A stretch of 64,000 bases of DNA from Rhodothermales bacterium. Lineage in GTDB: Bacteria > Bacteroidota > Rhodothermia > Rhodothermales > Bin80. The translations under genes were made by a program, and so were the position numbers. Positions within the stretch are counted from its first letter, which is position 1; the number at the start of each line of letters is the position of its first letter. The notes below the pieces were generated by a model. The model worked only from the letters and a program-made list of their open reading frames with translations, had not been told where the DNA came from and made no database searches. The stretch is taken from NCBI GenBank assembly GCA_965218495.1, contig OZ244626.1:1353280-1417279 (forward strand), in the 5' to 3' direction. Shown here piece after piece: positions 1-64,000 of this stretch.

Positions 1-1014
1 GCGAATCATTCGACAGTCGGTCGTAAGCACAGGCCGCTTAAGGTACATGTAGTGAAACAGCTTGTGCGGCAAAGAGGCTTCGGTATGCGCGCTCTTAACT
101 GTGGGTAAAGTGCATACATCGCTTCCAAGGATGTAGCTCTTGACTGAATGCTGAGGTTGCCACCCGGTAAAGTCGACACTGTCGCCAATGCCGAGCGAGT
201 TCGCAAGCGACTCCAGTTCTGAGCGGATGCGCCCATCGCCAACGAGGACCAGGCGGGCTCGGCACTGCTGCAACACGATCGGCATGGCACGGATCAGCGT
301 TGCCAAGCCCCGATGGAGGTCGAAAGATCCCGTATACACAATTGTAAAGTCGGATCGTACAGATTCTATTATGGTCGCATCCACATCGTACCTGTCGAAT
401 TCGCCGATGGCAATGGTGTTGGGCGTGACGACAGTCCTGCGTGGATCGACGCCGAGCTTGATTACGCGGTCCTTTTGTGCTTCGTTCACACAAATGACCT
501 TGGTGACTGCACGAGTCCACTGTGCTTCCAAGTACCGCCAGCGCGAAATGTTGACAACGTACTTGGCTGGAAACCTCGTGCTCCAGGCATACTGGGTTAG
601 CGCATCCACGTAGTTCTCGTGCAGATCACCGACTACCGGAATTCCAAGCCGCCGCGCCGCTCGCAAGCCGCCTCCAAATAGCCAGAGGTCGTGCATGTGC
701 AATGCGTCAACCCGACTTCGTTTGCACACGCGCCGGATCTGGTGGCTTACAAACAGTGACAGCGCCGGTATCGAGGCAGCCAAGCCGCGCAGCTTGTTCC
801 GCACTTGTTTGGGAGTGCTGACACGGACAACCGTCATCCCATTGTGCGACATGACACCACTGCTCCCCCCTGCCTTCCCTTCTGGGTACGGAGCAATGGA
901 AAGCACTGTCACCTTGAAGCCTGCCGAGAGCAGCGAGCGCACTTCATTCTCGACCCGCACGTCCGGCGGAAAGCGCTCGTCAAGCACCATGAGGATGTGG
1001 AACTTGTCTCGCAT
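1..1014 (-). CDS. Glycosyltransferase family 4 (GT-B fold), N-terminal ~338 codons; 3' end lies beyond the window start
   Basis: Absent from the ORF track because it runs off the window edge. My own minus-strand translation from the ATG at 1014 reads MRDKFHILMVLDERFPPDVRVENEVRSL...VVGDLHENYVDAL...FTIVYTGSFDLHRGLATL...RLVLVGDGRIRSELE..., a GT4-like motif pattern. Confidence 0.7.
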   Translation of the reverse strand, partial: MRDKFHILMVLDERFPPDVRVENEVRSLLSAGFKVTVLSIAPYPEGKAGGSSGVMSHNGMTVVRVSTPKQVRNKLRGLAASIPALSLFVSHQIRRVCKRSRVDALHMHDLWLFGGGLRAARRLGIPVVGDLHENYVDALTQYAWSTRFPAKYVVNISRWRYLEAQWTRAVTKVICVNEAQKDRVIKLGVDPRRTVVTPNTIAIGEFDRYDVDATIIESVRSDFTIVYTGSFDLHRGLATLIRAMPIVLQQCRARLVLVGDGRIRSELESLANSLGIGDSVDFTGWQPQHSVKSYILGSDVCTLPTVKSAHTEASLPHKLFHYMYLKRPVLTTDCRMIR

Positions 1015-1297
1015 CTCTAAAATCCTCTGACCAGTCTGATTCTCTGCGAAGTTGCAGCTCCTGTGCCCCGCAAATCGCAGAGCGCAGGAGCACTGCCCAA
1101 TCTACCTACGTGCTGCGACCGGAAATGAATTCGCGCGGCTTGGATTCCCTAAGCGCTGATCCCAGGATGGCCCACGCGGCGTTCAGATCACGATCGGGCA
1201 CCTGGTCTTACGCTTCGAAAGTACTCGTGCGCATCGAAACCGTGACCCGCTCGCCGTGCATTGCGCCGCTGCGAACATGCAATCTCTCCACGGTCTT

Positions 1298-2605
1298 TCA
1301 AGTCGGAGTGTCCTCAGCTATTTCGCCTATGATTTCGGCCAGTCGGCGCGTGAGTGCACGCCGATCGTATGCTCCCAGCGCCTGATCATTCGCCGGAGTA
1401 AAGGGCTTGCCTTCCCGGCAGCGCCGACGATGCTCCGAAATGAATTCATGCATGCCCTGGGCATCGTCGTAGTCAAACACGATGCCAGCGCGGGTTTCCC
1501 GCAAGATCCTGGCCATGTCACCGTCCGGCGGTCCAATACCAATTACCGGTTTACCCACGGATAGGTATTCGAAAAGCTTGCCGCTGACAATACCCTTGTT
1601 CAGGCGTCCACGCTCTATCGGCAGCAGTAGCATGTCCGCTTGCGCCATGTACACCATGGCTTCCCGATGAGGCACGTGGGAAATCAACACAAGCGATTCG
1701 CCCATTCCAGTCCGGCCAAACTCACCCGCCACCCACTCATGCACGTGTCCCACCAGGCGCAATTCGACCTCCTCGGCAATACTCCCGATGACCTGAGCGA
1801 ACGCTGCCGAATGACGCTCTTTGGAATACGTCCCAACGTGTGCGATCACAAAACGCGCACTGTCCTTCGTTGGCTCAAGACTGGAAGGTGTGTCATGCGG
1901 GTCGTATCCATTTGGCACAGTTTCGTACCTGCGCATGCACACTTTCCCACGCAAGCCTGTGCCAATTGCCTCGCTTACAGACAGGACTACATCCGCGCGA
2001 GAGAGGACACGCCGCTCAAGTCTGGCGTTGATAAAGCGCGCTAGTGGCGACTGATGAAAGTGCGCATTGTAGTAGTAGTCGGTCCAAGGATCACGTAGGT
2101 CTGCTATCCATGGGATCCCAGTTCGGGCCTTCAGGAAGCTCCCAACAAGATGCGCGGAATGCGGTGGACCTGATGTCATCACGACCGAAAACTGCTGCTC
2201 ACGCACCAGGCGTTGCGCAGTTCTCCTAGCAAATGGAACCCAACCCACGCGAGCATCAGGGAGGAAAATGTTTCCGCGAATCCATCGGGCGGCCTCCTGC
2301 TTCCAGCTTATGCGGCCCTCTTTGACAAAACCAACGCCGGCAACATCCTCCTTCGATACCCCTTGCAAGCGTGCATATATCGAAAAAGGATCCCACGACC
2401 GCGTTCGAACCACACGTACCTCACCAGGGAGCTGGTCCACAAGCGCTGAATCCATCGCTCCGTACACCGCAAAGCGGGGATCCACGGTGACAACTGTAGG
2501 CAAGTATCCACACTGGGGCAGATAGCGCGCAAACTTCAGCATTCGCTGAACAGCAACCCCACCGGCCGGCGGAAAATAGTACGTGATCAGCAGCACAGGC
2601 CTCAT
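1298..2605 (-). CDS. Glycosyltransferase family 4/GT1
   Basis: 460-aa track ORF. The likely true start is the internal MRPVLLITYYFPPAGGVAVQR (ATG at 2605). The PPAGG N-terminal motif and the C-terminal ...GKLFEYLSVGKPVIG... segment are typical of GT-B enzymes. Confidence 0.75.
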   Translation of the reverse strand: MRPVLLITYYFPPAGGVAVQRMLKFARYLPQCGYLPTVVTVDPRFAVYGAMDSALVDQLPGEVRVVRTRSWDPFSIYARLQGVSKEDVAGVGFVKEGRISWKQEAARWIRGNIFLPDARVGWVPFARRTAQRLVREQQFSVVMTSGPPHSAHLVGSFLKARTGIPWIADLRDPWTDYYYNAHFHQSPLARFINARLERRVLSRADVVLSVSEAIGTGLRGKVCMRRYETVPNGYDPHDTPSSLEPTKDSARFVIAHVGTYSKERHSAAFAQVIGSIAEEVELRLVGHVHEWVAGEFGRTGMGESLVLISHVPHREAMVYMAQADMLLLPIERGRLNKGIVSGKLFEYLSVGKPVIGIGPPDGDMARILRETRAGIVFDYDDAQGMHEFISEHRRRCREGKPFTPANDQALGAYDRRALTRRLAEIIGEIAEDTPT

Positions 2606-2648
2606 TGCTCGCCCCGGGAGGGAGTCACGGCAGCGCCTTTCAAGACCG

Positions 2649-5120
2649 CTAGCGGCGCTTGTGCCATGCCTTAGCACCAAGACCGATTATCGACAAGTAG
2701 ACCAGTAGTGTCGACACAATACTGATCCAGTTACCGACCGTGTAGCTTTTCGGATCATATCGCAGCACCACCTGATGCGTGCCGACAGGCACACCCACGG
2801 CGCGGAGCAAGTAATTCGCACGGTGAATGGGTGTGCTTTCGCCGCCAATGGTGGCGCGCCAGCCAGCAGGATAGTACACTTCGCTGATGAGGAGCAGGCG
2901 CGGCCTGTCGGTTTGAACCGTGAAGGCTATCTCCCGCGGTCCGTACCGATCCATCGTGACGCTGGCGACACTACTGGAGTCGATTGGCTCGATGGCGCTT
3001 GTCAGCGATGAGTGAAGGATGGCCGACACATGCGGGTCGAAGGAGGGGTCCTGCAAGCGGGCCCATGTCTCGCCGGGATCGCTGATCACCTCGACCTCAC
3101 CAATGAGCAGCGCACGCGGGAGCGGATCGGGATTTTCCAGTACCGAGAACTGGCTGCCGCGAAACACCGGCTGCGTGCCAGGGATGCTTCCCTGGGCAAT
3201 AACGTACCGGGCGTTCATCATGTCCAGTGCGTTTTCGTTGGGGTAGCCTGTCCCGGAGTCAAAAAGGATGTGTTCCAGGAAATCCTGATACAAGCGCAGC
3301 TTGGCGCCACTGTACCCCCCCAGGGATTCGTGGTGATAGGACGGACGGGCGTTTGTAGTCTGGTCGGCAGCCTCCAGCGACAGCACTCGAAAATGGCCGA
3401 CCCCTCCCGCTTCGGCTTTCCTCTGGAGAATGTACTGGTCGGCATCAATCGTCTGCACGCGCGTTGCCGGGTCGCGTCGCCCGCTAAGGTGATCCTCGTT
3501 GAAGTATCGCCGTGCGACGCCTCCCAGGTCAATGGCTACAAGTGCAATTAGGAACAGCTGCAAGAGCCAGCCGGGCATTGTGCGACGCCGGTACAGCACC
3601 AGGCCACCTGTTGCCAGGAGAAGAAACAGAAGCGTACGCACGGCATCGCGCGCAAAGGCATCCTCGCGCGGGCCTACCAGCCGTGTCTCAAGCCACTGGT
3701 TGGTTGCCTGCACCACTTCCGGGTTGTTCAGCGGTCGCTGCGCCTGCTGCGCGATCAAAGCCTGGGCCCGCGCACGTTCTCCCGGGCGCTCAAAGTCAAA
3801 GAATGAACCCTTACCAGCATAGAGCAGCAGCGTAAAGCCCAACACGATGCCGGCAGCTGTGTAGACAGCCTTTGACTTGCTCTTTTCCTCGGCGGACGTG
3901 CCGTCGCTGCGCGTGACGTATCCGAGCCCCAGTGCCGCCAGTACCGCAAGGGTCAGCGCTACGGCAATGAGCCACGTTTCAGGTACCCGAAATGCATCAA
4001 ACAGAGGGAAGTAGTTGAACATGAGCCGGTTCAACAGCTCTAAATGGCTTCCCAGCGCGAAAAGCGTCATCAGCAGCGCGGCAATGCCCAACGCTCTGGC
4101 CATGCGAGTTCGAAGGCGCCAAACGGCCAACATTGAGAGCAGCAGCACTATGCCGCCCACATAGTGCGGTCCGCCGGTAAAGGTCTTGGGCCCCCAATAC
4201 AGCGCGCCGCCGCCAAAGGCGTCCGCTATCAGAAACGTGAGCAGCTCGGCTCGTCCTTGACTCCATGCCATTGCGTAGTCCCAGCCCAGCGCCCCTGCTC
4301 CGCCCCCACTTGCCATGCCACGTATGGTGTAGGCCTTGTATTCATACATAGGCCAGTACGTCTGCGTCACCATCAAGACGCCTATGGCGACACCTGCGAG
4401 CAGCCACAGTGTTGAGCGAGCAAACTGCTTAGTGGTAGCGCTCCTGACGGCCCCCACCAATTCGGCAATCCACCAAACAAGGCCTATCATGCCGACGTAG
4501 TACGAGATCTGGATATGGCCTGCGCGCATGCTGACGGCTACTGCGACGGCAAAAAGGAGGCTTGCCAGAACGCTTGGGCGGCGCAACGTGTGCACAAACG
4601 CCAACAGCAGCCACGGAGCGTACGCCAGTGCGATGTATTTTGAGTTGTGCCCTGCTACGAGTATGATCGGCAAGTACGTTGTAAGGCTGTACGCACACGC
4701 TGCAAACAATCCCAGCAGTTTGTCCTTGGTCAGATACCAAACCAGTGCGTAGGCCCCGAGCAGCAAGACGAGCACATGGGACAAGGGCCAGGTCAGCAAA
4801 CGCAGCCAAGCAAACAGGCGGTCCACCTGAAAGACATTTCCATGGGGCGAGATGACCAGCCCCGGCATTCCGCTGAAGACGTTGGTAGCCCACAAAGGCT
4901 CTTCGCCGGTCTCCTGGCGATGCTCGAGCATGGACTCCGCCGCGGCGCGCCACTGCACCGTATCGCTCCCCACGAGATACCGACCGGAAAAGAGCGTCGG
5001 CCAGCAGAAGTACAACGCAATGACGGCCAGCGCGGCTAGGCACACCAGGTGCTGTCGCGACTGCGAAAGCGTGCTCCACCAGGACGACTTCGGCGCCGAA
5101 CGCGCCTTTCTTCTCGCCAT
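2649..5120 (-). CDS. Large polytopic membrane protein, YfhO-like (putative envelope glycosylation protein)
   Basis: 823-aa ORF with many hydrophobic segments in the N-terminal two thirds and a soluble C-terminal domain. It sits between glycosyltransferase genes. The family assignment is by resemblance only. Confidence 0.5.
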   Translation of the reverse strand: MARRKARSAPKSSWWSTLSQSRQHLVCLAALAVIALYFCWPTLFSGRYLVGSDTVQWRAAAESMLEHRQETGEEPLWATNVFSGMPGLVISPHGNVFQVDRLFAWLRLLTWPLSHVLVLLLGAYALVWYLTKDKLLGLFAACAYSLTTYLPIILVAGHNSKYIALAYAPWLLLAFVHTLRRPSVLASLLFAVAVAVSMRAGHIQISYYVGMIGLVWWIAELVGAVRSATTKQFARSTLWLLAGVAIGVLMVTQTYWPMYEYKAYTIRGMASGGGAGALGWDYAMAWSQGRAELLTFLIADAFGGGALYWGPKTFTGGPHYVGGIVLLLSMLAVWRLRTRMARALGIAALLMTLFALGSHLELLNRLMFNYFPLFDAFRVPETWLIAVALTLAVLAALGLGYVTRSDGTSAEEKSKSKAVYTAAGIVLGFTLLLYAGKGSFFDFERPGERARAQALIAQQAQRPLNNPEVVQATNQWLETRLVGPREDAFARDAVRTLLFLLLATGGLVLYRRRTMPGWLLQLFLIALVAIDLGGVARRYFNEDHLSGRRDPATRVQTIDADQYILQRKAEAGGVGHFRVLSLEAADQTTNARPSYHHESLGGYSGAKLRLYQDFLEHILFDSGTGYPNENALDMMNARYVIAQGSIPGTQPVFRGSQFSVLENPDPLPRALLIGEVEVISDPGETWARLQDPSFDPHVSAILHSSLTSAIEPIDSSSVASVTMDRYGPREIAFTVQTDRPRLLLISEVYYPAGWRATIGGESTPIHRANYLLRAVGVPVGTHQVVLRYDPKSYTVGNWISIVSTLLVYLSIIGLGAKAWHKRR

Positions 5121-5123
5121 GGG

Positions 5124-5411
5124 CTACCCGATCACCTTTGGCACTCTGAAGTAGTCACCGCACGTGTCGGGTGCGTTTTGAAGTGCCTCTTCTACTCCGA
5201 TGATCGGATCAACGGCATCCTCCCGCACGCCTCCGTGGAGGTCCAACACGTGCGTCATCGGCTCCACACCGGCAGTGTCAAGCTCATTAAGCGTCTCCAT
5301 GTACCCTAGGATCGCGCTCATCTCTCTGGCCAGAATCTCCTCTTCCTCAGGTGCAAACTCGAGCCGCGCCAGCGAAGCGATGTATCTGACGTCTTCTATG
5401 GATATGGCCAT
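5124..5411 (-). CDS. gatC: Asp-tRNA(Asn)/Glu-tRNA(Gln) amidotransferase subunit C
   Basis: 95 aa: MAISIEDVRYIASLARLEFAPEEEEILAREMSAILGYMETLNELDT..., a canonical GatC sequence pattern and size. Confidence 0.9.
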   Translation of the reverse strand: MAISIEDVRYIASLARLEFAPEEEEILAREMSAILGYMETLNELDTAGVEPMTHVLDLHGGVREDAVDPIIGVEEALQNAPDTCGDYFRVPKVIG

Positions 5412-5983
5412 GGTACGCTGGAGTCAGCGTGCCCCTACAATACTGTTGCGCGCCTGTTCCATGATTGCTGCTTCCACTGCACGTCAACCGGCCCCGGCAG
5501 GCGCATCGCGCGGCATCGCCGTCGGTCCGTGACCACATGCATGAGCGGCATTCGGCACATCGAAGCCAGGATTTCTCTGCGCGATATGTGGCCGCGAAGT
5601 GGGACATCGCCAACGCTTACGAATGATTCACAAATCTTGTTAAGTGGCATAGTGTCCTACACTTGGGACTGGCGCATGAAAGCTGGAATCCGCAGAGTCC
5701 TGCAGAAACGGAAGACTAAAGCCAGCCGCCGAGCCAGAGCTGTTGTGCAGACTCGCCCTGGTGGGTCTTAGCCTGCTAAATTGAAGTATTCAGCCGCTCG
5801 TCGCCGCACCAGCCCATTCCGGCCCGGCATCGCTCCTCAGCGCCAGAATGAGACTTGGACAGAGATGCGTTGCCCAGCATTCGAATGGATTGTTGCGCCC
5901 CGATTCGACTTGCGAATTGGAGCTTTGGATCGAGTAAACCAACCGCTTCTGCGCGTTTTGCCGAATTTCGAAGCAATATCGGT

Positions 5984-7345
5984 CTAGAGCTTTCGCAGTC
6001 GCTCCAGCACTGGCCGCACCGCGCCCTCAATGGCCTCTCTTCGCACATGGCGCCCGCCACGCACGACATGGCGGCCAGCAGACCAGACGTTCTTGATCAA
6101 TTGCTCGCCCCCTGCGAATATCCACGCGTCCAGGATCGTGTCCCCGCTCAGGCCTCGCAACTGCGCTCTGTTGCCGTCAAGTTCCAGAAGGTCCGCCCAG
6201 GAATCTGGCTCAATGCTTCCGCCGGTACGGCCGGCAGCCAAGGCACCGCCCGAACAAGCCCCGTCAAACAATGCGCGCCCGGTTGATGAATAGCGAATTG
6301 CAAGCGCAGCGCGAGTGCGATGATGAAGACGCTGCGAGTATTCCAGTGTCCGCAGCTCCTCCACAAGCGAAATCCTCACGTTGGAATCAGAACCTATACC
6401 AAACCGGCCACCCGCGCTCAGAAAGCGAACGCCATCAAATATCCCGTCACCCAGATTACTTTCGGTAATAGGGCACAGACCAACAACCGCACCGGTTCGG
6501 GCAAGGGCAAGCGTTTCAAGAGCGTCCATCTGCGTACAGTGAACGAGACACCAGCGCCTGTCCACCTCAAAGTTGTCTAACACCCAGGTGACGGGACGCG
6601 CACTCAAGGCCGATTCGACCTCACTTACCTCGGCCCGCTGCTCCGCCAGGTGCATGTGAAACGGAAGATCCGGTCTCAGCTTTTCGGCCCACGCCATTGA
6701 TTCTGGGCTGACGGCTCGCAGGGAATGGACCGCAACACCTATCACCGTGTCGCCAGGCAGTTGCTTAATCTCCGCTTCAGTGGCGTCCAGAAGCGCACCA
6801 TACTGGTCACGTGTGCAGCCGAACCGGTCCTGGCCAGTCGCCAAGGCGGCACCATTGCATCCGCCGCGCTGATACAGGACTGGCAAGATGGTGAGCCCGA
6901 TACCAGTGCGAGCGGCAGCTGATGCTATTCGCGAAGACATTTCCGCCAGGTTGTCGTAGGGCACGCCTCCCCTGCCATGGTGCAGATAGTGAAATTCCGC
7001 CACACTTGAAAAGCCTGCCTCCAGCATTTCAATTTGGGCAAGGGCTGCGACCGCTTCGAGGTCCTGGGGCGTGAGGCGGTCCAAGAAGCTGTACATGAGT
7101 CGGCGCCAGCTCCAGAAGTCGTTGTGAGCTGACTTTCCTTGCGACTCTGACAGCCCGGCCATTGCCCTCTGGAATGCATGGCTGTGAAGGTTTGTGGGGG
7201 CCGGCAACAAGATGGAACATCGTTCGCCTTCCCAAGGCTGATCAGCCAGTACATTGGTGATTCTGCCGGACGCATCGATCTCTACCGAAACCGCGCTCCT
7301 CCAGCCCTGCGGCGTAAGTGCCGTTTTGGCCCAAAGCTTGGTCAT
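5984..7345 (-). CDS. hutF: Formimidoylglutamate deiminase (amidohydrolase superfamily)
   Basis: Carries the ...LLPAPTNLHSHAFQRAMAGLSE... motif typical of HutF, with amidohydrolase His/Asp motifs further on. The probable start is MTKLWAKTALTPQGW at 7345. It neighbours hutIHU. Confidence 0.8.
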   Translation of the reverse strand: MTKLWAKTALTPQGWRSAVSVEIDASGRITNVLADQPWEGERCSILLPAPTNLHSHAFQRAMAGLSESQGKSAHNDFWSWRRLMYSFLDRLTPQDLEAVAALAQIEMLEAGFSSVAEFHYLHHGRGGVPYDNLAEMSSRIASAAARTGIGLTILPVLYQRGGCNGAALATGQDRFGCTRDQYGALLDATEAEIKQLPGDTVIGVAVHSLRAVSPESMAWAEKLRPDLPFHMHLAEQRAEVSEVESALSARPVTWVLDNFEVDRRWCLVHCTQMDALETLALARTGAVVGLCPITESNLGDGIFDGVRFLSAGGRFGIGSDSNVRISLVEELRTLEYSQRLHHRTRAALAIRYSSTGRALFDGACSGGALAAGRTGGSIEPDSWADLLELDGNRAQLRGLSGDTILDAWIFAGGEQLIKNVWSAGRHVVRGGRHVRREAIEGAVRPVLERLRKL

Positions 7346-7559
7346 TTGCCTGTGGTATGGACTAAACTTGGTGCCACAAATAGTATACTGATACTGATGA
7401 TTGACTTGTTTTGAAACCATTCAACGACATAGTTTTTCCCAGTTGAGCGGAATCGCATCGGGCGCACTCCGGCTGGAGGGCTGACTTCTTTGAGCCAGCG
7501 CTGGCAGTCTGTGTGCTCCGACAACGTCGTTCGCTCATTCATTTCGTCTTTTGAACGAA

Positions 7560-7822
7560 GAACGCAAGCAGCCGCATACGTGGCGCCTTCGCCAAGACCT
7601 GTTTCAAGATGAACGGAGCATGGTCGTCGCAAAGCTTAAGGTCAATCCGGAGCTGCAAGCCACTACGCTTTGTCGGACCTGCAGCAGCGCCTTCCGGGCA
7701 AGTTCCAGGTCGGTCAGTTGCGCACGATTCAGCGGCGCGTAAAGCAGTGGAGGGCCCATGAAGGCCCGCCCAAAAAAGGCTCGATTCCGTCAGGAATACG
7801 TGCCCGGCGAGCACAGTCAGTC
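7560..7822 (+). pseudogene. Frameshifted N-terminal stump of an rve-type (DDE integrase-like) transposase
   Basis: Reading across three frames gives ...HTWRLRQDLF..VNPELQATTL / SDLQQRLPGKFQVGQLRTIQRRVKQWRAHEGPPK / KARFRQEYVPGEHSQS, then the sequence stops abruptly at 7822, before any catalytic domain. The family cannot be fixed by eye. Confidence 0.5.
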
Positions 7823-8078
7823 ATAATTTTATTGTGCGCATGAACACTCTGGGTGTGACGATCCAAGGGGCGCGGCCAGCGAGAACGTGCACGCTACACA
7901 CATCGGGGCAGCCCGGTCCATCTACTACTTCGCGTACAGGAGGCAAACGTTTCTTAGAATGGGCGAACCGTGTCCAGCGATTGGGGTACACTTCACCTAA
8001 AAAGTTGGTGGAATACCACGAAGCCGAAACGCTGGAACCGCCTAACGAAGCTGCTAACCATTTGGAAGAGGGGGATAG

Positions 8079-9191
8079 ATGATGAAAAGCAGGCTTCATG
8101 CGATTACCCTAAAGGGATTCAAGACAATTCACGAACTGGATGAATTTACGCCTGGCCCCCTAACGGTACTCATTGGGCCCAATGGCGCGGGTAAGTCCAA
8201 CTTCATTTCCTTCTTTCGCATGATGAGTTGGGCACTGGCAGACCCGGAAAACCTCTCTTTATACGTAGGTCTGCAAGGCGGAGCCAGCAAACTTCTGCAT
8301 GACGGCCCGGACAAGACCCTTCAGATAGAAACCGAAATCACCGTTCGAACTGATGCCGGTGAGAATCAGTACATGTTTCGGCTTTTTCATGCGGCTGGAG
8401 ACACACTGATTTTTGCGGATGAGCGCTACAGATTCTCTCGTGCAGATTCCAGCTCCCTTGCGACCTGGACAAGGATGGGCGCCGGGCACCGCGCTCCAAA
8501 GCTCCTTGACGCAGCCGCCCAGGATGACACAACTGCCCGCGTCATTCTGAGCATTCTACGGAAAATCATCTCATATCAATTTCACAATACCTCGTTCACA
8601 GCACGTATCCGAAGTAAATGGAGTGTGCATGACAACCGGTGGCTAAAGGAAGACGCGGCAAATATTGCTCCGGTTCTGCTTCGCCTGAAGGAAAATTACG
8701 GAGGGTATTACCAACGGATTGTAGACACGGTTCGCCTGATTCTGCCCTTCTTTTCCGACTTCGAGCTTGAGCCCGAAAACGGGTATCTGATGCTGGGTTG
8801 GCGTGAACGAAACAGCGACCAGGTGTTCGCCGCTTCGCAGGCATCGGACGGTATGCTGCGGATCATAGCGCTTGTCATGCTGCTCCTTCAACCGGAAGAC
8901 GACTTGCCGAACGTTCTGATTCTGGACGAGCCGGAGCTTGGCCTCCACCCCTATGCCATTAACGTGGTCGGCGGACTGATTCGCGCCGCGTCTACCAAAG
9001 CCCAAATCATCGTCGCCACTCAGTCCACGACCTTCGTCGATTGCTTCGAGCCCGCAGACATAGTCGTTGTCGAACGTGAAGGCCGCAGTTCCATATTTCG
9101 ACAGCTGGACGCCGATGACCTAGGAGACTGGCTCGAAGAGTACTCGCTTTCTGAGTTGTGGGAAAAGAACGTAATCGGCGGACGACCTTAA
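8079..9191 (+). CDS. ABC/AAA_15-AAA_21-type ATPase (OLD/PARIS/AbiL-style defence-associated ATPase)
   Basis: 370 aa. Walker A is IGPNGAGKSNF and Walker B is VLILDEPELGLHP, followed by a ...IIVATQS... segment. The N-terminal KGFKTI...L strand is typical of this ATPase clade. Confidence 0.75.
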   Translation: MMKSRLHAITLKGFKTIHELDEFTPGPLTVLIGPNGAGKSNFISFFRMMSWALADPENLSLYVGLQGGASKLLHDGPDKTLQIETEITVRTDAGENQYMFRLFHAAGDTLIFADERYRFSRADSSSLATWTRMGAGHRAPKLLDAAAQDDTTARVILSILRKIISYQFHNTSFTARIRSKWSVHDNRWLKEDAANIAPVLLRLKENYGGYYQRIVDTVRLILPFFSDFELEPENGYLMLGWRERNSDQVFAASQASDGMLRIIALVMLLLQPEDDLPNVLILDEPELGLHPYAINVVGGLIRAASTKAQIIVATQSTTFVDCFEPADIVVVEREGRSSIFRQLDADDLGDWLEEYSLSELWEKNVIGGRP

Positions 9192-9868
9192 TGGAAGTAA
9201 GGCTGCATTTCATCGTTGAAGGACAGACCGAAGAAGCCTTCGTCAATAGGATCCTGAGTCCGTATTTAGCAAAGAAGCGGATCTGGGCAAAGGCCCGATG
9301 TGTGATGACAAGTCGTAAGCGCGGAAGGAAGTTTCGTGGCGGCATCAGAAAGTATGCGACGGCGAAGAACGACATCACCGCCTGGATGAATGAGGACCAA
9401 AACCTAAATGCGTACTTCACAACCATGTTTGACTTGTACGGCTTACCGAACGATTTTCCCGGTTACGAGACCGCTGCACGTCAGTCTAGTTCCTATGACC
9501 GTGTTAGAGTTCTAGAGGACGCTCTGAACGATGATGTTTCCGATTCACGATTTATTCCCTACATCCAACTTCATGAATTTGAGGCGTTATTGTTCTCTGA
9601 GCCTCGGAAACTCGGCTCACAGTTTCCTGATCGTGACGCCGCAATTCTTAGACTTGCAGCGGAGGCCTCCAAGTTCGATTCACCGGAGCACATCGATGAT
9701 GGAAGCCAAACTGCACCATCAAAGCGCATTGTCAATGAGATACCCGAATATAAAGGAAGCAAAGTATCTGCAGGTCCCCTTGTAGCGGAGAAAATCGGAC
9801 TGGACGTTCTGCAGTCTAAGTGCGAGCATTTTGGAGAGTGGCTTAGCAGGTTGGAGGCTCTGAATTGA
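9191..9868 (+). CDS. DUF4276-family protein (Toprim-like partner of the ATPase)
   Basis: The start MEVRLHFIVEGQTEEAFVNRIL is the characteristic DUF4276 N-terminus. Its ATG overlaps the upstream TAA (TAATG at 9189-9193), which suggests translational coupling. The track ORF starts earlier, at 9158. Confidence 0.6.
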   Translation: MEVRLHFIVEGQTEEAFVNRILSPYLAKKRIWAKARCVMTSRKRGRKFRGGIRKYATAKNDITAWMNEDQNLNAYFTTMFDLYGLPNDFPGYETAARQSSSYDRVRVLEDALNDDVSDSRFIPYIQLHEFEALLFSEPRKLGSQFPDRDAAILRLAAEASKFDSPEHIDDGSQTAPSKRIVNEIPEYKGSKVSAGPLVAEKIGLDVLQSKCEHFGEWLSRLEALN

Positions 9869-10232
9869 GAATTGCAAGATCGCAGGAAAAAGCTGTCGTG
9901 ACCTCCTGTGCCAGCAAAAGAGGCCTTTTACGCCCCATTTGTCCAGCGTTTACAGTGCATTTTCCGACGCACATCGTCCACCCGTCTCGATCGAATTCGC
10001 CTGCCTTGACTGGCCTGTCAAAACTGCAGACATGCCTGGGTGCGGTAAATTCTACCAGGTCATTGCGCGACGGAGTGTTCTCCGTGCGACTGGTAGAGTG
10101 CCTTCTTCTTACACTTGCCCAAGTTTACCATGCACTTGTTGCAACTCCTTTATCGCCAGGGGTATACGTTACCCTTAAATGCCTCTTCTGGCAGTACAAT
10201 GGACTACGGAGGGACAATTTGAAACCGCCGAT

Positions 10233-10560
10233 CAGACGACGGCGTTCTTCGTAGAGAGGGGCTTGTAGTCTATGCCCAAGGCGTCGCAGATCGATCGGAG
10301 TTCGGGCCTAGGCTGTGCGGTTGTGCGCACATGGAGCGTGCGCCCGTGGCGGCGCAGGAACCCACTGGTTGTGCGCGTTTGTCGCTGGAGGGATGCGTCG
10401 AAGCGCCGTCCAATTGGACGAGAGCCCTCGGCTACGCAGGCGTGTTCGGGCTACCTGCACTAACTGATACGCGATGACCGAGATGAACAGATGCCCTTCG
10501 GCCATGGAAGCCGAGGCGCCCGGTTTCACGCGCATGTCCACCAGCCCGAGCAGCCGCAGT
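10233..10560 (-). pseudogene. C-terminal stump of an IS4-superfamily DDE transposase, frameshifted
   Basis: The minus-strand reading gives ...VKPGASASMAEGHLFISVIAYQLVQVARTRLRSRGLSSNWTALRRI..., then in another frame ...FLRRHGRTLHVRTTAQPRPELRSICDALGIDYKPL*. This is the typical C-terminus of IS4/IS1634-like transposases. No upstream catalytic part is intact. Confidence 0.5.
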
Positions 10561-11040
10561 AGCCGTTTTTACTCGGTTTAGGCGGCGTGCGAGGCACCTG
10601 CGAGTCATGGGCACGCGGCCCCTGACTGCTAGATGGTGGCACCAGCGCGGGCCAAGCCGTCCCCATGCGCGCACCGATACAAAGAAGTTTCCGTAGCATG
10701 ACTTCCCTGGGTAGACAGGTCCAGCAGAAGAACGAATGCGTTGCCAGAGTGAATGAAGGTAACTACAGGCCAGGCACCGTTTTGGCTCTGTGCGCAGCAC
10801 ATGAGGGCAAGGACGGATCGCCTCTTTGTACGACCTTGCCCTGGCCGAGCGTCCACCTTGAGCGCTATGGACTGGTATCAAGGGTCACGTGCAATCTTAC
10901 CGTACTCTTCAAGGGCGTCGCTGCTGCGCGCGCTCATCACAGGTTCTGCCTTGCAGAGAGCTCCGTGGCACACGATTGGCCATTCGGCCGTACCCTACAG
11001 GACAAACTGAGAAACAACCTGAGCGGAGGCTTCCGATAGC

Positions 11041-12252
11041 ATGTCGCTGAGAGTCTACTCGCATTGCCAAATTGCCACCATGGAGCGCGGCACCAATCCA
11101 TACGGACTAATATCCGACGGTGCGCTGGCCTCAAGAGACGGAACGATCGAATGGATCGGAGCAAGAAACGCCCTGCCCGCGGTTTACGCGCATGCCAGCC
11201 CGGTGGACCTGAGAGGTGCTACGGTAACACCGGGGCTCATCGACTGCCATACTCACCTTGTGTTTGGTGGTAACCGGGCACGCGAATTCGAGCTGCGGCT
11301 GCAAGGTATGGACTACCAGCAGATTGCGCAGGCTGGAGGCGGAATCGTGTCGACCATGTTCGCCACACGGAAGGCTACCGAAGACGAGTTGGTAAAGGCG
11401 GCACTCCCACGCCTGGATGCGCTGATCTCCGAAGGTGTATGTGTGGTGGAAGTGAAGTCGGGCTATGGACTGAATATTGGCGATGAGCTAAAAATGCTAA
11501 GGGCAGCACGACGGCTGGGACAAGAGCGTCCGATTCGCATCGTCACATCGTGGCTGGCAGCTCATGCAGTTCCGCCGGAGTATCAGAGGAGGGCCGACGC
11601 CTATATTGATGAGGTTGCCGTGCGCGGCCTGGAGAAGGCCCATGCCGAGGGACTCGTGGACGCGGTAGATGGCTTCTGCGAATCTATTGCGTTTTCTCTG
11701 TCGCAGATTGCCCGCGTATTTGAAGCTGCTGACGCGCTTGGTCTTCCGAAGAGGCTGCACGCAGAGCAGCTTACCAACCTAGGCGGGGCCAAGCTGGCAG
11801 CATCCAATCATGCGCTCTCGGCAGATCACCTGGAATATCTTGATATTGAGGGTGTCAACGCGATGGCCGAATTCGGCACTGTTGCCGTTCTTCTTCCTGG
11901 AGCGTATTACACGCTTCGCCAAACACAGCCACCGCCTATCGAGGCTCTGCGTGATGCCCATGTCCCAATCGCTGTTGCAACGGACGGCAACCCCGGCTCT
12001 TCTCCCCTGTATTCCTTGCTCCTGGCCATGAACATGGCGTGCACGTTATTTCGGCTGACACCAGAAGAGGCGCTTAGCGGCACAACCACCACGGCCGCGA
12101 GGGCACTGGGTCTCGAGGAACAGTATGGGTCGCTATCGGTCGGAAAGCGGGCCGACCTTGCCGTCTGGGACATTGAGCACCCGCGCGAGCTGGCCTACCG
12201 GACTGGGCTCCATGTGCTCAGGATGAGGGTCATTGGAGGTGTGGTATGCTGA
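11041..12252 (+). CDS. hutI: Imidazolonepropionase
   Basis: 403 aa with ...[42 protein letters not shown]..., diagnostic HutI motifs. Confidence 0.9.
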
Positions 12253-13763
12253 TAGACCCCCAGCACATCACCCTTTCTGCGCTGGAATCAATCTACCGCG
12301 GGGCAGCTGCGGAGCTGATCCCGGGCTGCAAGGCCTCGGTAGACAAGAGCGCCAATGTTGTTGCACGTGCCGCCGCCGAAGCATTGCCAATCTATGGCAT
12401 CAACACCGGGTTCGGAAAGCTGGCTTCCGTGCGCATCTCTCCAGACGATGCTCTGACACTGCAGCGGAATCTGATCCAGAGCCACTGTGCAGGTGTTGGC
12501 GATCCGCTTCCCGCGAACGTCGTTCGGCTGGTTATTGTACTAAAGATGATTTCGTTAGGGCGCGGCGCATCCGGCGTCCGTTGGGAGTTGATTCGCATGC
12601 TCTCGGGTATGCTGCAGGCTGGAATCCTTCCGGTCATCCCGTCCCAGGGATCTGTCGGCGCCTCAGGAGATCTCGTGCCGCTGGCTCATCTGGCCGCAGC
12701 AATGATTGGCGAAGGGGACGTGGTGTGCCGAGGAAGGCCGATGCGAGCAACCCGGGCATTGCACGAGGCGGGATTGTCGCCTGTAGAGTTGCTTGCGAAG
12801 GAAGGGCTCGCGATGATCAATGGAACCCAGGTTTCTGCAGCGCTGGCCTTGGTAGGGCTTTTTGAAGCCTGGAGAAACGCTGTTACTTCGCTGACTACAG
12901 GTGCTCTGTCAACGGACGCGGCCATGGGGTCCCCTGTACCATTCCGCGCTGAAATCCATGAGTTGCGCGGCCACCAGGGGCAGATTGATGTTGCGTCCAC
13001 CCTGCGCCACCTGCTATCCGACTCACAAATCCGTGAGAACCATAGGCAAGGAGACACGCGTGTCCAGGATCCGTATTGCCTGCGCTGCCAGCCGCAGGTA
13101 CTCGGTGCCGTACTCACCGTGCTGAGGCAGGCGGGTGAAACGCTACGCATTGAAGCAGGGGCGGTGACGGATAATCCGCTGGTGCTTGAAGACGGCACAA
13201 TCGTCTCCGGTGGTAACTTCCACGGCGAGCCCGTCGGATTTGCTGCAGATCAGATCGCCATGGCAATAGCGGAAGCTGGCGCGATTGCACAGCGGCGCGT
13301 CTCGCTCCTTATCGATCCTGCGCTGTCCTACGGTCTTCCTGCCTTCCTCTCTCCGCGCCCCGGCTTGAACTCGGGCATGATGGCCGCGGAGATTATCTCC
13401 GCTGCACTCGCAGCAGAAAACAAGGCCCTGTCAAATCCGCGCGTGGTAGATAGCACGCCAACATCCGCGAACCAGGAGGACCATGTGGCCATGTCCTGCC
13501 ACGGGGCGCACCGGCTGATTGCGATGAACAGCAATCTTGCGCACTTGATCGGCATTGAGGCGATCTGTAGTGCACAGGGTGTCGAGATGCGGGCTCCACT
13601 CAAGACGAGCCCTACCCTGCAACATTACTTGTCGGTCATTCGAACGATCTCCGCACCACTGGAAGGGGACCGACCTCTAGCATCTGAATTGGAGAGTGCA
13701 GCGTCGCTTGTGCAGGAAGGTGCACTGATACCATTGTTATCACCGCAACTTGGTCCACAGTAG
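12246..13763 (+). CDS. hutH: Histidine ammonia-lyase
   Basis: 505 aa. Contains the MIO-forming motif [14 protein letters not shown]. Overlaps the hutI stop by 7 nt. Confidence 0.9.
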
Positions 13764-13765
13764 CT

Positions 13766-15427
13766 ATGCACAGCAGCGCTCGTTCCGTTAGTGCACCTAC
13801 GGGTACCCAGCTGACCTGCGGAAGCTGGCCGGTAGAAGCCGCCTACCGGATGATTCAGAATAACCTTGATGCTGAAGTTGCAGAAAACCCCAGTGAGTTG
13901 GTGGTGTACGGTGGCATTGGGCGCGCAGCCCGTTCTTGGCAGGCCTTCGACCGGATCCTGCAGTCCTTGAAGACACTGCAAGTCGACGAAACGCTGCTCG
14001 TCCAGTCGGGGAAGCCTGTCGGCATTTTTAGAACGCACAAAGACGCACCCCGCGTCCTTATTGCAAACTCCAACATCGTTCCATATTGGGCCACTTGGGA
14101 CACGTTCAACGAGCTCGACCGTAGAGGTCTGATGATGTACGGCCAGATGACTGCTGGATCATGGATCTATATCGGCACGCAGGGAATCGTTCAAGGGACG
14201 TACGAGACATTCGTTGAGGCAGGACGGCAACATTATGGCGGAAATCTGCAGGGAAGATGGGTCCTGACTGGCGGACTGGGAGGCATGGGCGGGGCGCAGC
14301 CGCTGGCTGCGGTCATGGCCGGCGCTTGCTGCCTGGCAGTAGAGTGCGATCCGTCCAGGATAGACTTCCGATTGCGTACGGGGTATCTGGATAAGCGCGT
14401 CGACAATGCCAGGGAGGCCCTCACGCTCATAGGCCAATGGACGCGCGCCGGCGAAGCGAAGTCCGTTGGATTGCTCGGAAACGCCGCAGATGTCTTCACA
14501 GAGCTCTTGCTAGCCGGGGTCCGCCCGGACATGGTGACAGATCAGACTTCCGCGCATGACCCGCTCAACGGCTACCTTCCGCAAGGCTGGACTCTTACTC
14601 AGTGGCATGAACGCCGTGTGCACGATCCCAAGACAGCGGAAGCAGCCGCACGGGCATCAATTCGTGCACACGTGGCAGCGATGGTTGGCTTCCGGGATGC
14701 AGGCATTCCCACCTTTGACTACGGCAACAACATCCGGCAAGTGGCGCTGGAAGAGGGGCTTGAGCGTGCTTTTGCCTTTCCTGGATTTGTGCCGGCCTAC
14801 ATCAGGCCGCTTTTTTGCCGTGGCATCGGTCCATTCCGATGGGTTGCACTCTCCGGCGATCCTGAAGACATCTACCGCACCGACGAGAAGGTGAAGGAAC
14901 TTCTGCCGGAGGACAAGCACCTGGTCAACTGGCTGGAGCTGGCACGGCAGAGAATTCGTTTCCAGGGACTTCCAGCGAGGATTTGCTGGGTTGGCCTTGG
15001 CGACCGTGATCGCCTGGGACTCGCGTTCAACGATATGGTGCGCAGCGGTGAGGTGTCGGCGCCGATCGTTATTGGGCGGGACCACCTCGATGCCGGTTCG
15101 GTAGCATCGCCCAACCGGGAAACCGAATCCATGCGCGACGGCTCGGATGTGGTTTCCGACTGGCCGCTGCTGAATGCGCTGCTCAACACGGCATCTGGAG
15201 CGACTTGGGTGTCGTTTCACCACGGTGGCGGTGTCGGGATGGGGTTCTCCCAGCACGCCGGAATGGTAGTCGTTGCCGACGGCACTGACGAGGCTGCCGA
15301 AAGGCTCAAGAGGGTACTGTGGAACGACCCGGGCTCCGGGGTTATGCGTCACGCAGATGCAGGCTATACGGACGCGATCGACTGCGCCGATAGCATGGGG
15401 CTGAACCTTCCTGGCATCCGGTCATAG
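13766..15427 (+). CDS. hutU: Urocanate hydratase
   Basis: 553 aa with ...[15 protein letters not shown]..., ...[13 protein letters not shown]... and ...[21 protein letters not shown]..., canonical HutU blocks. Confidence 0.9.
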
Positions 15428-15806
15428 GCTGCCGCCGGCGAGACCTGCAGGTTGGCGATCAGGCTGACGCCTGATGTAACCACTAACGTCGTCATAGGCG
15501 GTGCACCGCGGGACTGGGAGGCACCACAGGCAGGCGGTCAGCTATGTCACCGTCCGCGATGCTGACTGCACACAGATAAAGGCAGCCACAATGTCAATTG
15601 ATAGCCAGCATTGGTAGAGCAGTTGACAATCGCACAATCACCGCGGGAGTCGCGACCATTGAATATGGAGAAAAACCTCGCCAGATGGTTGCGCACGCGC
15701 ACGGCCAACCAGCCTGCCGTGCAGCAGATCCAGTCACTGCAAGCCCCCTTACGAAACAGCGTGTCCACTAAACCTGTTTACTGGTGACGCAATTGACGCC
15801 GACGCC

Positions 15807-16448
15807 GTGAATACACGTATATTCCTCCTGATCGCTGCAGTCCTGGTTACGGCTTCGCCGGCTCTTGCGCAACGATGGGAAGGATCCATCAAACTCGGAG
15901 GTGCTTCGACCACCTTCAGCGGTGACCTTGCAGCTGGCACAACAACTTGGAACCGCCGTTCCGGCTTTGCCGCGGGCGCCTCATTGGGGCTGAGGCTTCG
16001 CTACGGGCTTTCGCCCGCCGTGGACCTTTCTTACGTGCGCATGGGCGCCAGTGCACCCGTGATGTATCTGGGTGTACCCGCAACCGTACGGAGCGACCTG
16101 ACCTACCTCACCTCTTCATTTCTGCTACAGTATCGACTCCATACCGGGCAGTACGTGTACCCGCGAATATTTGCAGGCCCTGCCCTATCCTACAAGTTGG
16201 GCGCTACAATCACGGTAGAGGCACGGGACGGGCTCGGCGTCCTCACGGAGCAGGACGACTCCGTTGAAGGATCGGACTACGGCTTCACCATTGGTGGTGC
16301 CGTTGATTTTGAATTGGGGGGCCAAATCCTGACGCTTGAAGTGCGCTACTACATCGGGCAGCGAGACGTGACCAAACCAAATCCAGAGCTGGGTGAATCT
16401 GCACTTCGGAACAGGGGCGTCATAGTAATGGTCGGCATCCTATTCTAG
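15807..16448 (+). CDS. Small outer-membrane beta-barrel protein (PorT/OmpA-like barrel family)
   Basis: Signal peptide MNTRIFLLIAAVLVTASPALAQ, alternating amphipathic strands, and a C-terminal ...VMVGILF with a terminal aromatic residue. It is a paralogue of the split gene at 58544-61519. Confidence 0.65.
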   Translation: MNTRIFLLIAAVLVTASPALAQRWEGSIKLGGASTTFSGDLAAGTTTWNRRSGFAAGASLGLRLRYGLSPAVDLSYVRMGASAPVMYLGVPATVRSDLTYLTSSFLLQYRLHTGQYVYPRIFAGPALSYKLGATITVEARDGLGVLTEQDDSVEGSDYGFTIGGAVDFELGGQILTLEVRYYIGQRDVTKPNPELGESALRNRGVIVMVGILF

Positions 16449-17243
16449 CGTCGCCAGCTTTTGAATTAGCTCATTCGCTGCTCTTGCAATCCGTGTTGCA
16501 TCCGCGGCAACTTCTTGCAGCATAGCTGTCGAGTCCGACACCGTGGACGCCATCACATGCAGCGCGACGCCAGACGATGCTAGCGCCTGTGCCAGCGCCG
16601 TGGAGTCTGACGGCGCGAGATAGATTAGTGCGCGGGTGCTTCCAGCAGGCCACAAGGGCCGGCGCAGATACGCGCGAAGTCCTGCGTAGTTTTCGTCATG
16701 CCCCGAAAAGGCTGCTACCATGATCGTTCGGTCCGGCACGAATCCACGTTGGCTAGCTAAGCCATAGTTGCGTGCAATCTCCATGAGTGCCGCGAGTCCC
16801 TGGCGCGACCCGGACCCATCAAGGTCAGCACCCACAATCACTAGCTCGGAAGCGAATACAGGGTGGGAGCCCGCGGCATAGGCCATCACGTTGTGGCCGT
16901 TGCGCCGCTTGTCGCTTCGTACCCGTAAAGTGTTGTACTCGACCGCCGCAGAACTCGCCAAAGCAGGCTGCAGCCCATGCATCTGCGCCACGGCATAGGC
17001 CGCCTCGTGGGTGAGCTGCTGAGCCGCACCAGGATCAAGTGCCGTGGGATCCTTCAGGAATTGCAAGTCGGCGAGAAGGCGACTCTCGTGCCACGGGGTT
17101 TGCAGCCATGCAGCGGACAACACCTCGACTTCCTGGTGCAACGTGTGACAACCCACCCAAGCTACTGACACACTGCACAGCACCGCGGCGAATGCAGGCG
17201 TGAAAGCGTACCAGCGGACGGTACGGGATAGCCCGTAGGCCAT
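16440..17243 (-). CDS. M28-peptidase-like lipoprotein (metal ligands not evident)
   Basis: ...NVMAYAAGSHPVFASELVIVGADLDGSGSRQGLAALMEIARNY...IMVAAFSGHDENYAGLRAY resembles the M28 core, but the usual His/Asp/Glu ligand positions are substituted. I chose the MAYGLSRTVRWYAF...VGC start (lipobox-like) to avoid overlap with the upstream gene. Confidence 0.4.
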   Translation of the reverse strand: MAYGLSRTVRWYAFTPAFAAVLCSVSVAWVGCHTLHQEVEVLSAAWLQTPWHESRLLADLQFLKDPTALDPGAAQQLTHEAAYAVAQMHGLQPALASSAAVEYNTLRVRSDKRRNGHNVMAYAAGSHPVFASELVIVGADLDGSGSRQGLAALMEIARNYGLASQRGFVPDRTIMVAAFSGHDENYAGLRAYLRRPLWPAGSTRALIYLAPSDSTALAQALASSGVALHVMASTVSDSTAMLQEVAADATRIARAANELIQKLATLE

Positions 17244-17338
17244 CCGACAGCCAGGCGGCGCCATGCGCTGCGGCCGCATCACACTTTGGGCAGGCGCGCC
17301 GTTGATTCGAGTCCTTTTCCCCAACGGGTCAAGGCGGG

Positions 17339-18472
17339 CTACATCATGTCCTCCAGTGCGTCGCAAAAGTGATCCCAGCTATGCGCACGCTTTTTGCGCT
17401 GAACCCCATTCGCCAAGCGTGCCTGTAAATCCTCCTGGAAAAAACGTACCACCGCGCTGGCTATTGCCTGTGGATCCTCCGGCGGCACCACCAGCCCCGC
17501 TTCTTCATGACCAACAATCTCGGCAAGGCCTCCGACATCGGTAATTATCAGCGGCTTTTCGAAATGGAATGCTACCTGCGCCACGCCGCTCTGCGTGGCG
17601 GTGATATACGGCTGTACTATCACATCAGCCGCTGCAAAGTACTTCTTGACCTCTTCCTTCGGGATGTAGTTGGCGTGCAGCAAAATCTGCGAGGCGAGCC
17701 CTGCGGATTCGATCAGGGACCGGTACCGGGCTTCATCTTCGTAAAACTCACCTGCGATGACCAGCCGCACCTTCGGAAGCGCCGCCACGATTGATGGCAT
17801 GCTTTCCAATAGCACGTGGAGTCCCTTGTACCGCCGAATGAAGCCGAAGAAAAGCAGCACCGGAGCCTCTGGCGGGAGTCCTAGTGCAGCTCTGGCCTCC
17901 TTGCCATCCATTGGCTGACCGAATTTGTCGTAGACGGGGTGATTCAGCAGCTTCCGCGGTGCCTTTATTCCAAGCACATCCAAGTCGCGCCCCACCTCGC
18001 CGGACATTACAACACAACCGTGGGCAGCTCGCAAAAATGAGCGGCTCAGCACCTTATCCCCGAAGTGGCGCTCGTGCGGGATGGCATTGTGTACTATGGC
18101 CAGCACCGTGGCTCCTTTTGCCCGGAGGCGCCGAGCAATCGTGCCAAGCGACGGCGCGAAAAATGGCATCCAGTATGGTATGATCACCACATCCGGCCCC
18201 CAATGCGCGATCTGCCCCACCGCCCTGTACCACGTAAGTGGATTGATCGAGTCAATCAGGCGCACCGAAGGCACTGGTCGGGCCACAGGCCCAGCTTCGT
18301 ACTGGGACTTGCCGGGAAACAGCGCATCAGGATATTGCCGCGTAAACGTGATCGCCGTCACGGTATGGCGCCGCTCTCGAAGCCGCCAGAAAAGCGTTTC
18401 AGAAAAGTGTGCTATGCCTCCCCGGAATGGGTACACGGGGCCCACTATTGCAATCTTTCGCCTAAACTTCAT
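17339..18472 (-). CDS. Glycosyltransferase family 4
   Basis: MKFRRKIAIVGPVYPFRGGIAHF... at the N-terminus and ...LVIAGEFYEDEARYRSL...DVIVQPYITATQSGV... at the C-terminus, a GT-B/GT4 pattern. Confidence 0.75.
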   Translation of the reverse strand: MKFRRKIAIVGPVYPFRGGIAHFSETLFWRLRERRHTVTAITFTRQYPDALFPGKSQYEAGPVARPVPSVRLIDSINPLTWYRAVGQIAHWGPDVVIIPYWMPFFAPSLGTIARRLRAKGATVLAIVHNAIPHERHFGDKVLSRSFLRAAHGCVVMSGEVGRDLDVLGIKAPRKLLNHPVYDKFGQPMDGKEARAALGLPPEAPVLLFFGFIRRYKGLHVLLESMPSIVAALPKVRLVIAGEFYEDEARYRSLIESAGLASQILLHANYIPKEEVKKYFAAADVIVQPYITATQSGVAQVAFHFEKPLIITDVGGLAEIVGHEEAGLVVPPEDPQAIASAVVRFFQEDLQARLANGVQRKKRAHSWDHFCDALEDMM

Positions 18473-18801
18473 GCACACGCGCGCCTGTCGCTACGCCCTA
18501 TTCCCATAATCGCCACAGTCCCATCATGGCCACTAACTAATGTAGTACTTTAACTGACAAGGATATATGTACACATTCTTGCATCCCGTGCAATGGCAGG
18601 CATGCTCTTGCAGAAGGCAAGGACGGCGCAATCTGTAGCCTCCTGCTGCCTCTGTGACTGTACACGGTGCAACGTGCGCGGGCAACCGCGGTTGCTTTGG
18701 CTGCCACCTGCTTTGCAACGGGCAACCATACACTGAAACCGCCACGGCATACGCGTCGTACTCTGCACAAGGTAATCGATAAACGAACAGCTGGTGAAAC
18801 T

Positions 18802-19158
18802 ATGCTAAACAAAGATCAGGTCAAGAAGCGACTGGACGCGCTGAAGGCCGAAGGCAAGGAACGGTTTGAGGAGCTGAAGGTTGAGGGCAGCGGGCTCGCA
18901 GGCAAGGTGCGCGACATCATCGACGAAGGCAAGGCGCGCAAGATCACTATCAAGAAAGGTGATCGGGTGCTGGCGGAGTTTCCGCTGGCGGTAGGTGTTG
19001 GCGGTGCCGCTGCGGCTGTGCTGTTGGCTCCGACCTTGGCGGCCGTGGGCGCCATCGGCACGCTCGTATCGGACGTGGAGGTCGTCATTCATCGGGATCC
19101 CGACCCGGGCCATGGTGAAGAAGTGCGGACCGTCGAGTATAGCGAAGTCGACGAATAG
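18802..19158 (+). CDS. DUF4342-domain protein
   Basis: Internal start MLNKDQVKKRLDALKAEGKERFEEL. The ...KITIKKGDRVLAEFPLAVGVGGAAAAVLLAPTLAAVGAIGTLVSDVEVVI segment matches my recollection of the DUF4342 pattern. Confidence 0.5.
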   Translation: MLNKDQVKKRLDALKAEGKERFEELKVEGSGLAGKVRDIIDEGKARKITIKKGDRVLAEFPLAVGVGGAAAAVLLAPTLAAVGAIGTLVSDVEVVIHRDPDPGHGEEVRTVEYSEVDE

Positions 19159-19166
19159 GCCGGTCA

Positions 19167-20144
19167 TTGCCCGCGCCCAGCTTACTTGGCGATAGTCGCC
19201 TTCCCGTATCTTTTGCCGACGTTGCCGCCGCTGCGAAGCGCTTGGACGGCGTGGCGCACCGCACCGCAATTGCCACGTCACGGACGCTAAACAGTCGCGT
19301 TGGCGCCTCTGTCTTCTGCAAGTGCGAGAATTTTCAGCGCGCCGGCGCCTTCAAGTTTCGTGGGGCATACAATGCGCTGAGCCAGGTTGACGACGACAGT
19401 CGTAGACGCGGCGTCCTGACGTTCTCGTCAGGAAATCACGCCCAGGCCGTGGCCCTGGCAGGGCAGCTCCTTGGAGTTCCTGCCACCATCATCATGCCGC
19501 ACGACGCACCGGTGGTAAAGCTTCAAGCGACCCGCGGCTATGGAGCTGCCATCATTACATATGATCGAAACGAAGAGAGCCGCGAGACGCTCGCGGCGCG
19601 CATAGCCAAGGAGCAGCAACTGCATGTGATCCCGCCGTATGACGATCCGCATATCGTAGCCGGCGGGGGTACGGCGGCGCTGGAACTCCTGCAGGACGCC
19701 GACCCGCTTGACTTTGTGCTGGTTCCGTGTGGCGGGGGCGGCCTCCTGTCCGGCTCAGCCCTTTCTGTGCGTGCTATGGCGCCTCAGTGCCAAGTCATTG
19801 GGGTTGAGCCAGCCAACGCCGACGATGCAACCCGAAGCTTCCGCACGGGAGTGCTGCACAAGGTGTCCAACCCTGACACCATTGCCGATGGCGCCCGCAC
19901 ACCGTCTCTGGGGAAGATCACGTTTCCGCTGGTGAAGAACCTCGTGCACGACATGGTGACCGTGACCGAGGAGCAGATCCTCACTGCAACGCGTTTTCTG
20001 TGGGAGCGCATGAAGCTGGTAGTCGAGCCCACCGGCAGCTTGGCGGTAGCTGCACTCCTGGGTGGCGCCTTTGTCGCCAAAGACGCGCGCATTGGCGTGA
20101 TTTTAAGCGGTGGCAACGCTGACCTCGGACTCTGGGCTGCCTAA
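19167..20144 (+). CDS. PLP-dependent threonine/serine dehydratase family (serine-racemase-like)
   Basis: ...VFCKCENFQRAGAFKFRGAYNAL... carries the PLP-binding Lys motif, ...PCGGGGLLSG... is the glycine loop, and the size is 325 aa. Confidence 0.8.
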   Translation: MPAPSLLGDSRLPVSFADVAAAAKRLDGVAHRTAIATSRTLNSRVGASVFCKCENFQRAGAFKFRGAYNALSQVDDDSRRRGVLTFSSGNHAQAVALAGQLLGVPATIIMPHDAPVVKLQATRGYGAAIITYDRNEESRETLAARIAKEQQLHVIPPYDDPHIVAGGGTAALELLQDADPLDFVLVPCGGGGLLSGSALSVRAMAPQCQVIGVEPANADDATRSFRTGVLHKVSNPDTIADGARTPSLGKITFPLVKNLVHDMVTVTEEQILTATRFLWERMKLVVEPTGSLAVAALLGGAFVAKDARIGVILSGGNADLGLWAA

Positions 20145-20251
20145 GGGCACTGCCTTGGATGTGAACGCACTGGCCAGTTTGAGAATTGCCCTTGAAATAC
20201 CGGCCGCCCCAATACCTGCTAACCACGGAGAAACAACACAATCGCCGAGGC

Positions 20252-20273
20252 CACTGACATCCCGTTGTCAGTG
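20252..20273 (+). terminator. Possible intrinsic terminator hairpin after the dehydratase gene
   Basis: Perfect 8-bp inverted repeat CACTGACA tcccgt TGTCAGTG, followed by the T-containing tract ...CCCCTTATCTTT. Confidence 0.35.
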
Positions 20274-20278
20274 ACACC

Positions 20279-20293
20279 CCTTATCTTTGGGAA
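20279..20293 (+). repeat. 15-nt direct repeat, copy 1 (CCCTTATCTTTGGGA)
   Basis: Identical 15-mer at 22664-22678. The two copies bracket the AT-richer islet. Confidence 0.8.
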
Positions 20294-20301
20294 CTACATA
20301 C

Positions 20302-20685
20302 CTAATTGCACCCCTTTGGTAAAGGAGTTCTGGGAATATTGTAGCCAAGGCTGTCACCTAAAGCGATTGCCATTACGTTCCACTTGGCTAACAGGTGTTG
20401 CCTGATCAACTGCTCAAGACTGGGGATCCGGCTCCTGAGGCGAAAGCACAGCTTCTTGTGCATGTCTCCATGCTCTGATCTGAAATCGACGTCATCACAC
20501 AACATATCGTCATAGATGACCTTTATCGTGTCCAACCGATCCATGAGCGAGATCACCGTGTCCTCCATCTGGGAGGTCCATACGGTGTCTTGCAAGGACG
20601 GAACATCTTGGCCCATGCAACACATGGCCATCAGGCCGGTGATCGTCAACACGACAACCGAGACTAAGTAAGAAGCACGGGTCAT
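20302..20685 (-). CDS. Hypothetical small secreted/membrane-anchored protein
   Basis: 127 aa with an N-terminal hydrophobic segment, MTRASYLVSVVVLTITGLMAMCCMG. I recognise no family. AT-richer codon usage than the backbone. Confidence 0.4.
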   Translation of the reverse strand: MTRASYLVSVVVLTITGLMAMCCMGQDVPSLQDTVWTSQMEDTVISLMDRLDTIKVIYDDMLCDDVDFRSEHGDMHKKLCFRLRSRIPSLEQLIRQHLLAKWNVMAIALGDSLGYNIPRTPLPKGCN

Positions 20686-20970
20686 GGCTGCGGATGGCTA
20701 TGCCAAGTGTCCAGCGAAAGGCGCCGGGCCTTGGTGCTGCTATACCAGATCGCTCCTTGCTCGAACGAGCAAGTGGAAGACCCCGCCTGTTCACCCGCTG
20801 CAAAGGAGCGACGTCTGCAGTATGTCGGGCTTATTCAGCGAGAAGCCCGACATGAATCGAGCGACCGTGGCAGAACCAAAGAGACAATACAAAATAAACT
20901 TGCGAAACACAAGAACCCTCGATAAAGTCGTCAGTATACGTAGTGTGCTCACGTAAAAGCTAGCAAAGCC

Positions 20971-21156
20971 ATGAGCTTCAACTTCGATGGCGCCACGCTG
21001 ATCAATCTGATCCTCTTGATTGCCATACTGGGATTCATGTGGAAACTCAGCCAGGATGTGTCAGGATTGTCTCAGCGCGTCGCCCGCATTGAGGGCATCC
21101 TGTCTGTCACACACGGAACTGCGGCGGCCGCGCCGATGAAACCTGCACAGCCATGA
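20971..21156 (+). CDS. Hypothetical 61-aa single-pass membrane protein
   Basis: MSFNFDGATLINLILLIAILGFMWKL..RVARIEGIL. Its stop overlaps the next ATG (ATGA). Confidence 0.35.
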   Translation: MSFNFDGATLINLILLIAILGFMWKLSQDVSGLSQRVARIEGILSVTHGTAAAAPMKPAQP

Positions 21157-21416
21157 CCACCGACTTCGAGACCTTTGTGCGGGAATCGCTGTCCAAGATG
21201 GACGAGCGCTTCGACAAGATGGACGAGCGCTTCGACAAGACGGCCACGAAAGCAGACCTGGCCGATTTGGCCACGAAAGCAGACCTGGCCGATTTGGCCA
21301 CGAAAGCAGACCTGGCCAGAGTTGAGAAACGTTTAACGACCGCGATCAGGGGCCTGGGCAAGGCCTTCATGGACTCAACTGGCCGCGTACGGGATGACGA
21401 ATTCGTTGATGCGTAA
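21153..21416 (+). CDS. Hypothetical 87-aa coiled-coil protein with internal tandem repeats (DUF1640-like flavour)
   Basis: KMDERFD occurs twice (DNA 21-mer x2 at 21195-21236) and TKADLADLA about three times (27-mer x~2.8 at 21242-21317). Confidence 0.4.
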   Translation: MTTDFETFVRESLSKMDERFDKMDERFDKTATKADLADLATKADLADLATKADLARVEKRLTTAIRGLGKAFMDSTGRVRDDEFVDA

Positions 21417-21489
21417 GGATTTAGCCATCTAGCAAGCGAAACCTTCTTGGTACAATTACGTATCATGGTGTAACCGCAAGGACAACACC

Positions 21490-22407
21490 ATGAAAGATCA
21501 TGTCAGCTTAACCGGGTTCTTCAAGCAGTTTCCTGATGAACAGAGCGCCAAGGACCACATCGAGCGTAAGCGCTGGGACAACGGCCCGGCTTGCCCGCGC
21601 TGCGACAGCTTGAAGGTATGGCGCATACAGGGCGGCATGGGCTTCAAGTGCTCGCAGTGTCCCGTTCGCCAAGCCCGATTCAGCGTGCGGACCGGCACCG
21701 TCATGGAGCATTCTAGACTTCCGCTGCGCAAATGGCTGCTGGCCACTTATCTCATAACCACGGCGCGCAAGGGCATATCGAGCATCCAATTGGCCAAGGA
21801 ACTCGGGGTAACGCAGAAGACCGCCTGGTTCTTGGGACACCGCATACGGGAGGCCTTCGCTACGAAGAAGCACATTGTTCTCGAAGGCGAGGTGGAAGCG
21901 GATGAAACCTACATTGGCGGCAAGGAGCGCAACAAGCATGCTGCAAAGAAACTTCGTGCTGGCCGCGGCACGGTAGGCAAGCAGGCCGTCATGGGACTCA
22001 GGGAGCGTGGCGGCCGCGTGATGGCCATGCCGGTTGCTCGCACAGACAGGGCCACACTACAACCGATAATAGGCGCGAAGGTTAAGCCCGGCTCAACGGT
22101 TTATACGGACGAGCACAGCGCCTACACGGGACTGTCGGAATCGTTCAATCACAGGACGGTGCGCCACAAGGCCGGTCAATATGTGAGAGGTCGCGTCTCC
22201 ACAAACAGCCTCGAATCGTTCTGGGCACTGTTGAAGCGCGGTTACCACGGCACGCATCACTGGTGGAGCCTCAAGCACCTGCATCGGTACGTGAACGAGT
22301 ATGTGTACCGGCAAAACACACGCGACAAGATCGGTTTCCCAGCTTTGGACATGGTGATCCGTGCCGGCGAAGGGAAGCGGCTGACCTACTTGAACTTGAT
22401 TCGCTAA
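21490..22407 (+). CDS. IS1595-family transposase
   Basis: N-terminal zinc ribbon (...CPRCDS...KCSQC...), then ...VEADETYIGGKERNKH...VYTDEHSAYTGL...NSLESFWALLKRGYHGTHH..., the ISXO2-like DDE pattern. Confidence 0.8.
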   Translation: MKDHVSLTGFFKQFPDEQSAKDHIERKRWDNGPACPRCDSLKVWRIQGGMGFKCSQCPVRQARFSVRTGTVMEHSRLPLRKWLLATYLITTARKGISSIQLAKELGVTQKTAWFLGHRIREAFATKKHIVLEGEVEADETYIGGKERNKHAAKKLRAGRGTVGKQAVMGLRERGGRVMAMPVARTDRATLQPIIGAKVKPGSTVYTDEHSAYTGLSESFNHRTVRHKAGQYVRGRVSTNSLESFWALLKRGYHGTHHWWSLKHLHRYVNEYVYRQNTRDKIGFPALDMVIRAGEGKRLTYLNLIR

Positions 22408-22663
22408 GCACTATGCGCAAGACCTTTATTCCGCCCGTGGACCTGTCGTTTGAGGAGGCAGTAAAGAAGCTCGTGACGACGAAGCCGAAACGAACTTCTC
22501 CAATATCCGACCGATTTCGGCGCGATTCGACAGCAAAGAAGCAGGGCAAGCAGAGAGGGAAAAGGCAAGGCACTTCTTGACGGCGCAGGAGACTCTCAAG
22601 AGGTTTGGACCGTCCAAGACCCACGCCCAGTTGGCCCCTTGCAAGTACAAGTAACTATATAAT

Positions 22664-22678
22664 TCCCTTATCTTTGGG
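22664..22678 (+). repeat. 15-nt direct repeat, copy 2 (CCCTTATCTTTGGGA)
   Basis: Identical to 20279-20293. Confidence 0.8.
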
Positions 22679-23164
22679 ATTAAAATACTCTACTTGGCAG
22701 AATATTTTTCGGGGGTGACTTGCATCAAGCACGGTTTTGTATTGATTGGCTGGTGCCAATTCCAGCTAGGAAGCGCGGTCTTGTCGGGCCTCCTGCTGAA
22801 TAAAAGAGCCATTCTAGCGTTCAGGGCCGCTCCCTGAACCGACGAATAGATAGGACATCTTGCGTAACAGGTTGACGATAGTAGAGGTTTGGTAGCGCTT
22901 TAGGTCTTGCTGTTCGGCTTTGCAGGGCGGGGCCCGATCCCCGCCTTGCGATCCGCTTCCCGGAACATGGCCGCGCAGGCCCGCCGTGCCAGCGCCTCTA
23001 TGCGGTCAAAAGGTAGGTAGGACTGCTTTTGGCTAGCCTTCGATGGCCCGCTGGCCTTCTTCATGGTGATGCATTCGGAACGGTTAGAATCGCCAGCTAC
23101 ACATGAGAATAGGAGTAGTCATAGGACAGGCGACGATGGGCACCTTTGGATCGCTGGTGTGCAT

Positions 23165-23274
23165 ATTCCGGTCGATTTCGACCATCTATTCCGGTGGAAG
23201 TCGACCACTCATTCCGGCTGATGCCGACCACCTATTCCAGTGGAAGTCGACCACTTTTTGTCGACTACCGGAAT
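23165..23274 (+). repeat. Four direct 23-bp repeats plus one inverted partial copy (IS21-type multiple terminal repeats)
   Basis: Units ATTCCGGTCGATTTCGACCATCT / ATTCCGGTGGAAGTCGACCACTC / ATTCCGGCTGATGCCGACCACCT / ATTCCAGTGGAAGTCGACCACTT, then an inverted GTCGACTACCGGAAT. The array lies ~100 nt upstream of the istA-like start. Confidence 0.7.
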
Positions 23275-23372
23275 GGGAATTCAGGTCGGTTTAGCTGGGC
23301 TGTCGGCGCGACTGGAGATTCTATTAACGCCCTGGGTATGGGGTGCCTCGTCATCCACTCACGAGGTAATCC

Positions 23373-23525
23373 ATGCCTGCAAAAAGAATCTCCGTGCGCA
23401 AACTCAAAGAAATACTTCGCCTGAAGCACAAGGGCGGGATGGGTGTGCGGTCCATAGCCCGCTGCCTGGGATTCCTGACTTCCGCGGTTTTGCCGAGGGA
23501 GGGGCGGTGCCGCCAGCCAAGATGA
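23373..23525 (+). pseudogene. IS21-family istA, N-terminal stump only
   Basis: MPAKRISVRKLKEILRLKHKGGMGVRSIARCLG... is the typical IstA HTH N-terminus. The reading frame then degenerates and stops after 50 codons. Confidence 0.55.
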
Positions 23526-23860
23526 GGTGGTAATTCGATCATTGGCCGCTTCAGCCTGAGGTGTCCAGATTACGTGTGGATTAGCCGAATTGGTGGCTAC
23601 ATTGTCCGATTTGGGCCCCTTTTTGCGCTTTTTTAGGGCAAATCGATCCATTGTGGTACTCCTGGCGTGCGTTGAGACACCAAGGGCGGTAGTATGCAGT
23701 GTTGGATGTGATCCCCAAAACATGTGCCAGGGCATCACGCGGGCCGTGTCGATTCGGGCGATGCTGATTTGTAGTGTTCAGTCCTATTTAGTGCTTTACA
23801 TTGTTAAGATGCTGATGTACCTTAGGGCGTAGCGATACTCGCAGCCATCCCGCGCTCAGC

Positions 23861-24136
23861 ATGTTCGTCCGTACCGTCCGACGCAAGACCACCCAGAACG
23901 TTAGCGTACAGATTGTCGAATCGACCCGCGTACCCGGCAAGGGACCGCTGCAGCGGATCGTCAAGCATATGGGCTCTGCCCCTGAAGGGCCGCTGCTGGA
24001 GGCGCTGGTGCGGTTGGCGCACCGGGCGAAGCTGCGGCTCCTGGAAGAGAGACAGCCCTCCTTGTTTCCTATAGATATTATAGAAGGGGCCGGAGAGGGG
24101 GCACAGGCTATTTTGCCTGTGAGGCGCAGGCGCCTG
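23861..24136 (+). pseudogene. IS1634-family transposase, fragment 1 of 3 (N-terminus)
   Basis: MFVRTVRRKTTQNVSVQIVESTRVPGKGPLQRIVKHMGSA...ERQPSLFP is the typical IS1634 N-terminus. In the ORF track it is artificially fused in frame to the IS110 transposase. Confidence 0.65.
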
Positions 24137-24169
24137 GACTTCATCCTTCTCCATAGACCTTACAACCCC

Positions 24170-25312
24170 ATGAACCACACCATAAGTGTCATCCCTTCTC
24201 AGAAGTCGGTCTTCGTCGGGCTGGACGTACATAGAGACACGATCGCGGCGTGCGTATACGATCCGGCTTCGAAGAGGGTCTGTCTTGAAGTGGAGCTGCC
24301 CAGCGACGACAGGGCCAAGCTGCGTAAGCTTATGGCCCGTATTCGTGGTTCCTTTGGCGAACCCCGGTGTTGTTACGAAGCGTCCTCGTGTGGCTACACG
24401 CTCTATAGAACGCTCAGTGACGACGGAGTCGCCTGCGCGGTCATTGCACCTTCGTCGATTCCACGGCGTGCCGGTGATCGAGTCAAGACGGACCGTCGTG
24501 ACGCGGAAAAGTTGGCCCGCTACTACGCGGCGGGCCTACTGACGGCGGTTCACATCCCCGACAAGGCGTTGCTTGCCGCCCGAACGCTGGTGCGCCGCCG
24601 GGTTACTCTGGTCGAAGATTTGACCCGCACCAAGCAACGCTCCGTGCTCTTGTTGCAAAGCCGCGAGCATGTGTACCGGGCGGGCAAGAACTGGACGCAG
24701 AAATTCTGGCGGTGGCTGGAAGGCCTCGCGCTTGACCCCGTTGATGCGTGTACGCTGCAAAGCTTGTTGAACCAATGCCAGATGCTCGAAGCCCAGATCC
24801 GGGAGATAGAGCAACATATCGAAGAAGAGGCACAGAAGGCATGCTATCAGCCCACGGTGCAGGTATTGCAAGCCTTCCGTGGCATCGGGCTGTTTACAGC
24901 GATGCAGCTGACTTGTGAAATCGGTGACATTCGGCGTTTTGCACACCCGAAAGCACTGATGGCATATCTGGGATTGGTGCCCTCGGAGCATTCCTCCGGC
25001 CACCGCACCCGGCACGGCTCGATTACCAAGGCCGGTAACACCCATGCCCGCAAGGCTCTGGTCTCTGCGGCCTGGAAATATACCCACTACCCCCGGCGTA
25101 GCCAGGCGCTGCACCAGCGCCAGCACCACTGCGCTGCGGAAGTGATTACCATCAGCTGGAAGGCTCAGCGGAGACTACACAAACGATACCGCAGCCTGAT
25201 TCAGCGTAAAGCGCCCACGAAAGCCATCGTGGCCCTTGCGCGCGAACTCGTGGGCTTTCTCTGGGAAGCCATGCAGACGGTGCCGCCAACACCGGTGGCC
25301 CTTGCGGCCTAA
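24170..25312 (+). CDS. IS110-family transposase/recombinase (DEDD RuvC-like + Tnp domain)
   Basis: MNHTISVIPSQKSVFVGLDVHRDTIAACVYD... (N-terminal DEDD motif), then ...LQAFRGIGLFTAMQLTCEIGDIRRFAHPKALMAYLGLVPSEHSSG.....GSITKAGNTHARKAL (C-terminal IS110 signature). Confidence 0.85.
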   Translation: MNHTISVIPSQKSVFVGLDVHRDTIAACVYDPASKRVCLEVELPSDDRAKLRKLMARIRGSFGEPRCCYEASSCGYTLYRTLSDDGVACAVIAPSSIPRRAGDRVKTDRRDAEKLARYYAAGLLTAVHIPDKALLAARTLVRRRVTLVEDLTRTKQRSVLLLQSREHVYRAGKNWTQKFWRWLEGLALDPVDACTLQSLLNQCQMLEAQIREIEQHIEEEAQKACYQPTVQVLQAFRGIGLFTAMQLTCEIGDIRRFAHPKALMAYLGLVPSEHSSGHRTRHGSITKAGNTHARKALVSAAWKYTHYPRRSQALHQRQHHCAAEVITISWKAQRRLHKRYRSLIQRKAPTKAIVALARELVGFLWEAMQTVPPTPVALAA

Positions 25313-25565
25313 ACATGCCCGAAACGCTTCCGAGAACAGAACAGCTATGGGAAAAGGGGCCCTGCGCACGGATGGAGAGTCCATGCCGATACTCTGCGAT
25401 AGCCCTTGTGGCGAGCTCGCGAAAATAGATTATGGTAGCTCCCGACGAATTCAATATCAGGCGTTACGGCCAGCACTGCTGGCTTAGCACGCGGACACCA
25501 GGTTGATAAGCCGTCGAAGATGCCAGGGCCCCTTTTCCGATAGCCAGCTCATGAAGATTATGTGA
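25313..25565 (+). ncRNA. Candidate structured non-coding RNA in the IS110 3' region (bridge-RNA-like position)
   Basis: Perfect 15-bp inverted repeat GGAAAAGGGGCCCTG (25350-25364) / CAGGGCCCCTTTTCC (25524-25538) encloses ~160 nt. The location in the element's non-coding end is where IS110-family guide RNAs are encoded. Confidence 0.3.
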
Positions 25566-26588
25566 ACTTACCGCACACATATCACCGCCCCCTTGACCCG
25601 GCCCCTTCTACACCAGTATCTGGCCGAGCGCGTGCAAGGGGCCCGCCATGGCAGCCAGGGCGACCAGCCGCTGCCCATACCCGATGCGCGCAAGCTGGCC
25701 GAGACCAAGCGTCTGACTATGGGCTTTCACGAGGTCTTCGGGGCGCTGTACGATCGGCTGCACTTTCAGAAGGTCTTCGGGGCCCGCAAAAAGATGGCGG
25801 CGCGCCTGTTTCGTCAGGCCGTGCTGATGCGACTGGCCGCGCCGGGCTCCAGCAAGCGCGCGTGCTGTGACAAGCTTTCCAGGCACCATGGCGTGGAAGT
25901 GAACCCGAACAAGTTCTACCGCATGATGGACGCGGTCAATGATGACCGGATTGCGCGGCTGCAGTCGATCGTCTCGCATGAAGTGCGCGGACTCTTGCAA
26001 GAGCATGTGGACGTCCTCTTCTTCGACGTAACCACGCTTTTCTTTGCCAGCGACAAGGCCGATGATCTTCGCAAGAAGGGATTCAGCAAAGACGGTAAGC
26101 CGCAGAAGGTGCAGGTCGTTCTGGCCTTGTTCCAGAGCGTGGAGGGGCTGCCGATAGGATATGAGTTGTTTCCAGGTAGCACGACCGATATGCGCACGCT
26201 CAAGCCGGCACTGAAGGCCCTGCGGGAGCGCTTTGAGATAGGCAGGGTGGTCTTGGTTGCGGACGCCGGGATGCTGAGCCAGGGCAACCTGGACCTGCTC
26301 GCCTCCCAGGGTTGGGACTGGGTGGTCGCGGCGCGCCTGCGCAGCTTGCCACGCAGGATGGAGGCCGAGCTTTTCGAGTCCCATGACTGGGTCGCGGTCA
26401 GCGAAGATATCAGCGTAACAGAATTGCAATTAAAGGGCCAGCGTCTGGTGTTGCGCCACAGCAAGAAGCGGGCGGCCAAGGATGTCCATGAACGTGATGG
26501 AATCGTAGAGAAGCTCAAGCGTCGCCTAACGCAAGGCATTAAGGGAAGCGGCAAACGAGGCCGCTTTCTCAAGGTGGACCGCGATGCT
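25566..26588 (+). pseudogene. IS1634-family transposase, fragment 2 of 3 (central DDE region)
   Basis: ...HVDVLFFDVTTLFFAS...KKGFSKDGKPQKVQVVLALF...PIGYELFPGSTTD...VVLVADAGMLSQGNLDLL... is the IS1634/IS4 DDE core. It ends ...FLKVDRDA at the IS1380-like insertion. Confidence 0.7.
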
Positions 26589-26605
26589 GGGGATTGCACA
26601 TTTTT

Positions 26606-28011
26606 GGCTCTTCCCCTAATCAGATGGGTGCAGTGTTGTATTCAACGGGAAACGAAATGAGGTGATGCGGATTCATACCCGCTTCTTGCCTGTTTCAAGG
26701 CCATCATCACGATGGCGCACACGTTCTCTAACCCCAGCAACGATATGTCACAACTAAAGACTGATATCGGTTGCCTCTTGGGCATCCAGACTCCCTGGAA
26801 GGTTTCCGAGGTGACGTTTGCGCATGAGGCGCAAGAAGTCCGGATTCATGTAGCTTGCGAGGACGGCCATCAGCTGCCTTGTCCGGAGTGCGGCTCGGCG
26901 TCTCCGGGCTACGACCACCGTCGTCGGCAATGGCGACACCTGGATCTGTGCGAGTATCGCACCATGGTGATTGCGGAGCTTCCCCGCGTGGAATGTCCTG
27001 AGCATGGAGTGCGCACCGTGTCGGTTCCGTGGGCGGAACCTATGTCACGGTTCACTGCAGGGTTTGAGGCGCTGGTGATTGATTGGCTGCAGGAGGCGAG
27101 TGTGTCGGCGGTGTCCCGTCTGATGGGGGTGAGCTGGAATGCGATAGACGGGATCATGCAGCGCGCGGTGCAACGCGGCCTTGCGCGGAGGAAGGAACGG
27201 AATGTAGCCCATATTGGCGTGGATGAGACCTCTTTTCGCAAGCGCCATGCGTATGTCACCATTGTTTCGGATGCGAAGGCGGGTACGGTGCTGCATGTGG
27301 GCGAAGACCGTAGGAAAGAAACACTTACGCGTTGGTATGCTGGGCTCACTTTGGAGCAGCTGGAGGGCATCGAGAGTGTCAGCATGGACATGTGGCCGGC
27401 CTACATCAACGCCACGCTGGAGCATGTGCCAGAGGCGCAACGGAAGGTGGCCTTTGACAAATTCCACGTAGTGAAATGTCTGGGAGTTGCCGTGGACAAG
27501 GTTCGGCGCCAAGAGCACCGGGCGTTGATGAAGGAAGGCCTGGAAGACCTCAAGGGAACCAAGTATGATTGGTTGACTCACCCGGCCAACATGTCTGCTA
27601 AGCAGAAGGCGCGCTTCCAGCAGTTGCGTACCAGCACGTTGAAGACGGCCCGCGCGTGGGCTATCAAGGAAATGGCCCTGCAGTTGTGGCATTATGTCCA
27701 CCGCACATGGGCGCGCAAGGGTTGGGAGCGATGGTTGTCGTGGGCCATGCGGTGCCGGCTGGAACCGGTCAAGGCAGCCGCCAGAACCATCAAGACACAC
27801 CTGTGGGGTATCCTCAACGCAATTATCCTGAAGGTGAGCAATGGCCCTGCGGAAGGCATCAACAGCCGGATCAAAACGATCAAAGTGCGCAGTAGGGGCT
27901 TCCGCAACAAACGGCGGTTTGCTAACGCCATTTACTTTCACCTCGGAGGCCTGGATCTTTACCCCGAAAGCGTCCGCAGGTGAGCTTACCCACTAAAAAA
28001 GGAGTAGAGCC
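26606..28011 (+). mobile_element. ISL3-family insertion sequence, copy 1
   Basis: Ends are GGCTCTTCCCC... and ...GGAGTAGAGCC (imperfect IR). There is a perfect 8-bp target duplication, ACATTTTT, at 26598-26605 and 28012-28019. Near-identical to copy 2 at 41405-42812. Confidence 0.85.
26712..27983 (+). CDS. ISL3-family transposase
   Basis: 423 aa: ...CPECGS...HLDLCEYRT...VECPEHGV... (zinc finger), ...HIGVDETSFRKRHAYVTIV.D... and ...SNGPAEGINSRIKTIK.RSRGFRN..., ISL3 hallmarks. Confidence 0.9.
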   Translation: MAHTFSNPSNDMSQLKTDIGCLLGIQTPWKVSEVTFAHEAQEVRIHVACEDGHQLPCPECGSASPGYDHRRRQWRHLDLCEYRTMVIAELPRVECPEHGVRTVSVPWAEPMSRFTAGFEALVIDWLQEASVSAVSRLMGVSWNAIDGIMQRAVQRGLARRKERNVAHIGVDETSFRKRHAYVTIVSDAKAGTVLHVGEDRRKETLTRWYAGLTLEQLEGIESVSMDMWPAYINATLEHVPEAQRKVAFDKFHVVKCLGVAVDKVRRQEHRALMKEGLEDLKGTKYDWLTHPANMSAKQKARFQQLRTSTLKTARAWAIKEMALQLWHYVHRTWARKGWERWLSWAMRCRLEPVKAAARTIKTHLWGILNAIILKVSNGPAEGINSRIKTIKVRSRGFRNKRRFANAIYFHLGGLDLYPESVRR

Positions 28012-28485
28012 ACATTTTTTAGTTGGGTTTCGGCGGCTTCTGCCGAGATGGGCCCTCAAAGTAGATATCTTTTGGCAATAGATGGTGCTACGGGCCGAGT
28101 GTGTGGGTGCAAATGGGACGGTGCAAGCTTATATGGGCCCAAATGCGTGCTCACACGCGGATTTTCGGGCGCAGGCAGGCTCGTGGAGTGACTTCTCGGG
28201 CACGAAATCCCGCAGGAATCCTCTGATTGCACGCGTAAGCGGCGATCTTGGCAGGGTGCAGCGCCTCAGAGCGTCCGGACAGCTGCGGGTTTTGCTTATG
28301 CCAGCGTCAGCAGCGCACTACTGCGCGCGGGCATTGAGCGCCAGGTGTTGCCTTTGCAGTCCTTTGGGGCCGGCAGACCGAATCCCCACTAACCCGGATA
28401 AATCACCAGTGTGCCAAGAATGGGAACCCAAGCCCCACGTAAGTATATGATGTGCAATCAGTTATAACCATCCTTTGCACTGCAA

Positions 28486-29937
28486 ATGAGCAAAACAGAC
28501 TGTCATACTGAAGAGCTTCGTTTCGAGGACTTGGGACGGCGTAAAGTGGTCGGAAAGTTCGACGGCGGCCCTATGTCCTCGGACGCAGGTGCGCTGCTGT
28601 TACGGGAGGCCGACCGGATGTTCGACGTCATAGGCCGCTTTGCCGCCTGCTTCACCGACCACCGTGATCCCAGCAGGGTCGAGCATACCGTGGAGGCGAT
28701 GCTCAGGCAACGTATCTACGCGATATGCTTGGGCTACGAAGACGTGAACGACCATGACCGTCTGCGGGACGATCCCGTGTTGGCCATGGGCGTGGGCTGC
28801 GAAGATGTAACAGGTGCGCACCGGGCACGGGAACGCGACCAGGGACATCCGCTGGCGAGTTCCAGCACACTGAACCGACTGGAGCTCGGCTCCAAAGGAG
28901 GGGCCGCATCGCACAGGTACAAGCGCATCGTAGCGGACCCTGAAAAGATCGACACCATGCTCGCGGACTTGTTCATGGATGTAACGGGCGAGGAGCCAGA
29001 GCATATCGTGTTGGATCTCGATGCTACCGATGACGCGATTCACGGCCAGCAGGAGGGGCGCTTCTTTCATGGTTACTATGGCCACTACTGCTACTTACCG
29101 CTGTACATCGTTAGCGGCAAGCATGTGCTGGCCGCTCGTCTGCGCCCCTCCAACATTGACGCATCAGCGGGCACGATAGAGGAGTTGGCGCCAGTGATAG
29201 CGCGTATCCGTGCGCGGTGGCCGCAGGTGCCCATCTGGATTCGTGCAGATGCAGGATTCTGCCGCGATGATATCATGGCATGGTGCGAAGCACAGGGCCT
29301 GCACTACATCATTGGTATGCCGCTCAATGCGCGGCTGAAACGCATCGTTGAGGAGGCTATGGAGCAGAGTCAGGCCACCTGCGAGGCCAGCGGGCAGCCT
29401 TCGCGGCGCTTCCGCAGCTTCGAGTACCAGACGAAGGACAGCTGGAGCTGTGCTCGGCGCGTGATAGCCAAGGCGGAATGGCTGCCTGGACCGCGCGGCT
29501 ATAACGCGCGATTCGTGGTCACCAATTTCAGCGAAGACGCGTACGACGCGCGCACGCTATACGAAGATTTGTATTGCGCGCGTGGAGACATGGAGAACCG
29601 GCTCAAGGAGCAGCAGCTTACCCTGTTCGCTGACCGCACCTCTACGTCCATGATGGAGAGCAACCAGTTGCGCCTGTACTTCTCTACGGTCGCCAACACC
29701 CTGATGACCATCATCAAGACCGTTGGCTTGCAGGGCACCGCGATGGCGCAGGCGCAGTGCGCTACTATCCGTGTGCGGCTACTGAAGATCGCAGCACTGG
29801 TGGTGGTAAGCGTACGCCGAGTCCGCCTGCTCTTGCCCGAGGCCTATCCCTGGCAGCAACTGTTCGCGCGCGTGCTAAACAACTTGCGTGGCGCTGTGCA
29901 CACCACCCAGGTCGGCGCACGCGCCTCACCTTCATAG
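28486..29937 (+). CDS. IS1380-family transposase
   Basis: 483 aa: ...LDLDATDDAIHGQQEGRFFHGYYGHYCYLPLYI..., ...IRADAGFCRDDIMAWCE... and ...YCARGDMENRLKEQQLTLFADRTSTSMMESNQLRLYFS..., the IS1380 pattern. Confidence 0.8.
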   Translation: MSKTDCHTEELRFEDLGRRKVVGKFDGGPMSSDAGALLLREADRMFDVIGRFAACFTDHRDPSRVEHTVEAMLRQRIYAICLGYEDVNDHDRLRDDPVLAMGVGCEDVTGAHRARERDQGHPLASSSTLNRLELGSKGGAASHRYKRIVADPEKIDTMLADLFMDVTGEEPEHIVLDLDATDDAIHGQQEGRFFHGYYGHYCYLPLYIVSGKHVLAARLRPSNIDASAGTIEELAPVIARIRARWPQVPIWIRADAGFCRDDIMAWCEAQGLHYIIGMPLNARLKRIVEEAMEQSQATCEASGQPSRRFRSFEYQTKDSWSCARRVIAKAEWLPGPRGYNARFVVTNFSEDAYDARTLYEDLYCARGDMENRLKEQQLTLFADRTSTSMMESNQLRLYFSTVANTLMTIIKTVGLQGTAMAQAQCATIRVRLLKIAALVVVSVRRVRLLLPEAYPWQQLFARVLNNLRGAVHTTQVGARASPS

Positions 29938-30164
29938 GCCGTTCCGGATCCAACTTATCCCACAGATTGATAGACGCCACATGGTGGTTGCAGGATACGT
30001 GTATCCAAGAAGCACCGGTGCGCGAACAAAAGCCTTGATTCGCGCTCGAAACATGCCCGAAACAGCGCTTGCAGCCGCCGACTATTCGCTCTGGAAGGCG
30101 GGAATCAGCATTCGCGTTCGCAAACCGTGACCCACTGCCTACAAACGCCCCGAATTATGGCGAT

Positions 30165-31424
30165 TCAAGAGCTTGGTGAGCGATGCGGGCTAACCCATCG
30201 ACCCCCGGAGGTGCTCAGGACCTTGGTCAGCTCCTTCATGTCCTCCCGGCGTATCGGCTTCAGATTCGACTCGTACTGCATGAATATCGCCCCGCACCAG
30301 CGCTGACGCATCCCCGATGATCCCCAGCGCTTCACGTTCCGTGATCGGTTCGCAATAATGCTGTTGAGGTTCTCGATGATGTTCGTCGTCTTCAGACTGT
30401 CTCTGACAGCCTGGTTCCGCACCCCCAACCGGTGAAGTGTCAGCGTATCCTCCAAACCCTCCTCCAGACTGCGTGCGGCCTTCGGACACGATCGCTGCAG
30501 CGCTCCATGCAGCGACACAAGCGCCGCCCGTGCCTCCTTGTACGTGGGTAGCTCCCATGCCGCCTGAAGCCGACGCTTCATTTGCGTGGCCGCTGGCTCG
30601 TTTTTGATGTGACGCGTCACATTGGTACGCTTGTGCCATTGGCAGCGCTGGAACACGACCGCATCCCCAAACACCGCACTGATCCCCTTGCGAAGCCCGC
30701 GGCTGCCGTCCACCTGTACCAACAGCTTGTCGGTATGGGTGAAGCCCCGACGCAACAAATCCTGCAACAGCGACTGCACCTGCGCACTGTTCTCGGTACG
30801 ACTTTCCGCAAAGCCCAGCACGACCTTCTCGCCCTCGGTCGTGATGCCCATCGCTACGATCATCTGCACACCAGCCAAATACTTGCCATCAAGCAGGAGC
30901 ACCGCAAAAGTGTGCTGATCGAAGCGGCGCGTCTCAAATTCCTTCAGTAGCGCTGCCGTCTGCGTAACGAAGGCGTTGCCGACGCTGCTGGCACTCAACC
31001 CCAGACTATCGGTGAAGACTTGGGCCGCCTGCCTGTAATTGCGCCGCGAGAGTCCACACAGCAACCCCCTGGTCACGCTTTCCCGGTCCATAAGCCCACG
31101 CTCGCGCAAGAGGCGGTACGTTTGCAGAGGACGCTCCTTTCGGGTTCGTACATTCCGTACGCGCGGAACGCGGACCGCAATGCGCTCCAAACCGACGCGG
31201 ATGGAACCCGGATTCGTCCTCCAGCGCTGAAAGCCGGTCTTACGGTGCTTCCCACGTGCGCCGCAAATGAAGCGGGCTTCGGCTTCCATGACCCATGTGG
31301 CCATCTTGGTAAGAAGATCATCGAGATATCCAAGGCAGCTGGCCAGGCCGATGAAATTCCTCTGCGCAAGCCCGTGAAGGTCCTCGATGAGTGATTGATC
31401 CAGCATAGGGGTATGGGTCATCAT
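30165..31424 (-). CDS. IS256-family (Mutator-type) transposase, catalytic residues apparently intact
   Basis: 419 aa: ...FAVLLLDGKYLAG..., ...LLVQVDGSRGLRKGISAVFG.AVVFQRCQWHKRTNV... and ...TTNIIENLNS..., the IS256 DDE blocks. Confidence 0.85.
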   Translation of the reverse strand: MMTHTPMLDQSLIEDLHGLAQRNFIGLASCLGYLDDLLTKMATWVMEAEARFICGARGKHRKTGFQRWRTNPGSIRVGLERIAVRVPRVRNVRTRKERPLQTYRLLRERGLMDRESVTRGLLCGLSRRNYRQAAQVFTDSLGLSASSVGNAFVTQTAALLKEFETRRFDQHTFAVLLLDGKYLAGVQMIVAMGITTEGEKVVLGFAESRTENSAQVQSLLQDLLRRGFTHTDKLLVQVDGSRGLRKGISAVFGDAVVFQRCQWHKRTNVTRHIKNEPAATQMKRRLQAAWELPTYKEARAALVSLHGALQRSCPKAARSLEEGLEDTLTLHRLGVRNQAVRDSLKTTNIIENLNSIIANRSRNVKRWGSSGMRQRWCGAIFMQYESNLKPIRREDMKELTKVLSTSGGRWVSPHRSPSS

Positions 31425-32389
31425 ACGGCGTTGAGGTTGATGAGAGTCTCACGAAGTTGTGGCAGATGGGCCGCATGGGCCACACGGCGCAGCTGAGCCT
31501 CGTGTTCCAACAGCGCCAGTGCCATCTGTTCGCGTTGCTGGAAAACGGCGCTGGCCGGGGCCTGCAACCTGCGACCGATGGCATGCATGAAGCGCATCAC
31601 GCGCAGCCCTCTGTCGAGCTTGAGCAGCATGCCCGTGCGTTGAATCGTCAGAGATTGCTCCAGGCCCTCCCATAGAACCTTCGCTGCGGACCGATTGACG
31701 CGCGTCAAGTCCTGGTGAATACGGGTGAGTGCGCGTTCAGCTTCCCGGGCATCGAACCCGTTCCATGCCTGGCGGAGGCGATTGCGATACACAGGAACAA
31801 GGTCTTCCGGAAGACCACAGGTGACTTGATCCAGTAGCGTATTGAGACAGCGCTGTATGGCGACCCTGGGGCCGAACACCTGGCGCACCGCCGATTGCAG
31901 TCCCGTACTGCTGGGCAGCACACAGAGCAACCCGTCGGCGGCCGAAAGACCACGATCGGACAGCGACTGCACAAAGGACGCAAGAGCAGAGACGTTCTCA
32001 GGGTAGCACGCTACCAGGCCAAGTATGCGGCGATAGCCCGTGATGGTCAGACCCGCTCCAAGAACGATGTTAACGCCGCGTGGGCACAGCCCGCGCAGCC
32101 AGATCGCAACGATCGGGTCGTCTTGCAGACTGCGCGAATGCAACAGCTGCCACGCTTCATTCAACTGCGCCGAGTCCGGCTTTGTGTCCTGGGCCGCAGC
32201 AGAGGCCTTGATCACTACGGGCGGTGGCACCGGCTGCTGATGCGCTGCCGGAATGGGCCAGTCGGTGGTCAATTGTTGCAGTATGTGCGTGCAGAGCTTC
32301 ATCAGAAGCCGCCGCGCGTCACCGGAGGGATTGATCTGGGCGTCTGCAGGCGCCTCAGTGCTCCCCAAAACAGGCTGTGGGGGGGTCAT
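31421..32389 (-). CDS. IS256-transposase-like paralogue lacking the DDE residues, translationally coupled to the downstream transposase
   Basis: 322 aa and alignable to the neighbour: IVAIWLRGLCPRG (vs LLLDGKYLAG), LLCVLPSSTGLQSAVRQVFG.RVAIQRC (vs QVDGSRGLRKGISAVFG..VFQRC), LRVMRFMHAIG (vs TNIIENLNS). Its stop overlaps the next start (GTATGATGACC). Confidence 0.6.
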   Translation of the reverse strand: MTPPQPVLGSTEAPADAQINPSGDARRLLMKLCTHILQQLTTDWPIPAAHQQPVPPPVVIKASAAAQDTKPDSAQLNEAWQLLHSRSLQDDPIVAIWLRGLCPRGVNIVLGAGLTITGYRRILGLVACYPENVSALASFVQSLSDRGLSAADGLLCVLPSSTGLQSAVRQVFGPRVAIQRCLNTLLDQVTCGLPEDLVPVYRNRLRQAWNGFDAREAERALTRIHQDLTRVNRSAAKVLWEGLEQSLTIQRTGMLLKLDRGLRVMRFMHAIGRRLQAPASAVFQQREQMALALLEHEAQLRRVAHAAHLPQLRETLINLNAV

Positions 32390-32470
32390 ATGATTGGAAA
32401 GGAATGGTGGAGGCTAGGGTCCACCTCCACAGTAACTTTCCAATTCCCAACTTGAAAATGTGCGATCCCC

Positions 32471-32959
32471 GATGCCGTGGAGCTGAACCAGGATGCCATT
32501 GACCGAGACGCATGCTTTGACGGGCTCCACGGCGTGTGGACCAGCCTGGATCGCGAAAGCCATCCAGCACAACACATCTATGCGTACTACGGGGAGCTGT
32601 GGCGCATCGAAGAGGGCTTTCGCGTGCTCAAGCACACCATGGCGACGCGGCCCATCTATCACTGGACTCCCAGCCGCGTCAAGGCGCACATCGCGATTTG
32701 CTTCGTCGCTTTTGCCTTGCTGCGCCTGCTGCGCTACCAGCACAACACCATGCATGCGGGCCAGGAGCCACTCAGCGAGGCTCGTATCCTGACAGAGCTG
32801 AGCGGCGCGCAAGTCTCCCTCATTACCGACACCAGTACGCTGAAGCAGTATCTGCTCGCCTCCCCCGCCACCGCAGCTCAGCGGACGCTCTACAGCGCAG
32901 CCGGACTAAAGTACCCCAGCAGGACCCGCGAGCTGGCCACTCCCGACCAGCTCCCCTAA
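32471..32959 (+). pseudogene. IS1634-family transposase, fragment 3 of 3 (C-terminus)
   Basis: VELNQDAIDRDACFDGLHGVWTSL...YGELWRIEEGFRVLKHTMATRPIYHWTPSRVKAHIAICFVAFALLRLL is the typical IS1634/IS4 C-terminal block. Confidence 0.7.
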
Positions 32960-33216
32960 GGAGTCCGGCTACGATCGAGAGGAGCCTCAAGGGTTCCCTC
33001 AAAATCGGCACGCGTAGTGTTCAGTATTGTATGATGGTCAAGTATAACTCATACTATTTTGCACCTAAACCGCGGAAGTCAAGAATGTGCCCTCGCCGGG
33101 CCCTCGGCTCTGCACAGAGAAGCACCACAGCTCCTGCGCACAATTCCAAGAAGCCTGCAGCGCCTTAGCTGAAGGCACGGGGGTAGCAGGACAGGGTTGA
33201 CAGGGCCGCCACCTTC

Positions 33217-34092
33217 CTACAGCATGTGTTCCGCCCAACGCCACGTACCCAGCACACCAAGGCACCCATGGGCGGTTAGGTCATGCTGGATGGGACTGAT
33301 GGATACGTATCCGGCTTCCACGGCATGCACATCGGTGTCAGGGCCGCCGTCGAGGTTGAAGAACTTCCCCTTGTACCAGAAAGACGTGTGATTGGAAGCG
33401 TTCGTCCGCTCAACAAACGATTCCTCGTAGCGTGCGCGTGCAAGGCGGGTCACCGAAATGCCCTTAATCTGATCATACGGTAGTGGTGGGACGTTGACAT
33501 TTAGCACGATTCCACGTGGAAGGCGGCTGCGCAGGACCTTGCGCCCTATCGCCTGGGCATACCGCGCAGCGGCTTCATAGTCCCCTGCCTCGCCCTCGAC
33601 GAGCGAAAATGCCATCGAATCCACTCCCCGAATCGATGACTCCGTCGCTGCGCTCACCGTGCCCGAATACATGACGTTGATCGCCATGTTTGACCCACGG
33701 TTGATGCCGCTAGCCACCAAATCGGGGCGCCGGTCCAGCAGCGAATTCAAAGCCAACTTCACGCAATCTGCCGGTGTGCCGTCAATCGCAATCGAGCGAA
33801 CAGCCGCCAATGCGCCTTCAAACTTATGTGGAATCGCGTGGACAGCGCGGTGTAGCGTGATAGCATGCCCCACTGCACTCTGCTCCTCCTTGGGCGCAAT
33901 GATCACCACATTGCCCAGCTCCATCATGGCCAGACCCAGCGCTGCGAGCCCCGGTGCCTCTATGCCGTCATCGTTCGTAACCAGGATGAGCGGTTTCCTG
34001 CGCCCTTGCGTTTGTGCAGCCGGCGCCTTTTCGTCTGTCGGAAGTCTGCTAATAGCTCTCCTCTTTGCTCGGAAACCGTCGTGCACGCACAT
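33217..34092 (-). CDS. surE: 5'/3'-nucleotidase SurE
   Basis: ...[23 protein letters not shown]...[18 protein letters not shown]... and ...[24 protein letters not shown].... The start is uncertain: the track ORF starts at 34155, overlapping panB. Confidence 0.8.
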
Positions 34093-34852
34093 CGTCCGCG
34101 TACAGCCGTACTGACTGGGTAATGGTAGCGGCCAAAGAGGCATACCGGCGTACAAAGCGAGGACTAAAGTCGGTGGTCAGCCCCAAGGCATCATGTGTAA
34201 CCAGGACCTGGCCGTCACAGGCGGGTCCAGCCCCGATGCCGATGGTCGGAATAGCCAGTGACCGCGTCACCACCTCCGCCAGCGCGGCGGGAATCTTCTC
34301 CAATACAAGGCCAAAACATCCGGTCTTTTCCAACAATTTGGCGTCTTCCTTTAGCCGCTCGGCTTCCTCTTCGTCACGCGCCCGCACCTTGTAGGTACCA
34401 AAGCGGTAAATGCTTTGCGGTATCAGGCCAAGGTGTCCCATGACCGGTATGCCGGCCTCCAGGATGCGCTCTGCCGCTGGCAGACCTGCCCTGCCGCCTT
34501 CGATCTTTACGGCATGCGCACCGGTTTCTTTCATGACACGAATCGCGGAGTGCAACGCCTCCTTGGAGTTACCCTGGTATGATCCAAATGGCAAGTCAAC
34601 AACGACCAGCGCCCGCTTAACCGCCCGAACCACGCATTGCGCATGATAGACCATGTGATCCAGCGTGATGGGCAGGGTCGTCTCGTTGCCTGCGATGACG
34701 TTGGAGGCAGAATCCCCGACCAGAATCACATCCACGCCCGCCGCGTCAATGATGCGCGCAAGCGTAAAATCGTACGCCGTCAGCATGGCTATCGGCGTAC
34801 CGCTCGCTTTCATCTCTTGAAGAGTCTGCGTGGTAACGCGCCTGATTGCCAT
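34049..34852 (-). CDS. panB: 3-methyl-2-oxobutanoate hydroxymethyltransferase
   Basis: 267 aa: ...[32 protein letters not shown]..., ...[11 protein letters not shown] and ...[10 protein letters not shown]..., canonical PanB. Confidence 0.9.
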
Positions 34853-34996
34853 GAAGGATCCCTTCGGTCACTTCACTCGTCGCCCGGGGCCTACCCTGAT
34901 GCCTCTGGACGCACTCCGCATACTCTCACGGACACAAGTGCCACTGTGGAGCCGCACACCGGAACACTGTAAAATAGTGCGCGCGGCAGTGATATT

Positions 34997-35572
34997 CTAG
35001 TTCCCTGCGGACTCGGCTCCGCTGACGTCTATGCCCAGCTCCCGTGCCACATCCAGTGTAATGTCCACGATGCGATCTTCGTTGGCATAGAGTATGATGG
35101 GCTGGGTGCGACCGGCCTGGATTCGAAGTACCAGATCCAAACCCTTCTCTTCCGAAATCTTTTTGATGGCCGCATCCACACGCTCAAAGAGGGGGCTGAG
35201 CAATTCCGCCTCGCGCTGCGCCAAGTCGTCCTGGGCATCTGCCGCCTTTTGCTGCAGCTCCTGCTGGGAGGCCTGCAGGTCAGCCTCTCTTTCTGCTCGG
35301 CGCTGCGGGGACAGCAATGACTGCTGCGTCTGATAGCGCTCTACCTTACCCTGCAAATCTTCAGCCATCGCCTGCAACACTTTCTCGGTGGCATCAAATT
35401 CTTCCTGAAGCGCCCGCTGGATGTCCTGAAACTCAGGCATGTTGGAGATGAGGATTTCATGATCGGTGTACCCAATCTTGAGTGCTGGTAGTTGCTGGCC
35501 CAACGCGGGCACTGCAAAGGCCACCAATAGCGTTAGTAGTCCCAGACGTCGTAGAAGTGATATCGACTGCAT
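34997..35572 (-). CDS. skp: OmpH/Skp-family periplasmic chaperone
   Basis: Signal peptide MQSISLLRRLGLLTLLVAFAVPALGQ, then a long Q/E/L-rich coiled coil. Located downstream of bamA. Confidence 0.75.
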   Translation of the reverse strand: MQSISLLRRLGLLTLLVAFAVPALGQQLPALKIGYTDHEILISNMPEFQDIQRALQEEFDATEKVLQAMAEDLQGKVERYQTQQSLLSPQRRAEREADLQASQQELQQKAADAQDDLAQREAELLSPLFERVDAAIKKISEEKGLDLVLRIQAGRTQPIILYANEDRIVDITLDVARELGIDVSGAESAGN

Positions 35573-35597
35573 AGTGTACCGTTCTAGTGAAGTGGCT

Positions 35598-36200
35598 CTA
35601 TTGACGTTGGCCAGCCCGACCTCCGCTCCGCCCCGACTCCGCGCCTGTGGCAGCACCAGCAGGAGTACCCGTTTGCTGTACTTCGATGCCGAGCTCTGCC
35701 AGGACGGTCACACTGATGTTGTGGCTTTCATCCGCAAAAAGAAAAACGTAGTCGCCGCTGCGGTCAAAAACATAGTCATAGCCTTCAGCCAGGGCGACCG
35801 TTTCTATGGCTATCAGCACCTTCTCCTGAATGGGCCGCAGCAACTGACCCTGCTGCCGGTACAGCTCGCCTTCCGGACCGAAATACTGTGTCCTGCGGCT
35901 GCTAAGCTCCTCCTCAGCCAGCATGATCTCCTCCTGCTTTCGCTGCCGCTCGTCATGCGTGTAGAGCAACTCGAGTGACTGATACTCCTGGAAGAGTCTG
36001 TCGACTTCGCCCTGGCGCTCCTCAAGGTCCTGTGTCCACTGTTCCGATAGCCTGTCAAGCTGCTGTTGAGCAGTGGCAAACTCTGCAACTTGGCCGTAGA
36101 TGTAGTCCGAATCCACATAAGCGATCTTCATCTGAGCCGCGACCGGCGCGCTGACCAAGACGGATAATACGAACGAGAGAATTAGTGTAGTCACCTTCAT
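35598..36200 (-). CDS. skp: OmpH/Skp-family periplasmic chaperone (second copy)
   Basis: MKVTTLILSFVLSVLVSAPVAAQMKIAYVDSDYIY..., a coiled-coil body, directly downstream of bamA. Confidence 0.75.
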   Translation of the reverse strand: MKVTTLILSFVLSVLVSAPVAAQMKIAYVDSDYIYGQVAEFATAQQQLDRLSEQWTQDLEERQGEVDRLFQEYQSLELLYTHDERQRKQEEIMLAEEELSSRRTQYFGPEGELYRQQGQLLRPIQEKVLIAIETVALAEGYDYVFDRSGDYVFLFADESHNISVTVLAELGIEVQQTGTPAGAATGAESGRSGGRAGQRQ

Positions 36201-36224
36201 ACGATCTTGCCTGTTTTAAACCTG

Positions 36225-38747
36225 CTAGTTGCCAAACCCTTGCCCGATGGTGAACTGGAACAGCCACTTGTTGCTGCCGTCATGCTTGCTTGACTGCCCC
36301 CCATACGGCACAAACGTGTCCAGATTGTAGCCATAGGTGATCTCCAGCATGCCGAGAATCGGCAGGAAAAGCCGTGCTCCCAGCCCCACGGACCGGAATA
36401 GCTGCGTTGGGTTATACGTTGAAAAGTTGTCCCACGTGTTGGCGGCGTCCATAAAGACGTACGGCGCTGCTGTTAGCTGCGGCGTCTGGACAGCCAAAAG
36501 GCGCAGCTCTGACGTAAACTTATTCAGAATGCGTCCGCCAACCGGCTCACCGTTGCGCCGCGGACCCAATACCCGCTCTGGATACCCGCGCATAAACACA
36601 ATATCTTTGCCGTAGTTGTTGAAGGCACCCTGGTAATCAAACGGCGAACCGCCCACGATGTACCGCTCAAAGAGCACATCACTGCCTGTTAGCGAACCGA
36701 TATAGCCGAACTCGCCGTGCATGTTGACGGTCAGCTTGTTCATGATCGGCACATTCCAAGAGGAATTCAGGCGCCACTTGTGGTATTGCACGAAGCTGCC
36801 AATGGGAACTGCCAAGGTTGCCGACAGCAAGAAGCTCGACCCGTTCGTAGGAAATATCGGATGGTCCAGCGAGCTGCGCGTGAGCGCTTGCTGCACAGTA
36901 ACCTGCTCACTTGTTCCCTCCGGCAGCACGGCAGTAAAGTCCCTGTTGATGAAGTGCTGGTATCCCAACGAGGTCGAAGTGCTGAATTTGTCATCCGGCC
37001 ACTGCAGCCGCTGCTCATAGAATACCGTGCCCGATGTGCGCACGAAGTACTCCCTGGGGTTACCGGCTGGCCTGTTGTAGGAATAAAACGAATATCCGTA
37101 CCCGCTGAAGCGAGAATGCGATAGGCTAAATCCAACCGGCGTGGGCCGCCCCCTGAGCCACGGCTCCGTAAAACTTAGCTGATAGCTCTGGTAGGCCTTG
37201 CCACTGGTCTGTAAAGCCACAGACACGCGCTGCCCATCACCCGCTGGCAACGGCCTCCACGATTCGCGCCTGAAGAAGTCGCCCGCCGAGAAGTTGTTGA
37301 ACGCGAAGCGGAGCATCAGAATAAGACCGTATCGGTGGTACGAACCGGAAAGCTCTAGCTGGTCGCTGCCGACCTCCTCAAGGTTGTAGGTCAGATCGAC
37401 TGTCTTGGCTTCGTTGTTCAGATCTATGCTTGGTCCGGCGCCCAGCTTTTCCTGATCAAAGTAGTTTAGCTGCGACAGGCGCCGAATGCTCTCCTGAATC
37501 CCCCCACGGCTGAAGGTCTGCCCCGGAATGGTATACAGCTCCCGCCGGATGACGTGCTCCTTCGTCTTGGAGTTGCCCGCAATGTCAATCTGACCAAATT
37601 GAAAGATGTCGCCTTCGTAGACGTCGTAGTGAAGATCCAGCGAGTCTCCTTCCACCACACGTACCTCCGGCTCAACACGGAAAAGCATATGGCCACGATT
37701 CATGTACAGGCTGGACACGTCGCTGGTCTGCTTGTTGCCGAACAGATTCTGCTCTATGCGCTGTCCGTTGTAAGCATCTCCAGCATCGACCCCAAGGGCG
37801 GTGGACAGCACCTTGTCCGGGTATACCGTGTTGCCCTCCCACGTAACGTTCCGGATGTGGTACTTCGGTCCCTCAATGAATTCAAGCTGCACCACGAGGC
37901 CGGCCTTCTTGCCGGAGGTATCCAGGTAGACCGAGTCCCGCATTATGCGCGCATCGTAGTATCCTTTGGCGTTGTAGTGTTCAAGCACCCGCACCTTGTC
38001 TTCCTGGTACAGCGAACGATCAAACCGGGACTTGCGCCAGAAAAACAAGGGCTTGTACGCCTTTGTCTTCTTAAGCTTGCTTCGCACCTTTCTTGCAGCA
38101 ATCGTTTCGGTGCCGTTGATCAGGACCTCCTTTATGCGCACCTTCTGGCCTATGTCTACGCCGAAATTGACATCCACCATGTCTTCGCCAGAGGGCTCAC
38201 GCGTCACATTGACGTCAGCCAGCATGTGACCTTTTTCGCCGAAGTAGTCCTTGATGACCTGAACCGACCGCTCGAGGTCGCCCGGTCGTACGCGGCTGCC
38301 TTTGAAGAGCGGCACTTCTTTTTCCAGCTCCTTCCTGTGCCGCTTTTTGATGCCGCTGAAGGTGAATTCTTTAAGCTGTGGCTCCTCCTTGACCTGAATT
38401 TTGAGAAACACGCCGGTCCCGGCTCTACGCTCCTCAATAACCTTCACATCCGAGAATACATGCAGCTTGTACAGCGAGCGAATGGCCTCGGCGATCGCCT
38501 GGTCGGCGGGAAGCGTGATCATCTGCCCGGCGGCCAGCCCGCTACTGCGCAGGACAAAGTTGATCATGCTTTCGGTCTCCACACCGTCGACCGAGATTCC
38601 CAAGATTTCCAGCTCCTGCGGAGTCGGGGAAAGCGGTGAATTGGTGCCACCATTGCCCGCTCCCGATACGCGAGGCGTATCGGACTGCGCGTAAAGAACT
38701 GCGGGCAGGGCAAGGGCAATCAGGCAAAGATGGAGCTTACGCAACAT
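36225..38747 (-). CDS. bamA: Outer membrane protein assembly factor BamA
   Basis: POTRA-like repeats followed by an Omp85/D15 beta-barrel ending ...WLFQFTIGQGFGN. The likely start is MLRKLHLCLIALALPAVLYAQ at 38747; the track ORF extends to 38921. Confidence 0.9.
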   Translation of the reverse strand: MLRKLHLCLIALALPAVLYAQSDTPRVSGAGNGGTNSPLSPTPQELEILGISVDGVETESMINFVLRSSGLAAGQMITLPADQAIAEAIRSLYKLHVFSDVKVIEERRAGTGVFLKIQVKEEPQLKEFTFSGIKKRHRKELEKEVPLFKGSRVRPGDLERSVQVIKDYFGEKGHMLADVNVTREPSGEDMVDVNFGVDIGQKVRIKEVLINGTETIAARKVRSKLKKTKAYKPLFFWRKSRFDRSLYQEDKVRVLEHYNAKGYYDARIMRDSVYLDTSGKKAGLVVQLEFIEGPKYHIRNVTWEGNTVYPDKVLSTALGVDAGDAYNGQRIEQNLFGNKQTSDVSSLYMNRGHMLFRVEPEVRVVEGDSLDLHYDVYEGDIFQFGQIDIAGNSKTKEHVIRRELYTIPGQTFSRGGIQESIRRLSQLNYFDQEKLGAGPSIDLNNEAKTVDLTYNLEEVGSDQLELSGSYHRYGLILMLRFAFNNFSAGDFFRRESWRPLPAGDGQRVSVALQTSGKAYQSYQLSFTEPWLRGRPTPVGFSLSHSRFSGYGYSFYSYNRPAGNPREYFVRTSGTVFYEQRLQWPDDKFSTSTSLGYQHFINRDFTAVLPEGTSEQVTVQQALTRSSLDHPIFPTNGSSFLLSATLAVPIGSFVQYHKWRLNSSWNVPIMNKLTVNMHGEFGYIGSLTGSDVLFERYIVGGSPFDYQGAFNNYGKDIVFMRGYPERVLGPRRNGEPVGGRILNKFTSELRLLAVQTPQLTAAPYVFMDAANTWDNFSTYNPTQLFRSVGLGARLFLPILGMLEITYGYNLDTFVPYGGQSSKHDGSNKWLFQFTIGQGFGN

Positions 38748-39351
38748 GAATGACGGCGCGTTGGGCGCAATTTGGTAGAACCCTTGAAAGGTGACCCAAG
38801 TTTCCCGGGCATGCCAAGCAAACGAACTTGATACTCGCTTTAGTACCTTTCGCCGCCTTTTTTCGGTCTGGCCCGGCACGCCCCCACGAACGGCAAGAAT
38901 CCTGCCAAGGCGGCGCGCCAACCCGGGTCACGTCTTGTGTAGGAACTCCCCGCTTTGCGTACGGACGCTGATGCTCATGTTGAATTCGATCACTCGTACG
39001 CTTACCAAGCGCTCTGGCGTTACCTGAATAGCCCGTTACCTAGCCTAAGCCAAGGCATGGGCTCAGGGACTGCCCAGGGCCATTGAGCGCCGATCCGGCA
39101 AAAATCGAGCAGAACCCGTAGACTGTGCGCACGCGCGGTGGGCGCTTTTGCCCTACGCTATAGCCGGATTAGAGATGAAGTGTTGTCGGACTACGCGGCA
39201 TGTACGGCCTCAACAAAAAGGGCCTCGTTGGTATGCAGCATAGCCGACTTGTTGGCCCGTAGAAGCGATGTGGGGGGTCGTTTGCTGCTCGTGCCGTAAC
39301 TTGCATTGCACCACAGACGGTGAACGGAGTCCACTTACACTAGCCTAGCGA

Positions 39352-40653
39352 ATGCTATACGCTACCAGCCTTACGGTGAGGCACGTCAAATGCTTCCCCG
39401 ACGAATTCAGAGTAGAATTCAGCGCTGCCACCGAGAGTGGTGGCAGCTGGACATTGTTGCTCGGTGACAATGGCACGGGCAAGACCTCTCTTCTTCGCTG
39501 CATCGCCTTGTGCCTTTGCAATAAGACATCTGCTACGGGTCTCCTTACGGAGCTCACGGGAAGCTTCATCCGGGATGGCTACAATGAAGCAGAGATAGTA
39601 CTTGCGTTGTCAGATGGTCAGGTGGATTACGAGATCAAGACTACCCTACAGAAGTCAGACGACGGTGAATCTGAGAATCTCGAGCAGAAAGTCACCAATG
39701 CCAATCGGCAGTTGGACTGGAAGAGGCTCTTTGCCTGCGCGTATGGGGCAATGTGCGGCACCATCGGGGACAGCAACTTCGACCGTTATCGCCCCATAGA
39801 CTCCTTGTATACTCTTTTCAACTACGACGCCAGTCTTCAGAACCCGGAAACCGCGCTGCGCCGCGTCGTGCAGCAGAAAGGAGTCAAAATGCGCGACCTA
39901 CTTGAGCAAGTCGATCGCGTTTTGATGCTGAAACCAGGTTCCACGCAGCTGACTCCTTCGGGAATCCGAATCCGCAAGAATGGGGACATTTCTGTTCCAG
40001 TTGGAGCTGCCGGTGACGGATACGCATTCGTGCTTTCATGGATTAGCGATCTGCTGGGGTGGTGGCACCTCAGAAACGGAGGGGCTAACGCACATACCGT
40101 CAAAGGTATAGTACTAGTGGACGAGGTTGACAGGCACCTCCATCCAAAATGGCAGCGCAGGATTATCAGCTTGCTCACAGAGGCATTTCCTAGTGTGCAG
40201 TTTATTGGTACAACTCATTCGCCGCTTACGGTCATCGGAGCCACCAGAGACAGTGACCAGTATTGTCGTCTTGTGCACTTGCAGAATAACATGGACCATG
40301 AAGGAGTCACTGTCCGCCCTGGGATCGGGCCGCCAAAGGATCAACGGGCCGATCAGGTACTTACATCGCACCTCTTTGGGCTCCATACAACGATGAACGA
40401 CGTTGTGGTTGAGCGCATAGAACGATACGCCAAGTTGAGGACGCGAAAGCAATTGACCCCTGAAGAGCAGCAAGACATGGATGAGCTCAGAGAAGGGCTT
40501 AAGCGCGACCTCGGAAAGCCCGAGACCAGACTTCAGCAGCGCGTAGAAAAGGCCCTGCGCTTCGTGCTGGCTTCGATAGACAGTGATTATGAGGACACTG
40601 ACGCAGCCGAGTTTGCGATTCGGCGAAAGGTGCAGGAATTAATGGCACTCTAG
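39352..40653 (+). CDS. ptuA: Septu-type PtuA-like ABC ATPase
   Basis: 433 aa: Walker A LLGDNGTGKTSLL, Walker B IVLVDEVDRHLHP, then ...GTTHSPL.... It is immediately followed by an HNH gene of the PtuB/TIGR02646 type. Confidence 0.65.
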   Translation: MLYATSLTVRHVKCFPDEFRVEFSAATESGGSWTLLLGDNGTGKTSLLRCIALCLCNKTSATGLLTELTGSFIRDGYNEAEIVLALSDGQVDYEIKTTLQKSDDGESENLEQKVTNANRQLDWKRLFACAYGAMCGTIGDSNFDRYRPIDSLYTLFNYDASLQNPETALRRVVQQKGVKMRDLLEQVDRVLMLKPGSTQLTPSGIRIRKNGDISVPVGAAGDGYAFVLSWISDLLGWWHLRNGGANAHTVKGIVLVDEVDRHLHPKWQRRIISLLTEAFPSVQFIGTTHSPLTVIGATRDSDQYCRLVHLQNNMDHEGVTVRPGIGPPKDQRADQVLTSHLFGLHTTMNDVVVERIERYAKLRTRKQLTPEEQQDMDELREGLKRDLGKPETRLQQRVEKALRFVLASIDSDYEDTDAAEFAIRRKVQELMAL

Positions 40654-40659
40654 GCGTCA

Positions 40660-41404
40660 TTGCCCATGATCAAGATCGGTTTTCAGGAGCCGACTACGCC
40701 GTGTTGGCGTAGTTGGCGCGTGGCCTGCGAGCGTGTCCTCGCCCGGCTGCTGCAAGCCCGCGCATCAGGTGATAAGTTGACGATCGGAAAGCTGTATAGG
40801 GATCCGCGGATAACGTCGATTTACAAGTCCACCGGTCCACCCTTCTTTGGTAAGTGCGCATACTGCGAGTCTAAGATTCTGCCTAATCAGCACGGGGATA
40901 TGGAGCATTGGAGGCCTAAGGGAAAGGTGACTGACGTGGATGACCAAACCGTCTATTTGAAGCGCGAGGGCGACGGATCCGAAGAGCATCCTGGGTATTA
41001 CTGGCTGGCATAGGCATACGAATGGACCAATTTGCTTCTGGCTTGTAGTGCCTGCAATGTTCTCGCAAAAGTGCGTGAGTCGGAAAAGAAGATCGGAAAG
41101 GGTAACCGTTTCCCTGTTGAAGGGTTCAGAGCGGAAAAGATGGGCGAGGAATCTTGCGAAAAGCCGCTACTACTTAATCCTCTTCATGATGACCCTTCGG
41201 ACCATTTGGAAGTTGACCTAGAAACAGGAATATTCTTGCACAAGACGAAGCGAGGCAAGGCGTGCATCGAAGTTTTTGGGCTCAACGCACGAGCAGGTCT
41301 CGTGCAGCAACGCTTGCATCACGTCAACTTGCTCCAAGATCAGGCGAAGTTATTCCAATTCTGTCCAGGAGATATCAGGCTTTGGAAACGCGTGGATGAA
41401 AATG
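40660..41404 (+). pseudogene. ptuB: PtuB-like HNH nuclease, with an in-frame TAG and an ISL3 insertion near the 3' end
   Basis: ...GKCAYCESKI....GDMEHWRPKG...HPGYYWLA* (TAG at 41014-41016) AYEWTNLLLACSACN...KGNRFPV.... The frame runs into the ISL3 left end at 41405. The original last codons (..ECCEGGLR*) resume at 42813-42846. Confidence 0.6.
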
Positions 41405-42812
41405 GGCTCTTCCCCATTTTAGATGGGTACAGCGTTTCATTCAACGGGAAACGATATGAGATGATGCGGATTCATACCCGTTTCTTATCTGTTTCAAGGC
41501 CATCATCACGATGGCGCACACGTTCTCTAACCCCAGCAACGATATGTCACAACTAAAGACTGATGATATAGGTTGCCTCTTGGGCATCCAGGCTCCCTGG
41601 AAGGTTTCCGAGGTGACGTTTGCGCATGAGGCGCAAGAAGTCCGGATTCATGTAGTTTGCGAGGACGGCCATCAGCTGCCTTGTCCGGAGTGCGGCTCGG
41701 CGTCTCCGGGCTACGATCACCGTCGCCGGCAATGGCGACACCTGGACCTGTGCGAGTATCGCACCATGGTGGTTGCGGAGCTTCCCCGCGTGGAATGTCC
41801 GGAGCATGGAGTGCGCAACGTGTCGGTTCCGTGGGCGGAACCTATGTCACGGTTCACTGCAGGGTTTGAGACGCTGGTGATTGATTGGCTGCAGGAGGCG
41901 AGTGTATCGGCGGTGTCCCGTCTGATGGGGGTGAGCTGGAATGCGATAGACGGGATCATGCAGCGCGCGGTGCAACGCGGCCTTGCGCGGAGGAAGGAAC
42001 GGGATGTTGCCCATATTGGCGTGGATGAGACCTCTTTTCGCAAGCGCCACGCGTATGTCACCATTGTTTCGGATGCGAAGGCGGGTACGGTGCTGCATGT
42101 GGGCGAAGACCGTAAGAAAGAAACACTTACGCGTTGGTATGCTGGGCTCACTTTGGAGCAGCTGGAGGGCATCGAGAGTGTCAGCATGGACATGTGGCCG
42201 GCCTACATCAACGCCACGCTGGAGCATGTGCCAGAGGCGCAACGGAAGGTGGCCTTTGACAAATTCCACGTAGTGAAATGTCTGGGAGCTGCCGTGGACA
42301 AGGTTCGGCGCCAAGAGCACCGGGCGTTGATGAAGGAAGGCCTGGAAGACCTCAAGGGAACCAAGTATGATTGGTTGACTCACCCGGCCAACATGTCTGC
42401 TAAGCAGAAGGCGCGCTTCCAGCAGTTGCGTACCAGCACGTTGAAGACGGCCCGCGCGTGGGCTATCAAGGAAATGGCCCTGCAGTTGTGGCATTATGTC
42501 CACCGCACATGGGCGCGCAAGGGTTGGGAGCGATGGTTGTCGTGGGCCATGCGGTGCCGGCTGGAACCGGTCAAGGCAGCCGCCAGAACCATCAAGACAC
42601 ACCTGTGGGGTATCCTCAACGCAATCATCCTGAAGGTGAGCAATGGCCCTGCGGAAGGCATCAACAGCCGGATCAAAACAATCAAAGTGCGCAGTAGGGG
42701 CTTCCGCAACAAACGGCGGTTTGCCAACGCCATTTACTTTCACCTCGGAGGCCTGGATCTATACCCCGCAGCGTCCGCAGGTGAGTTTACCCACTAAAAA
42801 AGGGGTAGAGCC
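41405..42812 (+). mobile_element. ISL3-family insertion sequence, copy 2
   Basis: Same ends as copy 1 (GGCTCTTCCCC... and ...GGGGTAGAGCC). The flanks TGAAAATG / AAAAAATG form an imperfect 8-bp duplication. Confidence 0.8.
41511..42797 (+). CDS. ISL3-family transposase
   Basis: 428 aa, nearly identical to 26712-27983 except for a few substitutions and a different C-terminal tail caused by an indel. Confidence 0.9.
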   Translation: MAHTFSNPSNDMSQLKTDDIGCLLGIQAPWKVSEVTFAHEAQEVRIHVVCEDGHQLPCPECGSASPGYDHRRRQWRHLDLCEYRTMVVAELPRVECPEHGVRNVSVPWAEPMSRFTAGFETLVIDWLQEASVSAVSRLMGVSWNAIDGIMQRAVQRGLARRKERDVAHIGVDETSFRKRHAYVTIVSDAKAGTVLHVGEDRKKETLTRWYAGLTLEQLEGIESVSMDMWPAYINATLEHVPEAQRKVAFDKFHVVKCLGAAVDKVRRQEHRALMKEGLEDLKGTKYDWLTHPANMSAKQKARFQQLRTSTLKTARAWAIKEMALQLWHYVHRTWARKGWERWLSWAMRCRLEPVKAAARTIKTHLWGILNAIILKVSNGPAEGINSRIKTIKVRSRGFRNKRRFANAIYFHLGGLDLYPAASAGEFTH

Positions 42813-42967
42813 AAAAAATGAATGCTGTGAGGGAGGGCTCCGATGAGTTTTCCGCCTTTGGTCGGGCCGCCTTGCAGAATGCAGGAAATGGTCTTCCCTA
42901 GTTTGCTCGCAGTATCGGCCGTGATTGTGGTCTGGTTGGAAGCAGCGAGCGCCGCGCCGCTGCCAAA

Positions 42968-43441
42968 TTGCCATCAACAACCACTAGAGTCAAAATGGAT
43001 CACGAGTCAATTCGTCGCTCCATGAGTGTGCGCGCTGCGTCGTTGACCACGAATCAGGAAACTGGAGCAGACGCACCATATGGTTTCGAGTTGATACTGG
43101 ACCTGCATGGGTGTGATGCCTCAAGGTTCACGCGCAACGACATTGAGGCTTTTTGCTCGAGGCTTTGCGACCTGATTGGCATGGACCAGTGTGACCTGCA
43201 TTTCTGGGACGATGAGGGAGTGCCGGAAGAGGAGCAACAGACTGATCCGAGAACGAAGGGCACGAGTGCAGTGCAGTTCATCCTGACCAGTACGATCGTC
43301 ATCCATACGCTTGATCTGATGCGAATCGTTTACGTGAACCTGTTCTCTTGTAAGCCGTTTGATGCAAAAGAAGCTGCGAACTTCGCGGCAGACTGGTTTC
43401 GGTCATCAGACTGGACTTCTCGGCTAGTTGAGAGGATGTAG
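42968..43441 (+). CDS. S-adenosylmethionine-decarboxylase-like (pyruvoyl enzyme family) protein
   Basis: ...YGFELILDLHGCDASRF...KGTSAVQFILTSTIVIHTLD...VNLFSCKPFD... parallels the SpeH/AdoMetDC pattern G.H...D..gC....GvS.v.ll.ESHisiHTwPE...D.FsC, with TS in place of the usual ES cleavage pair. The start may be the internal MDHESI.. at 42995. Confidence 0.55.
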   Translation: MPSTTTRVKMDHESIRRSMSVRAASLTTNQETGADAPYGFELILDLHGCDASRFTRNDIEAFCSRLCDLIGMDQCDLHFWDDEGVPEEEQQTDPRTKGTSAVQFILTSTIVIHTLDLMRIVYVNLFSCKPFDAKEAANFAADWFRSSDWTSRLVERM

Positions 43442-43641
43442 TCGTAAGTACCGCGGCGGGCGCAAGCGCATGGCGATCATACTCACCTAGCAGTACGCTG
43501 AAATTGACTCCGCTCCCGGAAACGAGGGGCTAATTGAGCACTGCAGGCACTCGGTCGAGGCGGCACTAGCCTTGGATACGCACCCGGTTAGGTTCGCAAT
43601 CGCATCCAGTAGCGCGACTGGATTCCAAGTGTGAAATCGGG

Positions 43642-44853
43642 GTGATGCGAGGGCTGCGGAATTCGACGTGGCCGACACCTCCCTCTATTTTCAGATTTCG
43701 GAAGCGCAAGTTCGAGCGCACGCGGCAATTTAATGTCGTACTGCTTGTGCCGACCGGTATCGGCGCGGAATTGGGTGGACACGCTGGTGACGCGGAACCT
43801 GTAGCTTCGCTGCTGGGAGCAGTCGCGGATAAAATCGTGCTGCACCCCAATGTTGTTAACGCCTCGGACATCAATGAGATGCCCCGTAACGCCTTGTACG
43901 TAGAGGGCAGCATCATGACGCGGCTCTTGATGGGGACAGCTGGCCTTCAGCCAGTCAGAGCAAACAAAGTACTTGTAGTGCTTGATGCACATCGCGACGA
44001 CAGTTTCATCCACGCCGCGATTAACGCAGTCAATGCTGCCCGCTCAAGTTATGGCCTTTCGTGCCCCGAAATCGTCTGCCTTCAGAAACCATTGGTGATG
44101 TCGGCGAGCTCGGCACCCTCTGGCAGGGCCGCCGAGCGCATTGAAGGAATGGACGGTTTGTTTCAACTTCTGCTCGACCGAATAGGGCTGTTCGATGCCG
44201 TTGCCATTTCAACAATCATTGGTGTGCCTTTCGAATTCCACCAAACATACTTCGATTCGGCGGGCAGTATGGTCAACCCGTGGGGCGGCGTTGAAGCAAT
44301 GCTGACGCATACATTGTCCAGTGCGTTCAAAGTCCCAACTGCCCATTCTCCGATGCTGGAGTCCAAGGCGGTCGCTGAAATTGATCCTGGCATCGTTGAC
44401 CCTCGAATGGCAGCGGAGGCATATTCATCGACATTTCTGCAGTGCATCTTGAAAGGACTACGTGTTAGCCCTCGAATAGTGACCGGTTCGGAAGGAGTAA
44501 ACCAGCATGGAGTCTTGGCTGCGGAGGACATCTCGTGTCTAGTGATTCCAGAAGGGTGCCTTGGTCTACCAACTCTGGCTGCCCTTGAGCAGGAAATTCC
44601 GGTGATCGCCGTTGCCGAAAACTGGAACCTCATGAGGAATAACTTATCGCTCTTGCCCTGGAAAACTGGGCAGTTCTACCAGGTAGACAATTACCTGGAG
44701 GCAGCAGGCGTTCTGGCTGCCCTTCGCCAAGGAATTGATGTGGGTTCTGTTCGAGGGCCCCTTAACAGCGTACGTATTACAAGGGCTCGGGCGCGGAACA
44801 CTCCACACAGATACGTGCAAGCTGAGTCCATGGCAGCACGCAAATTCTCGTAG
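43642..44853 (+). CDS. DUF3326-family protein
   Basis: ...VLLVPTGIGAELGGHAGDAEPVASLLGAVADKIVLHPNVVNASDINEMPRNALYVEGS... matches my recollection of the conserved DUF3326 N-terminal block. 403 aa. Confidence 0.55.
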   Translation: MMRGLRNSTWPTPPSIFRFRKRKFERTRQFNVVLLVPTGIGAELGGHAGDAEPVASLLGAVADKIVLHPNVVNASDINEMPRNALYVEGSIMTRLLMGTAGLQPVRANKVLVVLDAHRDDSFIHAAINAVNAARSSYGLSCPEIVCLQKPLVMSASSAPSGRAAERIEGMDGLFQLLLDRIGLFDAVAISTIIGVPFEFHQTYFDSAGSMVNPWGGVEAMLTHTLSSAFKVPTAHSPMLESKAVAEIDPGIVDPRMAAEAYSSTFLQCILKGLRVSPRIVTGSEGVNQHGVLAAEDISCLVIPEGCLGLPTLAALEQEIPVIAVAENWNLMRNNLSLLPWKTGQFYQVDNYLEAAGVLAALRQGIDVGSVRGPLNSVRITRARARNTPHRYVQAESMAARKFS

Positions 44854-45299
44854 CCGCTCCAACCTGCCGATTCATCCAGATCACACGAGTGCGTGAGCCA
44901 TGAGCACCGCACGGGGTTGAATCACGATGTAATAGCCGGATTTAAAAAGAGTAGCGCTGCACATAGGGTGTACTTTCACACTTGTCTGTACTTCATAGTT
45001 TTCGCGTCGGCCAGGGGGCCGAGGAAATGCCTGTGTTTTCGCGGAAATTGCAGCTCCTCGTTTGAACAGAAAATGCAAGGCAACGCGTCCCCCTTCCCGC
45101 AAGAATGTGCATTTTCACAGGACGCCCTACCCTCATACCGTGCACTGTGTGCTGCTGGGACGGGCCCTCAGCGCGTCTGTCGTACCAAGTATCCGTTGCG
45201 CGGATTTGCATGACGCCAGATAGGGCTGCTTCAGCCATTCTCATTTTGGAGACTCTCTTCTCCCGTGCGTACGAAGGGGTCTATGGAGTAGGGTAAACT

Positions 45300-45440
45300 C
45301 CAGACGCCTGCGCCTCACAGGCAAATTAGCCCTTGGCCCTCTCCGGCCCCTTCTATTGTATCTACTGCCAACCAAGTTGCGGGACAGCTCAAAAGGGATT
45401 CTCTCCGGGAGAGGCTCGTCCTCCTAAGGGTCCGGGTGCA
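45300..45440 (-). pseudogene. Degenerate IS1634-like N-terminal fragment (inverted relative to the 23861 copy)
   Basis: The reverse complement reads ...AGATACAATAGAAGGGGCCGGAGAGGGCCAAGGGCTAATTTGCCTGTGAGGCGCAGGCGTCTGGAG..., which is alignable to 24070-24138. Confidence 0.45.
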
Positions 45441-45505
45441 GGTAACTCTGCCAACTGCATACGGGAGCCTGTGTACTTTACCTGACCTCCCGCCTAGCCT
45501 AATAT

Positions 45506-45890
45506 CTGAGCGAGGAGCACTACCATGCGCGCTACGTGTACGAAGACCTGTACTATGCGTGCGGCGACATGGAGAATCGCACCAAAGAGCAGCAGCTCAC
45601 GCTGTTTGCGGATCGGACCTCCACGTCGAAGATGCTCAGCAACCAGCTGCGTCAGTACTTCTCTACGTTCGCCAATGCGTTGACGACGATCGTCAAAGAG
45701 CTTGGGCTCCGGGGCACCCAGATGGCCACGGCGCAGTGCGAAGCCATCAGCATGAGGCTGGTGAAGGTTGCCGCGGCCATGGTCGTAAGCACACGCCGAT
45801 ACCGCTTATCGGTTTCCTCGGCCTATCCGTGGCCGTCCTTATTCGCTCGCGTACTTGCCAACGTGCGCGCATTTGAGCGCGCGCCCATTG
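45506..45890 (+). pseudogene. C-terminal fragment of a second IS1380-family transposase
   Basis: SEEHYHARYVYEDLYYACGDMENRTKEQQLTLFADRTSTSKMLSNQLRQYFSTFANAL...YPWPSLFARVLANV parallels residues ~355-470 of the 28486-29937 protein. Confidence 0.65.
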
Positions 45891-46371
45891 TGTCTGCCCT
45901 TGGGCGACCCCCTCCCGCGCAGGGCTTCTTCACTCGCCTGATTAGAGGCCAAAGGCGCCGCTGTACCCCATATCACGAGAGACACCACCACGTGGTGATT
46001 GGATACGTACGATCTCGCGGCACTGGTAGACGGGGAAATCGAGCTGCACGCGTCGCAAAGCGCCTCCAGAACGGAGCTCACCACCGCCGATGCCGCACCC
46101 AACGGGACCAGAGGCGAAACCTTGGCCATCCAATCACCAGTCCGATGCCCCCCTGCTACCGAAATCAGCGGATTCACACCCGTGGTGAAATATGCAGGCT
46201 TATCCGTGCAGCAACTTGCCGCGTACGGCTTCAGCAAAATTCTTGCTGACCACCTCGGTTTTTGTCACGGACCGGTGTTCGGGTTCAGGAATCTGTCCAA
46301 GCCCTGCACGGTGCCGCCCGCAGAGGCGGCTCTGTTACCGGCATCCCGCTGGGCTTTGGCGCCCAGCGCAT

Positions 46372-47721
46372 CTACTGAAGAAACCGGAAGATGCGGTCCA
46401 GGTCATTAAAGACAAGAAAGGCCATCAGCGCCAATAGCAGCACCATCCCGGCTTGCTGCATGGCCGTGCGAACCCTCAAGGGCGGCTCGCGCCGACGTAT
46501 GCCTTCGTAGATCAAGAACACCAAGTGACCTCCATCAAGCGCAGGTACCGGCAGAATGTTGACGATTGCCAGCGTGATGGAAAGTAGCGCCACCAGCCGC
46601 CAGAATGACTCCGCGCCAGCCTGTGCCGCTTCCCCGGCAATCTTCGCCACCATGACGGGACCGCCGAGGCTTTCTCGAACACTTTCGCGGCCCGTGATGA
46701 CATTCTTCAGGCTTATAACTATCGCACCCGTAAAATTCCAAGTATCGGCTATGCCCGCCGCCACGGCTTCGCCCGGGTTGTAACGCTCATGCGTCTGCGC
46801 GATCTGCACACCAATGCGGTACGTGCCATCATCCGAGGATTCGGGCGTCACTTTACGTGTGAATGTTTCTCCTGTCGCCGGCCGGTACCAAGACATGAGC
46901 AGCGTTTCGCCGTCCGCTGCCTGGACGCGGCTGGTAAGATCCAGCCATAGCTCGATCGAGTCCCCGTCGACGGATGCTATGCGGTCTCCCGGCCTTAGGC
47001 CCGCCTCGTGTGCCGGGCTGGATTGCTGGACCTGTCCAAGAATGGTAGGCCAGTTGTAGATCCCGAGCCCAAATACGCCGCCATCATTCGCCGCTGCTGA
47101 CTTCGGCAGGATGTTTTTGGGCGCGGAAAGGACGATCTCTCGGCCATCTCTTTGCACCAGAAATGCTAGAAGCGGCTCACTAAGATCCGGCAAGCCATGT
47201 GTTCGCTGGATGGACGAGAAAGGCTTTCCGTCAATGGACACAATGCGATCCCCCGTTCGCAGCCCAACCTCCAGTGCCGCAATGGTGCTGTCCGGGACGT
47301 AAACCAAGCCATCTTCGGTGGTCACCGGCATGGATTCACCAACCGTCAACTTGATCCCCGCGAAGATGACCGCAGCAAGGATAAGGTTGAATGTCACACC
47401 GGCGCTAATGACGATCACCCGCTGCCATACTGGCTTGGACCGGAATTCCCAAGGCTGTGGCTCCGTGTTTTCGAATTCCGTGTCCAAGCTTTCGTCAACC
47501 ATGCCCGCGATCTTGACGTAGCCGCCCAGGGGCGTAGCTCCGATGGCCCATTCCGTTTCGCCAATCTTTTTCTTGAAAAATGTAGGCGGAAACCCAATCG
47601 AGAATCGATCAATACGCATCCCGAAAAAACGCGCAGCAAGGAAATGTCCCATCTCGTGCACAAACACGAGGATGGTGATCGCAATGATGACCCAAAGTAC
47701 TGACGAGGCTATATCACCCAA
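46372..47721 (-). CDS. rseP: RIP metalloprotease RseP (site-2 protease)
   Basis: ...ILVFVHEMGHFLAARFFGM... (HExxH), PDZ-like middle region, and ...NILPVPALDGGHL.... Confidence 0.9.
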   Translation of the reverse strand: MGDIASSVLWVIIAITILVFVHEMGHFLAARFFGMRIDRFSIGFPPTFFKKKIGETEWAIGATPLGGYVKIAGMVDESLDTEFENTEPQPWEFRSKPVWQRVIVISAGVTFNLILAAVIFAGIKLTVGESMPVTTEDGLVYVPDSTIAALEVGLRTGDRIVSIDGKPFSSIQRTHGLPDLSEPLLAFLVQRDGREIVLSAPKNILPKSAAANDGGVFGLGIYNWPTILGQVQQSSPAHEAGLRPGDRIASVDGDSIELWLDLTSRVQAADGETLLMSWYRPATGETFTRKVTPESSDDGTYRIGVQIAQTHERYNPGEAVAAGIADTWNFTGAIVISLKNVITGRESVRESLGGPVMVAKIAGEAAQAGAESFWRLVALLSITLAIVNILPVPALDGGHLVFLIYEGIRRREPPLRVRTAMQQAGMVLLLALMAFLVFNDLDRIFRFLQ

Positions 47722-47789
47722 GATTCTCTCCGAGTTCTTGAATTTCGTAGCCCGGTGTAATTAAAAGGCTAGTCCGATGTTCCGTCTGC

Positions 47790-48959
47790 TCATCCTGCTG
47801 TCGCGCGGAACCTTTCGCGCAGCAATCGCCGTGTCGCGGCGTCTATCCCTACTACCTCTTCATAGGAACTGGCCTGACCACTGCCCAGCTTCTCCAGCGC
47901 AAACGCTACCATGCGGGAAATCCCGGTGAAGGACACCTCTTCCCGCAAAAAGAGGTCCACAGCTTCTTCGTTGGCGGCATTTAGCACCACCGGCGCGGCC
48001 CCGCCCTGCCGCAGCGCCTCGTAGGCCAGCCTCAGACACGGGAACTGCTCCAGATTCGGTGGCAAGAATTCCAGGCACTGCCGCATGTCCCAATTCACGC
48101 GCCCATCGGGCGCCTTCCAGCGATCTGGATAGCTGAAAGCATACTGGATCGGAATGCGCATGTCGGGCTTGCTGAGTTGCGCCTTGGCGGACCCATCCTC
48201 AAAGATCACCATCGAGTGAATGATTGACTGCGGATGAATCACTACCTGCACCCTGTCAGGCGGCAGGTCGAACAACCAGCGAGCCTCAATAACCTCCAGT
48301 CCCTTATTCATCATAGTGGCTGAATCAATGGTAACCTTGGGCCCCATGGACCAGTTAGGATGCCTAAGAGCTTCTGCTGGTGTAATGGAGCTGTAAGTCG
48401 CCACGTCACGCCGCAGGAAGGGGCCCCCGGACGCCGTCAGCACGATGGACTCCAGGGGTACGCCCGATTCCAGGCACTGAAATACAGCTGAGTGCTCGCT
48501 ATCCACCGGCAGGATCGTTGCGCCATGACGCTCGGCCGTCGCCATAGCCAGGGACCCTGCAGCCACCAGCGTTTCCTTGTTGGCCAATGCGAGCGTCTTG
48601 CCCGCCGTCAGCGCCGCAAGGACAGGGCGCAGGCCCGCGATACCGCTGGCGGCCCCAAGCACCAGGTCCACTTCGGGGGACGCCGCCACATCACAGAGTC
48701 CAGCCATACCTGCAAGGACCCTGACGCCGCTGCCTGCCAGCTTTTGCTCTAACGCAGGCACCCGGGTCGCATCGGCAAGGGCGACGAAACGCGGCCGAAA
48801 GTGCCACGCCTGTGCGGCAACACGATCGACACTCCGGTTGGCTGCCAGCGCGAATACGCGCAGCCGGCCCGGAAAGCGGTCTGCAATTTCAAGTGCCTGC
48901 ATGCCAATCGATCCGGTGGAACCAAGGATCGCCAGCGTACGCGCAGGTGCTTCGGTCAT
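47790..48959 (-). CDS. dxr: 1-deoxy-D-xylulose 5-phosphate reductoisomerase
   Basis: ...LAILGSTGSIGMQALEI..., ...LPVDSEHSAVFQCL... and ...HPNWSMGPKVTIDSATMMNKGLEVIEA.... Confidence 0.9.
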   Translation of the reverse strand: MTEAPARTLAILGSTGSIGMQALEIADRFPGRLRVFALAANRSVDRVAAQAWHFRPRFVALADATRVPALEQKLAGSGVRVLAGMAGLCDVAASPEVDLVLGAASGIAGLRPVLAALTAGKTLALANKETLVAAGSLAMATAERHGATILPVDSEHSAVFQCLESGVPLESIVLTASGGPFLRRDVATYSSITPAEALRHPNWSMGPKVTIDSATMMNKGLEVIEARWLFDLPPDRVQVVIHPQSIIHSMVIFEDGSAKAQLSKPDMRIPIQYAFSYPDRWKAPDGRVNWDMRQCLEFLPPNLEQFPCLRLAYEALRQGGAAPVVLNAANEEAVDLFLREEVSFTGISRMVAFALEKLGSGQASSYEEVVGIDAATRRLLRERFRATAG

Positions 48960-49074
48960 GTGGCGTGCTTTGATGGCGGTTTCCTAAAGATAACCCGTCT
49001 ACACGCGCGTACGCGCCCACTTTGTGGGAATAAGACCGGCACCGGCCGCACGATTATTCTGCGTCCAGCGAAAC

Positions 49075-51012
49075 ATGAGCGCACCGAGCGCAATTACACG
49101 GGCGGTCCTGCTCGTTTGCTTCTGTGCCATGCGTTGTCTGCTGTTTCTTGCGTTTGCGTTGTCGGCTTTGCCGGCTCAAGCCCAACGCCCCAGAGTACCG
49201 GACCGGGTAATCCAGGAGGAACTTAGCGCACCGGACAGTGCCCATGCTGCGCGGTTCAGGCTAGCCCAGTCCTTTGTGGGCGCCGCACAGATTGAGCGTG
49301 CTATTGCCATCCTCGAGGACCTCTATGCGGATCGTCCCTCTGACAACAGCTATTACAATGCGCTAAAAGAGGCCTACGAAGCTGTCAAGCGCTACGATGA
49401 CGCGATCTTCCTGATTGACGGCGCGCTTGCGCGCGACGTGCCAGGAGCCGAGCACCAGCTAGTCGTGGAGAAAGCACGCATACTCTACCTGAATGGAGAC
49501 GAACGGGGCGCGCTGGCAACATGGGACGGCGTTTTGGATAGTGCAGGAGACCAGGAACGCCTATATCGCCTCGTGTACGAAAGCATGATGCAGGTACGGC
49601 TGATTGACCGGGCCATCCTCGCCCTTGAACGCGGACGTGCAGGCACGGAGCGCCCTGAGCTGTTTCAGACGGAATTGGCGTACCTGCATAGCCTCGTCGG
49701 TGCACATGACAAGGCGATGGACGAATACCTGGCGCTGCTAAGTGTTAACGCACGGCAGATCAACTACGTGCGAGGCCGCCTGAGCCAGGCACTGCAGCAG
49801 GAGGGTGCCATGGAAGCATCCCTGCCCATCATCGACGCGCGCGTGAGGCACAATCCAGACATCCGCAGCTTTCGTGAACTCTTCGCCTGGATGCTGATGG
49901 AGGATAGCCAGTACCAGCGGGCCTTTGAAGAATATCGAATTTTGAGCCGCGAGGAGGAGGAGGAGGGGCGCATACTCTACGACTTCGCTACACAAGCCGC
50001 CGACATGGGCGCCTTTGAGATAGCAGCCACGGCCTTTGGCGAAGTGCTGGATGAGCATCCAGACGCTCCGGTCGCAGCCGACGCGCAGCTTGGCCTGGCC
50101 GGCATGCACCGACGGCACGGAGACAAGCTCGCCGAGAGCACCGGCGCAGACGCCGCGCTGCCGCACTACGAAGCCACGGTTGCTGCCTATCGCTCTTTCT
50201 TGAACTGGTTTCCGGGACACACCGAGTATCCTGAGGTGCTGCGGCGCATCGGAGACTTGCAGCAGAATGTCTTCTTCCGGCATGACGACGCAGAACTGAC
50301 GCTACTGGAGGTGGTACGCCGCTATCCTAACAGCGCGGCTGCACATCAGGCACGCTTTGACCTGGGCCGTCTGGCTATTGATCGCAATCAGTTGGAGGCG
50401 GCGCGCATAATTTTCGAGTTGCTGGAGGCAGACCTCGGCCGCCATAACACGCTCGCCGACCGTGCCAGTTTTGAACGTGCACTGATCCACTTCTACCAGG
50501 GCGAGTTGGCTATAGCCGGAGTGCTGCTGTCTTCCATCAAGCAGAAGACTACATCGGATGTGGCAAATGATGCGATCGAGCTCCGCGTGCTGCTGTTAGA
50601 GAATCCGGGCCCCGACTCTGCCAACGCTGCAGTGCAGCAGTTTGCGGCGGCAAAGTTGCTCTTTCGCAGGCGCCAGGTTGAGGAAACCATTGACGCAACG
50701 GACAAGCTGCTGGGATATTGGGGCCAACACCCCATAGCCGACGATACACGCTATCTGCGCGCCCAGGCGCTGCGTGCGGCGCACCGAACCGATGAGGCGC
50801 TGCTAGCCTTTGGGGAACTCCCGCTGGTTCACGCCAACAGCCCGTTGGCGGACCGAAGCCTATACCAGTATGCCACCATCCTGGATGACGAGATGGGAAG
50901 GCCAGCGGAAGCGCTCAAGGCATATTATGATCTCCTTTTGCGGTTTCCTGGCTCGCTGCTTGTGCCTGAAGTTCGGGAGCGCATACGCTCCCTGCGAAGC
51001 GAGGGAGTATAG
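49075..51012 (+). CDS. Secreted TPR-repeat protein
   Basis: Signal-like MSAPSAITRAVLLVCFCAMRCLLFLAFALSALPAQA, then repeated A/L/Y-rich helical-pair motifs along the whole length. The track ORF starts at 49024. Confidence 0.6.
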   Translation: MSAPSAITRAVLLVCFCAMRCLLFLAFALSALPAQAQRPRVPDRVIQEELSAPDSAHAARFRLAQSFVGAAQIERAIAILEDLYADRPSDNSYYNALKEAYEAVKRYDDAIFLIDGALARDVPGAEHQLVVEKARILYLNGDERGALATWDGVLDSAGDQERLYRLVYESMMQVRLIDRAILALERGRAGTERPELFQTELAYLHSLVGAHDKAMDEYLALLSVNARQINYVRGRLSQALQQEGAMEASLPIIDARVRHNPDIRSFRELFAWMLMEDSQYQRAFEEYRILSREEEEEGRILYDFATQAADMGAFEIAATAFGEVLDEHPDAPVAADAQLGLAGMHRRHGDKLAESTGADAALPHYEATVAAYRSFLNWFPGHTEYPEVLRRIGDLQQNVFFRHDDAELTLLEVVRRYPNSAAAHQARFDLGRLAIDRNQLEAARIIFELLEADLGRHNTLADRASFERALIHFYQGELAIAGVLLSSIKQKTTSDVANDAIELRVLLLENPGPDSANAAVQQFAAAKLLFRRRQVEETIDATDKLLGYWGQHPIADDTRYLRAQALRAAHRTDEALLAFGELPLVHANSPLADRSLYQYATILDDEMGRPAEALKAYYDLLLRFPGSLLVPEVRERIRSLRSEGV

Positions 51013-51017
51013 CGGGC

Positions 51018-52280
51018 ATGAAGCACATTGCGCTAAGCCTATTGTTCGCCTTGTTCGCCGCCGCCTCTGCTCGGGGACAGGATGTACTCATCCCCATGGA
51101 TGGGCAGCAGTCCAATCACCTCAAAGCCTATGGCCTGGCATATTGGGCGCTGCAACAGGGAGAAACCATCGACTGGCTACTGAATTTCCGTGGTGGCTCC
51201 TTTCTTCTTCGGGAATTTCCGCGGCTGGAGAGCGAACTGGTGCTGCGTAACGTCACCTTTCGGCGTCTGGGCGGAAGCGAAGCTGCCGTGCTCATTGCCG
51301 AGGTGGAAAGCGAGCGCGCCAACACCGCGGTCGTGCGATTGGAAAAGCCACCGCGCATCGCGGTGTACGCTCCGCAGCAAACCCTACCCTGGGATGACGC
51401 GGTGCTGTTGGCACTCACGTATGCCGAAGTGCCCTACGAGATGATCTACGACGACGACGTGCTCAGCGGCAGCCTGCAGTATTTTGACTGGCTGCACCTG
51501 CACCATGAGGACTTCACCGGGCAGTACGGAAAGTTTTACCAGTATCGGAACATGCCGTGGTACATCGAGCAGCAGCGTGAGGCCGAAAACGCTGCACGCC
51601 GCCGTGGCTTCCGCAAGGTCAGTCACCTCAAGCTGCTGGTAGCCCAGACAATTCGGCAGTACGTCATGGAAGGAGGCTTCCTTTTTGCCATGTGCTCCGG
51701 GACCGATACTTATGACATCGCCCTGGCCGCACTGGATACCGACATCGTGCCTGCCGAATATGATGGGGACCCTATAGACCCTGGCGCCTTGAGCAAGCTG
51801 CAGTTTGCCGAAACGTTCGCGTTTACGGGCTTCAGGCCCAGCTTCAATGCCTCAGAGTACGAGCATTCCGACATTGACACCGGCCCCCCACCCCCGCAGC
51901 TGCAAAACCCAGCGCTGGACTACTTCACGCTCTTCGAGTTCAGCGCCAAATGGGATCCGGTGCCCACGATGCTGACCCAAAACCATGTGGCAACGGTAAA
52001 AGGATTCGTCGGGCAGACCACAGCGTTTCGAAAGCAGGCTATCAAGCCCGGTGTTGTCTCGCTTGCCGAGGCGCCCTTGCGCAATGAAGTGAAGTACCTG
52101 CATGGATCTTTCGGTCAGGGCACGTTTACCTTCTATGCGGGGCATGACCCGGAAGACTACCAGCACTTTGTGGGCGATCCGCCGACAGACCTGAATCTGC
52201 ACAAGAATTCGCCCGGGTATCGGCTTATCCTGAACAACATCCTTTTTCCTGCCGCCAGAAAGAAAAAACAGAAGACGTGA
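51018..52280 (+). CDS. Conserved hypothetical secreted protein (function unknown)
   Basis: 420 aa with signal peptide MKHIALSLLFALFAAASARGQ. The ...GGFLFAMCSGTDTYDIALA... segment is faintly reminiscent of a GATase1-type nucleophile elbow, but this is not supportable by eye. Confidence 0.4.
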   Translation: MKHIALSLLFALFAAASARGQDVLIPMDGQQSNHLKAYGLAYWALQQGETIDWLLNFRGGSFLLREFPRLESELVLRNVTFRRLGGSEAAVLIAEVESERANTAVVRLEKPPRIAVYAPQQTLPWDDAVLLALTYAEVPYEMIYDDDVLSGSLQYFDWLHLHHEDFTGQYGKFYQYRNMPWYIEQQREAENAARRRGFRKVSHLKLLVAQTIRQYVMEGGFLFAMCSGTDTYDIALAALDTDIVPAEYDGDPIDPGALSKLQFAETFAFTGFRPSFNASEYEHSDIDTGPPPPQLQNPALDYFTLFEFSAKWDPVPTMLTQNHVATVKGFVGQTTAFRKQAIKPGVVSLAEAPLRNEVKYLHGSFGQGTFTFYAGHDPEDYQHFVGDPPTDLNLHKNSPGYRLILNNILFPAARKKKQKT

Positions 52281-52822
52281 GCAGACATACGGACACAAAG
52301 ACGGTAGCGCAGTCGCGCACGCGTATGACGGAGCTGGTGCTTCCGAACGACACAAACCCCCTTGGAACGATGTTCGGGGGCAGCCTGCTATACATTATGG
52401 ATAAGTGCGCAAGCATCTGTGCGCTTCGACACGCCGGGCGCGTGAGTGTTACGGCGTCCATTGACTCGGTGGAGTTTCACCAGCCGCTTCACATGGGTAA
52501 TGTGGTCTTGGTGGAGGCTTGGGTCAACCGGGCTTTTCGCACATCCATGGAGGTCGAAGTGTTGGTTTCGACAGAGGAGATGGGCACCCGCGAGCTGAAA
52601 CAAGCCAACCACGCGTATTTTACCTTTGTCGCAATCGATGAGCAAGGGCGTCCCGCAGTGGCGCCTGTCCTGCGCCCCGAAACGGAAGACGAAAAGCGCC
52701 GCTATAATCAGGCGGGCCTGCGCCGTGAGGTTCGCCTGTACTTGGCGGGCCGGCTTGCACTCAAAGATGCCCCGTTGGTTCGAGACGACCTGATCGCTAC
52801 CCTGCAGGCACGAGACCTCTAG
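52277..52822 (+). CDS. Acyl-CoA thioesterase (hotdog fold, YciA/BFIT-like)
   Basis: ...TELVLPNDTNPLGTMFGGSLLYIMDKCASICALRHAGR.VTASIDSVEFHQPLHMGNVV... Confidence 0.8.
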   Translation: MSRHTDTKTVAQSRTRMTELVLPNDTNPLGTMFGGSLLYIMDKCASICALRHAGRVSVTASIDSVEFHQPLHMGNVVLVEAWVNRAFRTSMEVEVLVSTEEMGTRELKQANHAYFTFVAIDEQGRPAVAPVLRPETEDEKRRYNQAGLRREVRLYLAGRLALKDAPLVRDDLIATLQARDL

Positions 52823-52829
52823 TGCATAG

Positions 52830-53768
52830 GTGCAGTGCTCCATGATGTTCGAGCGAATACTTGTGACGGGTGCAAATGGGCTGCTGGGGCAGGCGCTGGT
52901 AAGACGCCTCTCGACATCGGCCCTGTACGATGTGCTGGCTACGAGCAACAACCCTGAGCCTCGCTTCGCCAACCTCTCCTGCGGGTATATCCGCATGGAT
53001 ATTCGTGATCGTGAGTCTGTCGCCAGGGTCTTTGAGGACTTCACGCCAACGACTGTCATCAACTGCGCAGCCATGACACAGGTGGATCGCTGCGAAACCG
53101 ATCGCAGTGAGTGTTGGCGCGTGAACGCTCGCAGCGTCGAGCGCATTGCCAGAGAGTGCCACGGTATCGGCGCACGCCTGATCCAGGTTTCTAGTGACTT
53201 TGTCTTTGACGGCGAGGCGGGTCCATATTCCGAAACCGACCGACCCAGTCCCCTGAACTTCTACGGCAAGGCCAAACTCGCCGGTGAAAACGCTGCTCGT
53301 GACGCCGGCATTGGCAAATGGGCCGTTGTGCGAACCAACGTGGTATACGGCGCCGGGCGCAACCTGCCCCGCAATAACTTTGTCTCGTGGGTTCGGCAAG
53401 AACTCGAACGGGGACACCCGATCAACGCCTTCGTGGACCAGGTGCGGACGCCAACCTACGCCTACGACCTTGCCAAGGGTATTGAGCGCATTGTCCGATT
53501 TCACAAGCGGGGCATCTACAACATTTCAGGCTGCGAGCTTGTCAGCATGTATCGGTTTGCCCATAAGGTGGCAGCTGCCTTTGGCCTTGACTCTTCGCTG
53601 GTGAGTCCAATTGACTCAAGTGACCTGGTGCAGACCGCCCAGCGTCCCAGAACCACTGGCTTTATCATCCTCAAGGCCGAGACGGAGCTCGGCTTCAAAC
53701 CCCATTCCATTCCCGCGGCGCTGGCCCATATGGAGCGTCGCATCTCTGGTGATTTATGCTTGACTTGA
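52830..53768 (+). CDS. SDR-family sugar-nucleotide reductase, RmlD (dTDP-4-dehydrorhamnose reductase)-like
   Basis: ...ILVTGANGLLGQAL..., ...VINCAAMTQVDRCE..., ...LIQVSSDFVFDGEAGPYSE.D.PSPLNFYGKAKLAGE.... Confidence 0.7.
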   Translation: MQCSMMFERILVTGANGLLGQALVRRLSTSALYDVLATSNNPEPRFANLSCGYIRMDIRDRESVARVFEDFTPTTVINCAAMTQVDRCETDRSECWRVNARSVERIARECHGIGARLIQVSSDFVFDGEAGPYSETDRPSPLNFYGKAKLAGENAARDAGIGKWAVVRTNVVYGAGRNLPRNNFVSWVRQELERGHPINAFVDQVRTPTYAYDLAKGIERIVRFHKRGIYNISGCELVSMYRFAHKVAAAFGLDSSLVSPIDSSDLVQTAQRPRTTGFIILKAETELGFKPHSIPAALAHMERRISGDLCLT

Positions 53769-55045
53769 AAGCTCTCAGAGAGACGCCCGATGTTGTTAAA
53801 CAGGCGCTGAAGAGCAGAGGCTGGGATGACACCAGCGTGGTAGACCAAGCATTGGCCCTCGATAAGGAGCGACGTGCACTGATTACAAGGCATCAGGAGC
53901 TCCAAGCCCGCAACAAGAGAGCTGCCAAGGCTATTGGTGCGCTATTACGGCAACGTGAGTTTGCGGCAGCCAAAATCCGGACTCTGGCACAGGCTGGACT
54001 AAAGGAGGATGCAAAGAAGGTTGCCGCGCAAGAGGAAGCCACGCAAAAGGCATTGGGCGACCTGCTCCTAGCCATTCCAAACGTGCCGCATGCGTCCGTC
54101 CCTGTCGGGCGCACAGCCGCGGACAACACGCTGGCGCACGAATGTGGTACCCGCCCGGAATTTGAATTCGATCCGCATCCTCATTGGGATTTAACTGAGC
54201 GGCTTGGAATGGTTGACTTTGCGCGGGGCGCCAAGGTCGCCGGGGCAGGCTTCCCATTCTACTATGGAAACGGCGCCAAACTGCAGCGTGCGCTCGTCCA
54301 GTTTTTTCTCGCAGAAGCAGAAGCGGCAGATTACTTTGAACTTCAGGTGCCGCTGCTGGTCAACGAAAACAGCGTACTCGGTACGGGGCAACTCCCCGAC
54401 AAGGAGCGGCAGATGTATCACCTAAGGGGCGACAACCTGTACCTGATCCCAACGGCTGAAGTACCTCTGACCAACTTCTACCGTGACGAGATTGTCAGCG
54501 AAATGGACTTGCCAATAAAGGTCTGCGGCCATACGCCGTGTTGGCGCCGCGAAGCGGGCTCCTACGGCAAAGACGTGCGCGGATTGAACCGGCTGCACCA
54601 GTTCGACAAGGTAGAAATCGTACAGATCGTTCACCCCGAGCACAGCTACGAGGCACTGGAAGAGATGGTCCGACATGCAGAACGACTGCTGGAGAAGCTG
54701 GAACTACCGTACCGCAGATTGCTCATGTGCACCGGCGACATGGGATTCAACCAGACCAAGCAGTTCGACCTAGAGGTTTGGAGCGCAGGGCAAAAGCGGT
54801 GGCTGGAGGTGTCGTCCGTGTCCAACTTTGAGACATTTCAGTCAGAGCGCCTGCATCTGCGCTATCGCCCTGAACGCGGAGGCAAGCCCCGCTTGCCGCA
54901 TACCCTGAATGGCAGCGCCCTGGCGCTTCCGCGCATAGTGGCAGCCATCCTTGAAAACAACCAGCGGGCTGACGGATCCGTTAAGATTCCATCGGCTGTC
55001 AGCCGCCACGCCGCCATGGGCGACTCTTGGGTAATCGGCCCGTAG
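53756..55045 (+). CDS. serS: Seryl-tRNA synthetase
   Basis: N-terminal coiled-coil arm, then class II motifs ...GAGFPFYYG..., ...YLIPTAEVPLTNF..., ...CWRREAGSYGKDVRGLNRLHQFDKVE... and ...LNGSALALPR.... Confidence 0.9.
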   Translation: MLDLKALRETPDVVKQALKSRGWDDTSVVDQALALDKERRALITRHQELQARNKRAAKAIGALLRQREFAAAKIRTLAQAGLKEDAKKVAAQEEATQKALGDLLLAIPNVPHASVPVGRTAADNTLAHECGTRPEFEFDPHPHWDLTERLGMVDFARGAKVAGAGFPFYYGNGAKLQRALVQFFLAEAEAADYFELQVPLLVNENSVLGTGQLPDKERQMYHLRGDNLYLIPTAEVPLTNFYRDEIVSEMDLPIKVCGHTPCWRREAGSYGKDVRGLNRLHQFDKVEIVQIVHPEHSYEALEEMVRHAERLLEKLELPYRRLLMCTGDMGFNQTKQFDLEVWSAGQKRWLEVSSVSNFETFQSERLHLRYRPERGGKPRLPHTLNGSALALPRIVAAILENNQRADGSVKIPSAVSRHAAMGDSWVIGP

Positions 55046-55137
55046 GCCCTAGTGCCGGGCAACGCCCGCTACTCCAGGAACAGTCAAGTGCACGCGCTGT
55101 AGCATCCTTGTTACCAACAACACGCGCCATCCCTTCT

Positions 55138-57417
55138 TTGCGCATTCTGGGGCGGTATCTGTGTCTGGCTTGCACAATTCTTGCCATCGGCAGCCAGGCC
55201 ACGTTTGCACAGGACGACGTCTCGCTTAGCGGCTTTGTGACCGACGCCGAGACCGGCGAGTCACTGATTGCGGCGAACATCTTCATAGAAGACCTGCTTC
55301 GCGGCGTATCAACCAACACGTCCGGGTACTACGCCATCACGAATCTGCCGGCGGGGCAGTATCGGATGCGATGCACATACGTCGGGTACCAGACGATTCA
55401 CCGCGTGCTCACGCTTGATTCGGGAGAGCAGCTTCGACTCGACCTCGAACTCGTTCCCACTTCATCCTCCTTCGGCGAAATTGTGGTGACGGCGGAGCAG
55501 GTACTGGAAGACGAGGCGCGCAACCTCGGCGTCGCGGCGCTGAATGTCGAAACAATCAGGCTGCTGCCTGCAGTCTTCGAGCCGGATGTTTTCCGATCGT
55601 TGCAACTGCTCCCGGGAGTCAAAGCGGCATCCGATTACTCCAGCGGCCTGTACGTACGTGGTGGTAATCCTGGCCAGACCAACATCCTCCTGGATCGTAC
55701 CAAGATCTACAACCCCAGCCACTTCTTCGGGGTCTTTTCCACATTCAATCCTGACGCCATCAAGGACATCAGGCTATACAAAGGAGGCTTCCCTGCCAGT
55801 TACGGTGGAAGCCTCGGATCCGTTCTGGATATCACGAACAAGGATGGCAACCGGCGTGAGCGGCACGGCGCGTTCAGCCTGGGAATTTTAGCCGCTCGCG
55901 GCATCATTGAAGGGCCCCATCCCAAGGGCTCCTACATGTTCGCAGCGCGACGATCCACCCTTGAGCCGCTGCTAGCGGCATTCAAAGACACACAGGGCAT
56001 TCCCGAACGCTTCTACTTCTACGACCTGAACGCAAAGGTCAACTTTGACCTTACGCAAGACGACATACTGTCCATTTCCGGCTATCGTGGGGCGGACAAG
56101 CTGGAGCTCGAACTGTTAGACGATGCCCTACTTGACCTCCGGTACGGCAACGGAACCATAACCGGCAACTGGACGCACCTTTTTTCCGAAAAGCTCCTTT
56201 CCAACCTTACCGTCACAAATTCGGCGTACTTCTCGACGCCGAAGGCGTTCTTTGGTGGCACGGAGATAAGCCAGGAAAACCGAATCTACGACACGTCGAT
56301 TCGCAGTGACCTCCAGTACTATTCCGGCACAAGGCACGACTTGGAGCTTGGCTTCTGGGCCGGCCAGTTCATTGCGCCGCTGCGCACGTATTTTGACAAC
56401 AACCAGGCATTCTCATGGCGCCGCAAGGTCCGGTACGCTTCTGCTTATATCCAGGACACCTTTAGGCCCTCGCATGACTGGATGCTCAAGGCCGGTATTC
56501 GTGGCAGCTTTGTGGAGGACGGCAGCCATTACCGGGTCGAGCCGCGCCTCTCTGTCGAACACCACCCTTGGGAGCGCGTACGCCTTCAGGCTGCTGCGGG
56601 TCGGTACTACCAGTACCTTACCCTGGTGACCAATGAGACTTTTTCCGGCTTCGATTTCTGGCTTACCAGCGCAGAAGGCATCCAGCCTGCGTATGGAGAT
56701 CAGTTCATCCTAGGTGCAAAGATCACCCTCGCCGCCGGCCTGACCCTGGACACCGAGGTGTATTATCGCACTATGCGTGAGCTGTTCGAGCCGGATCCAT
56801 TTCTGAATGACGCGGCAGGCTTCGATTACGCGGACCTGTTCCTGATCGGAAAGGGTTGGGCCTCGGGCTTCGAAGTGCTGCTGCAACGCACCCGTGGGCG
56901 TTTCTTCGGCTTTGTGGCCTATACTCTTGGGCAGACGGAGCGTACGTTTCCGACTATTAACACGAACAGCCTTGGTGTTGCCCTGGGGTACCCGCCCAAG
57001 TATGACCGGCGGCATGATCTCAAGACGGCGCTGAGCTACGATCTGGGCCGACAGTGGATATTCAGCACGGTATTTACGTATGCCACCGGCCAGGCGTTTA
57101 CGGAGCCAGTTGCACGCTACCATCTCTACCTTACGGAGTTGGCGCTCGGCCAAGTAGAAACGGTCGTGCTCCTGGCGCCAAGCCTTAACGCGGCGCGTCT
57201 GCCTGCCTACCACCGGCTGGATGCCGGCATCAAGAAAGGCGGACGTTTTTTTGGCTTTGCGGATTATGAGCTGCAGGTGCAGGTCATCAACGCCTACAAG
57301 CGGCGCAACGTTTGGTTTATCGTGTATGACCTTGAGGAGGACGGCGAGATTGATCAGACAGTAGTGCCGCAGATTCCGATCCCGTTGCCGAATTTTTCTT
57401 TCTCCCTGACCTTCTGA
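55138..57417 (+). CDS. TonB-dependent receptor with N-terminal carboxypeptidase-regulatory-like domain
   Basis: ...LSGFVTDAETGESLIAANIF...GYYAITNLPAGQYRMRCTYVGYQ... is the CarbopepD_reg-like domain. A plug and a 22-strand-like barrel follow, ending ...NFSFSLTF. The start is uncertain (TTG at 55138 gives a signal peptide; the track ORF starts at 55027, overlapping serS). Confidence 0.8.
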   Translation: MRILGRYLCLACTILAIGSQATFAQDDVSLSGFVTDAETGESLIAANIFIEDLLRGVSTNTSGYYAITNLPAGQYRMRCTYVGYQTIHRVLTLDSGEQLRLDLELVPTSSSFGEIVVTAEQVLEDEARNLGVAALNVETIRLLPAVFEPDVFRSLQLLPGVKAASDYSSGLYVRGGNPGQTNILLDRTKIYNPSHFFGVFSTFNPDAIKDIRLYKGGFPASYGGSLGSVLDITNKDGNRRERHGAFSLGILAARGIIEGPHPKGSYMFAARRSTLEPLLAAFKDTQGIPERFYFYDLNAKVNFDLTQDDILSISGYRGADKLELELLDDALLDLRYGNGTITGNWTHLFSEKLLSNLTVTNSAYFSTPKAFFGGTEISQENRIYDTSIRSDLQYYSGTRHDLELGFWAGQFIAPLRTYFDNNQAFSWRRKVRYASAYIQDTFRPSHDWMLKAGIRGSFVEDGSHYRVEPRLSVEHHPWERVRLQAAAGRYYQYLTLVTNETFSGFDFWLTSAEGIQPAYGDQFILGAKITLAAGLTLDTEVYYRTMRELFEPDPFLNDAAGFDYADLFLIGKGWASGFEVLLQRTRGRFFGFVAYTLGQTERTFPTINTNSLGVALGYPPKYDRRHDLKTALSYDLGRQWIFSTVFTYATGQAFTEPVARYHLYLTELALGQVETVVLLAPSLNAARLPAYHRLDAGIKKGGRFFGFADYELQVQVINAYKRRNVWFIVYDLEEDGEIDQTVVPQIPIPLPNFSFSLTF

Positions 57418-57424
57418 CGGTATT

Positions 57425-58321
57425 TTGCGCGCAATCCGCTTTTACGCGCCTATCCTGTTTGCCCTGGTAGCAACAGGTTGCGATTCAGTCGGCAACCAGC
57501 AGCTGGATACGGTCTTCGTCGTGGAGTCCATTTTGGTTGCGGGGCAGCCTTTGCCGCCCTTGCTCTTAAGCAGGGTTGGCGACATTGACGAGAAGTATCT
57601 GTTCGAGGCGCACGCCGAGCCTGGTGCCCAAGTCACGGTACTTGTGACGGGAGCAGTGGCCAACGAAACCGTGCGCTATCAAGAGCTAATAGATGTGCCA
57701 GGCGTATACATTCCGAGGAACTATGACTACCCCGTACTGCCGCTCCACCAGTACGACCTAACGATCCAGCCTGCGACCTCTACGCAGCCCATCACGGCTT
57801 CGACAGTGGTACCCGACACCTTCAGCATTGCGAGTGTCTCGCAGACTGAGGTAATCTATCAGAGCAGCAATCAGCTCCGTTTCCGCATAACACCTAGCCA
57901 CTACCCTGGGCGAGACCAGAGCTACTTCATCTTTGTCACGGAGGCAGTAGACGCATTTGAATCAAACCTCGTGCCGTTTGCGAAGGAGCGGTTCGATGAT
58001 GGAGATGGCGAATCGCTGGAGGAGTTGCGCGTCAACCCATCACCCATCATCAACGAAGACAACTACGAAGTCAATGATGATGGCACGCTAAACCTGCGGT
58101 ATCCGTGGGTTGGCATCAACTTCTTTGGGCCCAACATCGTCCATGTGAATGTGCTGGATGACAACCTGTACAACTTTGAGCGCTCCCGCGCCGTCCAGGA
58201 GGGTGGCTCCACGTTTGCTCCCGGCGAGATTCCCAATCCTCTGCCGCATGTCAATGGCGCCCATGGCCTGTTTGGCAGCCAGGCGCGTGTTTCGGCGCAG
58301 TTTACGGTGATTAGGCCCTAG
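57425..58321 (+). CDS. DUF4249-like lipoprotein (TBDR partner)
   Basis: Lipobox MRAIRFYAPILFALVATGCDS. The size and the position directly after a CarbopepD_reg-TBDR are typical of DUF4249. Confidence 0.5.
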   Translation: MRAIRFYAPILFALVATGCDSVGNQQLDTVFVVESILVAGQPLPPLLLSRVGDIDEKYLFEAHAEPGAQVTVLVTGAVANETVRYQELIDVPGVYIPRNYDYPVLPLHQYDLTIQPATSTQPITASTVVPDTFSIASVSQTEVIYQSSNQLRFRITPSHYPGRDQSYFIFVTEAVDAFESNLVPFAKERFDDGDGESLEELRVNPSPIINEDNYEVNDDGTLNLRYPWVGINFFGPNIVHVNVLDDNLYNFERSRAVQEGGSTFAPGEIPNPLPHVNGAHGLFGSQARVSAQFTVIRP

Positions 58322-58543
58322 CCTGCCTTCCGCAGGCGTCTACACGCACGGAAGTACTGGCCCGTTGAGCCCCGGCAGTGGAGCAACACATGTGTCGTCC
58401 GAATTGCCGGCCGCACATGCACGCTTGCCGACTCGCATGCAGAAAAGGACCACCTACCAAGGCTAGATTGGCCACTCAGCTTCGTTAGCCTTGGGCACTG
58501 CCCTTGCCCATGGGCGCTCGGGTTACTAAGGGACTTGGAGCAA

Positions 58544-58828
58544 TCAGCCAGGCGGTCTACGTTGCCATCGCAAGGGAAAACCGATGCCAACTAGAATCGA
58601 CAACGCACGGCTCCCTCCCTTGCTGTCAATCCTTAACCCACGCTGGTAGAGCGGTGTTAGTCCATAGTTGTACAGGACGTCTAGTGACAGTGACCAAGAA
58701 CGTGACGTTGCTATGTTTATGCCGGCACCTCCTATTATCCCTAAGTCCGTTACCCGTAGCACTCGGACAAGCATGTCGGGACAGTCTATAGAACGCGACT
58801 CGGCGGCTCGTTTCTGCGTGTACTTGGC
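58544..58828 (-). CDS. Beta-barrel OMP, exon 2 (C-terminal strands)
   Basis: ...VTDLGIIGGAGINIATSRSWSLSLDVLYNYGLTPLYQ...SRALSILVGIGFPL... aligns with the C-terminus of the paralogue at 15807-16448. It is in frame with exon 1 once the intron is removed. The boundary could be 58834 if the 3' splice site is 6 nt upstream. Confidence 0.7.
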   Translation of the reverse strand, partial: AKYTQKRAAESRSIDCPDMLVRVLRVTDLGIIGGAGINIATSRSWSLSLDVLYNYGLTPLYQRGLRIDSKGGSRALSILVGIGFPLRWQRRPPG

Positions 58829-59102
58829 ATCGCGGTAGCCCCCGGATTTCCCGGGGGCCCCGCACAGATCCGGACGTGCGCGTTAACGCATCCGGCTCCT
58901 CCCTTGGGTCGCGCCGTCGCGCATGACGTTAGCAGGTCGGCAAACCGACCCGCAGCCGTAACCGATCCGTCCCCTGTGACACGCAGTATCCGACGCTGTG
59001 TCCGGTACGTGTGAAACTTCACGATTTCCCCTTGGGTGCGACGCTTCGCTCCACTGACTCCGCCACGAGGGCACCCCCGCTTTGTTCGCCGGCTTCATAG
59101 CT

Positions 59103-60648
59103 GTCGGGTCGGAGGAGGCGCCCCGTAGGGCTAACCTCCGTCCGCCGCTCAAACGGCCCGTACGGTTTTCACACCGGTAGCCCCCGGGTTTCCCCAGGGG
59201 CCCCGGACAGATCCGGACGTGCGCGCTAACGCATCCGGCTCCTCCCTTGGGTCGCGCTGTCGCGCATGACGTTAGCAAGTCGGCAAGCCGACCCGCAGCC
59301 GTAACCGATCCACCCCATGGGGCACGCAAAATCCGGCTCAGCGTCCGGTACGTGCAGGGCTTCGCGGTTTCCCCTTGGGTGCGACGCTTTGCTCCACTAG
59401 CTCCGCCACGTGGGCACCCACGCTTTGTTCGCCGGCTTCATAGCTCTTATCATCGCATCTGACTTCTCCCTGCCGTGCATCCTCCGCTCGGCTTTCGCCT
59501 TGACTTTGGCGGCCCCGCCCGAAGCGCTGGGCAGCAAGGAGACCTCTCAGGTCCCGACACAGTACGTACGTGCGTCCCTGGGTTCTCGGACACCGCGGGA
59601 CTCCGCTCCTCCTCACCATAGCGGTGGAGCAGATGTTGCCTTCGACCATACGGAAAGTCTCGGCATCCCGGACAATAGCTTTTTCGGTGCTCATTAGCCC
59701 TGGCCACACGTGCCGCTACCGACGCTTCGCTGTCACCCTCACGAGGGACAACGCACGGCTCGCGGAGACATGCAGTTGGTTAAACTTTCATGACACGGGA
59801 CTTTCACCCGCTGTACTGCGTCAGTTAGCCTGACGCACCCGTAAGCCGCTTTCACAAAGGTGTCTCGTGGAGGGTTCAAGGAAGGTTTCAGTGGAATCAA
59901 TCGTACATGGCCGTACTCCACTGTGGTGTAGACCTTCCTCTCCCCTGTTGGATTGTGCCCAATGCGACAGTTTCCTCAGCCGATGATGTACGGGTCTTTC
60001 ACTAAAGGAACTGTTCCACCTCATCGACTTTACTCGCTGATCGCAATCTCTCCATTCCAAACCACCTTTGCCGACTGCCTTCCCCGACCCACCCGGCCGC
60101 CACTTGCGCGGTCACCCGACTTTCGACGGGCTTGTGGTACTATGCAGCCGTCCGACGACTCGCCACGCATCCGTTCCCACTTCCCCTTACGGGTTATAGG
60201 GGCTGTTATCCCGGTGCCACCCGGGAACGTGACGAGCCCTCCTGGGGTCACACACAGATCTTCCGTACCGTGCCGTTCGCACACACCTTGGTTCGACGGG
60301 TGGATAAGAACGCCTTCGCCGAAATACAGCCGGCTCGACCTTGCCCCGTCTTTGGCCGACCGATTCGTCCGTGGGGTCGCCCCCTTGACTACGGCCCGGT
60401 ACTGCTCCTCAAGCCCTTCAGATTCCACCTCGCGGTGGACACCCTGCCCTCCGGTTGTCTCGCGACAATGTCCCGACTTAGCGCCTGTCTTGGCTGTTTC
60501 CGTCGTTTCCAACTCGGTGCCCGTTTAGACCTTTGCTTATCGGTACATCCCGGCCGACGAGGCATTACCCCCGTCTTTGGATATGGCACCCCCTATCCGG
60601 GCGCCAGTGGGATTTGAACCCACCTGATCTGGGCGCTGCCCAGCACAC
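59103..60648 (-). mobile_element. Group II intron C (middle; ORF-less; 878 nt of its own sequence), nested in intron B
   Basis: The 5' end reads GTGTGCTGGGCAGCGCCCAGATCAGGTGGGTTCAAATCCCAC. It contains ..GGTGGAATCTGAAGG... The internal UGUAU (60324-60328) is complementary to the flanking ..AUACA. The 3' end is ..CCUCCGACCCGAC, with an unpaired A 7 nt from the end. Its removal makes B exactly colinear with A. Confidence 0.75.
59171..59838 (-). mobile_element. Group II intron A (innermost; ORF-less; 668 nt), nested in domain V of intron C
   Basis: The 5' end reads GTGCGTCAGGCTAACTGACGC...AGCGGGTGAAAGTCCCGTG. Domain V lies at 59210-59241. It is homologous to B along its full length, with compensatory changes. 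The internal CCGUA (59649-59653) is complementary to the flanking ..UACGG. Confidence 0.8.
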
Positions 60649-61042
60649 TGTATCGTCGCATCTGACTTCTCTCCACCGTACGTCCTCCGATCAGCATTTA
60701 GCCTACGCTTTGGCGACCTTCCCCAAAGGGATAGGTAGTGGAGAGACCTCCCAGGTCCCGACAGGATACTTGCGTGCGTCCATGGGGTCTCGGACACCGT
60801 GGGCCTGTCCGCCCTCTCACCATAGCGAGGACGAACATGTTGCCTTCGGCATAGAGGAAAACCTCGGCGACCCAGATAATGTCTCTTTCGGTGCTCAATG
60901 TCCCTGGCCACACGTACCGCTACCGACGCTTCGCGCCCACCCTCACGGATGACCACGCACGGCTCGCGGAGATATGTACCTGGTTTAAGCTTCATAACAC
61001 GGGACTTTCACCCGCTATATCCTGCCAGTTAGCCTGGCGCAC

Positions 61043-61519
61043 CCTCTCGGTGACTCCGCAGTTGACTCTAAAGGAGAGTGCCGGACCGATAGTGACATGA
61101 GGCGATAGCTTACCCTTCACGTCACGGCTTAGCGTAAGTAGCAGGGGTAATTCGACATAGTCGAATTCTTGTACAACCTTGATTTCGGAAAAGGGATAAC
61201 CGGAAAGACCCAAATCTGGAAAAACCTGTCGAAAAACCTGGCCCCTTTGCGCATAAGCTGCGCCGAATTGCAATCCAATATTGGGCGCAAGGTGCATGAT
61301 AGCCGATACCCCAACTTTGTACCCAGTTCGATTGCCAACGCCAATCTCTGGCACGCCCTCTGGCAGGCTGGAAGGATTCCATTCGAGGGTCGAGTGTGTG
61401 GTGCCAGCATGAACCAAAACGGTCAACTGCCCTTGCGCACTGTTTGGCAAAGGTAGGCCGACAAACACAAGCAGGAGAAGCAGACGAAGCTTGCGGGCAA
61501 ACCTTGGTGCACTATGCAT
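61043..61519 (-). CDS. Beta-barrel OMP, exon 1 (signal peptide + N-terminal strands)
   Basis: MHSAPRFARKLRLLLLLVFVGLPLPNSAQGQLTVLVHAG...YVELPLLLTLS...VTIGPALSFRVNCGVTER|. The 310-aa track ORF (60992-61924) is an artefact: it extends upstream into the TnpB 3' region and downstream 16 codons into the intron. Confidence 0.7.
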
Positions 61520-61652
61520 CGGACTGAGTCTTAAGAGCGCTGCGAAATGAAGAATGAAACTAATAGCAAAGGGTTCCGCCGAGAAAGGTTGAATCGACTC
61601 GAATCCGACAGGTTGGGACGATGACCTGTCAAAGACCAATATGATAAGGGAC

Positions 61653-62888
61653 TTACCAAGAACAGTTGAGCACCCTATGCGATTCTGCGCCGTGAGGAAG
61701 CATCGGCATAGGCCCTGCAGCATCCTTGTCCAAAGGCTTTCCGTGGGCGGTTGGCTCCGGTTCCGCGCGACACGCAGGCAACAGTCGCTGCCAGCCCAAG
61801 ACCGCAAGACCCTTTGCACGAATGCTCTTAGCCGCATTGGCATCCCGGTCCTCGGCATGACGGCAGCATGCGCAGCGATAGGTGCGCACCGACAAGACGA
61901 TAGATTCTGCAGGACGTGCGCCACACAGCCTGCACGTCTGCGTCGTGTGACGTGGCGATACTTTCACGAGCTTGCCTCCAGCGCTCTCAGCCTTGTAGGC
62001 AAGCTGCGTACTGATTTGCCCCAGCGACTGTGCCAGCATCGCGCGGTTCAGACCACGCTTCCTGGAGCCACCACGGGCCGTCAGGTCCTCGAGCTTCAGG
62101 TCCTGTAGCACGAGAATACCATCATGGTCCCTAATAATCGCCGTGGTTATGCGGTTTGTGGCGCTAGTGCGTTTCACCGCAATTCGTCGGCCCTCGCGTG
62201 TCAGCGCTTGTTTCTTTTTGCGCCGCGCATTGCTGCGACGTTTCGCGCGCGACAAGCGCTTCCGCGCACGCTTGTGCTTTGCGTCATCAATCTAGTGGCG
62301 CATACTGCGCGCCGTCAGACAGCGTGCATGCAGCCTTCACGCCAAGGTCTATGCCGATGGGACTGCGCAGATCCGGTTGCAGCGCGGCATCTGTAGTTCC
62401 ATGACGAGTTGTACTTCACAGCCCGTGCCGAGCGGAGTCTGCGCGAGGCATACCTGTCGGGCAGCGCCGCCAGCTGCCAGCGCTCCGCGCACGTCTTTGA
62501 GGCGCAGCTTTCCCACGCCTTTGACTTGGATTGTTCAGTACTGTCCGTTGCGCTTTGGCTTCGTCGCGCCCGATTCGCAGGAGCGAACGCGCCCAAAGCG
62601 CGGCAGCCCCTTGCGATCGAGAATGAACTTCTGGCAGCCCAGCTGCACGCGTTTAAGCGCGCTACGTTGAAACGCTACGCCTCATCGCGTATTGCATCTG
62701 TCAAGGCTGCGCAGCTCCGCCATTCACTTGTACAGGTCGAAGGCGGAGGGCGTAGTTCTATCGGCCGCATATTGATCGCGGCACCGCTGCACGGCTCTAT
62801 TGCGCAGCCATGTCATATGGCGAAACATTGCTTCCAGCCGGTGGCGTTGTGGCTTTCGGATGCGCGCCAAGCGATATGCATAAGGTAT
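61653..62888 (-). pseudogene. tnpB: TnpB (IS200/IS605-family OrfB) relic with stops and frameshifts
   Basis: The C-terminal 200 codons are intact: ...GILVLQDLKLEDLTARGG....GLNRAMLAQSLGQISTQLAYKAESAGGKLVKVSPRHTTQTCRLCG...RTYRCACCRHAEDRDANAAKSI (RuvC + Zn finger). Upstream, my own translation gives IPYAYRLARIRKPQRHRLEAMFRHMTWLRNRAVQ..., interrupted by at least 4 stops or frame changes. Confidence 0.75.
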
Positions 62889-63118
62889 TGTAATTCAATA
62901 CGTTAGCTTGCGCGGCACTAAGGCGTTCTGCTCAGTTTCCAACTGTCATATATAATTCCTATTTCAAACTCCCTTGACGCGCGCTTTTCGAAGTCTGCGG
63001 CTCCAGCTTAGCACACAACATCGCCGGTTTGTCCAATGGGCGCTCGGGCGAGCGTTAGGGCCAGGCGGACTTGGCCTTCGTAGCCATGAAGATATACGCG
63101 GGTGACGCGTGCAGCGAG

Positions 63119-64000
63119 CTACCGCTTCAGCGGCGTAATGCCGTGCATGGTCTCTTTGATCAGCATGTCCACTACGGCCTTGATCGCTTCATCCTTGGAA
63201 GCACCTGCATCGATTGCGTCGCTAAAGACCTTTCGCTGCCAATGTGCGCTGGTGCCGCGCTTGAGAATCGTCCGAGCATGATTGACTTCCGCTAAACAGT
63301 CAAGATGCTTCGCGTCCTCCTCGAGAAGCGCCAACAGCTCATTCAAAAGCTGGGGGTAGGGAATCTTCCTGCCGCGACCATAGTCGATGAGCGTCCCATC
63401 AATGCCATAGCGCTGCGCCCGCCACCGGTTTTCATAGATGAGCATGTTGGCATAGGCACGCCAACGCTGGTTGGAACGCCTTAGGCGCCAAAGCATGCGC
63501 AGCCAGCAAACGTACAAGGCCGCAATGCAGACCGCATCCTCCAGGCGCGTGCAGATGTCGGCCACGCGCATCTCCAGTGTCGGAAAACGCCCACTTGGCC
63601 GAATATCCCACCAGATCTTCGTGCTGTCCTCGATGACCCCCGCATCGACCAAAATGTCGACATGCCGCTGGAACTCCGCGTAACTCGCAAAAGTCTCCGG
63701 CAGCCCAGTGCGCGGCAGCTCGTTCCATACCGCGATGCGGTACGACATCAGGCCTGAGTCCGACCCTTCCCAAAACGGAGACGAGGTACTTAGCGCTAAC
63801 AGGTGCGGCAACACGTACGTCGTCTGGTTCATGAGGTCAATGCGCAAGTCGTCATTCTCAATGGCAGCATGGACGTGCATGCCACTGATAACCATTCGGC
63901 GCGCAACCACCTGCATATTCTGGGCAAGGATTTCGTAACGTTCCCGGTTTGTATTTCGTTGCGTGATGTACGAGGCATTGGGGTGCGTCGACGAAGCAAT
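63119..64000 (-). CDS. Carboxylate-amine ligase, YbdK/GCS2 family; 5' end beyond the window
   Basis: ...ISGMHVHAAIENDDLRIDLMNQ...LLALSTSSPFWEGSDSGLMSYRIAVW..LPRTG.P...WWDIRPS.RFPTLEMRVADICT.... The reading frame stays open to position 64000. Confidence 0.75.
   Translation of the reverse strand: MASSTHPNASYITQRNTNRERYEILAQNMQVVARRMVISGMHVHAAIENDDLRIDLMNQTTYVLPHLLALSTSSPFWEGSDSGLMSYRIAVWNELPRTGLPETFASYAEFQRHVDILVDAGVIEDSTKIWWDIRPSGRFPTLEMRVADICTRLEDAVCIAALYVCWLRMLWRLRRSNQRWRAYANMLIYENRWRAQRYGIDGTLIDYGRGRKIPYPQLLNELLALLEEDAKHLDCLAEVNHARTILKRGTSAHWQRKVFSDAIDAGASKDEAIKAVVDMLIKETMHGITPLKR

Follow-up and report, generated by a model that had tools for sequence, protein, structure and literature searches.

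Septu immunity is encoded by the gene of a PtuA-type ATPase followed by that of the HNH nuclease PtuB, and in retron Ec78/Eco7 (retron-Septu) both proteins have been co-opted by a retron module (PMC12819146). The DNA analyzed here, a stretch of 64,000 nucleotides from a Rhodothermales bacterium (“the window”), contains the same gene arrangement, and PADLOC identifies the two upstream genes as clear homologues of PtuA and PtuB. As in retron-Septu, the PtuAB operon is extended by an extra module. While this module consists of a reverse transcriptase and an ncRNA in retron-Septu, here it comprises two genes for predicted small-molecule enzymes, a decarboxylase and a protein of the DUF3326 family. 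Neither of them is covered by a model in PADLOC v2, and our literature search found no paper linking Septu (PtuA/PtuB) to decarboxylase and DUF3326 enzymes.

A combination of DUF3326 with a decarboxylase has been described for pavABC. PavB, a DUF3326 protein, and the NspC-like C-terminal domain of PavA are both needed for the formation of N-(5-aminopentyl)pentane-1,5-diamine, a symmetric triamine and intermediate of pavettamine (bioRxiv 10.64898/2026.06.12.731819). The initial annotation of the window knew of no function assigned to DUF3326; with PavB such a lead exists. Here, too, a decarboxylase gene neighbours that of DUF3326 in the same orientation, in both cassettes reported below. The pavABC decarboxylase is a PLP enzyme, whereas that of the window is a predicted pyruvoyl enzyme of 139 aa with the AdoMetDC fold. 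The Rieske domain and the JmjC hydroxylase of pavABC are absent here, and the context is a defence cassette instead of a toxin pathway.

The decarboxylase also resembles SpeDA and SpeDC, the pyruvoyl arginine and ornithine decarboxylases (PMC10407285, PMC9992855). Common to them are the class-1b AdoMetDC fold, the retained Ser/His/Cys, the loss of an AdoMetDC-specific proline, horizontal transfer, occurrence in phages and the lack of a SpeE partner. The resemblance of the window subfamily in its motifs (Q..TS, Y) was judged by eye, and tblastn against GenBank phage records gave just two weak matches of 28% identity. The partners reported for SpeDA/SpeDC are known polyamine enzymes (SpeY, HSS, SpeE and CASDH/CASDC), whereas the partner in the window is DUF3326, and instead of ornithine or arginine the window enzyme may use a carboxy-polyamine as its substrate. 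With the CASDH/CASDC and NspC routes the pair would share the principle that one enzyme condenses and a second one decarboxylates, although CASDH is unrelated in sequence to DUF3326. NspC-like enzymes are alternative partners of DUF3326; in the window a predicted pyruvoyl enzyme replaces them.

The island and the two enzyme families

The genes considered here lie on the forward strand of an inserted island of 7.4 kb (38922–46371) between bamA (36225–38921) and rseP (46372–47721), both of which are encoded on the reverse strand. In three genomes from this family the distance between rseP and bamA is 270–300 nt. DUF3326 is present in just 2 of the 401 genomes that were searched across the phylum.

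The intact ORF of ptuA (39352–40653) encodes a Septu-type SMC/ABC-like ATPase of 433 aa (PADLOC PtuA, 179 bits; Pfam AAA_21, AAA_15 and AAA_23), which is orthologous to the ATPase heading a four-gene operon in other phyla. It is followed by the 5′ part of a broken ptuB (40660–41398), an ISL3 insertion sequence of 1414 bp (41399–42812; transposase 41511–42797, with Pfam DDE_Tnp_ISL3, HTH and Zn-ribbon domains) and the severed 3′ end of ptuB (42813–42901). The latter holds the last 29 codons and the stop, as seen by reading 41398|42813 in frame, and PADLOC models of PtuB match both halves. ISL3 occurs in at least 40 copies in the genome. Downstream follow the decarboxylase (43022–43441), the two parts of DUF3326 (43470–43641 and 43642–44853) and, as IS debris, a C-terminal fragment of a DDE_Tnp_1_4 transposase (45536–46249; Pfam PF13701, profile positions 321–432 of 435). 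The initial annotation described two co-oriented genes between an ISL3 copy and IS debris, and both ORFs and their flanks agree with this description (Pfam). It also placed the pair beside a defence locus. The location is correct, but the pair is in fact the downstream half of a PtuA-PtuB-decarboxylase-DUF3326 operon that was split by ISL3.

The longest ORF of the decarboxylase (42968–43441) has 157 aa if read from a TTG. The ATG at 43022, giving 139 aa, is the likelier start; the publicly recorded product (P0001) uses it, and conservation begins at about residue 20 of the shorter form. The protein matches PF02675 (AdoMet_dc) over profile positions 2–106 of 107 with 49.2 bits (cut-off 25), and all AdoMetDC/SpeH scaffold motifs that had been quoted for it are present. 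Its structural model (pLDDT 88.3) superimposes on the AdoMetDC of T. maritima (1vr7/1tlu) with a TM-score of 0.82 and an rmsd of 2.0 Å. The best Foldseek matches are 1vr7, 1tmi and 1tlu of T. maritima and 2iii of A. aeolicus (TM 0.78–0.83, rmsd 2.0–2.2 Å, E 2.5e-9). A profile of the decarboxylase retrieved the AdoMetDCs of T. maritima and A. aeolicus only at E 0.1–0.5, and single-sequence phmmer searches of PDB sequences with the decarboxylase and with DUF3326 yielded nothing relevant.

All 23 homologues compared share S90, H95 and C110, whose counterparts in the T. maritima enzyme, S63, H68 and C83, are required for processing and catalysis of AdoMetDC (PMC10407285). The predicted processing site is Thr89|Ser90, the serine codon being 43289–43291. 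Throughout the subfamily the alignment with the T. maritima enzyme has TS in place of ES and HTLDL in place of HTWPE, as had been noticed for the window protein. The proline of the TWPE motif, lost here, is reported to be present in every bona fide AdoMetDC (PMC10407285). With the SpeH equivalog TIGR03330 the protein scores 17.7 bits, below the cut-off of 75.65. The decarboxylase keeps the Ser/His/Cys set required for pyruvoyl formation but lacks the features by which genuine SAM decarboxylases are recognized.

Clustered at 50% identity, the DUF3326 family comprises about 1,100 groups. The ORF in the window (403 aa) carries the hallmark motif on which the family assignment had been based and covers positions 2–336 of 337 of PF11805 with 300.6 bits, above the gathering score, which supports the assignment. 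Using a full-length orthologue of 96% identity we obtained a model with a pLDDT of 93.9, which describes DUF3326 as a two-lobed Rossmann-like enzyme without a solved relative. Foldseek of the model against the PDB gave no specific relative (best TM 0.25), a second, Foldseek-independent structure search returned generic Rossmann-like domains only (best Z 8.8), and no match to DUF3326 came from the protein atlas. Such matches to generic Rossmann-like domains mean that the fold provides no clue to cofactor or mechanism. Pfam detected no nucleic-acid-binding domain in either the decarboxylase or DUF3326.

Damage to the local cassette and a second copy

The local cassette is decaying, and ISL3 has separated the enzymes from ptuAB. 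Direct reading of the sequence reveals an in-frame TAG in ptuB (41011–41013), which arises from a 6-bp tandem duplication of GGCATA (41007–41012 and 41013–41018). The duplication is present in contigs of the runs X1 and X2, and absent in contigs of X5 and X7 and in the relative L007, which is 95% identical. The ISL3 insertion cut off the final 29 codons of ptuB. A contig of run X5, from a related strain, joins 41398 directly to 42813 and represents the empty site, on which the ptuB frame runs across 41398|42813 to the stop at 42899–42901. This empty-site allele proves that the four genes were once contiguous. With the TAG and the loss of the last 29 codons of ptuB to ISL3, the Septu genes of the window are not both intact.

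DUF3326 is damaged as well. Its ancestral start is the ATG at 43470, and the sequence itself shows a TAG at 43488–43490 and a +1 frameshift caused by an extra A at 43627/8, which is found in X1 and X2 and missing in X5 and X7. The ORF restarts at the GTG at 43642, with an ATG at 43645. By alignment with L007, where the ORF has 460 aa and includes an N-terminal subdomain, the stretch 43470–43641 is a dead remnant of this subdomain (~57 aa). The subdomain (about 60 aa) precedes the Pfam domain and is conserved in the long-form members of the family, whereas it is destroyed in the window. DUF3326 of the window may be inactive. The nonsense codon and the IS insertion in ptuB together with the lost subdomain make the window copy a poor candidate for bench tests; intact cassettes lie, for example, at L039:3394–7164 and L008:3388–7161. 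One might suspect errors of the assembly, yet contigs of X1 and X2, runs which may stem from the source sample, reproduce the lesions exactly, and we rejected this explanation.

In comparison with L007 the dN/dS values are 0.14 for the decarboxylase, 0.17 for DUF3326 and 0.33–0.57 for ptuAB. The same genome contains a second, diverged decarboxylase-DUF3326 pair in a cassette that is likewise broken by IS elements: its ptuA is split by a full copy of a DDE_Tnp_1_4 transposase, the family from which the debris at 45536–46249 derives. The two pairs are 66–71% identical and fall into different clades of a quick tree, which led us to reject a recent duplication; the second cassette was acquired separately. 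In both cassettes the nuclease half is broken, and in both the decarboxylase is intact and under purifying selection.

Conservation of the pair and its link to Septu

Of 80 DUF3326 loci, 35 have the decarboxylase immediately upstream and in the same orientation, and most of the remaining loci have an NspC-like PLP decarboxylase as the partner. With TIGR01047 these NspC-like proteins reach 300–318 bits, below the equivalog cut-off of 409. In viral loci found with the decarboxylase, DUF3326 is the next gene downstream in 34–36 of 62 cases. Two proteins (P0125 and P0245) are fusions of the pair; longer fused forms searched from the decarboxylase side amounted to five proteins, none of them with DUF3326. 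The pairing anticipated in the initial annotation is therefore conserved across phyla, and profiles support the assignment of both families.

At least 22 loci, distributed over eight phyla, have PtuA, PtuB, the decarboxylase and DUF3326 in a single tight operon. In the four loci inspected the gaps between the ORFs are at most 15 nt, or the ORFs overlap. PtuAB is further linked to the PLP-type pair in three loci, and a rearranged gene order with the PtuAB link is found in L019, L028 and L037. In approximately ten loci the position of PtuAB is occupied by one particular multi-pass membrane protein of 400 aa. It has no match in Pfam, NCBIfam or PADLOC and no credible match in the PDB, and the protein atlas holds it in unnamed clusters only.

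The pair also occurs without Septu genes, namely on phage contigs, in two alphaproteobacterial loci where it forms a GSP_synth-decarboxylase-DUF3326 operon, and in Dehalococcoidia where its PLP version adjoins secA. The tie to Septu is thus not obligatory.

Proposed function and competing explanations

We propose, with somewhat more confidence than doubt, that the pair supplies the enzymes of a Septu cassette which has spread by horizontal transfer, and that it probably makes a polyamine-like amine. The cassette would consist of four genes, for the ATPase PtuA, the HNH nuclease PtuB, the small decarboxylase and DUF3326. The proenzyme of 139 aa, with its class-1b AdoMetDC fold, would most likely cleave itself at Thr89|Ser90 to generate the pyruvoyl group and would no longer act on S-adenosylmethionine. 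DUF3326 as its obligate partner could join an amine to a unit derived from an amino acid, and the decarboxylase could then strip the alpha-carboxylate; substrates and order of the steps are deduced. An NspC-like PLP decarboxylase would carry out the last step elsewhere, both in other lineages and, as part of PavA, in pavettamine synthesis. The structure of the cassette suggests a functional tie to the Septu nuclease, which the amine would regulate or arm.

Polyamine-type synthesis is the likeliest chemistry of the pair, since triamine formation depends on PavB and since a homologue of glutathionylspermidine synthase adjoins the pair in two loci. Phages are known to manipulate polyamine metabolism (PMC9992855). 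The genome (96.5% complete) has no PF01564 match for SpeE, no NspC-, DHS- or CANSDH-type gene was found in it, and it has no match to PF03435 above the cut-off. We considered whether the pair could be the sole polyamine route of the cell and rejected this, as most genomes in a sample of 40 from the order lack SpeE and NspC too (SpeE in 11, NspC in 2). The idea of an undescribed small-molecule biosynthesis module, put forward in the initial annotation, holds in its core with regard to families, co-occurrence and fusions; it overlooked the Septu operon and the lead for DUF3326, and the copy on which it was based is damaged.

A more general version, which we regard as tentative, is that the polyamine-like product controls or arms interchangeable effectors, i.e. 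PtuAB in most loci and the membrane protein in approximately ten, and that the short-form pair of phages supplies or subverts the metabolite. It would represent a metabolite-coupled branch of Septu-type immunity.

The pair might instead be a purely metabolic polyamine module (housekeeping, auxiliary, or of the type of phage auxiliary metabolic genes) which travels together with Septu and is not coupled to the nuclease. We hold this to be rather unlikely. It is in line with the Septu-free loci on phage contigs, beside the glutathionylspermidine synthase homologue and in Dehalococcoidia, and the intact, selected decarboxylases beside a broken nuclease in both cassettes of this genome are explained no less well by a role that does not involve the nuclease. 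It does not readily explain the fixed order and tight or overlapping spacing behind ptuB in so many loci and phyla, since co-mobilization alone rarely keeps such gene order and spacing. The recurrence of the PtuAB link with both types of decarboxylase and in rearranged order, and the exchange of PtuAB for one membrane protein at the same position, also argue for a coupling.

A further explanation is that the pair acts on a macromolecule, perhaps modifying DNA, tRNA or protein by adding or trimming amino-carboxy-alkyl groups, either as a mark of self or to prepare the target of PtuAB. PtuAB of Septu and retron-Septu are reported to target tRNA-Tyr (PMC13096335, PMC12673091). A nuclease must distinguish self from non-self, and no known relative in fold ties DUF3326 to a particular chemistry; both leave room for such a role. 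The product of PavA and PavB is a free triamine, however, the partners from the NspC family are decarboxylases that act on small carboxy-polyamines, the neighbouring GSP_synth uses free polyamine, and neither protein has a nucleic-acid-binding domain detectable by Pfam, which makes this explanation improbable. That the small protein is a divergent true SAM decarboxylase, with DUF3326 as a new aminopropyltransferase using decarboxylated SAM, would suit the AdoMetDC fold with its catalytic triad and a genome without SpeE that needs a non-homologous transferase, but is very unlikely given the low TIGR03330 score, the missing proline, TS in place of ES, and sister loci that fill the slot with an NspC-like decarboxylase unable to make decarboxylated SAM.

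The window itself preserves a piece of natural history, with an empty-site allele and two independently acquired cassettes in which the nuclease halves were disabled and the decarboxylases kept. If the proposed Septu cassette with an amine-forming half is correct, DUF3326 would gain a role as the partner of decarboxylases in polyamine-type synthesis, and the AdoMetDC fold a third use beyond the decarboxylation of SAM and of ornithine or arginine. With nuclease immunity wired to amine biosynthesis and the same pair present on phages, polyamine metabolism would be tied directly to bacterial immunity.

Identity of the two enzymes

Both open reading frames named in the initial annotation are real, and both family assignments are supported by profile searches. 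The first frame (42968-43441), assumed to be AdoMetDC-like, matches the Pfam family AdoMet_dc (PF02675) with 49.2 bits compared to a cut-off of 25; with the NCBIfam SpeH equivalog it reaches only 17.7 bits against 75.65. A start at ATG 43022, leading to a protein of 139 aa, appears likelier than the one at 42968 because the 139-aa product is found in a public protein collection and the conservation among homologues begins approximately 20 residues into this form. The top solved matches of its AlphaFold model (pLDDT 88.3) are the class-1b AdoMetDCs of T. maritima and A. aeolicus (TM 0.78-0.83, rmsd 2.0-2.2 Å, E 2.5e-9). Ser90, His95 and Cys110 (139-aa numbering) are invariant across 23 aligned homologues and fall on S63, H68 and C83 of the T. 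maritima enzyme in a profile alignment, residues reported as essential to self-processing and catalysis (PMC10407285). This makes it very probable that the protein is a working pyruvoyl enzyme with a predicted cleavage between Thr89 and Ser90.

The substitutions noticed earlier are present, with T-S in place of E-S and HTLDL in place of HTWPE, the Pro of which is reported to be completely conserved in bona fide AdoMetDCs (PMC10407285). Judged by its sequence, the decarboxylase has none of the features that mark a true SAM decarboxylase: it does not reach the equivalog cut-off and lacks both the E-S pair and the HTWPE proline. No spermidine synthase was found in the 96.5%-complete genome, where PF02675 is matched solely by the two copies of this subfamily. 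The subfamily as a whole is sizeable, with over 2,000 proteins at E 1e-3 or better.

The second frame (43642-44853) matches DUF3326 (PF11805) over the whole profile with 300.6 bits. A model of the 96%-identical full-length orthologue consists of high-confidence Rossmann-like α/β lobes (pLDDT 93.9); structure searches with this model returned no specific solved relative, and a sequence match in the PDB was not found.

Conserved neighbours of the pair

To find relatives of the DUF3326 gene one genome per species was scanned, and the best 80 of the 429 stretches found were kept. The supposed co-occurrence of both families was borne out: 35 of these 80 loci have the decarboxylase immediately upstream of DUF3326 on the same strand. 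A search led by the decarboxylase gave 62 loci on IMG/VR viral contigs, with DUF3326 directly downstream in 34-36 of them, and natural fusions of AdoMet_dc and DUF3326 occur as well (cluster representatives P0125, 562 aa, and P0245, 458 aa). The viral contigs are real phages, as several of them carry terminase, DNA polymerase or clamp-loader genes. More than half of the phage contigs with the decarboxylase (L087-L148) have a short form of DUF3326 (approximately 334 aa, devoid of the N-terminal subdomain) directly behind it, and no PtuA or PtuB was found within 6 kb on any of the contigs with the decarboxylase. T4-like phage contigs with a clamp loader and a RegA-like repressor carry the decarboxylase alone.

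Most of the remaining genome loci, chiefly from Dehalococcoidia, have next to DUF3326 a PLP decarboxylase belonging to the NspC (carboxynorspermidine decarboxylase) family, which scores 300-318 bits with TIGR01047, under the equivalog cut-off of 409. DUF3326 is therefore accompanied by a decarboxylase, a slot that is filled by either of two unrelated folds. Next to the NspC-like partner and DUF3326, 24 loci, mostly Dehalococcoidia, encode a conserved protein of approximately 480 aa (e.g. L046:8669-10120) without a Pfam or NCBIfam match, frequently with secA alongside. This protein may represent a third member of this version of the module.

The initial annotation had placed the pair next to a defence locus. 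The adjacency stands, but the Septu genes are more than mere neighbours, since they share one conserved unit with the pair. Clustering of open reading frames in the 80 loci revealed two further conserved genes upstream of the decarboxylase, an AAA_15/AAA_21 ATPase of approximately 417 aa and an HNH protein of approximately 253 aa, identified by PADLOC as PtuA and PtuB. At least 22 loci share the order ATPase-HNH-decarboxylase-DUF3326; they belong to Acidobacteriota, Binatota, Rhodothermota, Actinomycetota, Planctomycetota, Nitrospinota, Bacteroidota and Pseudomonadota, and the frames are separated by at most 15 nt or overlap in the loci checked (L008, L015, L030, L039). The Septu pair is located downstream of the enzymes in three loci, and in three further lineages (loci L014, L038, L084) PtuAB is joined to an NspC-type decarboxylase and DUF3326. 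A 400-aa multi-pass membrane protein that belongs to no known family replaces PtuAB directly upstream of the pair in approximately 10 loci (L012, L013, L029, L034, L036, L037, L041, L045, L057, L064, L086; e.g. L029:4104-5306). Two hydrophobic helices lie at its N-terminal end and three or four at its C-terminal end.

Decay and history of the cassettes

The window instance is a decayed cassette. Its ptuA (39352-40653) and ptuB (40660 onward) are at the expected positions, and ISL3 alone parts them from the decarboxylase. The flanks are as first described, with ISL3 upstream and, as IS debris downstream, a C-terminal DDE_Tnp_1_4 transposase fragment (45536-46249). We compared contigs of public sequencing runs containing the pair with window positions 40600-44900. 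On a contig of run X5, from a different study, 41398 abuts 42813, and the 1414 bp of ISL3 (41399-42812) are absent. This empty site is proof that the four genes were once contiguous at this locus. Read across the joint, ptuB ends at 42899-42901; ISL3 therefore took away its last 29 codons. The X5 contig (depth 4.9) lacks one base at 43841 within the DUF3326 domain, possibly through an error, possibly through a lesion in the copy of that strain. The 1.4-kb ISL3 element is present in the 4.6-Mb genome in at least 40 near-identical copies (95-100%), which amounts to an IS expansion.

Further lesions lie in ptuB and DUF3326. A 6-bp tandem duplication (GGCATA) in ptuB creates an in-frame TAG (41011-41013) midway through the HNH domain. 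The ancestral start of DUF3326 is ATG 43470. From this start the frame of L007, a Rhodothermales MAG and 95%-identical relative, covers 460 aa; its approximately 57 extra N-terminal residues form a small strand-helix-strand-strand subdomain kept in long-form members. In the window a TAG (43488-43490; GAG in L007, the only comparison made for this codon) and an extra A at 43627/8 interrupt this stretch, and the frame therefore restarts at GTG 43642. The duplication and the extra A are missing from L007 and from the X5 and X7 contigs. Assembly artefacts can be discounted, since the contigs of runs X1 and X2 show zero differences from the window over these stretches, with the caveat that both runs may stem from the source sample.

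Three genomes from the same family have 270-300 nt between rseP and bamA compared to 7.45 kb in the window, and a search of 401 genomes of the phylum detected DUF3326 in only two. The synonymous divergence (dS) of the window from L007 is approximately 0.09 in the cassette genes (39352-44853) compared to 0.32 in the adjacent rseP (46044-47061 compared), which suggests that the island is younger than the split of the two genomes or was exchanged after it. Based on small counts, dN/dS is 0.14 for the decarboxylase and 0.17 for DUF3326, similar to the 0.16 of rseP, and 0.33-0.57 for ptuA and ptuB. In L007 the enzyme pair is flanked by two inverted ISL3 copies (L007:3768-5173, L007:7636-9042), resembling a composite transposon, and ptuB is adjoined by a DDE_Tnp_1/DUF772 transposase (L007:2506-3621).

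A second, diverged cassette (G000:C1:1088000-1106000, locus L005) lies approximately 300 kb from the window in the same genome. Its decarboxylase and DUF3326 are 71% and 66% identical to the window copies. In a quick tree its DUF3326 clusters with other Rhodothermales and the window copy elsewhere, which points to two acquisitions and not to a duplication. In this second cassette a DDE_Tnp_1_4 IS (frame L005:12920-14455) interrupts ptuA, and an ISL3 copy (L005:8856-10265; transposase 98% identical to that of the window) sits between decarboxylase and DUF3326; ptuB, decarboxylase and DUF3326 are intact frames. In sum, both cassettes have a disabled nuclease half, while both decarboxylases and one full-length DUF3326 are left.

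Potential function and novelty

The functional leads on the pair derive from context. According to a preprint of June 2026 (bioRxiv 10.64898/2026.06.12.731819), N-(5-aminopentyl)pentane-1,5-diamine requires both PavB, a DUF3326 protein, and PavA, which has a decarboxylase domain resembling NspC; this applies to Paraburkholderia and also to E. coli expressing the proteins of B. pseudomallei. The pair directly follows a glutathionylspermidine-synthase homologue (PF03738, 447 bits) in two loci from marine Alphaproteobacteria (L022:2705-7203, L040:73-3044). PspA/IM30 and DUF2170 genes lie ahead of the L022 operon. Polyamine enzymes are known from phages, among them AdoMetDC homologues that have become ornithine or arginine decarboxylases (PMC9992855, PMC10407285). 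From these observations and the NspC-like alternative partner we infer that a polyamine-like amine is made in two steps, in which DUF3326 would condense and the pyruvoyl enzyme would decarboxylate, presumably in this order.

In retron Ec78 PtuAB is co-opted by an accessory module (PMC12819146); here PtuAB is found with an enzyme pair. By analogy, the enzymes may supply a molecule that regulates or arms PtuAB. Those loci in which a membrane protein stands in for PtuAB would fit an interchangeable-effector design.

PADLOC v2 has no model for the decarboxylase or DUF3326. In the literature we found DUF3326 by name only in a cyanobacterial synteny table, the pavettamine preprint cited here and a potato transcriptome, and nothing relevant joining Septu or PtuA/PtuB with polyamines or a decarboxylase. 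What the window adds is the empty-site allele and a nuclease half lost twice through IS elements, together with the versions of the pair that are carried by phages or linked to GSP_synth.

Follow-up and report, generated by a model that had tools for sequence, protein, structure and literature searches.

The locus considered here raises the question of whether an outer-membrane protein (OMP) gene, interrupted in frame by 2214 nt of intron sequence, is a functional split gene that depends on RNA splicing or a gene into which mobile elements have recently inserted themselves. The gene lies on the minus strand of a 64-kb stretch of DNA, which was analysed as a whole and is called the window below. 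In our opinion, selfish retroelements have very probably piled up here in a cellular gene. The accumulation looks recent and does not suggest a new kind of gene structure; such an arrangement is rare and has precedents.

The first exon of the OMP gene (61519–61043, minus strand) starts with ATG at 61519 and comprises 159 codons, which encode an N-terminus read from the sequence as signal-peptide-like and the N-terminal barrel strands; its translation terminates in ...GPALSFRVNCGVTER. The second exon (58828–58544, minus strand) contributes 94 codons and TGA, with the translation AKYTQK...TDLGIIGGAGINIATSRSWSLSLDVLYNYGL...ILVGIGFPLRWQRRPPG*. The interruption falls after codon 159, no stop or frameshift was found in either exon, and on translation both exons join into a single 254-codon frame for a 253-aa OMP_b-brl_2 protein. 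The joined protein matches PF13568 with 54.2 bits (E 2.5e-14; gathering score 27) over profile positions 9–174 of 175, exon 1 accounting for positions 9–120 and exon 2 for positions 140–174. The orthologue L001 (82% nucleotide identity) shows no gap across the exon 1|exon 2 join, and a 216-aa homologue (P0002) is also colinear, without a gap over the join.

The initial annotation of this DNA had proposed an OMP gene split in frame between these exons, and the PF13568 match extending across both parts and the gap-free alignment with L001, an orthologous locus uninterrupted at the junction and agreeing with the predicted join, bear it out. It was also emphasised there that the insert keeps the frame; this is true and has no evidential weight, because it is automatic for any precise intron insertion. 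The paralogue at 15807–16448, to which exon 1 had been compared, does share PF13568 with the OMP, but the resemblance is weak (26% identity over 47 aa, E 0.002). As a test of the exon join, L001 is better than this paralogue. Unspliced read-through would give exon 1 and 16 intron codons (VRQANWQDIAGESPVL) followed by TGA, just as had been anticipated, and the annotated product in the source genome (P0001) consists of exon 1 and these 16 codons. Just three OMP homologues were found in the protein database and none in the JGI metagenomes, and the searches of both revealed no second genome with a filled (intron-bearing) OMP allele.

The insert is composed of three ORF-less group II introns on the minus strand, which do not lie side by side but are nested as A > C > B. 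Intron A occupies 61042–60649 and 59102–58829 (668 nt), intron C, lying within domain IV of A, occupies 60648–59839 and 59170–59103 (878 nt), and intron B (59838–59171, 668 nt) lies within the domain V loop of C. All three boundaries are confirmed by empty relatives, namely L001 for A, L101 for C, and L048, L074, L093 and 80 others for B. With C taken out, an intact A remains, which aligns colinearly with B and, at 98.5% identity, with L101; with B taken out, domain V (D5) of C is identical to uninterrupted copies. Each inner intron is thus wholly inside the outer one and its removal restores the latter, as is proper to a twintron. At every insertion site the 5' flank pairs with EBS1 of the intron concerned and, in the case of A and B, the first base of the 3' exon with EBS3. 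None of them contains an RT/maturase ORF in domain IV, and ORF remnants are visible in each. Thus, the three nested ORF-less introns that had been suggested from the letters of the window alone are borne out by covariance models, exon-binding pairings and relatives empty at all three junctions.

The 5' segment of intron A (60649–61042, minus strand, 394 nt) represents the domain I–III region, begins with GUGCG at 61042–61038 and breaks off within a remnant of the N-terminus of an intron-encoded protein (domain IV). The 3' segment (58829–59102, minus strand, 274 nt) includes the remainder of domain IV, in which C-terminal remnants of the ORF are preserved (...TQGRSRMR*), and D5 and D6. According to the fold, D5 is at 58898–58866 and the bulged A of D6 at 58836; the intron 3' end is ...CGAU, and the D5/D6 region folds with −44.7 kcal/mol (z −5.0). 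The features on which the initial annotation had relied are present: the insert begins with GUGCG, contains the domain I motif GGGUGAAAGUCCCG and has at its end the D5 hairpin (AGC triad, 2-nt bulge) and D6 with a bulged A. EBS1 of A (CCUCU, 60857–60853) pairs with IBS1 AGAGG (61047–61043, the last 5 nt of exon 1), and EBS3 (C, 60792) pairs with IBS3 (G at 58828, the first base of exon 2). Intron A can be aligned both with B and with L101, the latter being a copy from another genome with an empty C site; the 10 differences between A and L101 leave EBS1, EBS3 and D5 untouched. The identity of 98.5% with this copy makes a recent insertion of A probable.

The Rfam search of the minus strand for group II introns, proposed earlier, gave two full-length matches (E 1e-48 and 1e-51) to RF02005 (group-II-D1D4-6, clan CL00102, gathering score 49). 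Intron A was found at 60785–61008 with 164.1 bits (model positions 1–225, E 1.2e-48), and intron B with 173.3 bits (also 1–225). With RF00029, the other model recommended, there was no match at the gathering score of 40, but both introns surfaced below it in E-value mode (A, 38.1 bits, E 4.4e-5; B, 32.6 bits). These values do not indicate decay, because just one A/B-type copy in the 18 related loci, those of RT-encoding relatives included, reaches the threshold (L056, 40.6 bits). In D5 of both A and B, the triad G stands opposite A, in contrast to the usual G.U.

Intron C is also split into two segments. Its 5' segment (59839–60648, minus strand, 810 nt) begins with GUGUG (60648–60644), contains remnants of its own RT ORF and ends with the 5' half of D5 (59851–59839), and the 3' segment (59103–59170, minus strand, 68 nt) is formed by the 3' half of D5 (59170–59151) and by D6 with a bulged A at 59109, the intron 3' end being ...CCCGAC. 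The joined D5–D6 fold has −46.1 kcal/mol (z −4.0), and the basal helix of D6 covaries (GG/CC vs GAG/CUC) in 81 distinct relatives. EBS1 of C (UGUAUU, 60328–60323) pairs with GAUACA of intron A, which is a two-position compensatory change against ACUAUG/CAUAGU in 17 other copies. No Rfam model matched C or its intact relatives at the gathering score, and the best match of C, to RF02001, was weak (23.9 bits, gathering score 32). Its termini (GUGUG...GAC), D5/D6, the EBS1–IBS1 pairing and the RT/maturase in its relatives nevertheless mark C as a group II intron, of a lineage different from that of A and B. C-type introns 78–96% identical to it were found in L048, L056, L074, L093, L113, L133 and others. 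A 1150-nt gap against the copy in L074 was considered as a foreign insertion, and this was rejected, as it is the intron's own RT ORF. The tRNA scan gave nothing, though C holds a T-arm-like motif.

The point at which C entered A is past D3, in the first sub-hairpin of D4, about 10 codons into the remnant of the enzyme ORF. In L048, L093, L121, L159, L168, L174 and L186, an A/B-type intron is likewise occupied at this site; C-type introns appear to home habitually into the start of the enzyme gene of A/B-type introns.

Intron B (59171–59838, minus strand), the only uninterrupted one of the three, entered the loop of domain V of C at its 5' edge. It starts with GUGCG at 59838; the fold gives D5 at 59241–59209 and the bulged A at 59178. 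EBS1 of B (CCGUA, 59653–59649) pairs with UACGG of C, and its EBS3 (C, 59588) pairs with G (C–G). The 3' terminus of B is unusual, ending in ...GGUGU, that is, with GU rather than AY. The boundaries were set by uninterrupted C-type D5 sequences (GCGGCUUACGG|GAAAACYGUACG); a boundary two bases earlier (...CCGGU|GUGAAAAC) was excluded by these same sequences and by homology with the 3' end of A. The GU terminus recurs in L072 at another site, which indicates that this form of B was mobile.

The RF02005 scores of A and B stand at the top of the 141–170 bits of full-length matches in 18 related loci, RT-encoding copies included. In both introns the D5 hairpin, about 34 nt long, has the AGC triad and a 2-nt bulge, D6 has its bulged branch-point A 7–8 nt from the 3' end, and the D5/D6 folds have z values from −4 to −5. 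In an unbiased scan, intron positions 186–190 paired with exon positions −1 to −5 in 28 of 31 family copies by 17 distinct pairings (background, 5 or fewer), and EBS3 could pair with the +1 base in 30 of the 31 copies, all four pair types being represented; no EBS2–IBS2 signal was obtained in the same scan. The protein encoded by full-length relatives of the A/B type, themselves about 1.9 kb long, has about 500 aa and scores 368.7 bits with TIGR04416 (cut-off 300); the protein of the C-type relatives, of about 2025 nt, scores 388.9 bits. Introns A, B and C are, as these comparisons indicate, internal-deletion derivatives of RT-encoding introns, and the parent introns are abundant in Rhodothermales and other MAGs. 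Other family copies are located mostly in transposase genes or ORFs of other introns; the clear cases of ORFs interrupted in the sense orientation are likewise transposase genes or enzyme ORFs of other introns. In the closest genome, ORF-less copies are 99–99.9% identical to each other. Such identity points to ongoing trans-mobilisation in this clade, and trans-mobilisation needs splicing.

The same data bear on the view that there are no introns here, but rather an assembly artefact or unrelated repeats between two gene fragments. The source is apparently a metagenome-assembled genome and the region is repeat-rich, which could favour this view, but covariance-model E-values from 1e-48 to 1e-51, three base-exact junctions, each with matching EBS/IBS, and the same nesting rule in independent assemblies effectively refute it.

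The host gene itself seems to have been under little selective pressure. Its comparison with L001 gave a dN/dS of 1.12, and L001 is itself a pseudogene with an in-frame TAG and a 5.9-kb IS insertion. A TnpB remnant adjoins the OMP gene on the upstream side, and IS elements are numerous in the window. Judging by these features, the evidence leans towards a weakly constrained gene. The sites at which the gene differs from L001 cluster in loop-like segments (dispersion 2.35, permutation p < 0.0002), only 1 stop was observed against 4.5 expected, and the indels are in-frame only. The intact exons, the clustering and the scarcity of stops would suit a dispensable gene and, equally, a surface protein that evolves fast and was functional until recently. 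The terminator scan of the nest on the minus strand found none, and the promoter scan found no sigma-70 consensus, results that carry little weight for a genome of this kind. No RT/maturase gene is present in the window, and the database relatives of both enzyme types included no maturase from the source genome; this too carries little weight, as the own enzyme of L074, taken as a control, is also missing among them.

The nest was probably built by retrohoming-type insertions with enzymes acting in trans. In all likelihood A entered the OMP gene first, C then entered A at the habitual homing site of the C lineage, and B came last, into C, where D5 would by chance have matched the B-lineage target YACGG|G. 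The restoration of the mRNA would need the excision of A alone, with 61043 joined to 58828, because C and B lie in domain IV of A. The catalytic parts of A (D1 to D3, D5 and D6) are all outside the inserted C, domain IV being peripheral. At the same time, C and B break the DIVa-like region of A, the usual place of maturase binding, so efficient splicing may require ordered removal of B, C and A. The excision of A would also require a cognate maturase encoded elsewhere in the genome. We put the chance that at least some mRNA is spliced correctly at about one half.

The gene may work as a split gene and yield the OMP, the nest being efficiently removed in order or by direct excision of A with the help of maturases from elsewhere in the genome, and selection maintaining the arrangement; we consider this unlikely. 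It agrees with the sense orientation, the intact 254-codon frame, the matched EBS1/IBS1 and EBS3/IBS3 of A, a ribozyme that scores on a par with RT-bearing relatives, and the absence from EBS1, EBS3 and D5 of any of the differences between A and L101. It also agrees with stops below the neutral expectation and in-frame indels only relative to L001, and it has a precedent in the Trichodesmium Tery_4732 twintron (PMC4649490). However, the integrity of the exons may reflect too little time, given the near-identity of A to a copy elsewhere; dN/dS is 1.12 and the orthologue is a pseudogene; the filled allele was not found in a second genome; C breaks the DIVa-like region of A and B breaks D5 of C; and the family otherwise inhabits mobile DNA. 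The particular scheme of ordered splicing, B from C, C from A and A from the mRNA, with maturases acting in trans and a functional OMP as the outcome, seems equally improbable to us, and the sequences give no sign of selection maintaining the arrangement.

The gene may instead be dead, with the nest unexcised because the cognate maturase is absent or the inserts block folding, and with translation stopping 16 codons into A; the exons would then be too young for decay to show. We regard this as a tentative explanation, plausible and short of probable. The recent insertion, the window without an RT gene, the neutral-looking evolution with a pseudogenised orthologue, the IS-rich surroundings with the TnpB remnant and the typical location of bacterial twintrons outside functional genes, as stated in a review (PMC4424553), all agree with it. 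On the other hand, three separate insertions require recently active maturases of both lineages, the near-identical ORF-less copies in the closest genome imply ongoing trans-mobilisation and hence splicing, and the core of A is intact. It is also conceivable, if rather doubtful, that the A–C–B composite took shape elsewhere and then entered the OMP gene by retrohoming, as a single 2.2-kb unit. The core of A is independent of the domain IV content, the composite of 2214 nt is close in size to RT-encoding relatives (about 1.9 kb), and the mobility of composites was discussed for Thermosynechococcus elongatus twintrons (PMC2882425), but no related locus retrieved contains a second composite, and the C site is unoccupied in L101, to which A is most closely related. 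The alternative posed in the initial annotation, a gene that depends on splicing or one recently killed, is a fair one; taken together, these data speak rather for a selfish insertion of recent date in a gene under weak constraint.

The locus represents a clean, base-exact case of a cellular gene with a nest of three introns that lack an enzyme. Its relatives reveal a lineage of non-autonomous introns that has repeatedly retargeted itself by changes in EBS1 and EBS3, and a second lineage specialised in parasitising the first. If ordered splicing takes place, it would do so in a clade where both non-autonomous group II introns and an 'intron-of-introns' lineage, which homes into the enzyme genes of other introns, have reached several phyla. 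If the nest is spliced, the locus would offer a tractable bacterial model of a shared trans-acting splicing apparatus that services many degenerate introns. If the nest is not spliced, it is a well-documented gene disruption by mobile elements.

Twintrons in bacterial protein genes seem to be very rare, and several known systems can be compared with this one. The TeI3/TeI4 introns and twintrons of T. elongatus (Mohr, Ghanem and Lambowitz 2010, PMC2882425) are similar in that ORF-less introns arose by domain IV deletion from an RT-encoding intron, with N- and C-terminal ORF remnants, were mobilised in trans and retargeted through EBS changes, and in that the inner intron enters, at a conserved position, right where the enzyme ORF of the outer one begins. 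There, the inner and outer introns belong to one family in one cyanobacterial genome, and no cellular ORF is interrupted; here, C is of another lineage than its host A, the nest has three levels, and the outer intron interrupts the gene of a cellular protein in a Rhodothermales-like genome. The Tery_4732 twintron of Trichodesmium erythraeum (Pfreundt and Hess 2015, PMC4649490) is, like the nest described here, a group II twintron inside a bacterial protein-coding gene, and was in 2015, according to its authors, the sole such bacterial case known. Its sequential splicing was shown in vivo, its gene is highly conserved and it is conserved in natural populations, whereas here splicing is putative, the host gene has a dN/dS of about 1, the searches gave no second filled allele, and there are three levels, all of them ORF-less.

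Nests of up to five group II introns in Methanosarcina acetivorans (Dai and Zimmerly 2003), as summarised in a review (PMC4424553), also appear to reflect repeated site-specific homing into other group II introns, comparable with that of C-type introns into the ORF start of A/B-type ones; at the present locus, in comparison with that summary, the outermost exons are those of a protein gene. Twintrons of Euglena chloroplasts are likewise introns within introns in protein genes, where the inner one may have to go first. Those introns belong to an organelle, are highly degenerate (group III), became fixed long ago and rely on host factors for splicing, whereas the introns considered here are bacterial, structurally complete as ribozymes and recently mobile.

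The outer-membrane beta-barrel (OMP) gene on the minus strand is split in frame, as the initial annotation had proposed. Exon 1 (61519..61043) has an ATG start, a signal-peptide-like N-terminus and 159 codons ending ...GPALSFRVNCGVTER, and exon 2 (58828..58544) adds 94 codons ending ...ILVGIGFPLRWQRRPPG, followed by TGA; on translation, both form a single 254-codon frame. The joined product matches Pfam PF13568 (OMP_b-brl_2) with E 2.5e-14 over profile positions 9-174, positions 9-120 coming from exon 1 and 140-174 from exon 2. Two uninterrupted sequences agree with the predicted join. The database protein P0002, a homologue of 216 aa (37% identity, 97% of the joined protein covered), is colinear through the junction (...GPALSFRISCSADAG...SLDCDS...), and the orthologous locus L001 from an ENA metagenome contig (DNA identity 82%) aligns over it without gaps (...CAACTGCGGAGTCACCGAGAGG|GCCAAGTACACGCAG...). 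Since both run through the join, the insert comprises exactly 61042..58829, 2214 nt. These two independent sequences show that the joined exons represent the ancestral form of the gene. When the insert is retained, translation continues for the expected 16 codons (VRQANWQDIAGESPVL) and then stops; this read-through product is the one called in the source genome annotation (P0001, 4,608,913-bp contig). The gene at 15807-16448, named earlier as a paralogue, does belong to PF13568, but its similarity to the OMP gene is weak (26% identity over 47 aa).

The insert consists of three ORF-less group II introns on the minus strand, and alignment of the pieces gives the nesting order A > C > B, outermost first. 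Intron A (61042..60649 + 59102..58829, 668 nt) sits in the OMP gene, C (60648..59839 + 59170..59103, 878 nt) sits in A, and B (59838..59171, 668 nt, 81% identity to A) sits in C. The Rfam search suggested earlier found full-length minus-strand matches to RF02005 (group-II-D1D4-6) at 60785-61008 (164.1 bits) and 59581-59804 (173.3 bits), together with RF00029 domain V-VI matches at 58829-58900 (38.1 bits) and 59171-59243 (32.6 bits), against a gathering score of 40. Every boundary of the nest is backed by a relative lacking the interruption at that point: L101, which comes from another Rhodothermales genome and shares 98.5% identity with A, is continuous over the C site, and the B site is uninterrupted, reading GCGGCUUACGG|GAAAACYGUACG, in C-type copies, five of them genomic and about 80 metagenomic. 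On folding, domain 5 (D5) of all three introns forms the expected hairpin of ~34 nt with an AGC triad and 2-nt bulge, and D6 a helix whose bulged A is 7-8 nt away from the 3' end; the D5/D6 folds have z-scores of -4 to -5. D5 of C is unable to fold until B is removed. In a consensus fold of 16 family members, the C site follows domain III and falls within the first sub-hairpin of domain IV, the DIVa-like region where the start codon of the enzyme is located.

D5 of A and B was scanned against one genome per species, which gave >100 loci, mostly MAGs of Rhodothermales, Paracoccaceae and other Alphaproteobacteria, Bryobacterales and Dehalococcoidia; 29 further ORF-less copies of ~640-710 nt align with A and B end to end. 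In an unbiased comparison of all intron windows with all 5'-exon windows in 31 copies, a single signal was obtained: intron positions 186-190, which form the loop of the GCCGAG...GAAGGC hairpin, can pair with the five final bases of the 5' exon in 28 copies, through 17 different pairings (background <=5). Position 251, in GUGUC[N]RAGA, is a Watson-Crick match to the base that opens the 3' exon in 30 of the 31, with all four pair types. By this complementarity the two elements are identified as the exon- and intron-binding pairs EBS1-IBS1 and EBS3-IBS3, respectively; the same scan of the 31 copies gave no signal for EBS2. In A, EBS1 is CCUCU (60857-60853, minus), pairing with AGAGG, and EBS3 is C 60792 (minus), pairing with G 58828; in B, on the same strand, CCGUA pairs with UACGG and C with G. 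B-lineage copies elsewhere occupy YACGG|G sites (L008, L089), and UUACGG|G is present, by chance, in D5 of C. As for C-type introns, the loop is ACUAUG in 17 other copies, whose sites end in C(A/G)UAGU, whereas C of the nest has the loop UGUAUU and the site end GAUACA, a two-position compensatory change. From these matches it follows that each of the three introns occupies a site that it is built to recognise.

Elsewhere the A/B family has members of ~1.9 kb, which encode a ~500-aa protein. Its stop codon falls in the D5 loop (...TQGRSRMR*), and it scores 368.7 bits with NCBIfam TIGR04416 (group II intron reverse transcriptase/maturase; cut-off 300). Of this ORF, A and B retain only ~50 codons at the start and a few at the end, and are therefore internal-deletion derivatives. 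Relatives of C are ~2025 nt long and encode ~420-450 aa (TIGR04416, 388.9 bits), while in the nest its enzyme ORF is reduced to remnants. The site of C, ~ten codons from the start of the enzyme ORF in A/B-type introns, is also occupied by C-type introns in at least seven further genomic and metagenomic loci (L048, L093, L121, L159, L168, L174, L186), so C seems to home habitually into another intron.

The 33-nt D5 of A and B turns up in MAGs >100 times, spread over at least five groups of phylum or class rank (Binatia in addition to the four named, according to the record titles of L004-L104). Since the ORF-less copies are colinear from group to group, a non-autonomous intron lineage appears to have spread horizontally. 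The names of several MAGs carrying this D5 resemble what we take to be marine-sponge microbiome projects.

Other arrangements were seen among the relatives. The whole 8-kb loci L081 and L095 (OZ220707.1, Rhodothermales MAG) are head-to-tail tandem arrays of full-length RF02005-type introns, with at least four units, a period of ~1907 nt and an enzyme ORF frameshifted into 333 + 216 aa. In L089:1770-3109 (OZ253559.1), two ORF-less copies, 99.9% identical, directly adjoin; the 5' flank of the second is the 3' end of the first and mismatches its own EBS1, which excludes ordinary retrohoming as the origin of this pair. A deeper nest in L074:4000-8000 (OZ253559.1) has a full-length C-type intron within an intron of a third type that encodes an RT (enzyme start MKEATISLQDL...), with the 3' part of an A/B-type intron immediately downstream.

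As regards the condition of the introns, the RF02005 scores of A and B are at the top of the range of 18 related loci, RT-encoding copies included (141-170 bits full-length), among which only one A/B-type copy (L056, 40.6 bits) reached the RF00029 gathering score. None of the 10 positions differing between A and L101 is in EBS1, EBS3 or D5. The triad G of D5 stands opposite A rather than in the usual G.U wobble (GGAGCCGG...CCGGAUCU; window 58898-58866 and 59241-59209, minus), as in L004-L104, a sequence that the search pattern itself required. B ends in ...GGUGU, with GU rather than the usual AY (window 59175-59171, minus), and so does L072:3567-3571; GU-ended B-lineage introns thus occupy two different sites in two genomes, and this terminus is therefore compatible with mobility. 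Because mobile relatives share both features, they probably do not represent local decay. Near the 5' end of C, GGUGGGUUCAAAUCCCACU (window 60624-60606, minus) is tRNA T-arm-like and conserved in C-type introns; ARAGORN found no tRNA there, so that a domain I hairpin carrying a T-loop-like motif is the probable explanation.

The window is chromosomal (BamA, Dxr, RseP, SerRS, SurE). Amid the housekeeping genes there is a dense IS cluster (21490-32389 and 41511-42797) with IS1595, IS110 and IS4-like DDE_Tnp_1_4 elements, two ISL3 copies (26712-27983, 41511-42797) plus a mutator-family (IS256-like) ORF pair. Immediately upstream of the OMP gene lies a TnpB/Cas12f-like C-terminal remnant (61653-62255, minus; PF07282, E 2e-18), which is kept in the same place in L001, where a gene caller fused it to the OMP N-terminus (P0003). 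Just downstream, a weak Rfam match to RT-19 RNA (58255-58355, minus; 24 bits vs gathering score 78.3, E 0.11) is probably due to chance. Where family copies clearly split a sense ORF elsewhere, the target is a transposase or another intron's enzyme gene, and such mobile-DNA targets are typical for bacterial group II introns (PMC4424553).

A, C and B were probably inserted by retrohoming-type events with enzymes supplied in trans, most likely in the order A, then C, then B, the alternative being a composite that moved once. Excision of A alone would restore the mRNA, because C and B lie in domain IV; ordered removal may still be needed for efficiency, since C + B disrupt the usual maturase-binding region. 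No cognate maturase gene is present within the 64-kb window; none from the source contig was found in the protein database, a search without power, as the control (L074's own enzyme) was absent too.

The coding sequence differs from that of L001 with dS 0.155, dN 0.173 and dN/dS 1.12, evenly over codon positions (40/39/35) and about as much as the upstream non-coding DNA (82.6% identity), and L001 contains a TAG in frame as well as 5.9 kb of inserted IS-type genes. On the other hand, the differences cluster strongly (index of dispersion 2.35, permutation p < 0.0002), indels keep the frame, and one stop is observed against about 4.5 expected under neutrality (Poisson P about 0.06), which fits a fast-evolving surface protein with hypervariable loops and a dispensable gene equally well. 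The 98.5% identity of A with a copy from another genome makes a recent insertion probable, and the intact exons therefore say little. In our opinion, the evidence speaks for selfish elements that piled up recently in a gene under weak constraint rather than for a splicing-dependent gene that is maintained.

Summarizing, the observation and main interpretation of the initial annotation proved correct with regard to the exon join, covariance models, EBS/IBS pairings and uninterrupted relatives. In the literature from 2016 onwards, covered incompletely, we found neither a report of this intron family in these MAG lineages nor a further bacterial twintron in a protein gene. The nest is a new member of the known bacterial group II twintrons; what is unusual is that it is three deep, that all its introns are ORF-less and that it lies within a cellular ORF. 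Its closest precedents are those of T. elongatus, where an ORF-less lineage arose via a single deletion and is mobilised in trans and where inner introns lie at the start of the outer intron's ORF (PMC2882425), the Methanosarcina nests, formed by homing into other introns (PMC4424553), and Trichodesmium Tery_4732, a twintron in a protein gene with sequential splicing, which its authors described as the sole bacterial case of its kind then known (PMC4649490).

Follow-up and report, generated by a model that had tools for sequence, protein, structure and literature searches.

The founding twintron, in the chloroplast psbF gene of Euglena gracilis, carries its inner intron within domain V of the outer one (Copertino and Hallick 1991, as summarized in PMC8393795), and Euglena twintrons in general are removed sequentially, with the inner intron excised first (PMC3534033, PMC7049729). 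Complex Euglena twintrons, in which more than two introns per composite are excised individually, have reportedly been found as well (Drager and Hallick 1993, cited in PMC8393795). In the archaeon Methanosarcina acetivorans, group II introns have repeatedly homed into one another in a site-specific manner, with up to five introns nested, with ORF-less and ORF-containing copies coexisting, and with flanking exons described as lacking coding ORFs (Dai and Zimmerly 2003, as summarized in PMC4424553). Two further related examples are bacterial. In the twintrons of Thermosynechococcus elongatus, the inner site is located in domain IV between two IEP start codons, the ribozyme core is unbroken, and IEPs supplied in trans both splice and mobilize the introns (Mohr et al. 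2010, PMC2882425). In Trichodesmium erythraeum, a group II twintron within a protein-coding gene has two levels, with the inner intron in domain I and an IEP ORF in both introns, and was shown to splice sequentially in vivo, at that time the only such bacterial case known (Pfreundt and Hess 2015, PMC4649490).

The locus that we describe is present in a Rhodothermales bacterium, within a window of 64 kb (the whole stretch of DNA analyzed), and we consider it highly likely to be a group II twintron of three levels that interrupts a bacterial protein-coding gene, from which the introns would be spliced from the inside out. The arrangement itself is known, with insertion into domain V described from Euglena psbF and deeper nesting from Methanosarcina. 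The likeness to psbF, as summarized in the review cited above, is that a domain V is interrupted both there and in intron C here; in that account psbF is a two-level chloroplast system and Euglena introns are degenerate, whereas the present nest is bacterial, has three levels, combines two distinct families of full-size ribozyme, and is interrupted a second time in what we assign as domain III. The complex Euglena twintrons reportedly consist of organellar group II/III mini-introns, unlike the bacterial nest here. Compared with Methanosarcina, the present nest interrupts an outer membrane protein (OMP) gene, and its insertions cut ribozyme domains V and, by our assignment, III. Homing in Methanosarcina is reportedly into intron ORFs. 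Compared with the Trichodesmium twintron, the nest contains three ORF-less introns with interruptions in domains V and III. Bacterial twintrons within protein-coding genes are very rare, with one called unique in 2015 (PMC4649490), and in the literature we found no report of a bacterial twintron with inner introns cutting ribozyme core domains, or of three twintron levels within a bacterial coding gene.

Organization of the nest and introns A and B

The nest lies entirely on the minus strand, and all coordinates given in the preliminary description hold. Its parts, in whole-stretch positions and in order of transcription, are as follows.

61043..61519 (-): host exon 1, encoding the signal peptide and N-terminal 159 aa of an OMP beta-barrel protein
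61042-58829 (-): intron B, which interrupts the OMP beta-barrel gene
60649..61042 (-): intron B 5′ segment, with the GUGCG 5′ end, domains I-II, the AGA linker, and the 5′ strand of the domain III basal stem plus loop
60648-59103 (-): intron C, inside intron B
59839..60648 (-): intron C 5′ segment, with the GUGUG 5′ end, domains I-IV (ORF deleted) and the 5′ strand of domain V
59171..59838 (-): intron A, the complete, innermost, ORF-less group II intron of 668 nt, with RF02005 and RF00029 matches and 81% identity to B without C
59210..59241 (-): domain V of intron A, with domain VI at 59171-59206
59103..59170 (-): intron C 3′ segment, with the domain V loop and 3′ strand, and domain VI with its branch A
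58829..59102 (-): intron B 3′ segment, with the rest of domain III, domain IV without an ORF, domain V (58867-58898) and domain VI (58829-58863)
58544..58828 (-): host exon 2 with the stop codon, which continues the frame of exon 1 after removal of B (listed ORF 58544-58774)

The joined exons form an uninterrupted ORF of 253 aa with a single Pfam match, PF13568 (OMP_b-brl_2), over residues 32-220, which spans the exon junction at residue 159/160. The whole precursor nest is 2.2 kb long and contains three ORF-less ribozymes of two families. The region around it is rich in transposases and IS elements, and a short-read ENA contig carrying the neighboring gene stops ∼150 bp before the locus, which marks this region as hard to assemble.

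Introns A and B both begin with GUGCG, and both match RF02005 far above its gathering score of 49 (A, 173.3 bits at 59581-59804; B, 164.1 bits at 60785-61008). Matches to the domain V-VI model RF00029 are just under its gathering score of 40 in both cases (A, 32.6 bits, E = 9e-4, at 59171-59243; B, 38.1 bits, E = 4e-5, at 58829-58900), and a domain V hairpin with the AGC triad, bulge and branch A is recognizable by eye in each. The domain V of this A/B-type family is a family-wide variant of 32 nt with a G.A opposite the triad G, and its helix covaries among relatives. In the consensus fold, 25 compensatory pair changes distinguish A from B. The 3′ end of A is ...GGUGU, while B and the A/B-type relatives that we recovered end in GAU or GAC, with one less certain exception. 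We class B as an ORF-less A/B-type intron of 668 nt in the OMP beta-barrel gene, and A as a paralogue of B whose EBS1 has been retargeted.

Removal of 59103-60648 from B in silico leaves 668 nt, so that B becomes exactly as long as A, as had been claimed, and the two sequences are 81% identical in an alignment that is free of gaps at the junction, where the position of C is without any ambiguity. The B 5′ segment aligns to positions 1-394 of A and is also covered by the consensus fold, and the B 3′ segment is 88.6% identical to positions 395-668. Precise removal of the inner intron thus restores the outer one, the property that defines a twintron, and the same was found at the second level, that of A within C. 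The junction patterns of the nest are GTGAAAGCGGCTTACGGGTGCG, which is the exact A/C junction, and CCGGTGTGAAAACCGTACGGG.

Domain V of intron C and the site of C in intron B

Elements that bear on the two insertion sites and on exon recognition are listed here, with the pairings given as predicted.

59839..59851 (-): 5′ half of the C domain V, AAGCGGCUUACGG, identified from the sequence and uninterrupted homologues; 59839-59843 (UACGG) doubles as IBS1 of A
59151..59170 (-): loop and 3′ half of the C domain V, GAAAACCGUACGGGCCGUUU, identified from sequence, fold and natural variants
60649..60660 (-): 5′ basal strand of B domain III, UGCGACG, and loop AUACA, directly 5′ of C, with the partner strand CGUCGCA at 59037-59043
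59649..59653 (-): EBS1 of A, CCGUA in the loop UUUCCGUAUGG, pairing with the 5′ flank UACGG (59839-59843)
60853..60857 (-): EBS1 of B, CCUCU, pairing with IBS1 AGAGG of the host exon (61043-61047)
60323..60328 (-): EBS1 of C, UGUAUU, pairing with IBS1 GAUACA (60649-60654) in domain III of B
59871..59918 (-): candidate remnant of the C-terminal codons of a C-type RT/maturase ORF (tblastn with the RT of a C-type relative, L002; 12/15 residues, E = 0.13, a weak match that is supportive only)

Removal of 59171-59838 joins AAGCGGCUUACGG (59851-59839) to GAAAACCGUACGGGCCGUUU (59170-59151) and rebuilds a domain V of 33 nt in C. The junction has an ambiguity of 1 nt (G), and the GUGCG 5′ end of A arises only in the register given here. 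The proposal that C without A folds as a domain V is supported by our analysis of the rebuilt sequence, which contains the AGC triad, a G.U pair, a 2-nt bulge and a GAAAA loop, followed by a domain VI in which the bulged A is 7 nt away from the 3′ end; the rebuilt domain V-VI segment of 85 nt has a folding energy of -49.1 kcal/mol (z = -5.0), with none of 200 shuffled sequences equally stable. Natural variants of the C-type domain V, CCGU to CUGU and GGGCC to GAGCC, preserve pairing, and 99.4% of the paired cells in the C-type domain V alignment hold a pair, versus 42-50% in slid controls. This variation is one-sided, with double compensatory changes absent, partly because the homologues were collected with an exact domain V probe.

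Uninterrupted homologues provide further evidence that A is located in the domain V of C. The joined 30-mer is uninterrupted in 34 public genome loci, and the 19-mer of the 5′ half alone recovered 36 further intact copies in metagenomes, and the rebuilt domain V is therefore not a chance product of joining. For example, a copy of C in a Rhodothermales MAG is 98.5% identical and runs contiguously across the A/C junction. One further 19-mer match (L036), which is otherwise without homology to C, was set aside as a chance match. A is inserted where the upper helix of domain V passes from its 5′ strand into the terminal loop, and the claim that the innermost intron occupies the loop at the tip of its host's domain V is hence upheld, with A placed at the 5′ edge of that loop. 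The exact A/C junction, GTGAAAGCGGCTTACGGGTGCG, had 0 matches in the JGI metagenomes.

RF00029 does not recognize C-type domains V-VI (E ≤ 0.01), even in eight intact C-type loci, and we therefore built a custom covariance model, R1, on which the membership of the C domain V in this class depends. In the nest, R1 scores 66.8 bits at 59103-59187, where it matches only the 3′ segment of C, versus 111-115 bits for intact copies. A domain V of C located elsewhere would have contradicted the preliminary description; this structure-aware search found no alternative domain V inside C, with a best score of ≤3.3 bits.

The domain of B that hosts C lies between the AGA linker and domain IV, which bears the ORF in relatives, and covariation in its 7-bp basal stem extends over several classes of host intron. 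From this position and covariation, rather than from a curated model, we assign it as domain III and place C in its basal internal loop. A site in domain II was considered and rejected, with a second large domain and the AGA linker preceding the site and the ORF-bearing domain IV directly following it. The equivalent domain III site holds C-type introns in many other host introns, and the C-in-B level is therefore not a one-off; judged from these sequences, the domain III basal loop is a recurrent homing site and the habitual target of the C-type family.

Family of intron C, ORF content and exon recognition

Intron C begins with GUGUG, and its match to the domain I model RF02001 is weak (23.9 bits, E = 0.06, against a gathering score of 32). 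It is 81-84% identical to most full-length C-type introns, with two more diverged copies at 76-77%. Of the 261 pairs in the C family consensus fold, 245 are kept in C, 16 of these through compensatory change, and many of the 16 broken pairs are located in the region of domain IV from which the ORF has been deleted. Full-length C-type relatives encode an ORF of 390 aa with RVT_1 and GIIM domains in domain IV, where C has the candidate remnant, which marks the C-type family as genuine retroelements. In tblastn searches with the RTs of both families, an intron-encoded RT/maturase ORF was absent from A, B and C, with only the 15-aa remnant found in C, and no RT gene was found within the 64-kb window. 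We class C as an ORF-deleted derivative of an RT-encoding intron, of a family distinct from that of A and B, and all three introns as ORF-less derivatives whose relatives carry an RT/maturase ORF.

Copies of C-type introns (n = 70) are present in MAGs labeled Alphaproteobacteria, Gammaproteobacteria, Gemmatimonadales, Rhodothermales, Entotheonella and Tectimicrobiota. A plasmid search with C recovered only truncated relatives of ∼75% identity (Cupriavidus, Paraburkholderia and Bradyrhizobium), without informative annotation. One C-type copy (L019) contains an extra 1.7 kb, which was examined as a further nested intron and rejected, as it is a transposase gene.

EBS1-IBS1 pairing is found in all three introns and covaries across relatives in both families. 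The EBS1 loop of A covaries with the 5′ flank in seven family members, and the EBS1/IBS1 pairs of C-type relatives include ACUAUG/CAUAGU, ACCAUG/CAUGGU and AUUAU/GUAAU. No convincing EBS2 pairing was found for A or B, with a possible loop at about intron position 141-160 in some A/B-type relatives. Together with the uninterrupted homologues and the structure-aware search, the EBS1-IBS1 pairing at all three sites confirms the description of the locus as three nested group II introns, each outer one interrupted by the next.

Splicing order, alternative explanations and significance

C entered B by retrohoming, at the basal internal loop of what we assign as domain III, and A entered C in the same way, at the point in domain V where the terminal loop follows the first strand of the upper helix. 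In the mechanism that we propose, A would be the sole complete ribozyme during transcription, with its EBS1, CCGUA, pairing with UACGG, which forms the 5′ side of the upper helix in the C domain V. Splicing of A would ligate the two halves of domain V and so provide C with its catalytic hairpin; C would next pair UGUAUU with GAUACA and splice, which would restore domain III of B; and B would splice last, by pairing CCUCU with AGAGG, which would restore the 253-aa OMP frame. The catalytic centre of a group II intron is domain V, whose terminal loop forms the ζ-ζ′ contact. With host core domains cut (domain V, and domain III by inference), the introns probably have to be removed from the inside out, an order that the preliminary description had called possibly obligatory. 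That A is spliced before C is likely, and this part of the order is strongly indicated, since domain V is split and the IBS1 of A is itself the 5′ strand of the domain V upper helix. That C is spliced before B is plausible, the case being weaker since domain III is an effector domain and not the catalytic centre. Since a maturase ORF is absent from all three introns, any protein help would have to come from elsewhere in the genome, from RT/maturases of both families. Sequential splicing of twintrons has been reported (PMC4424553, PMC4649490, PMC8393795), as has splicing of ORF-less introns by a trans-encoded IEP (PMC2882425). Whether the nest is a working three-step ribozyme-repair cascade, in which each splicing event rebuilds the next core domain, maturases act in trans, and ordered splicing gates OMP production, is a larger claim, and one that we put forward only tentatively.

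The nesting could be real and the locus nonetheless a fossil, a "zombie" twintron in which at least one ribozyme is dead and the OMP gene is a pseudogene in an IS-rich region, a reading that we consider unlikely. All three introns are ORF-less with no RT in the window, the GU at the 3′ end of A deviates from the AY of its family, transposases abound in the region, the A-in-domain-V junction was not found elsewhere (JGI metagenomes), and inner introns that do not splice are documented in plant mitochondria (PMC7049729). Decay of this kind is, however, at odds with exons that still join in an unbroken 253-aa ORF, with one Pfam domain running across the junction, with intact EBS1-IBS1 pairings in 3/3 introns, with the 25 (A and B) and 16 (C) compensatory changes, and with the retention of all catalytic triads, bulges and branch adenosines. 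That repeated intron copies were misjoined during assembly into a chimera is scarcely credible: the short-read ENA contig does end ∼150 bp before the locus, but both inner insertions are base-precise, restoring a B of 668 nt and a domain V as found in 70 relatives, and each insertion is flanked by sequence complementary to its own EBS1, neither of which is expected from misassembly of 81%-identical repeats.

It is also conceivable, but distinctly improbable, that the insertions are tolerated, with the outer introns splicing while they carry the inner ones as loop extensions and in no obligatory order. The position of C, in a domain III internal loop above an intact basal stem of 7 bp, is compatible with this, as is that of A, at the edge of a terminal loop where both domain V helices could in principle form; some introns bear large peripheral inserts, e.g., a domain II of 536 nt (PMC4649490), and "zombie" twintrons splice as a single unit (PMC7049729, PMC8393795). 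Against this, a structured insert of 668 nt replaces the terminal loop of domain V, pairing of A with its IBS1 competes with formation of the domain V upper helix, whose 5′ strand serves as that IBS1, and in Euglena psbF, the founding twintron, the inner intron lies in domain V (as summarized in PMC8393795). We therefore favor a nest that is spliced from the inside out.

The locus provides a compact natural substrate on which to ask if RNA architecture dictates the order of splicing, and by what means introns without an ORF recruit maturases supplied in trans. If the cascade operates as proposed, it would record reciprocal parasitism between two intron families, in which C-type introns of several phyla habitually insert into domain III of other introns, A/B-type ones included, and an A/B-type intron has had its EBS1 retargeted to the domain V of a C-type intron. 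The specialization of C-type introns for domain III suggests that "introns of introns" may be an under-appreciated route of spread, one that spares host genes.

The host gene and introns A and B

The host OMP gene carries a signal peptide and starts at 61519 on the minus strand; its first exon ends with codon 159, at 61043. Once 61042-58829 is taken out, this exon continues in frame into 58828-58544, and the resulting 253-aa protein has a single Pfam match, OMP_b-brl_2 (PF13568; residues 32-220, E = 2.5e-14), which crosses the exon junction. Three nested group II introns lie between the exons:

61042-58829, minus strand: intron B (2214 nt removed; 5′ end GUGCG, 3′ end CUACCGCGAU)
60648-59103, minus strand: intron C, within B (5′ end GUGUG)
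59838-59171, minus strand: intron A, within C

Directly upstream of the OMP gene is a truncated TnpB/Cas12f-like ORF (61653-62255, minus strand) with a Cas12f1-like_TNB domain and a weak OrfB_IS605 match, and just downstream is a sub-threshold Rfam match to RT-19 RNA (58255-58355, minus strand; 24 bits vs a gathering score of 78, E = 0.11), probably a chance match. The window also holds a dense transposase cluster (23861-25312, 26712-27983, 28486-29937, 30165-31424 and 41511-42797) made up of IS110, two ISL3, IS4-like DDE_Tnp_1_4 and Mutator family members.

Across the whole 64-kb window, Rfam at gathering thresholds gave two matches, both to RF02005 (group-II-D1D4-6), at 59581-59804 in A (173 bits) and 60785-61008 in B (164 bits); a relaxed search with the domain V-VI model RF00029 added 59171-59243 (32.6 bits) and 58829-58900 (38.1 bits), both slightly below the gathering score of 40. 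The preliminary description held that deleting C from B leaves an exact length match to A, and this was borne out: B without 59103-60648 is exactly 668 nt, as is A, and the two are 81% identical in an alignment that runs gap-free across the junction (GAUGCGACGAUACA joined to AGCUAUGAAGCC vs GAUGCGAUGAUAAGAGCUAUGAAGCC in A). Introns A and B, both group II, are paralogues, and C separates the halves of B. In their consensus fold, 25 of 215 pairs are maintained through changes on both sides, which argues that both lineages evolved under structural constraint.

The A/B-type domain V (59210-59241 and 58867-58898, minus strand, and relatives at L004, L005, L019, L030 and L070, loci matched by our domain V probes) is a 32-nt variant, conserved family-wide with helix covariation, in which an A faces the G of the AGC triad and a UAGC/UAAC loop replaces GNRA. 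Intron A ends in ...CCGGUGU (59171-59180, minus strand), with a G for the penultimate A of the usual AY terminus; B and the recovered A/B-type relatives end in ...CCGCGAU or ...CCGUGAC, apart from one ...CCGCGUC whose boundary is uncertain.

The split domain V of intron C

Intron C is a group II intron of a different family, with a weak domain I match (RF02001, 23.9 bits, E = 0.06); its domain V is cut in two by A. As had been proposed, removing A rebuilds a near-canonical domain V: 59851-59839 joined to 59170-59151 forms AAGCGGCUUACGG/GAAAACCGUACGGGCCGUUU. This hairpin carries the AGC triad, one G.U pair, a bulge of 2 nt and a GAAAA loop, and in the domain VI that comes next an A is bulged 7 nt before the end. 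With the next 45 nt, the joined domain V has a folding energy of -49.1 kcal/mol (z = -5.0). Decisively, the joined 30-mer has 34 exact, uninterrupted matches in public genomes, in MAGs labeled Alphaproteobacteria, Paracoccaceae, Gammaproteobacteria, Gemmatimonadales, Rhodothermales, Entotheonella and Tectimicrobiota. For example, the copy at L013 (Rhodothermales MAG OZ253559.1) is 98.5% identical to C over positions 1-853 and is continuous through the A insertion point. A 19-mer probe of only the 5′ half of domain V, able to catch intact or interrupted copies, found 36 further intact copies in metagenomes, one chance match (L036) and no interrupted C-type domain V; the exact A/C junction had no metagenome matches.

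Natural variants of the C-type domain V (CCGU to CUGU, GGGCC to GAGCC) keep pairing, and 99.4% of cells are paired vs 42-50% with slid partners; two-sided compensatory changes are absent from this domain, partly due to the probe fixing one strand. A consensus fold built from 25 relatives has 261 pairs, of which C retains 245, 16 of these through compensatory change; among the 16 pairs that are broken in C, many fall in the domain IV region that lost its ORF. A 5′ hairpin in domain I of C (GGUGGGUUCAAAUCCCACU, approximately 60600-60625, minus strand), conserved across C-type copies, is T-arm-like, which explains weak Rfam matches to mascRNA and ycf2.

A domain V elsewhere in C would have spoken against this split. 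Since the Rfam domain V-VI model misses the C-type variant even in the eight intact loci searched with it (cutoff E <= 0.01), we built a custom covariance model on 24 different domain V-VI sequences of the C type, and it gives intact copies 111-115 bits. With filters off, its top match in the window is 59103-59187 (66.8 bits), where only the portion 3′ of the A junction fits and the 5′ strand is filled by terminal nucleotides of A flagged as non-pairs. The body of C (59839-60648) gave no score above 3.3 bits, so C has no alternative domain V and the split stands.

Insertion sites and the C-type family

In both families, one and the same domain I hairpin loop (EBS1) can pair with the 5-7 nt that end the 5′ flank (IBS1), and the two covary. 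No EBS2 pairing could be assigned in the A/B-type family. All three insertions look like retrohoming events, and the IBS1 of A is the 5′ strand of the upper helix of the domain V of C.

EBS1/IBS1 pairs of the two families
C-type, most copies: ACUAUG/CAUAGU
C-type, L004: ACCAUG/CAUGGU
C-type, L015 and L027: AUUAU/GUAAU
C-type, window C: UGUAUU/GAUACA
A/B-type: CAGAU/GUCUG; CAAGUG/CACUUG; ACCAGUG/CAUUGGU; UUAACG/CGUUGA; GUCAUC/GGUGAC
A/B-type, window B: CCUCU/AGAGG
A/B-type, window A: CCGUA/UACGG

C lies in B 5 nt above a 7-bp stem, UGCGACG/CGUCGCA, which covaries over many host introns (CUCGGCC/GGCCGAG, UUCGCCC/GGGCGGA, CGGGGCC/GGCCUCG, CCACCUC/GGGGUGG and others). We infer that this is domain III from the domain order, as it is preceded by a second large domain and an AGA linker and is directly followed by the ORF-bearing domain of full-length relatives. 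Most of the 70 C-type copies (L001-L034 and L037-L072) occupy the same loop, between ...CAUAGU and A(G/C)C. Their hosts are other group II introns and span at least two classes, RF02005-type and, in L013, RF01999-type. C inside B is therefore an instance of how this family normally lives; what has no parallel so far is A inside C. The C-type's own domain III contains the identical motif, GCAUAGU followed by ACC, at C positions of about 505-515.

Full-length C-type relatives are about 2025 nt, with a 390-aa RVT_1 and GIIM ORF between C positions 721 and 731. Window C appears to retain the last codons of this ORF (59918-59871, minus strand; a weak 15-aa tblastn match, E = 0.13), and C is accordingly an ORF-deleted derivative of a genuine retroelement. 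The ORF-less copy at L013:518-3194, housed in the RF01999-type intron, has an intact domain V and a domain VI interrupted by an IS4-like element (DDE_Tnp_1_4) that matches window 28389-30195 at 92% identity. A candidate further nested intron at L019:2936-4492 was rejected: the RT ORF of a full-length C-type intron is interrupted there by the gene for a 518-aa transposase, which runs in the opposite direction.

Splicing order and known twintrons

At this locus, the nested arrangement, its boundaries, the potential to pair and a host ORF left intact by removal are observed, and an order of splicing can be proposed. In the primary transcript, A would be the sole complete ribozyme. The 5′ strand of the domain V of C would be transcribed ahead of A and the 3′ strand after it, so that EBS1 of A could capture UACGG first. 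Splicing of A would ligate the two halves, C would then fold and splice to rebuild domain III of B, and B would splice last to restore the OMP mRNA. Because domain V is the catalytic center of group II introns and its loop forms a tertiary contact, A before C is likely obligatory, and that A is instead tolerated as a loop extension is unlikely. C before B is plausible but less certain, since C sits in an internal loop of an effector domain, where a tolerated extension is possible. Reviews note that the inner intron of a twintron often must splice out first (PMC4424553).

Neither an IEP in A, B or C nor an RT gene in the 64-kb window was found, so in the cell all three would have to rely on trans-acting maturases to splice, an arrangement demonstrated in T. 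elongatus for introns lacking an ORF (PMC2882425). The missing IEP, the atypical GU 3′ end of A, the IS-rich neighborhood and the single occurrence would also suit a fossil twintron; however, the host ORF and the EBS-IBS pairings are intact and compensatory changes are present, and we regard a fossil as rather improbable. Misassembly is very unlikely, given base-precise junctions fitting each intron's own EBS1.

Like Euglena psbF, the first twintron described, the locus has an inner intron in domain V (PMC8393795). In Trichodesmium the inner intron lies in domain I, and this twintron was called in 2015 the sole bacterial example within a protein-coding gene (PMC4649490). In T. elongatus, introns without an ORF home to a conserved site in domain IV of other introns (PMC2882425). 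The window locus unites a bacterial host, a coding gene, three levels, core-domain interruptions and wholly ORF-less introns, and adds no new principle beyond known twintrons. The most interesting by-product is a pattern at the family level: across phyla, C-type introns take domain III of other introns as their homing site.

Follow-up and report, generated by a model that had tools for sequence, protein, structure and literature searches.

A three-deep nest of group II introns that lack ORFs, very probably placed by retromobility, in a protein-coding gene of a Rhodothermales bacterium

Rfam matches, strand reading and a repeat search revealed three group II introns, all on the minus strand, in the window, i.e. 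the whole 64-kb stretch of DNA that was analysed. They lie one inside the other: intron B contains intron C, which in turn contains intron A. The repeat search yielded a direct repeat (58839-59102 versus 59182-59445, 88% identical), and since the 3' part of the upstream RF02005 copy was located beyond the downstream copy, the region was reassembled into three elements. The gene that holds them starts with host exon 1 (61519..61043), which encodes residues 1-159 with a signal-peptide-like N-terminus and ends in ...GAGAGG, positions 61047..61043 being the IBS1 of intron B. It is followed by the 5' segment of B (61042..60649, 394 nt), which begins with GUGCG and comprises domains I and II and the start of domain III; according to the family alignment columns, this segment carries EBS1 (CCUCU, 60857..60853) and EBS3 (C, 60792). 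The 5' segment of C (60648..59839) reaches from GUGUG to the 5' half of domain V, has its EBS1 (UGUAU) at 60328..60324 and ends in AAGCGGCUUACGG. Here intron A (59838..59171) is inserted, a complete, ORF-less intron of 668 nt; its EBS1 (CCGUA) occupies 59653..59649, its EBS3 (C) is position 59588, and its domain V (59241..59210) is followed by domain VI (59206..59171), at the end of which the RF00029 match stops as well. The 3' segment of C (59170..59103) continues with the 3' half of domain V (GAAAACCGUACGGGCCGUUU) and domain VI and ends in ...CCCGAC. Finally, the 3' segment of B (59102..58829, 274 nt) contains the remainder of domain III, an ORF-less domain IV, domain V (58898..58867) and domain VI (58863..58829, RF00029 match ending at 58829) and ends in GAU. 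Host exon 2 (58828..58544) starts with GCCAAG and encodes residues 160-253 and the stop codon. Once joined, B amounts to 668 nt and C to 878 nt. The original prediction spanned 59171-61042, that is A in full, C for the most part and of B only the 5' segment; the 3' segment of B lies outside this interval.

The insertion point of C falls into an internal loop of domain III of B (column 398/399 of the family alignment described below), and that of A into domain V of C, between the upper helix and the loop. In alignments to relatives, the outer intron was continuous once the inner one had been removed, both for B without C and for C without A.

The two host exons join in frame to encode a 253-aa protein, all 253 codons of which are open. 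The spliced product matches PF13568 (OMP_b-brl_2, outer membrane beta-barrel; E = 2.5e-14) and aligns over the junction of B with the uninterrupted 216-residue homolog P0002. An empty site for B was found on metagenome contig L001, which carries an intron-less ortholog of about 80% identity without a gap at the junction (...CACCGAGAGG|GCCAAG... in the window, ...CAGCGAGATCACCAAG... in L001). For A, 19 relatives of C (L122-L140), which were picked up when metagenomes were scanned for the rejoined domain V of C, have an uninterrupted domain V, AGCGGC[U/C]UACGG|GAAAACCGUACGGGCCGUU. The joined flanks of A reproduce this domain V exactly (AGCGGC[U/C]UACGGGAAAACCGUACGGGCCGUU), with the break between ...UUACGG and GAAAAC.... 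For C, the empty site is seen in A as well as in six further relatives of B, all of them aligning without a gap at columns 398/399. The predicted junctions are ...GCGGCUUACGG|GAAAACCGUAC... (UUACGG|GAAAAC) after removal of A, ...GACGAUACA|AGCUAUGAAG... (GAUACA|AGCUAU) after removal of C and ...CACCGAGAGG|GCCAAGUACAC... (GAGAGG|GCCAAG) after removal of B. Whereas the splice sites had originally been called with support from EBS1/IBS1 matches, intron-free sites independent of EBS/IBS now back all six predicted junctions, and the calls are confirmed on this basis. A 3' end of A shifted by one nucleotide upstream, which would give C a textbook domain V of 34 nt with a GAAA loop, was also considered. 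It was rejected because the 19 relatives of C possess a 33-nt domain V with a GAAAA loop and because EBS3 (C) pairs with a G, not with a U, at exon position +1. The EBS3 and gamma-gamma' pairs of A are in keeping with an end at 59171.

Introns A and B are 82% (81.6%) identical over 674 alignment columns including 12 gap columns. Both gave full-length matches to RF02005 (group-II-D1D4-6; A at 59804..59581 with 173 bits, B at 61008..60785 with 164 bits), and the matches to RF00029 (D5-D6) scored 32.6 bits for A and 38.1 bits for B, in both cases just below the gathering threshold of 40. The equal length of A and B claimed in the original prediction is correct (668 nt each); it is a coincidence of indels in a family ranging from 647 to 694 nt. 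The 5' ends read GUGCG in A and B and GUGUG in C and are likewise of this type in all relatives, in agreement with the group II sequence GUGYG. Domain V of A and B consists of 32 nt with the AGC triad, a bulge and a G·A replacing the G·U. All three introns have a bulged A in domain VI; B ends with AU and C with AC, while A ends with GU. A and B appear to be IIB-like ribozymes of the RF02005 type; no mapping of the Rfam D1-D4 families to the named bacterial classes (A-F, CL, ML) was found in the literature consulted.

Relatives of A and B were collected by scanning genomes with a domain V pattern (more than 120 loci from many phyla) and subsequent BLAST searches. Six further ORF-less, full-length relatives of 647-694 nt were obtained, five of them from Rhodothermales MAGs (L043, L009, L058, L020 and L028) and one from a Vicinamibacterales MAG (L121). 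ORF-containing relatives were present in Roseovarius (L085) and Azospirillum (L052); the ORF-containing members encode a reverse transcriptase and maturase, and an endonuclease domain was not detected in their proteins. Viral contigs gave no matches when they were scanned for patterns of domain I and of domain V.

From the eight ORF-less copies (A, B and the six relatives) a family alignment was built, with a consensus of six domains and 190 base pairs. Compensatory double changes were found in 85-86 of these pairs, as compared to 14-20 when the partners were slid by 1-3 columns. Standard pairs made up 96% of the cells, 83% after column shuffling (none of 500 shuffles reached the observed value) and 35-41% with slid partners. 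Within A and B, 183-184 of the 190 consensus pairs are kept, non-standard cells amounting to 6-7 in each of the two and to 6-18 in the relatives. When A was compared directly with B, 138 pairs were identical, 23 were changed on a single side and kept, and 9 were broken in one copy. The compensatory substitutions that had been claimed between A and B were counted at 20 double-changed and kept pairs, so that 43 of the 52 pairs differing between the two introns remain paired. One of the proposed examples, the basal helix of domain VI (CCGG/CCGG in A, GCGG/CCGC in B), was recovered as a CG versus GC exchange at columns 664/698.

The other proposed example, a first hairpin GUCAG..CUGAC in A and GCCAG..CUGGC in B, stood only in part: the letters are present, whereas the helix was probably mis-assigned. 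Its variable column 6 covaries with column 296 (Watson-Crick in 8/8 copies), and the partners of its 3' arm are columns 285-289, inside a helix (15-27/278-289) that has 8 covarying pairs. The local hairpin (columns 5-9/15-19) would be compatible with the sequence; it is excluded by the more strongly covarying helices 6-10/292-296 and 15-27/278-289. More likely, both strands are part of the canonical long-range basal helices of domain I. The domain V feature that the original prediction had listed as an oddity, the G of the AGC triad facing an A, was confirmed in A and B. However, the G·A is invariant in all eight family members, and it was a requirement of the domain V pattern with its more than 120 genomic loci from many phyla, so it is a widespread trait and no peculiarity of these two introns.

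The guide sequences were identified by comparing the exon positions exhaustively against all alignment columns of the eight copies. Columns 190-194 (EBS1) pair with exon positions -1 to -5 in 8/8 copies at eight different sites, with six EBS1 sequences among them (CCGUA, CCUCU, CUCGA, CACAU, CCUGA and GAGCU). The EBS1/IBS1 matches put forward originally for the three introns hold with five Watson-Crick pairs each: CCGUA with UACGG (59843..59839) for A, CCUCU with AGAGG for B and UGUAU with AUACA (60653..60649) for C. In a fixed register, the chance of five pairs is at most about 0.007 for each match, and below 1e-6 for the three window matches jointly. Column 255 pairs with exon position +1 in 8/8 copies (C-G four times, G-C and A-U twice each), whereas the position 5' of EBS1 is a U in every copy and does not covary. 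Column 255 is thus an EBS3 of the IIB type and not a delta-delta' nucleotide next to EBS1. In addition, covariation links the final nucleotide of the intron to one in J2/3 (gamma-gamma'; A-U seven times, G-C once). An EBS2 in fixed register was rejected, as no column pairs consistently with exon positions -6 to -12. A flexible search returned EBS2-IBS2 pairings of 6 bp in L058, L028 and L121 (internal loop, columns 158-172), a weak one of only 4 bp in A and none of at least 4 bp in B. The weak EBS2 of A and its absence in B fit an ectopic insertion guided chiefly by EBS1 and EBS3.

A segmental duplication or recombination at the DNA level, with coincidental EBS1/IBS1 matches, would provide another origin for A and B, and the direct repeat of 264-300 nt between them could be read in this way. 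We consider this origin very improbable. Both copies have exact ribozyme boundaries and unrelated flanks, exact empty sites exist elsewhere, and three independent 5-bp matches within the window would have to be accidental; moreover, EBS1, EBS3 and gamma-gamma' pair in 8/8 members. Precise GUGCG...AY boundaries combined with matching guides are not what a DNA-level duplication would yield. The retromobility that the original prediction had favoured over accidental duplication was supported by the eight sites, the six EBS1 sequences, the EBS3 pairs in 8/8 copies and the covarying gamma-gamma' pair. The identity of the introns, their boundaries, nesting, covariation and guide/target pairing are all evident from the sequence, and we conclude that, very probably, three group II introns without ORFs were placed by retromobility into one protein-coding gene, in a nest three levels deep.

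A is 92.5% identical to L043 from a different Rhodothermales genome and 81.6% identical to B, which indicates that the split between A and B is older than both insertions and did not necessarily take place in this genome. The distance of B from A is about the same as that from L043. Moreover, L043 shares the EBS1 CCGUA with A and resides at an unrelated site that ends in UACGG. These observations would be explained if A and B had arrived separately as already diverged lineages of one family, either through horizontal transfer or through ancient vertical descent followed by loss. To us such a separate arrival appears only slightly less than probable, and it is compatible with retromobility. As to the EBS1 change itself, it may have preceded insertion (retargeting) or followed it (compensation in place), both of which fit the data.

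Intron C belongs to a different family. When C is rejoined, its 3' region adopts the canonical fold of domain V and of domain VI (z = -4.5); domain V has 33 nt, with AGC opposite GUU, a 2-nt bulge, an upper helix of 5 bp and a GAAAA loop, and the bulged A of domain VI is the seventh nucleotide from the 3' end. A weak match to RF02001 was found at 60439..60252 (23.9 bits). Close to the 5' end of C a T-arm-like tRNA sequence was noticed; ARAGORN ruled it out as a tRNA. Relatives of C from metagenome loci (L123-L140) are 73-92% identical, begin with GUGUGC like C and usually carry a domain IV insert of about 1.2 kb, which in L138 encodes an RT-maturase of 443 residues. In the 12 metagenome copies with the 5' flank read, EBS1 was always ACUAU and the 5' exon ended in [A/G]UAGU in 11 cases and in GUGGU in L125. 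EBS1 and IBS1 pair in 13/13 members of the C family. Relative to the family, UGUAU in the C copy of the window and AUACA in B represent two mutually compensating double changes.

The flanks of the metagenome C copies are themselves group II introns, with a D1 model match upstream, at a distance of 80-140 nt where this was measured. These hosts matched RF02005 (L131, L138, L128 and weakly L123 and L136), RF02001 (L129, L139) and RF01999 (L133). Judged by these flanks, C-type introns repeatedly insert into other group II introns, within their J2/3-domain III region. The EBS1 ACUAU would target the conserved ...GAAGUC[A/G]G...[A/G]UAGU|AG... of this region. The C-type intron may come from a lineage that has specialised in residing within other introns, an 'intron of introns' with at least three Rfam D1-D4 host families and, at the locus studied here, with reciprocal hosting, a proposal on which we find the scales evenly balanced. 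If it is true, a three-step inside-out splicing cascade would gate an outer membrane protein gene. Among the fetched loci, no second A-type insertion in a C-type domain V was found, which says little because the metagenome loci had been preselected for an intact domain V. Hosting at the locus goes both ways: B, which is of the RF02005 type, hosts C, and C hosts the RF02005-type A in its catalytic domain V.

An RT-like ORF was not found in the 64-kb window, and A, B and C are without an ORF; in the absence of a local reverse transcriptase, mobility, and probably also splicing, would need a protein acting in trans. Judged by sequence, all three appear to be ORF-less derivatives dependent on such a protein. 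We propose that each intron arrived via reverse splicing and reverse transcription, either by retrohoming or by ectopic retrotransposition. Base pairing with the EBS1 loop, and in the case of A and B with the EBS3 nucleotide as well, would have determined the target site, which would explain the end-to-end homology of A and B together with their difference in exactly EBS1. All three introns would have lost the domain IV reverse transcriptase/maturase gene still present in relatives, so that their movement, and probably their efficient splicing, would rely on proteins encoded elsewhere in the genome. Splicing is predicted to proceed from the inside out: exit of A would restore domain V of C, exit of C would then restore domain III of B, and exit of B would finally join the host exons in frame.

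The 3' end of A (...CCGGUGU) differs from the GAU or GAC of all seven relatives. The UGU end loses the conserved penultimate A and one base pair of domain VI, so that A may be impaired, the second splicing step being the one that could suffer. Retromobility may be a matter of the past, with at least one intron, most likely A, no longer splicing, the outer membrane protein gene a pseudogene and the EBS/IBS pairs historical. Such an inactive fossil seems possible to us, though rather doubtful. Apart from the UGU of A in place of the family's GAU, it would be in line with the RF00029 scores under the gathering threshold and with the lack of an intron-encoded protein in the window. In L001, the ortholog of the host gene contains an in-frame TAG, and transposase remnants, in which the neighbourhood is rich, adjoin the host gene; both suggest that the host gene may be dispensable and the nest a fossil. 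However, the spliced reading frame is open throughout its 253 codons, A and B retain 183-184 of the 190 consensus pairs, and of the 52 pairs in which the two introns are unlike, 43 are still formed, all of which speaks against the fossil. Furthermore, the EBS1 of C and its IBS1 in B have left the family consensus in a compensating way, for which selection for pairing is the easiest explanation. If the nest still splices, it offers a natural system for ordered ribozyme folding and trans-acting maturases; if not, it is a record of intron accumulation in safe havens. Either outcome leaves the understanding of how group II introns work unchanged.

The nest represents known intron biology in a seldom-seen arrangement. 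In Thermosynechococcus elongatus, related IIB introns diverged into families F1-F6 by EBS1/2/3 sequences matching different sites, ORF-less copies derived from ORF-containing ones were served in trans, and some introns evolved insertion at a conserved site inside another group II intron (Mohr, Ghanem and Lambowitz 2010, PMC2882425). The locus described here resembles that system in its diverged EBS families, ORF-less copies presumably served in trans and introns inside introns. It differs in that the introns are of the RF02005 type in Rhodothermales rather than CL/IIB1 introns in a cyanobacterium, in the three-deep nest of two unrelated ribozyme families and in the insertion points, i.e. the internal loop of domain III and the loop of domain V here as compared to a position there that lies between start codons of the ORF in domain IV.

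In Methanosarcina acetivorans, repeated site-specific homing led to multi-level nests including ORF-less members, according to the part of PMC4424553 that reports on Dai and Zimmerly 2003. Group II introns within group II introns, several levels and ORF-less members are common to both cases. As far as that part of the review describes them, the archaeal nests reach a depth of up to five, have intron ORFs as their targets and lack surrounding coding exons, whereas the nest studied here targets ribozyme domains and interrupts a protein-coding gene, the frame of which is restored by predicted splicing. An intron-in-intron within a bacterial protein-coding gene is also known from Tery_4732 of Trichodesmium erythraeum, where the inner intron must splice first; as of 2015 no other case of this kind was said to be known in bacteria (Pfreundt and Hess 2015, PMC4649490). 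Its two levels are both made up of protein-encoding introns, the inner intron resides in domain I and experiments demonstrated sequential splicing, whereas here three levels are present, all ORF-less and with predicted splicing. According to reviews, bacteria rarely contain ORF-less group II introns or twintrons, and those that occur are for the most part situated outside genes (PMC4424553).

What sets the present locus apart is the combination of three levels, the loss of all ORFs, insertions in catalytic domains, a coding host gene and a Rhodothermales host. It adds a three-level, wholly ORF-less nest within a coding gene in another lineage, and a family of at least eight ORF-less ribozymes (about 650-690 nt) that constitutes a natural table of EBS1/EBS3 retargeting, its tabulation over the further copies showing each of the eight introns paired with its own exon positions -5 to -1. 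It also adds a second family, represented by C, that has repeatedly used the ribozyme core of other introns as a landing site. The position of A within C has a parallel in the chloroplast psbF twintron of Euglena gracilis, in which, in the work of Copertino and Hallick, the inner intron reportedly resides in domain V of the outer one. As in the Euglena twintrons, where ordered splicing is said to be forced in this way, the inner intron here splits the catalytic domain of the outer intron; the Euglena introns, however, are reportedly organellar and degenerate, and their kinship with this nest is one of arrangement, not of sequence.

In metagenome loci L122-L140, relatives of intron C were likewise enclosed by host group II introns, and at least three Rfam D1-D4 families are represented among these hosts (RF02005, RF02001 and RF01999). 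Examples on the minus strand are L138 (7117..5093) and L131 (2343..319), and on the plus strand L129 (1113..3148). The insertion point read ...[A/G]UAGU|A... in 11 of the 12 copies whose 5' flank was read, with GUGGU in L125, and EBS1 of the metagenome copies was ACUAU. Where measured, the site lay ~80-140 nt past the domain I model of the host. The nearest relative of C, 92% identical, was found in L125 (2637..6525, plus strand) and carries a ~3-kb insert in domain IV; an RF02003 domain I match within this insert (4384..4519) suggests that a further intron is nested inside it.

The insertion point of the C-type introns is located 4 nt 5' of a domain III AUG, a candidate start codon. The domain III sequence AUGAAGCCGGCGAACAAAGCG encodes M-K-P-A-N-K-A (window 59085..59097 and 59428..59440, minus strand), and in the ORF-containing relatives the long RT frame begins with the same peptide start, MKPTNKAG or MKSANKAG (L052, from 5815; L138, ~5080). 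Close to the 5' end of C, a hairpin resembling a tRNA T-arm was noticed (GGUGGGUUCAAAUCCCACUGGCGCC, window 60599..60625, minus strand). ARAGORN reported no tRNA in this region, and the T-arm-like sequence was kept at the 5' end of the relatives of C.

Nesting was also observed among the RF02005-type relatives of A and B. In L121 (Vicinamibacterales MAG OZ244228.1, 1011..2204, minus strand), an ORF-less intron (1963..1310) resides inside domain I of its own paralogous copy, present as two pieces (2204..1977 and 1310..1011). EBS1 of the inner intron, GAGCU(C), pairs with GGGCUC of the outer copy, and L121 is a self-invaded twintron. This locus additionally has an RF01999 match at 210..93. In the Rhodothermales MAG OZ244148.1 (L009), an A/B-family member (1716..2386, plus strand) splits a frame that spans at least 510 codons and stays open through the spliced junction; by eye, the interrupted frame looks like a transposase.

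A domain V in which the AGC-triad G faces an A (...CGGAUC), as in A and B, was present at more than 120 genome loci among the matches listed (L002-L121), covering Proteobacteria, Firmicutes, Acidobacteriota, Myxococcota, Planctomycetota, Cyanobacteria and others. Intron A terminates with ...CCGGUGU (window 59171..59173, minus strand), while B and six relatives terminate with GAU or GAC; A has thus lost the conserved penultimate A and the U·G pair at the domain VI base. Since GAU is retained in L043, a Rhodothermales intron 92.5% identical to A, this change is recent.

At the insertion point of B (window 61038..61047 and 58824..58828, minus strand), three of the four adjacent exon nucleotides differ from the intron-less ortholog in metagenome contig L001 (~6370..6380), reading GAGAGG|G versus GAGATC A, in an otherwise well conserved exon. 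The ortholog site is not expected to pair with EBS1 or EBS3 of B. Just upstream of the host gene lies an IS605-type TnpB remnant (window 61653..62255, minus strand), whose L001 homolog matches PF07282 (Cas12f1-like_TNB); frames farther upstream (stretch 62255..62900) are broken. The same juxtaposition of remnant and host gene occurs in L001.
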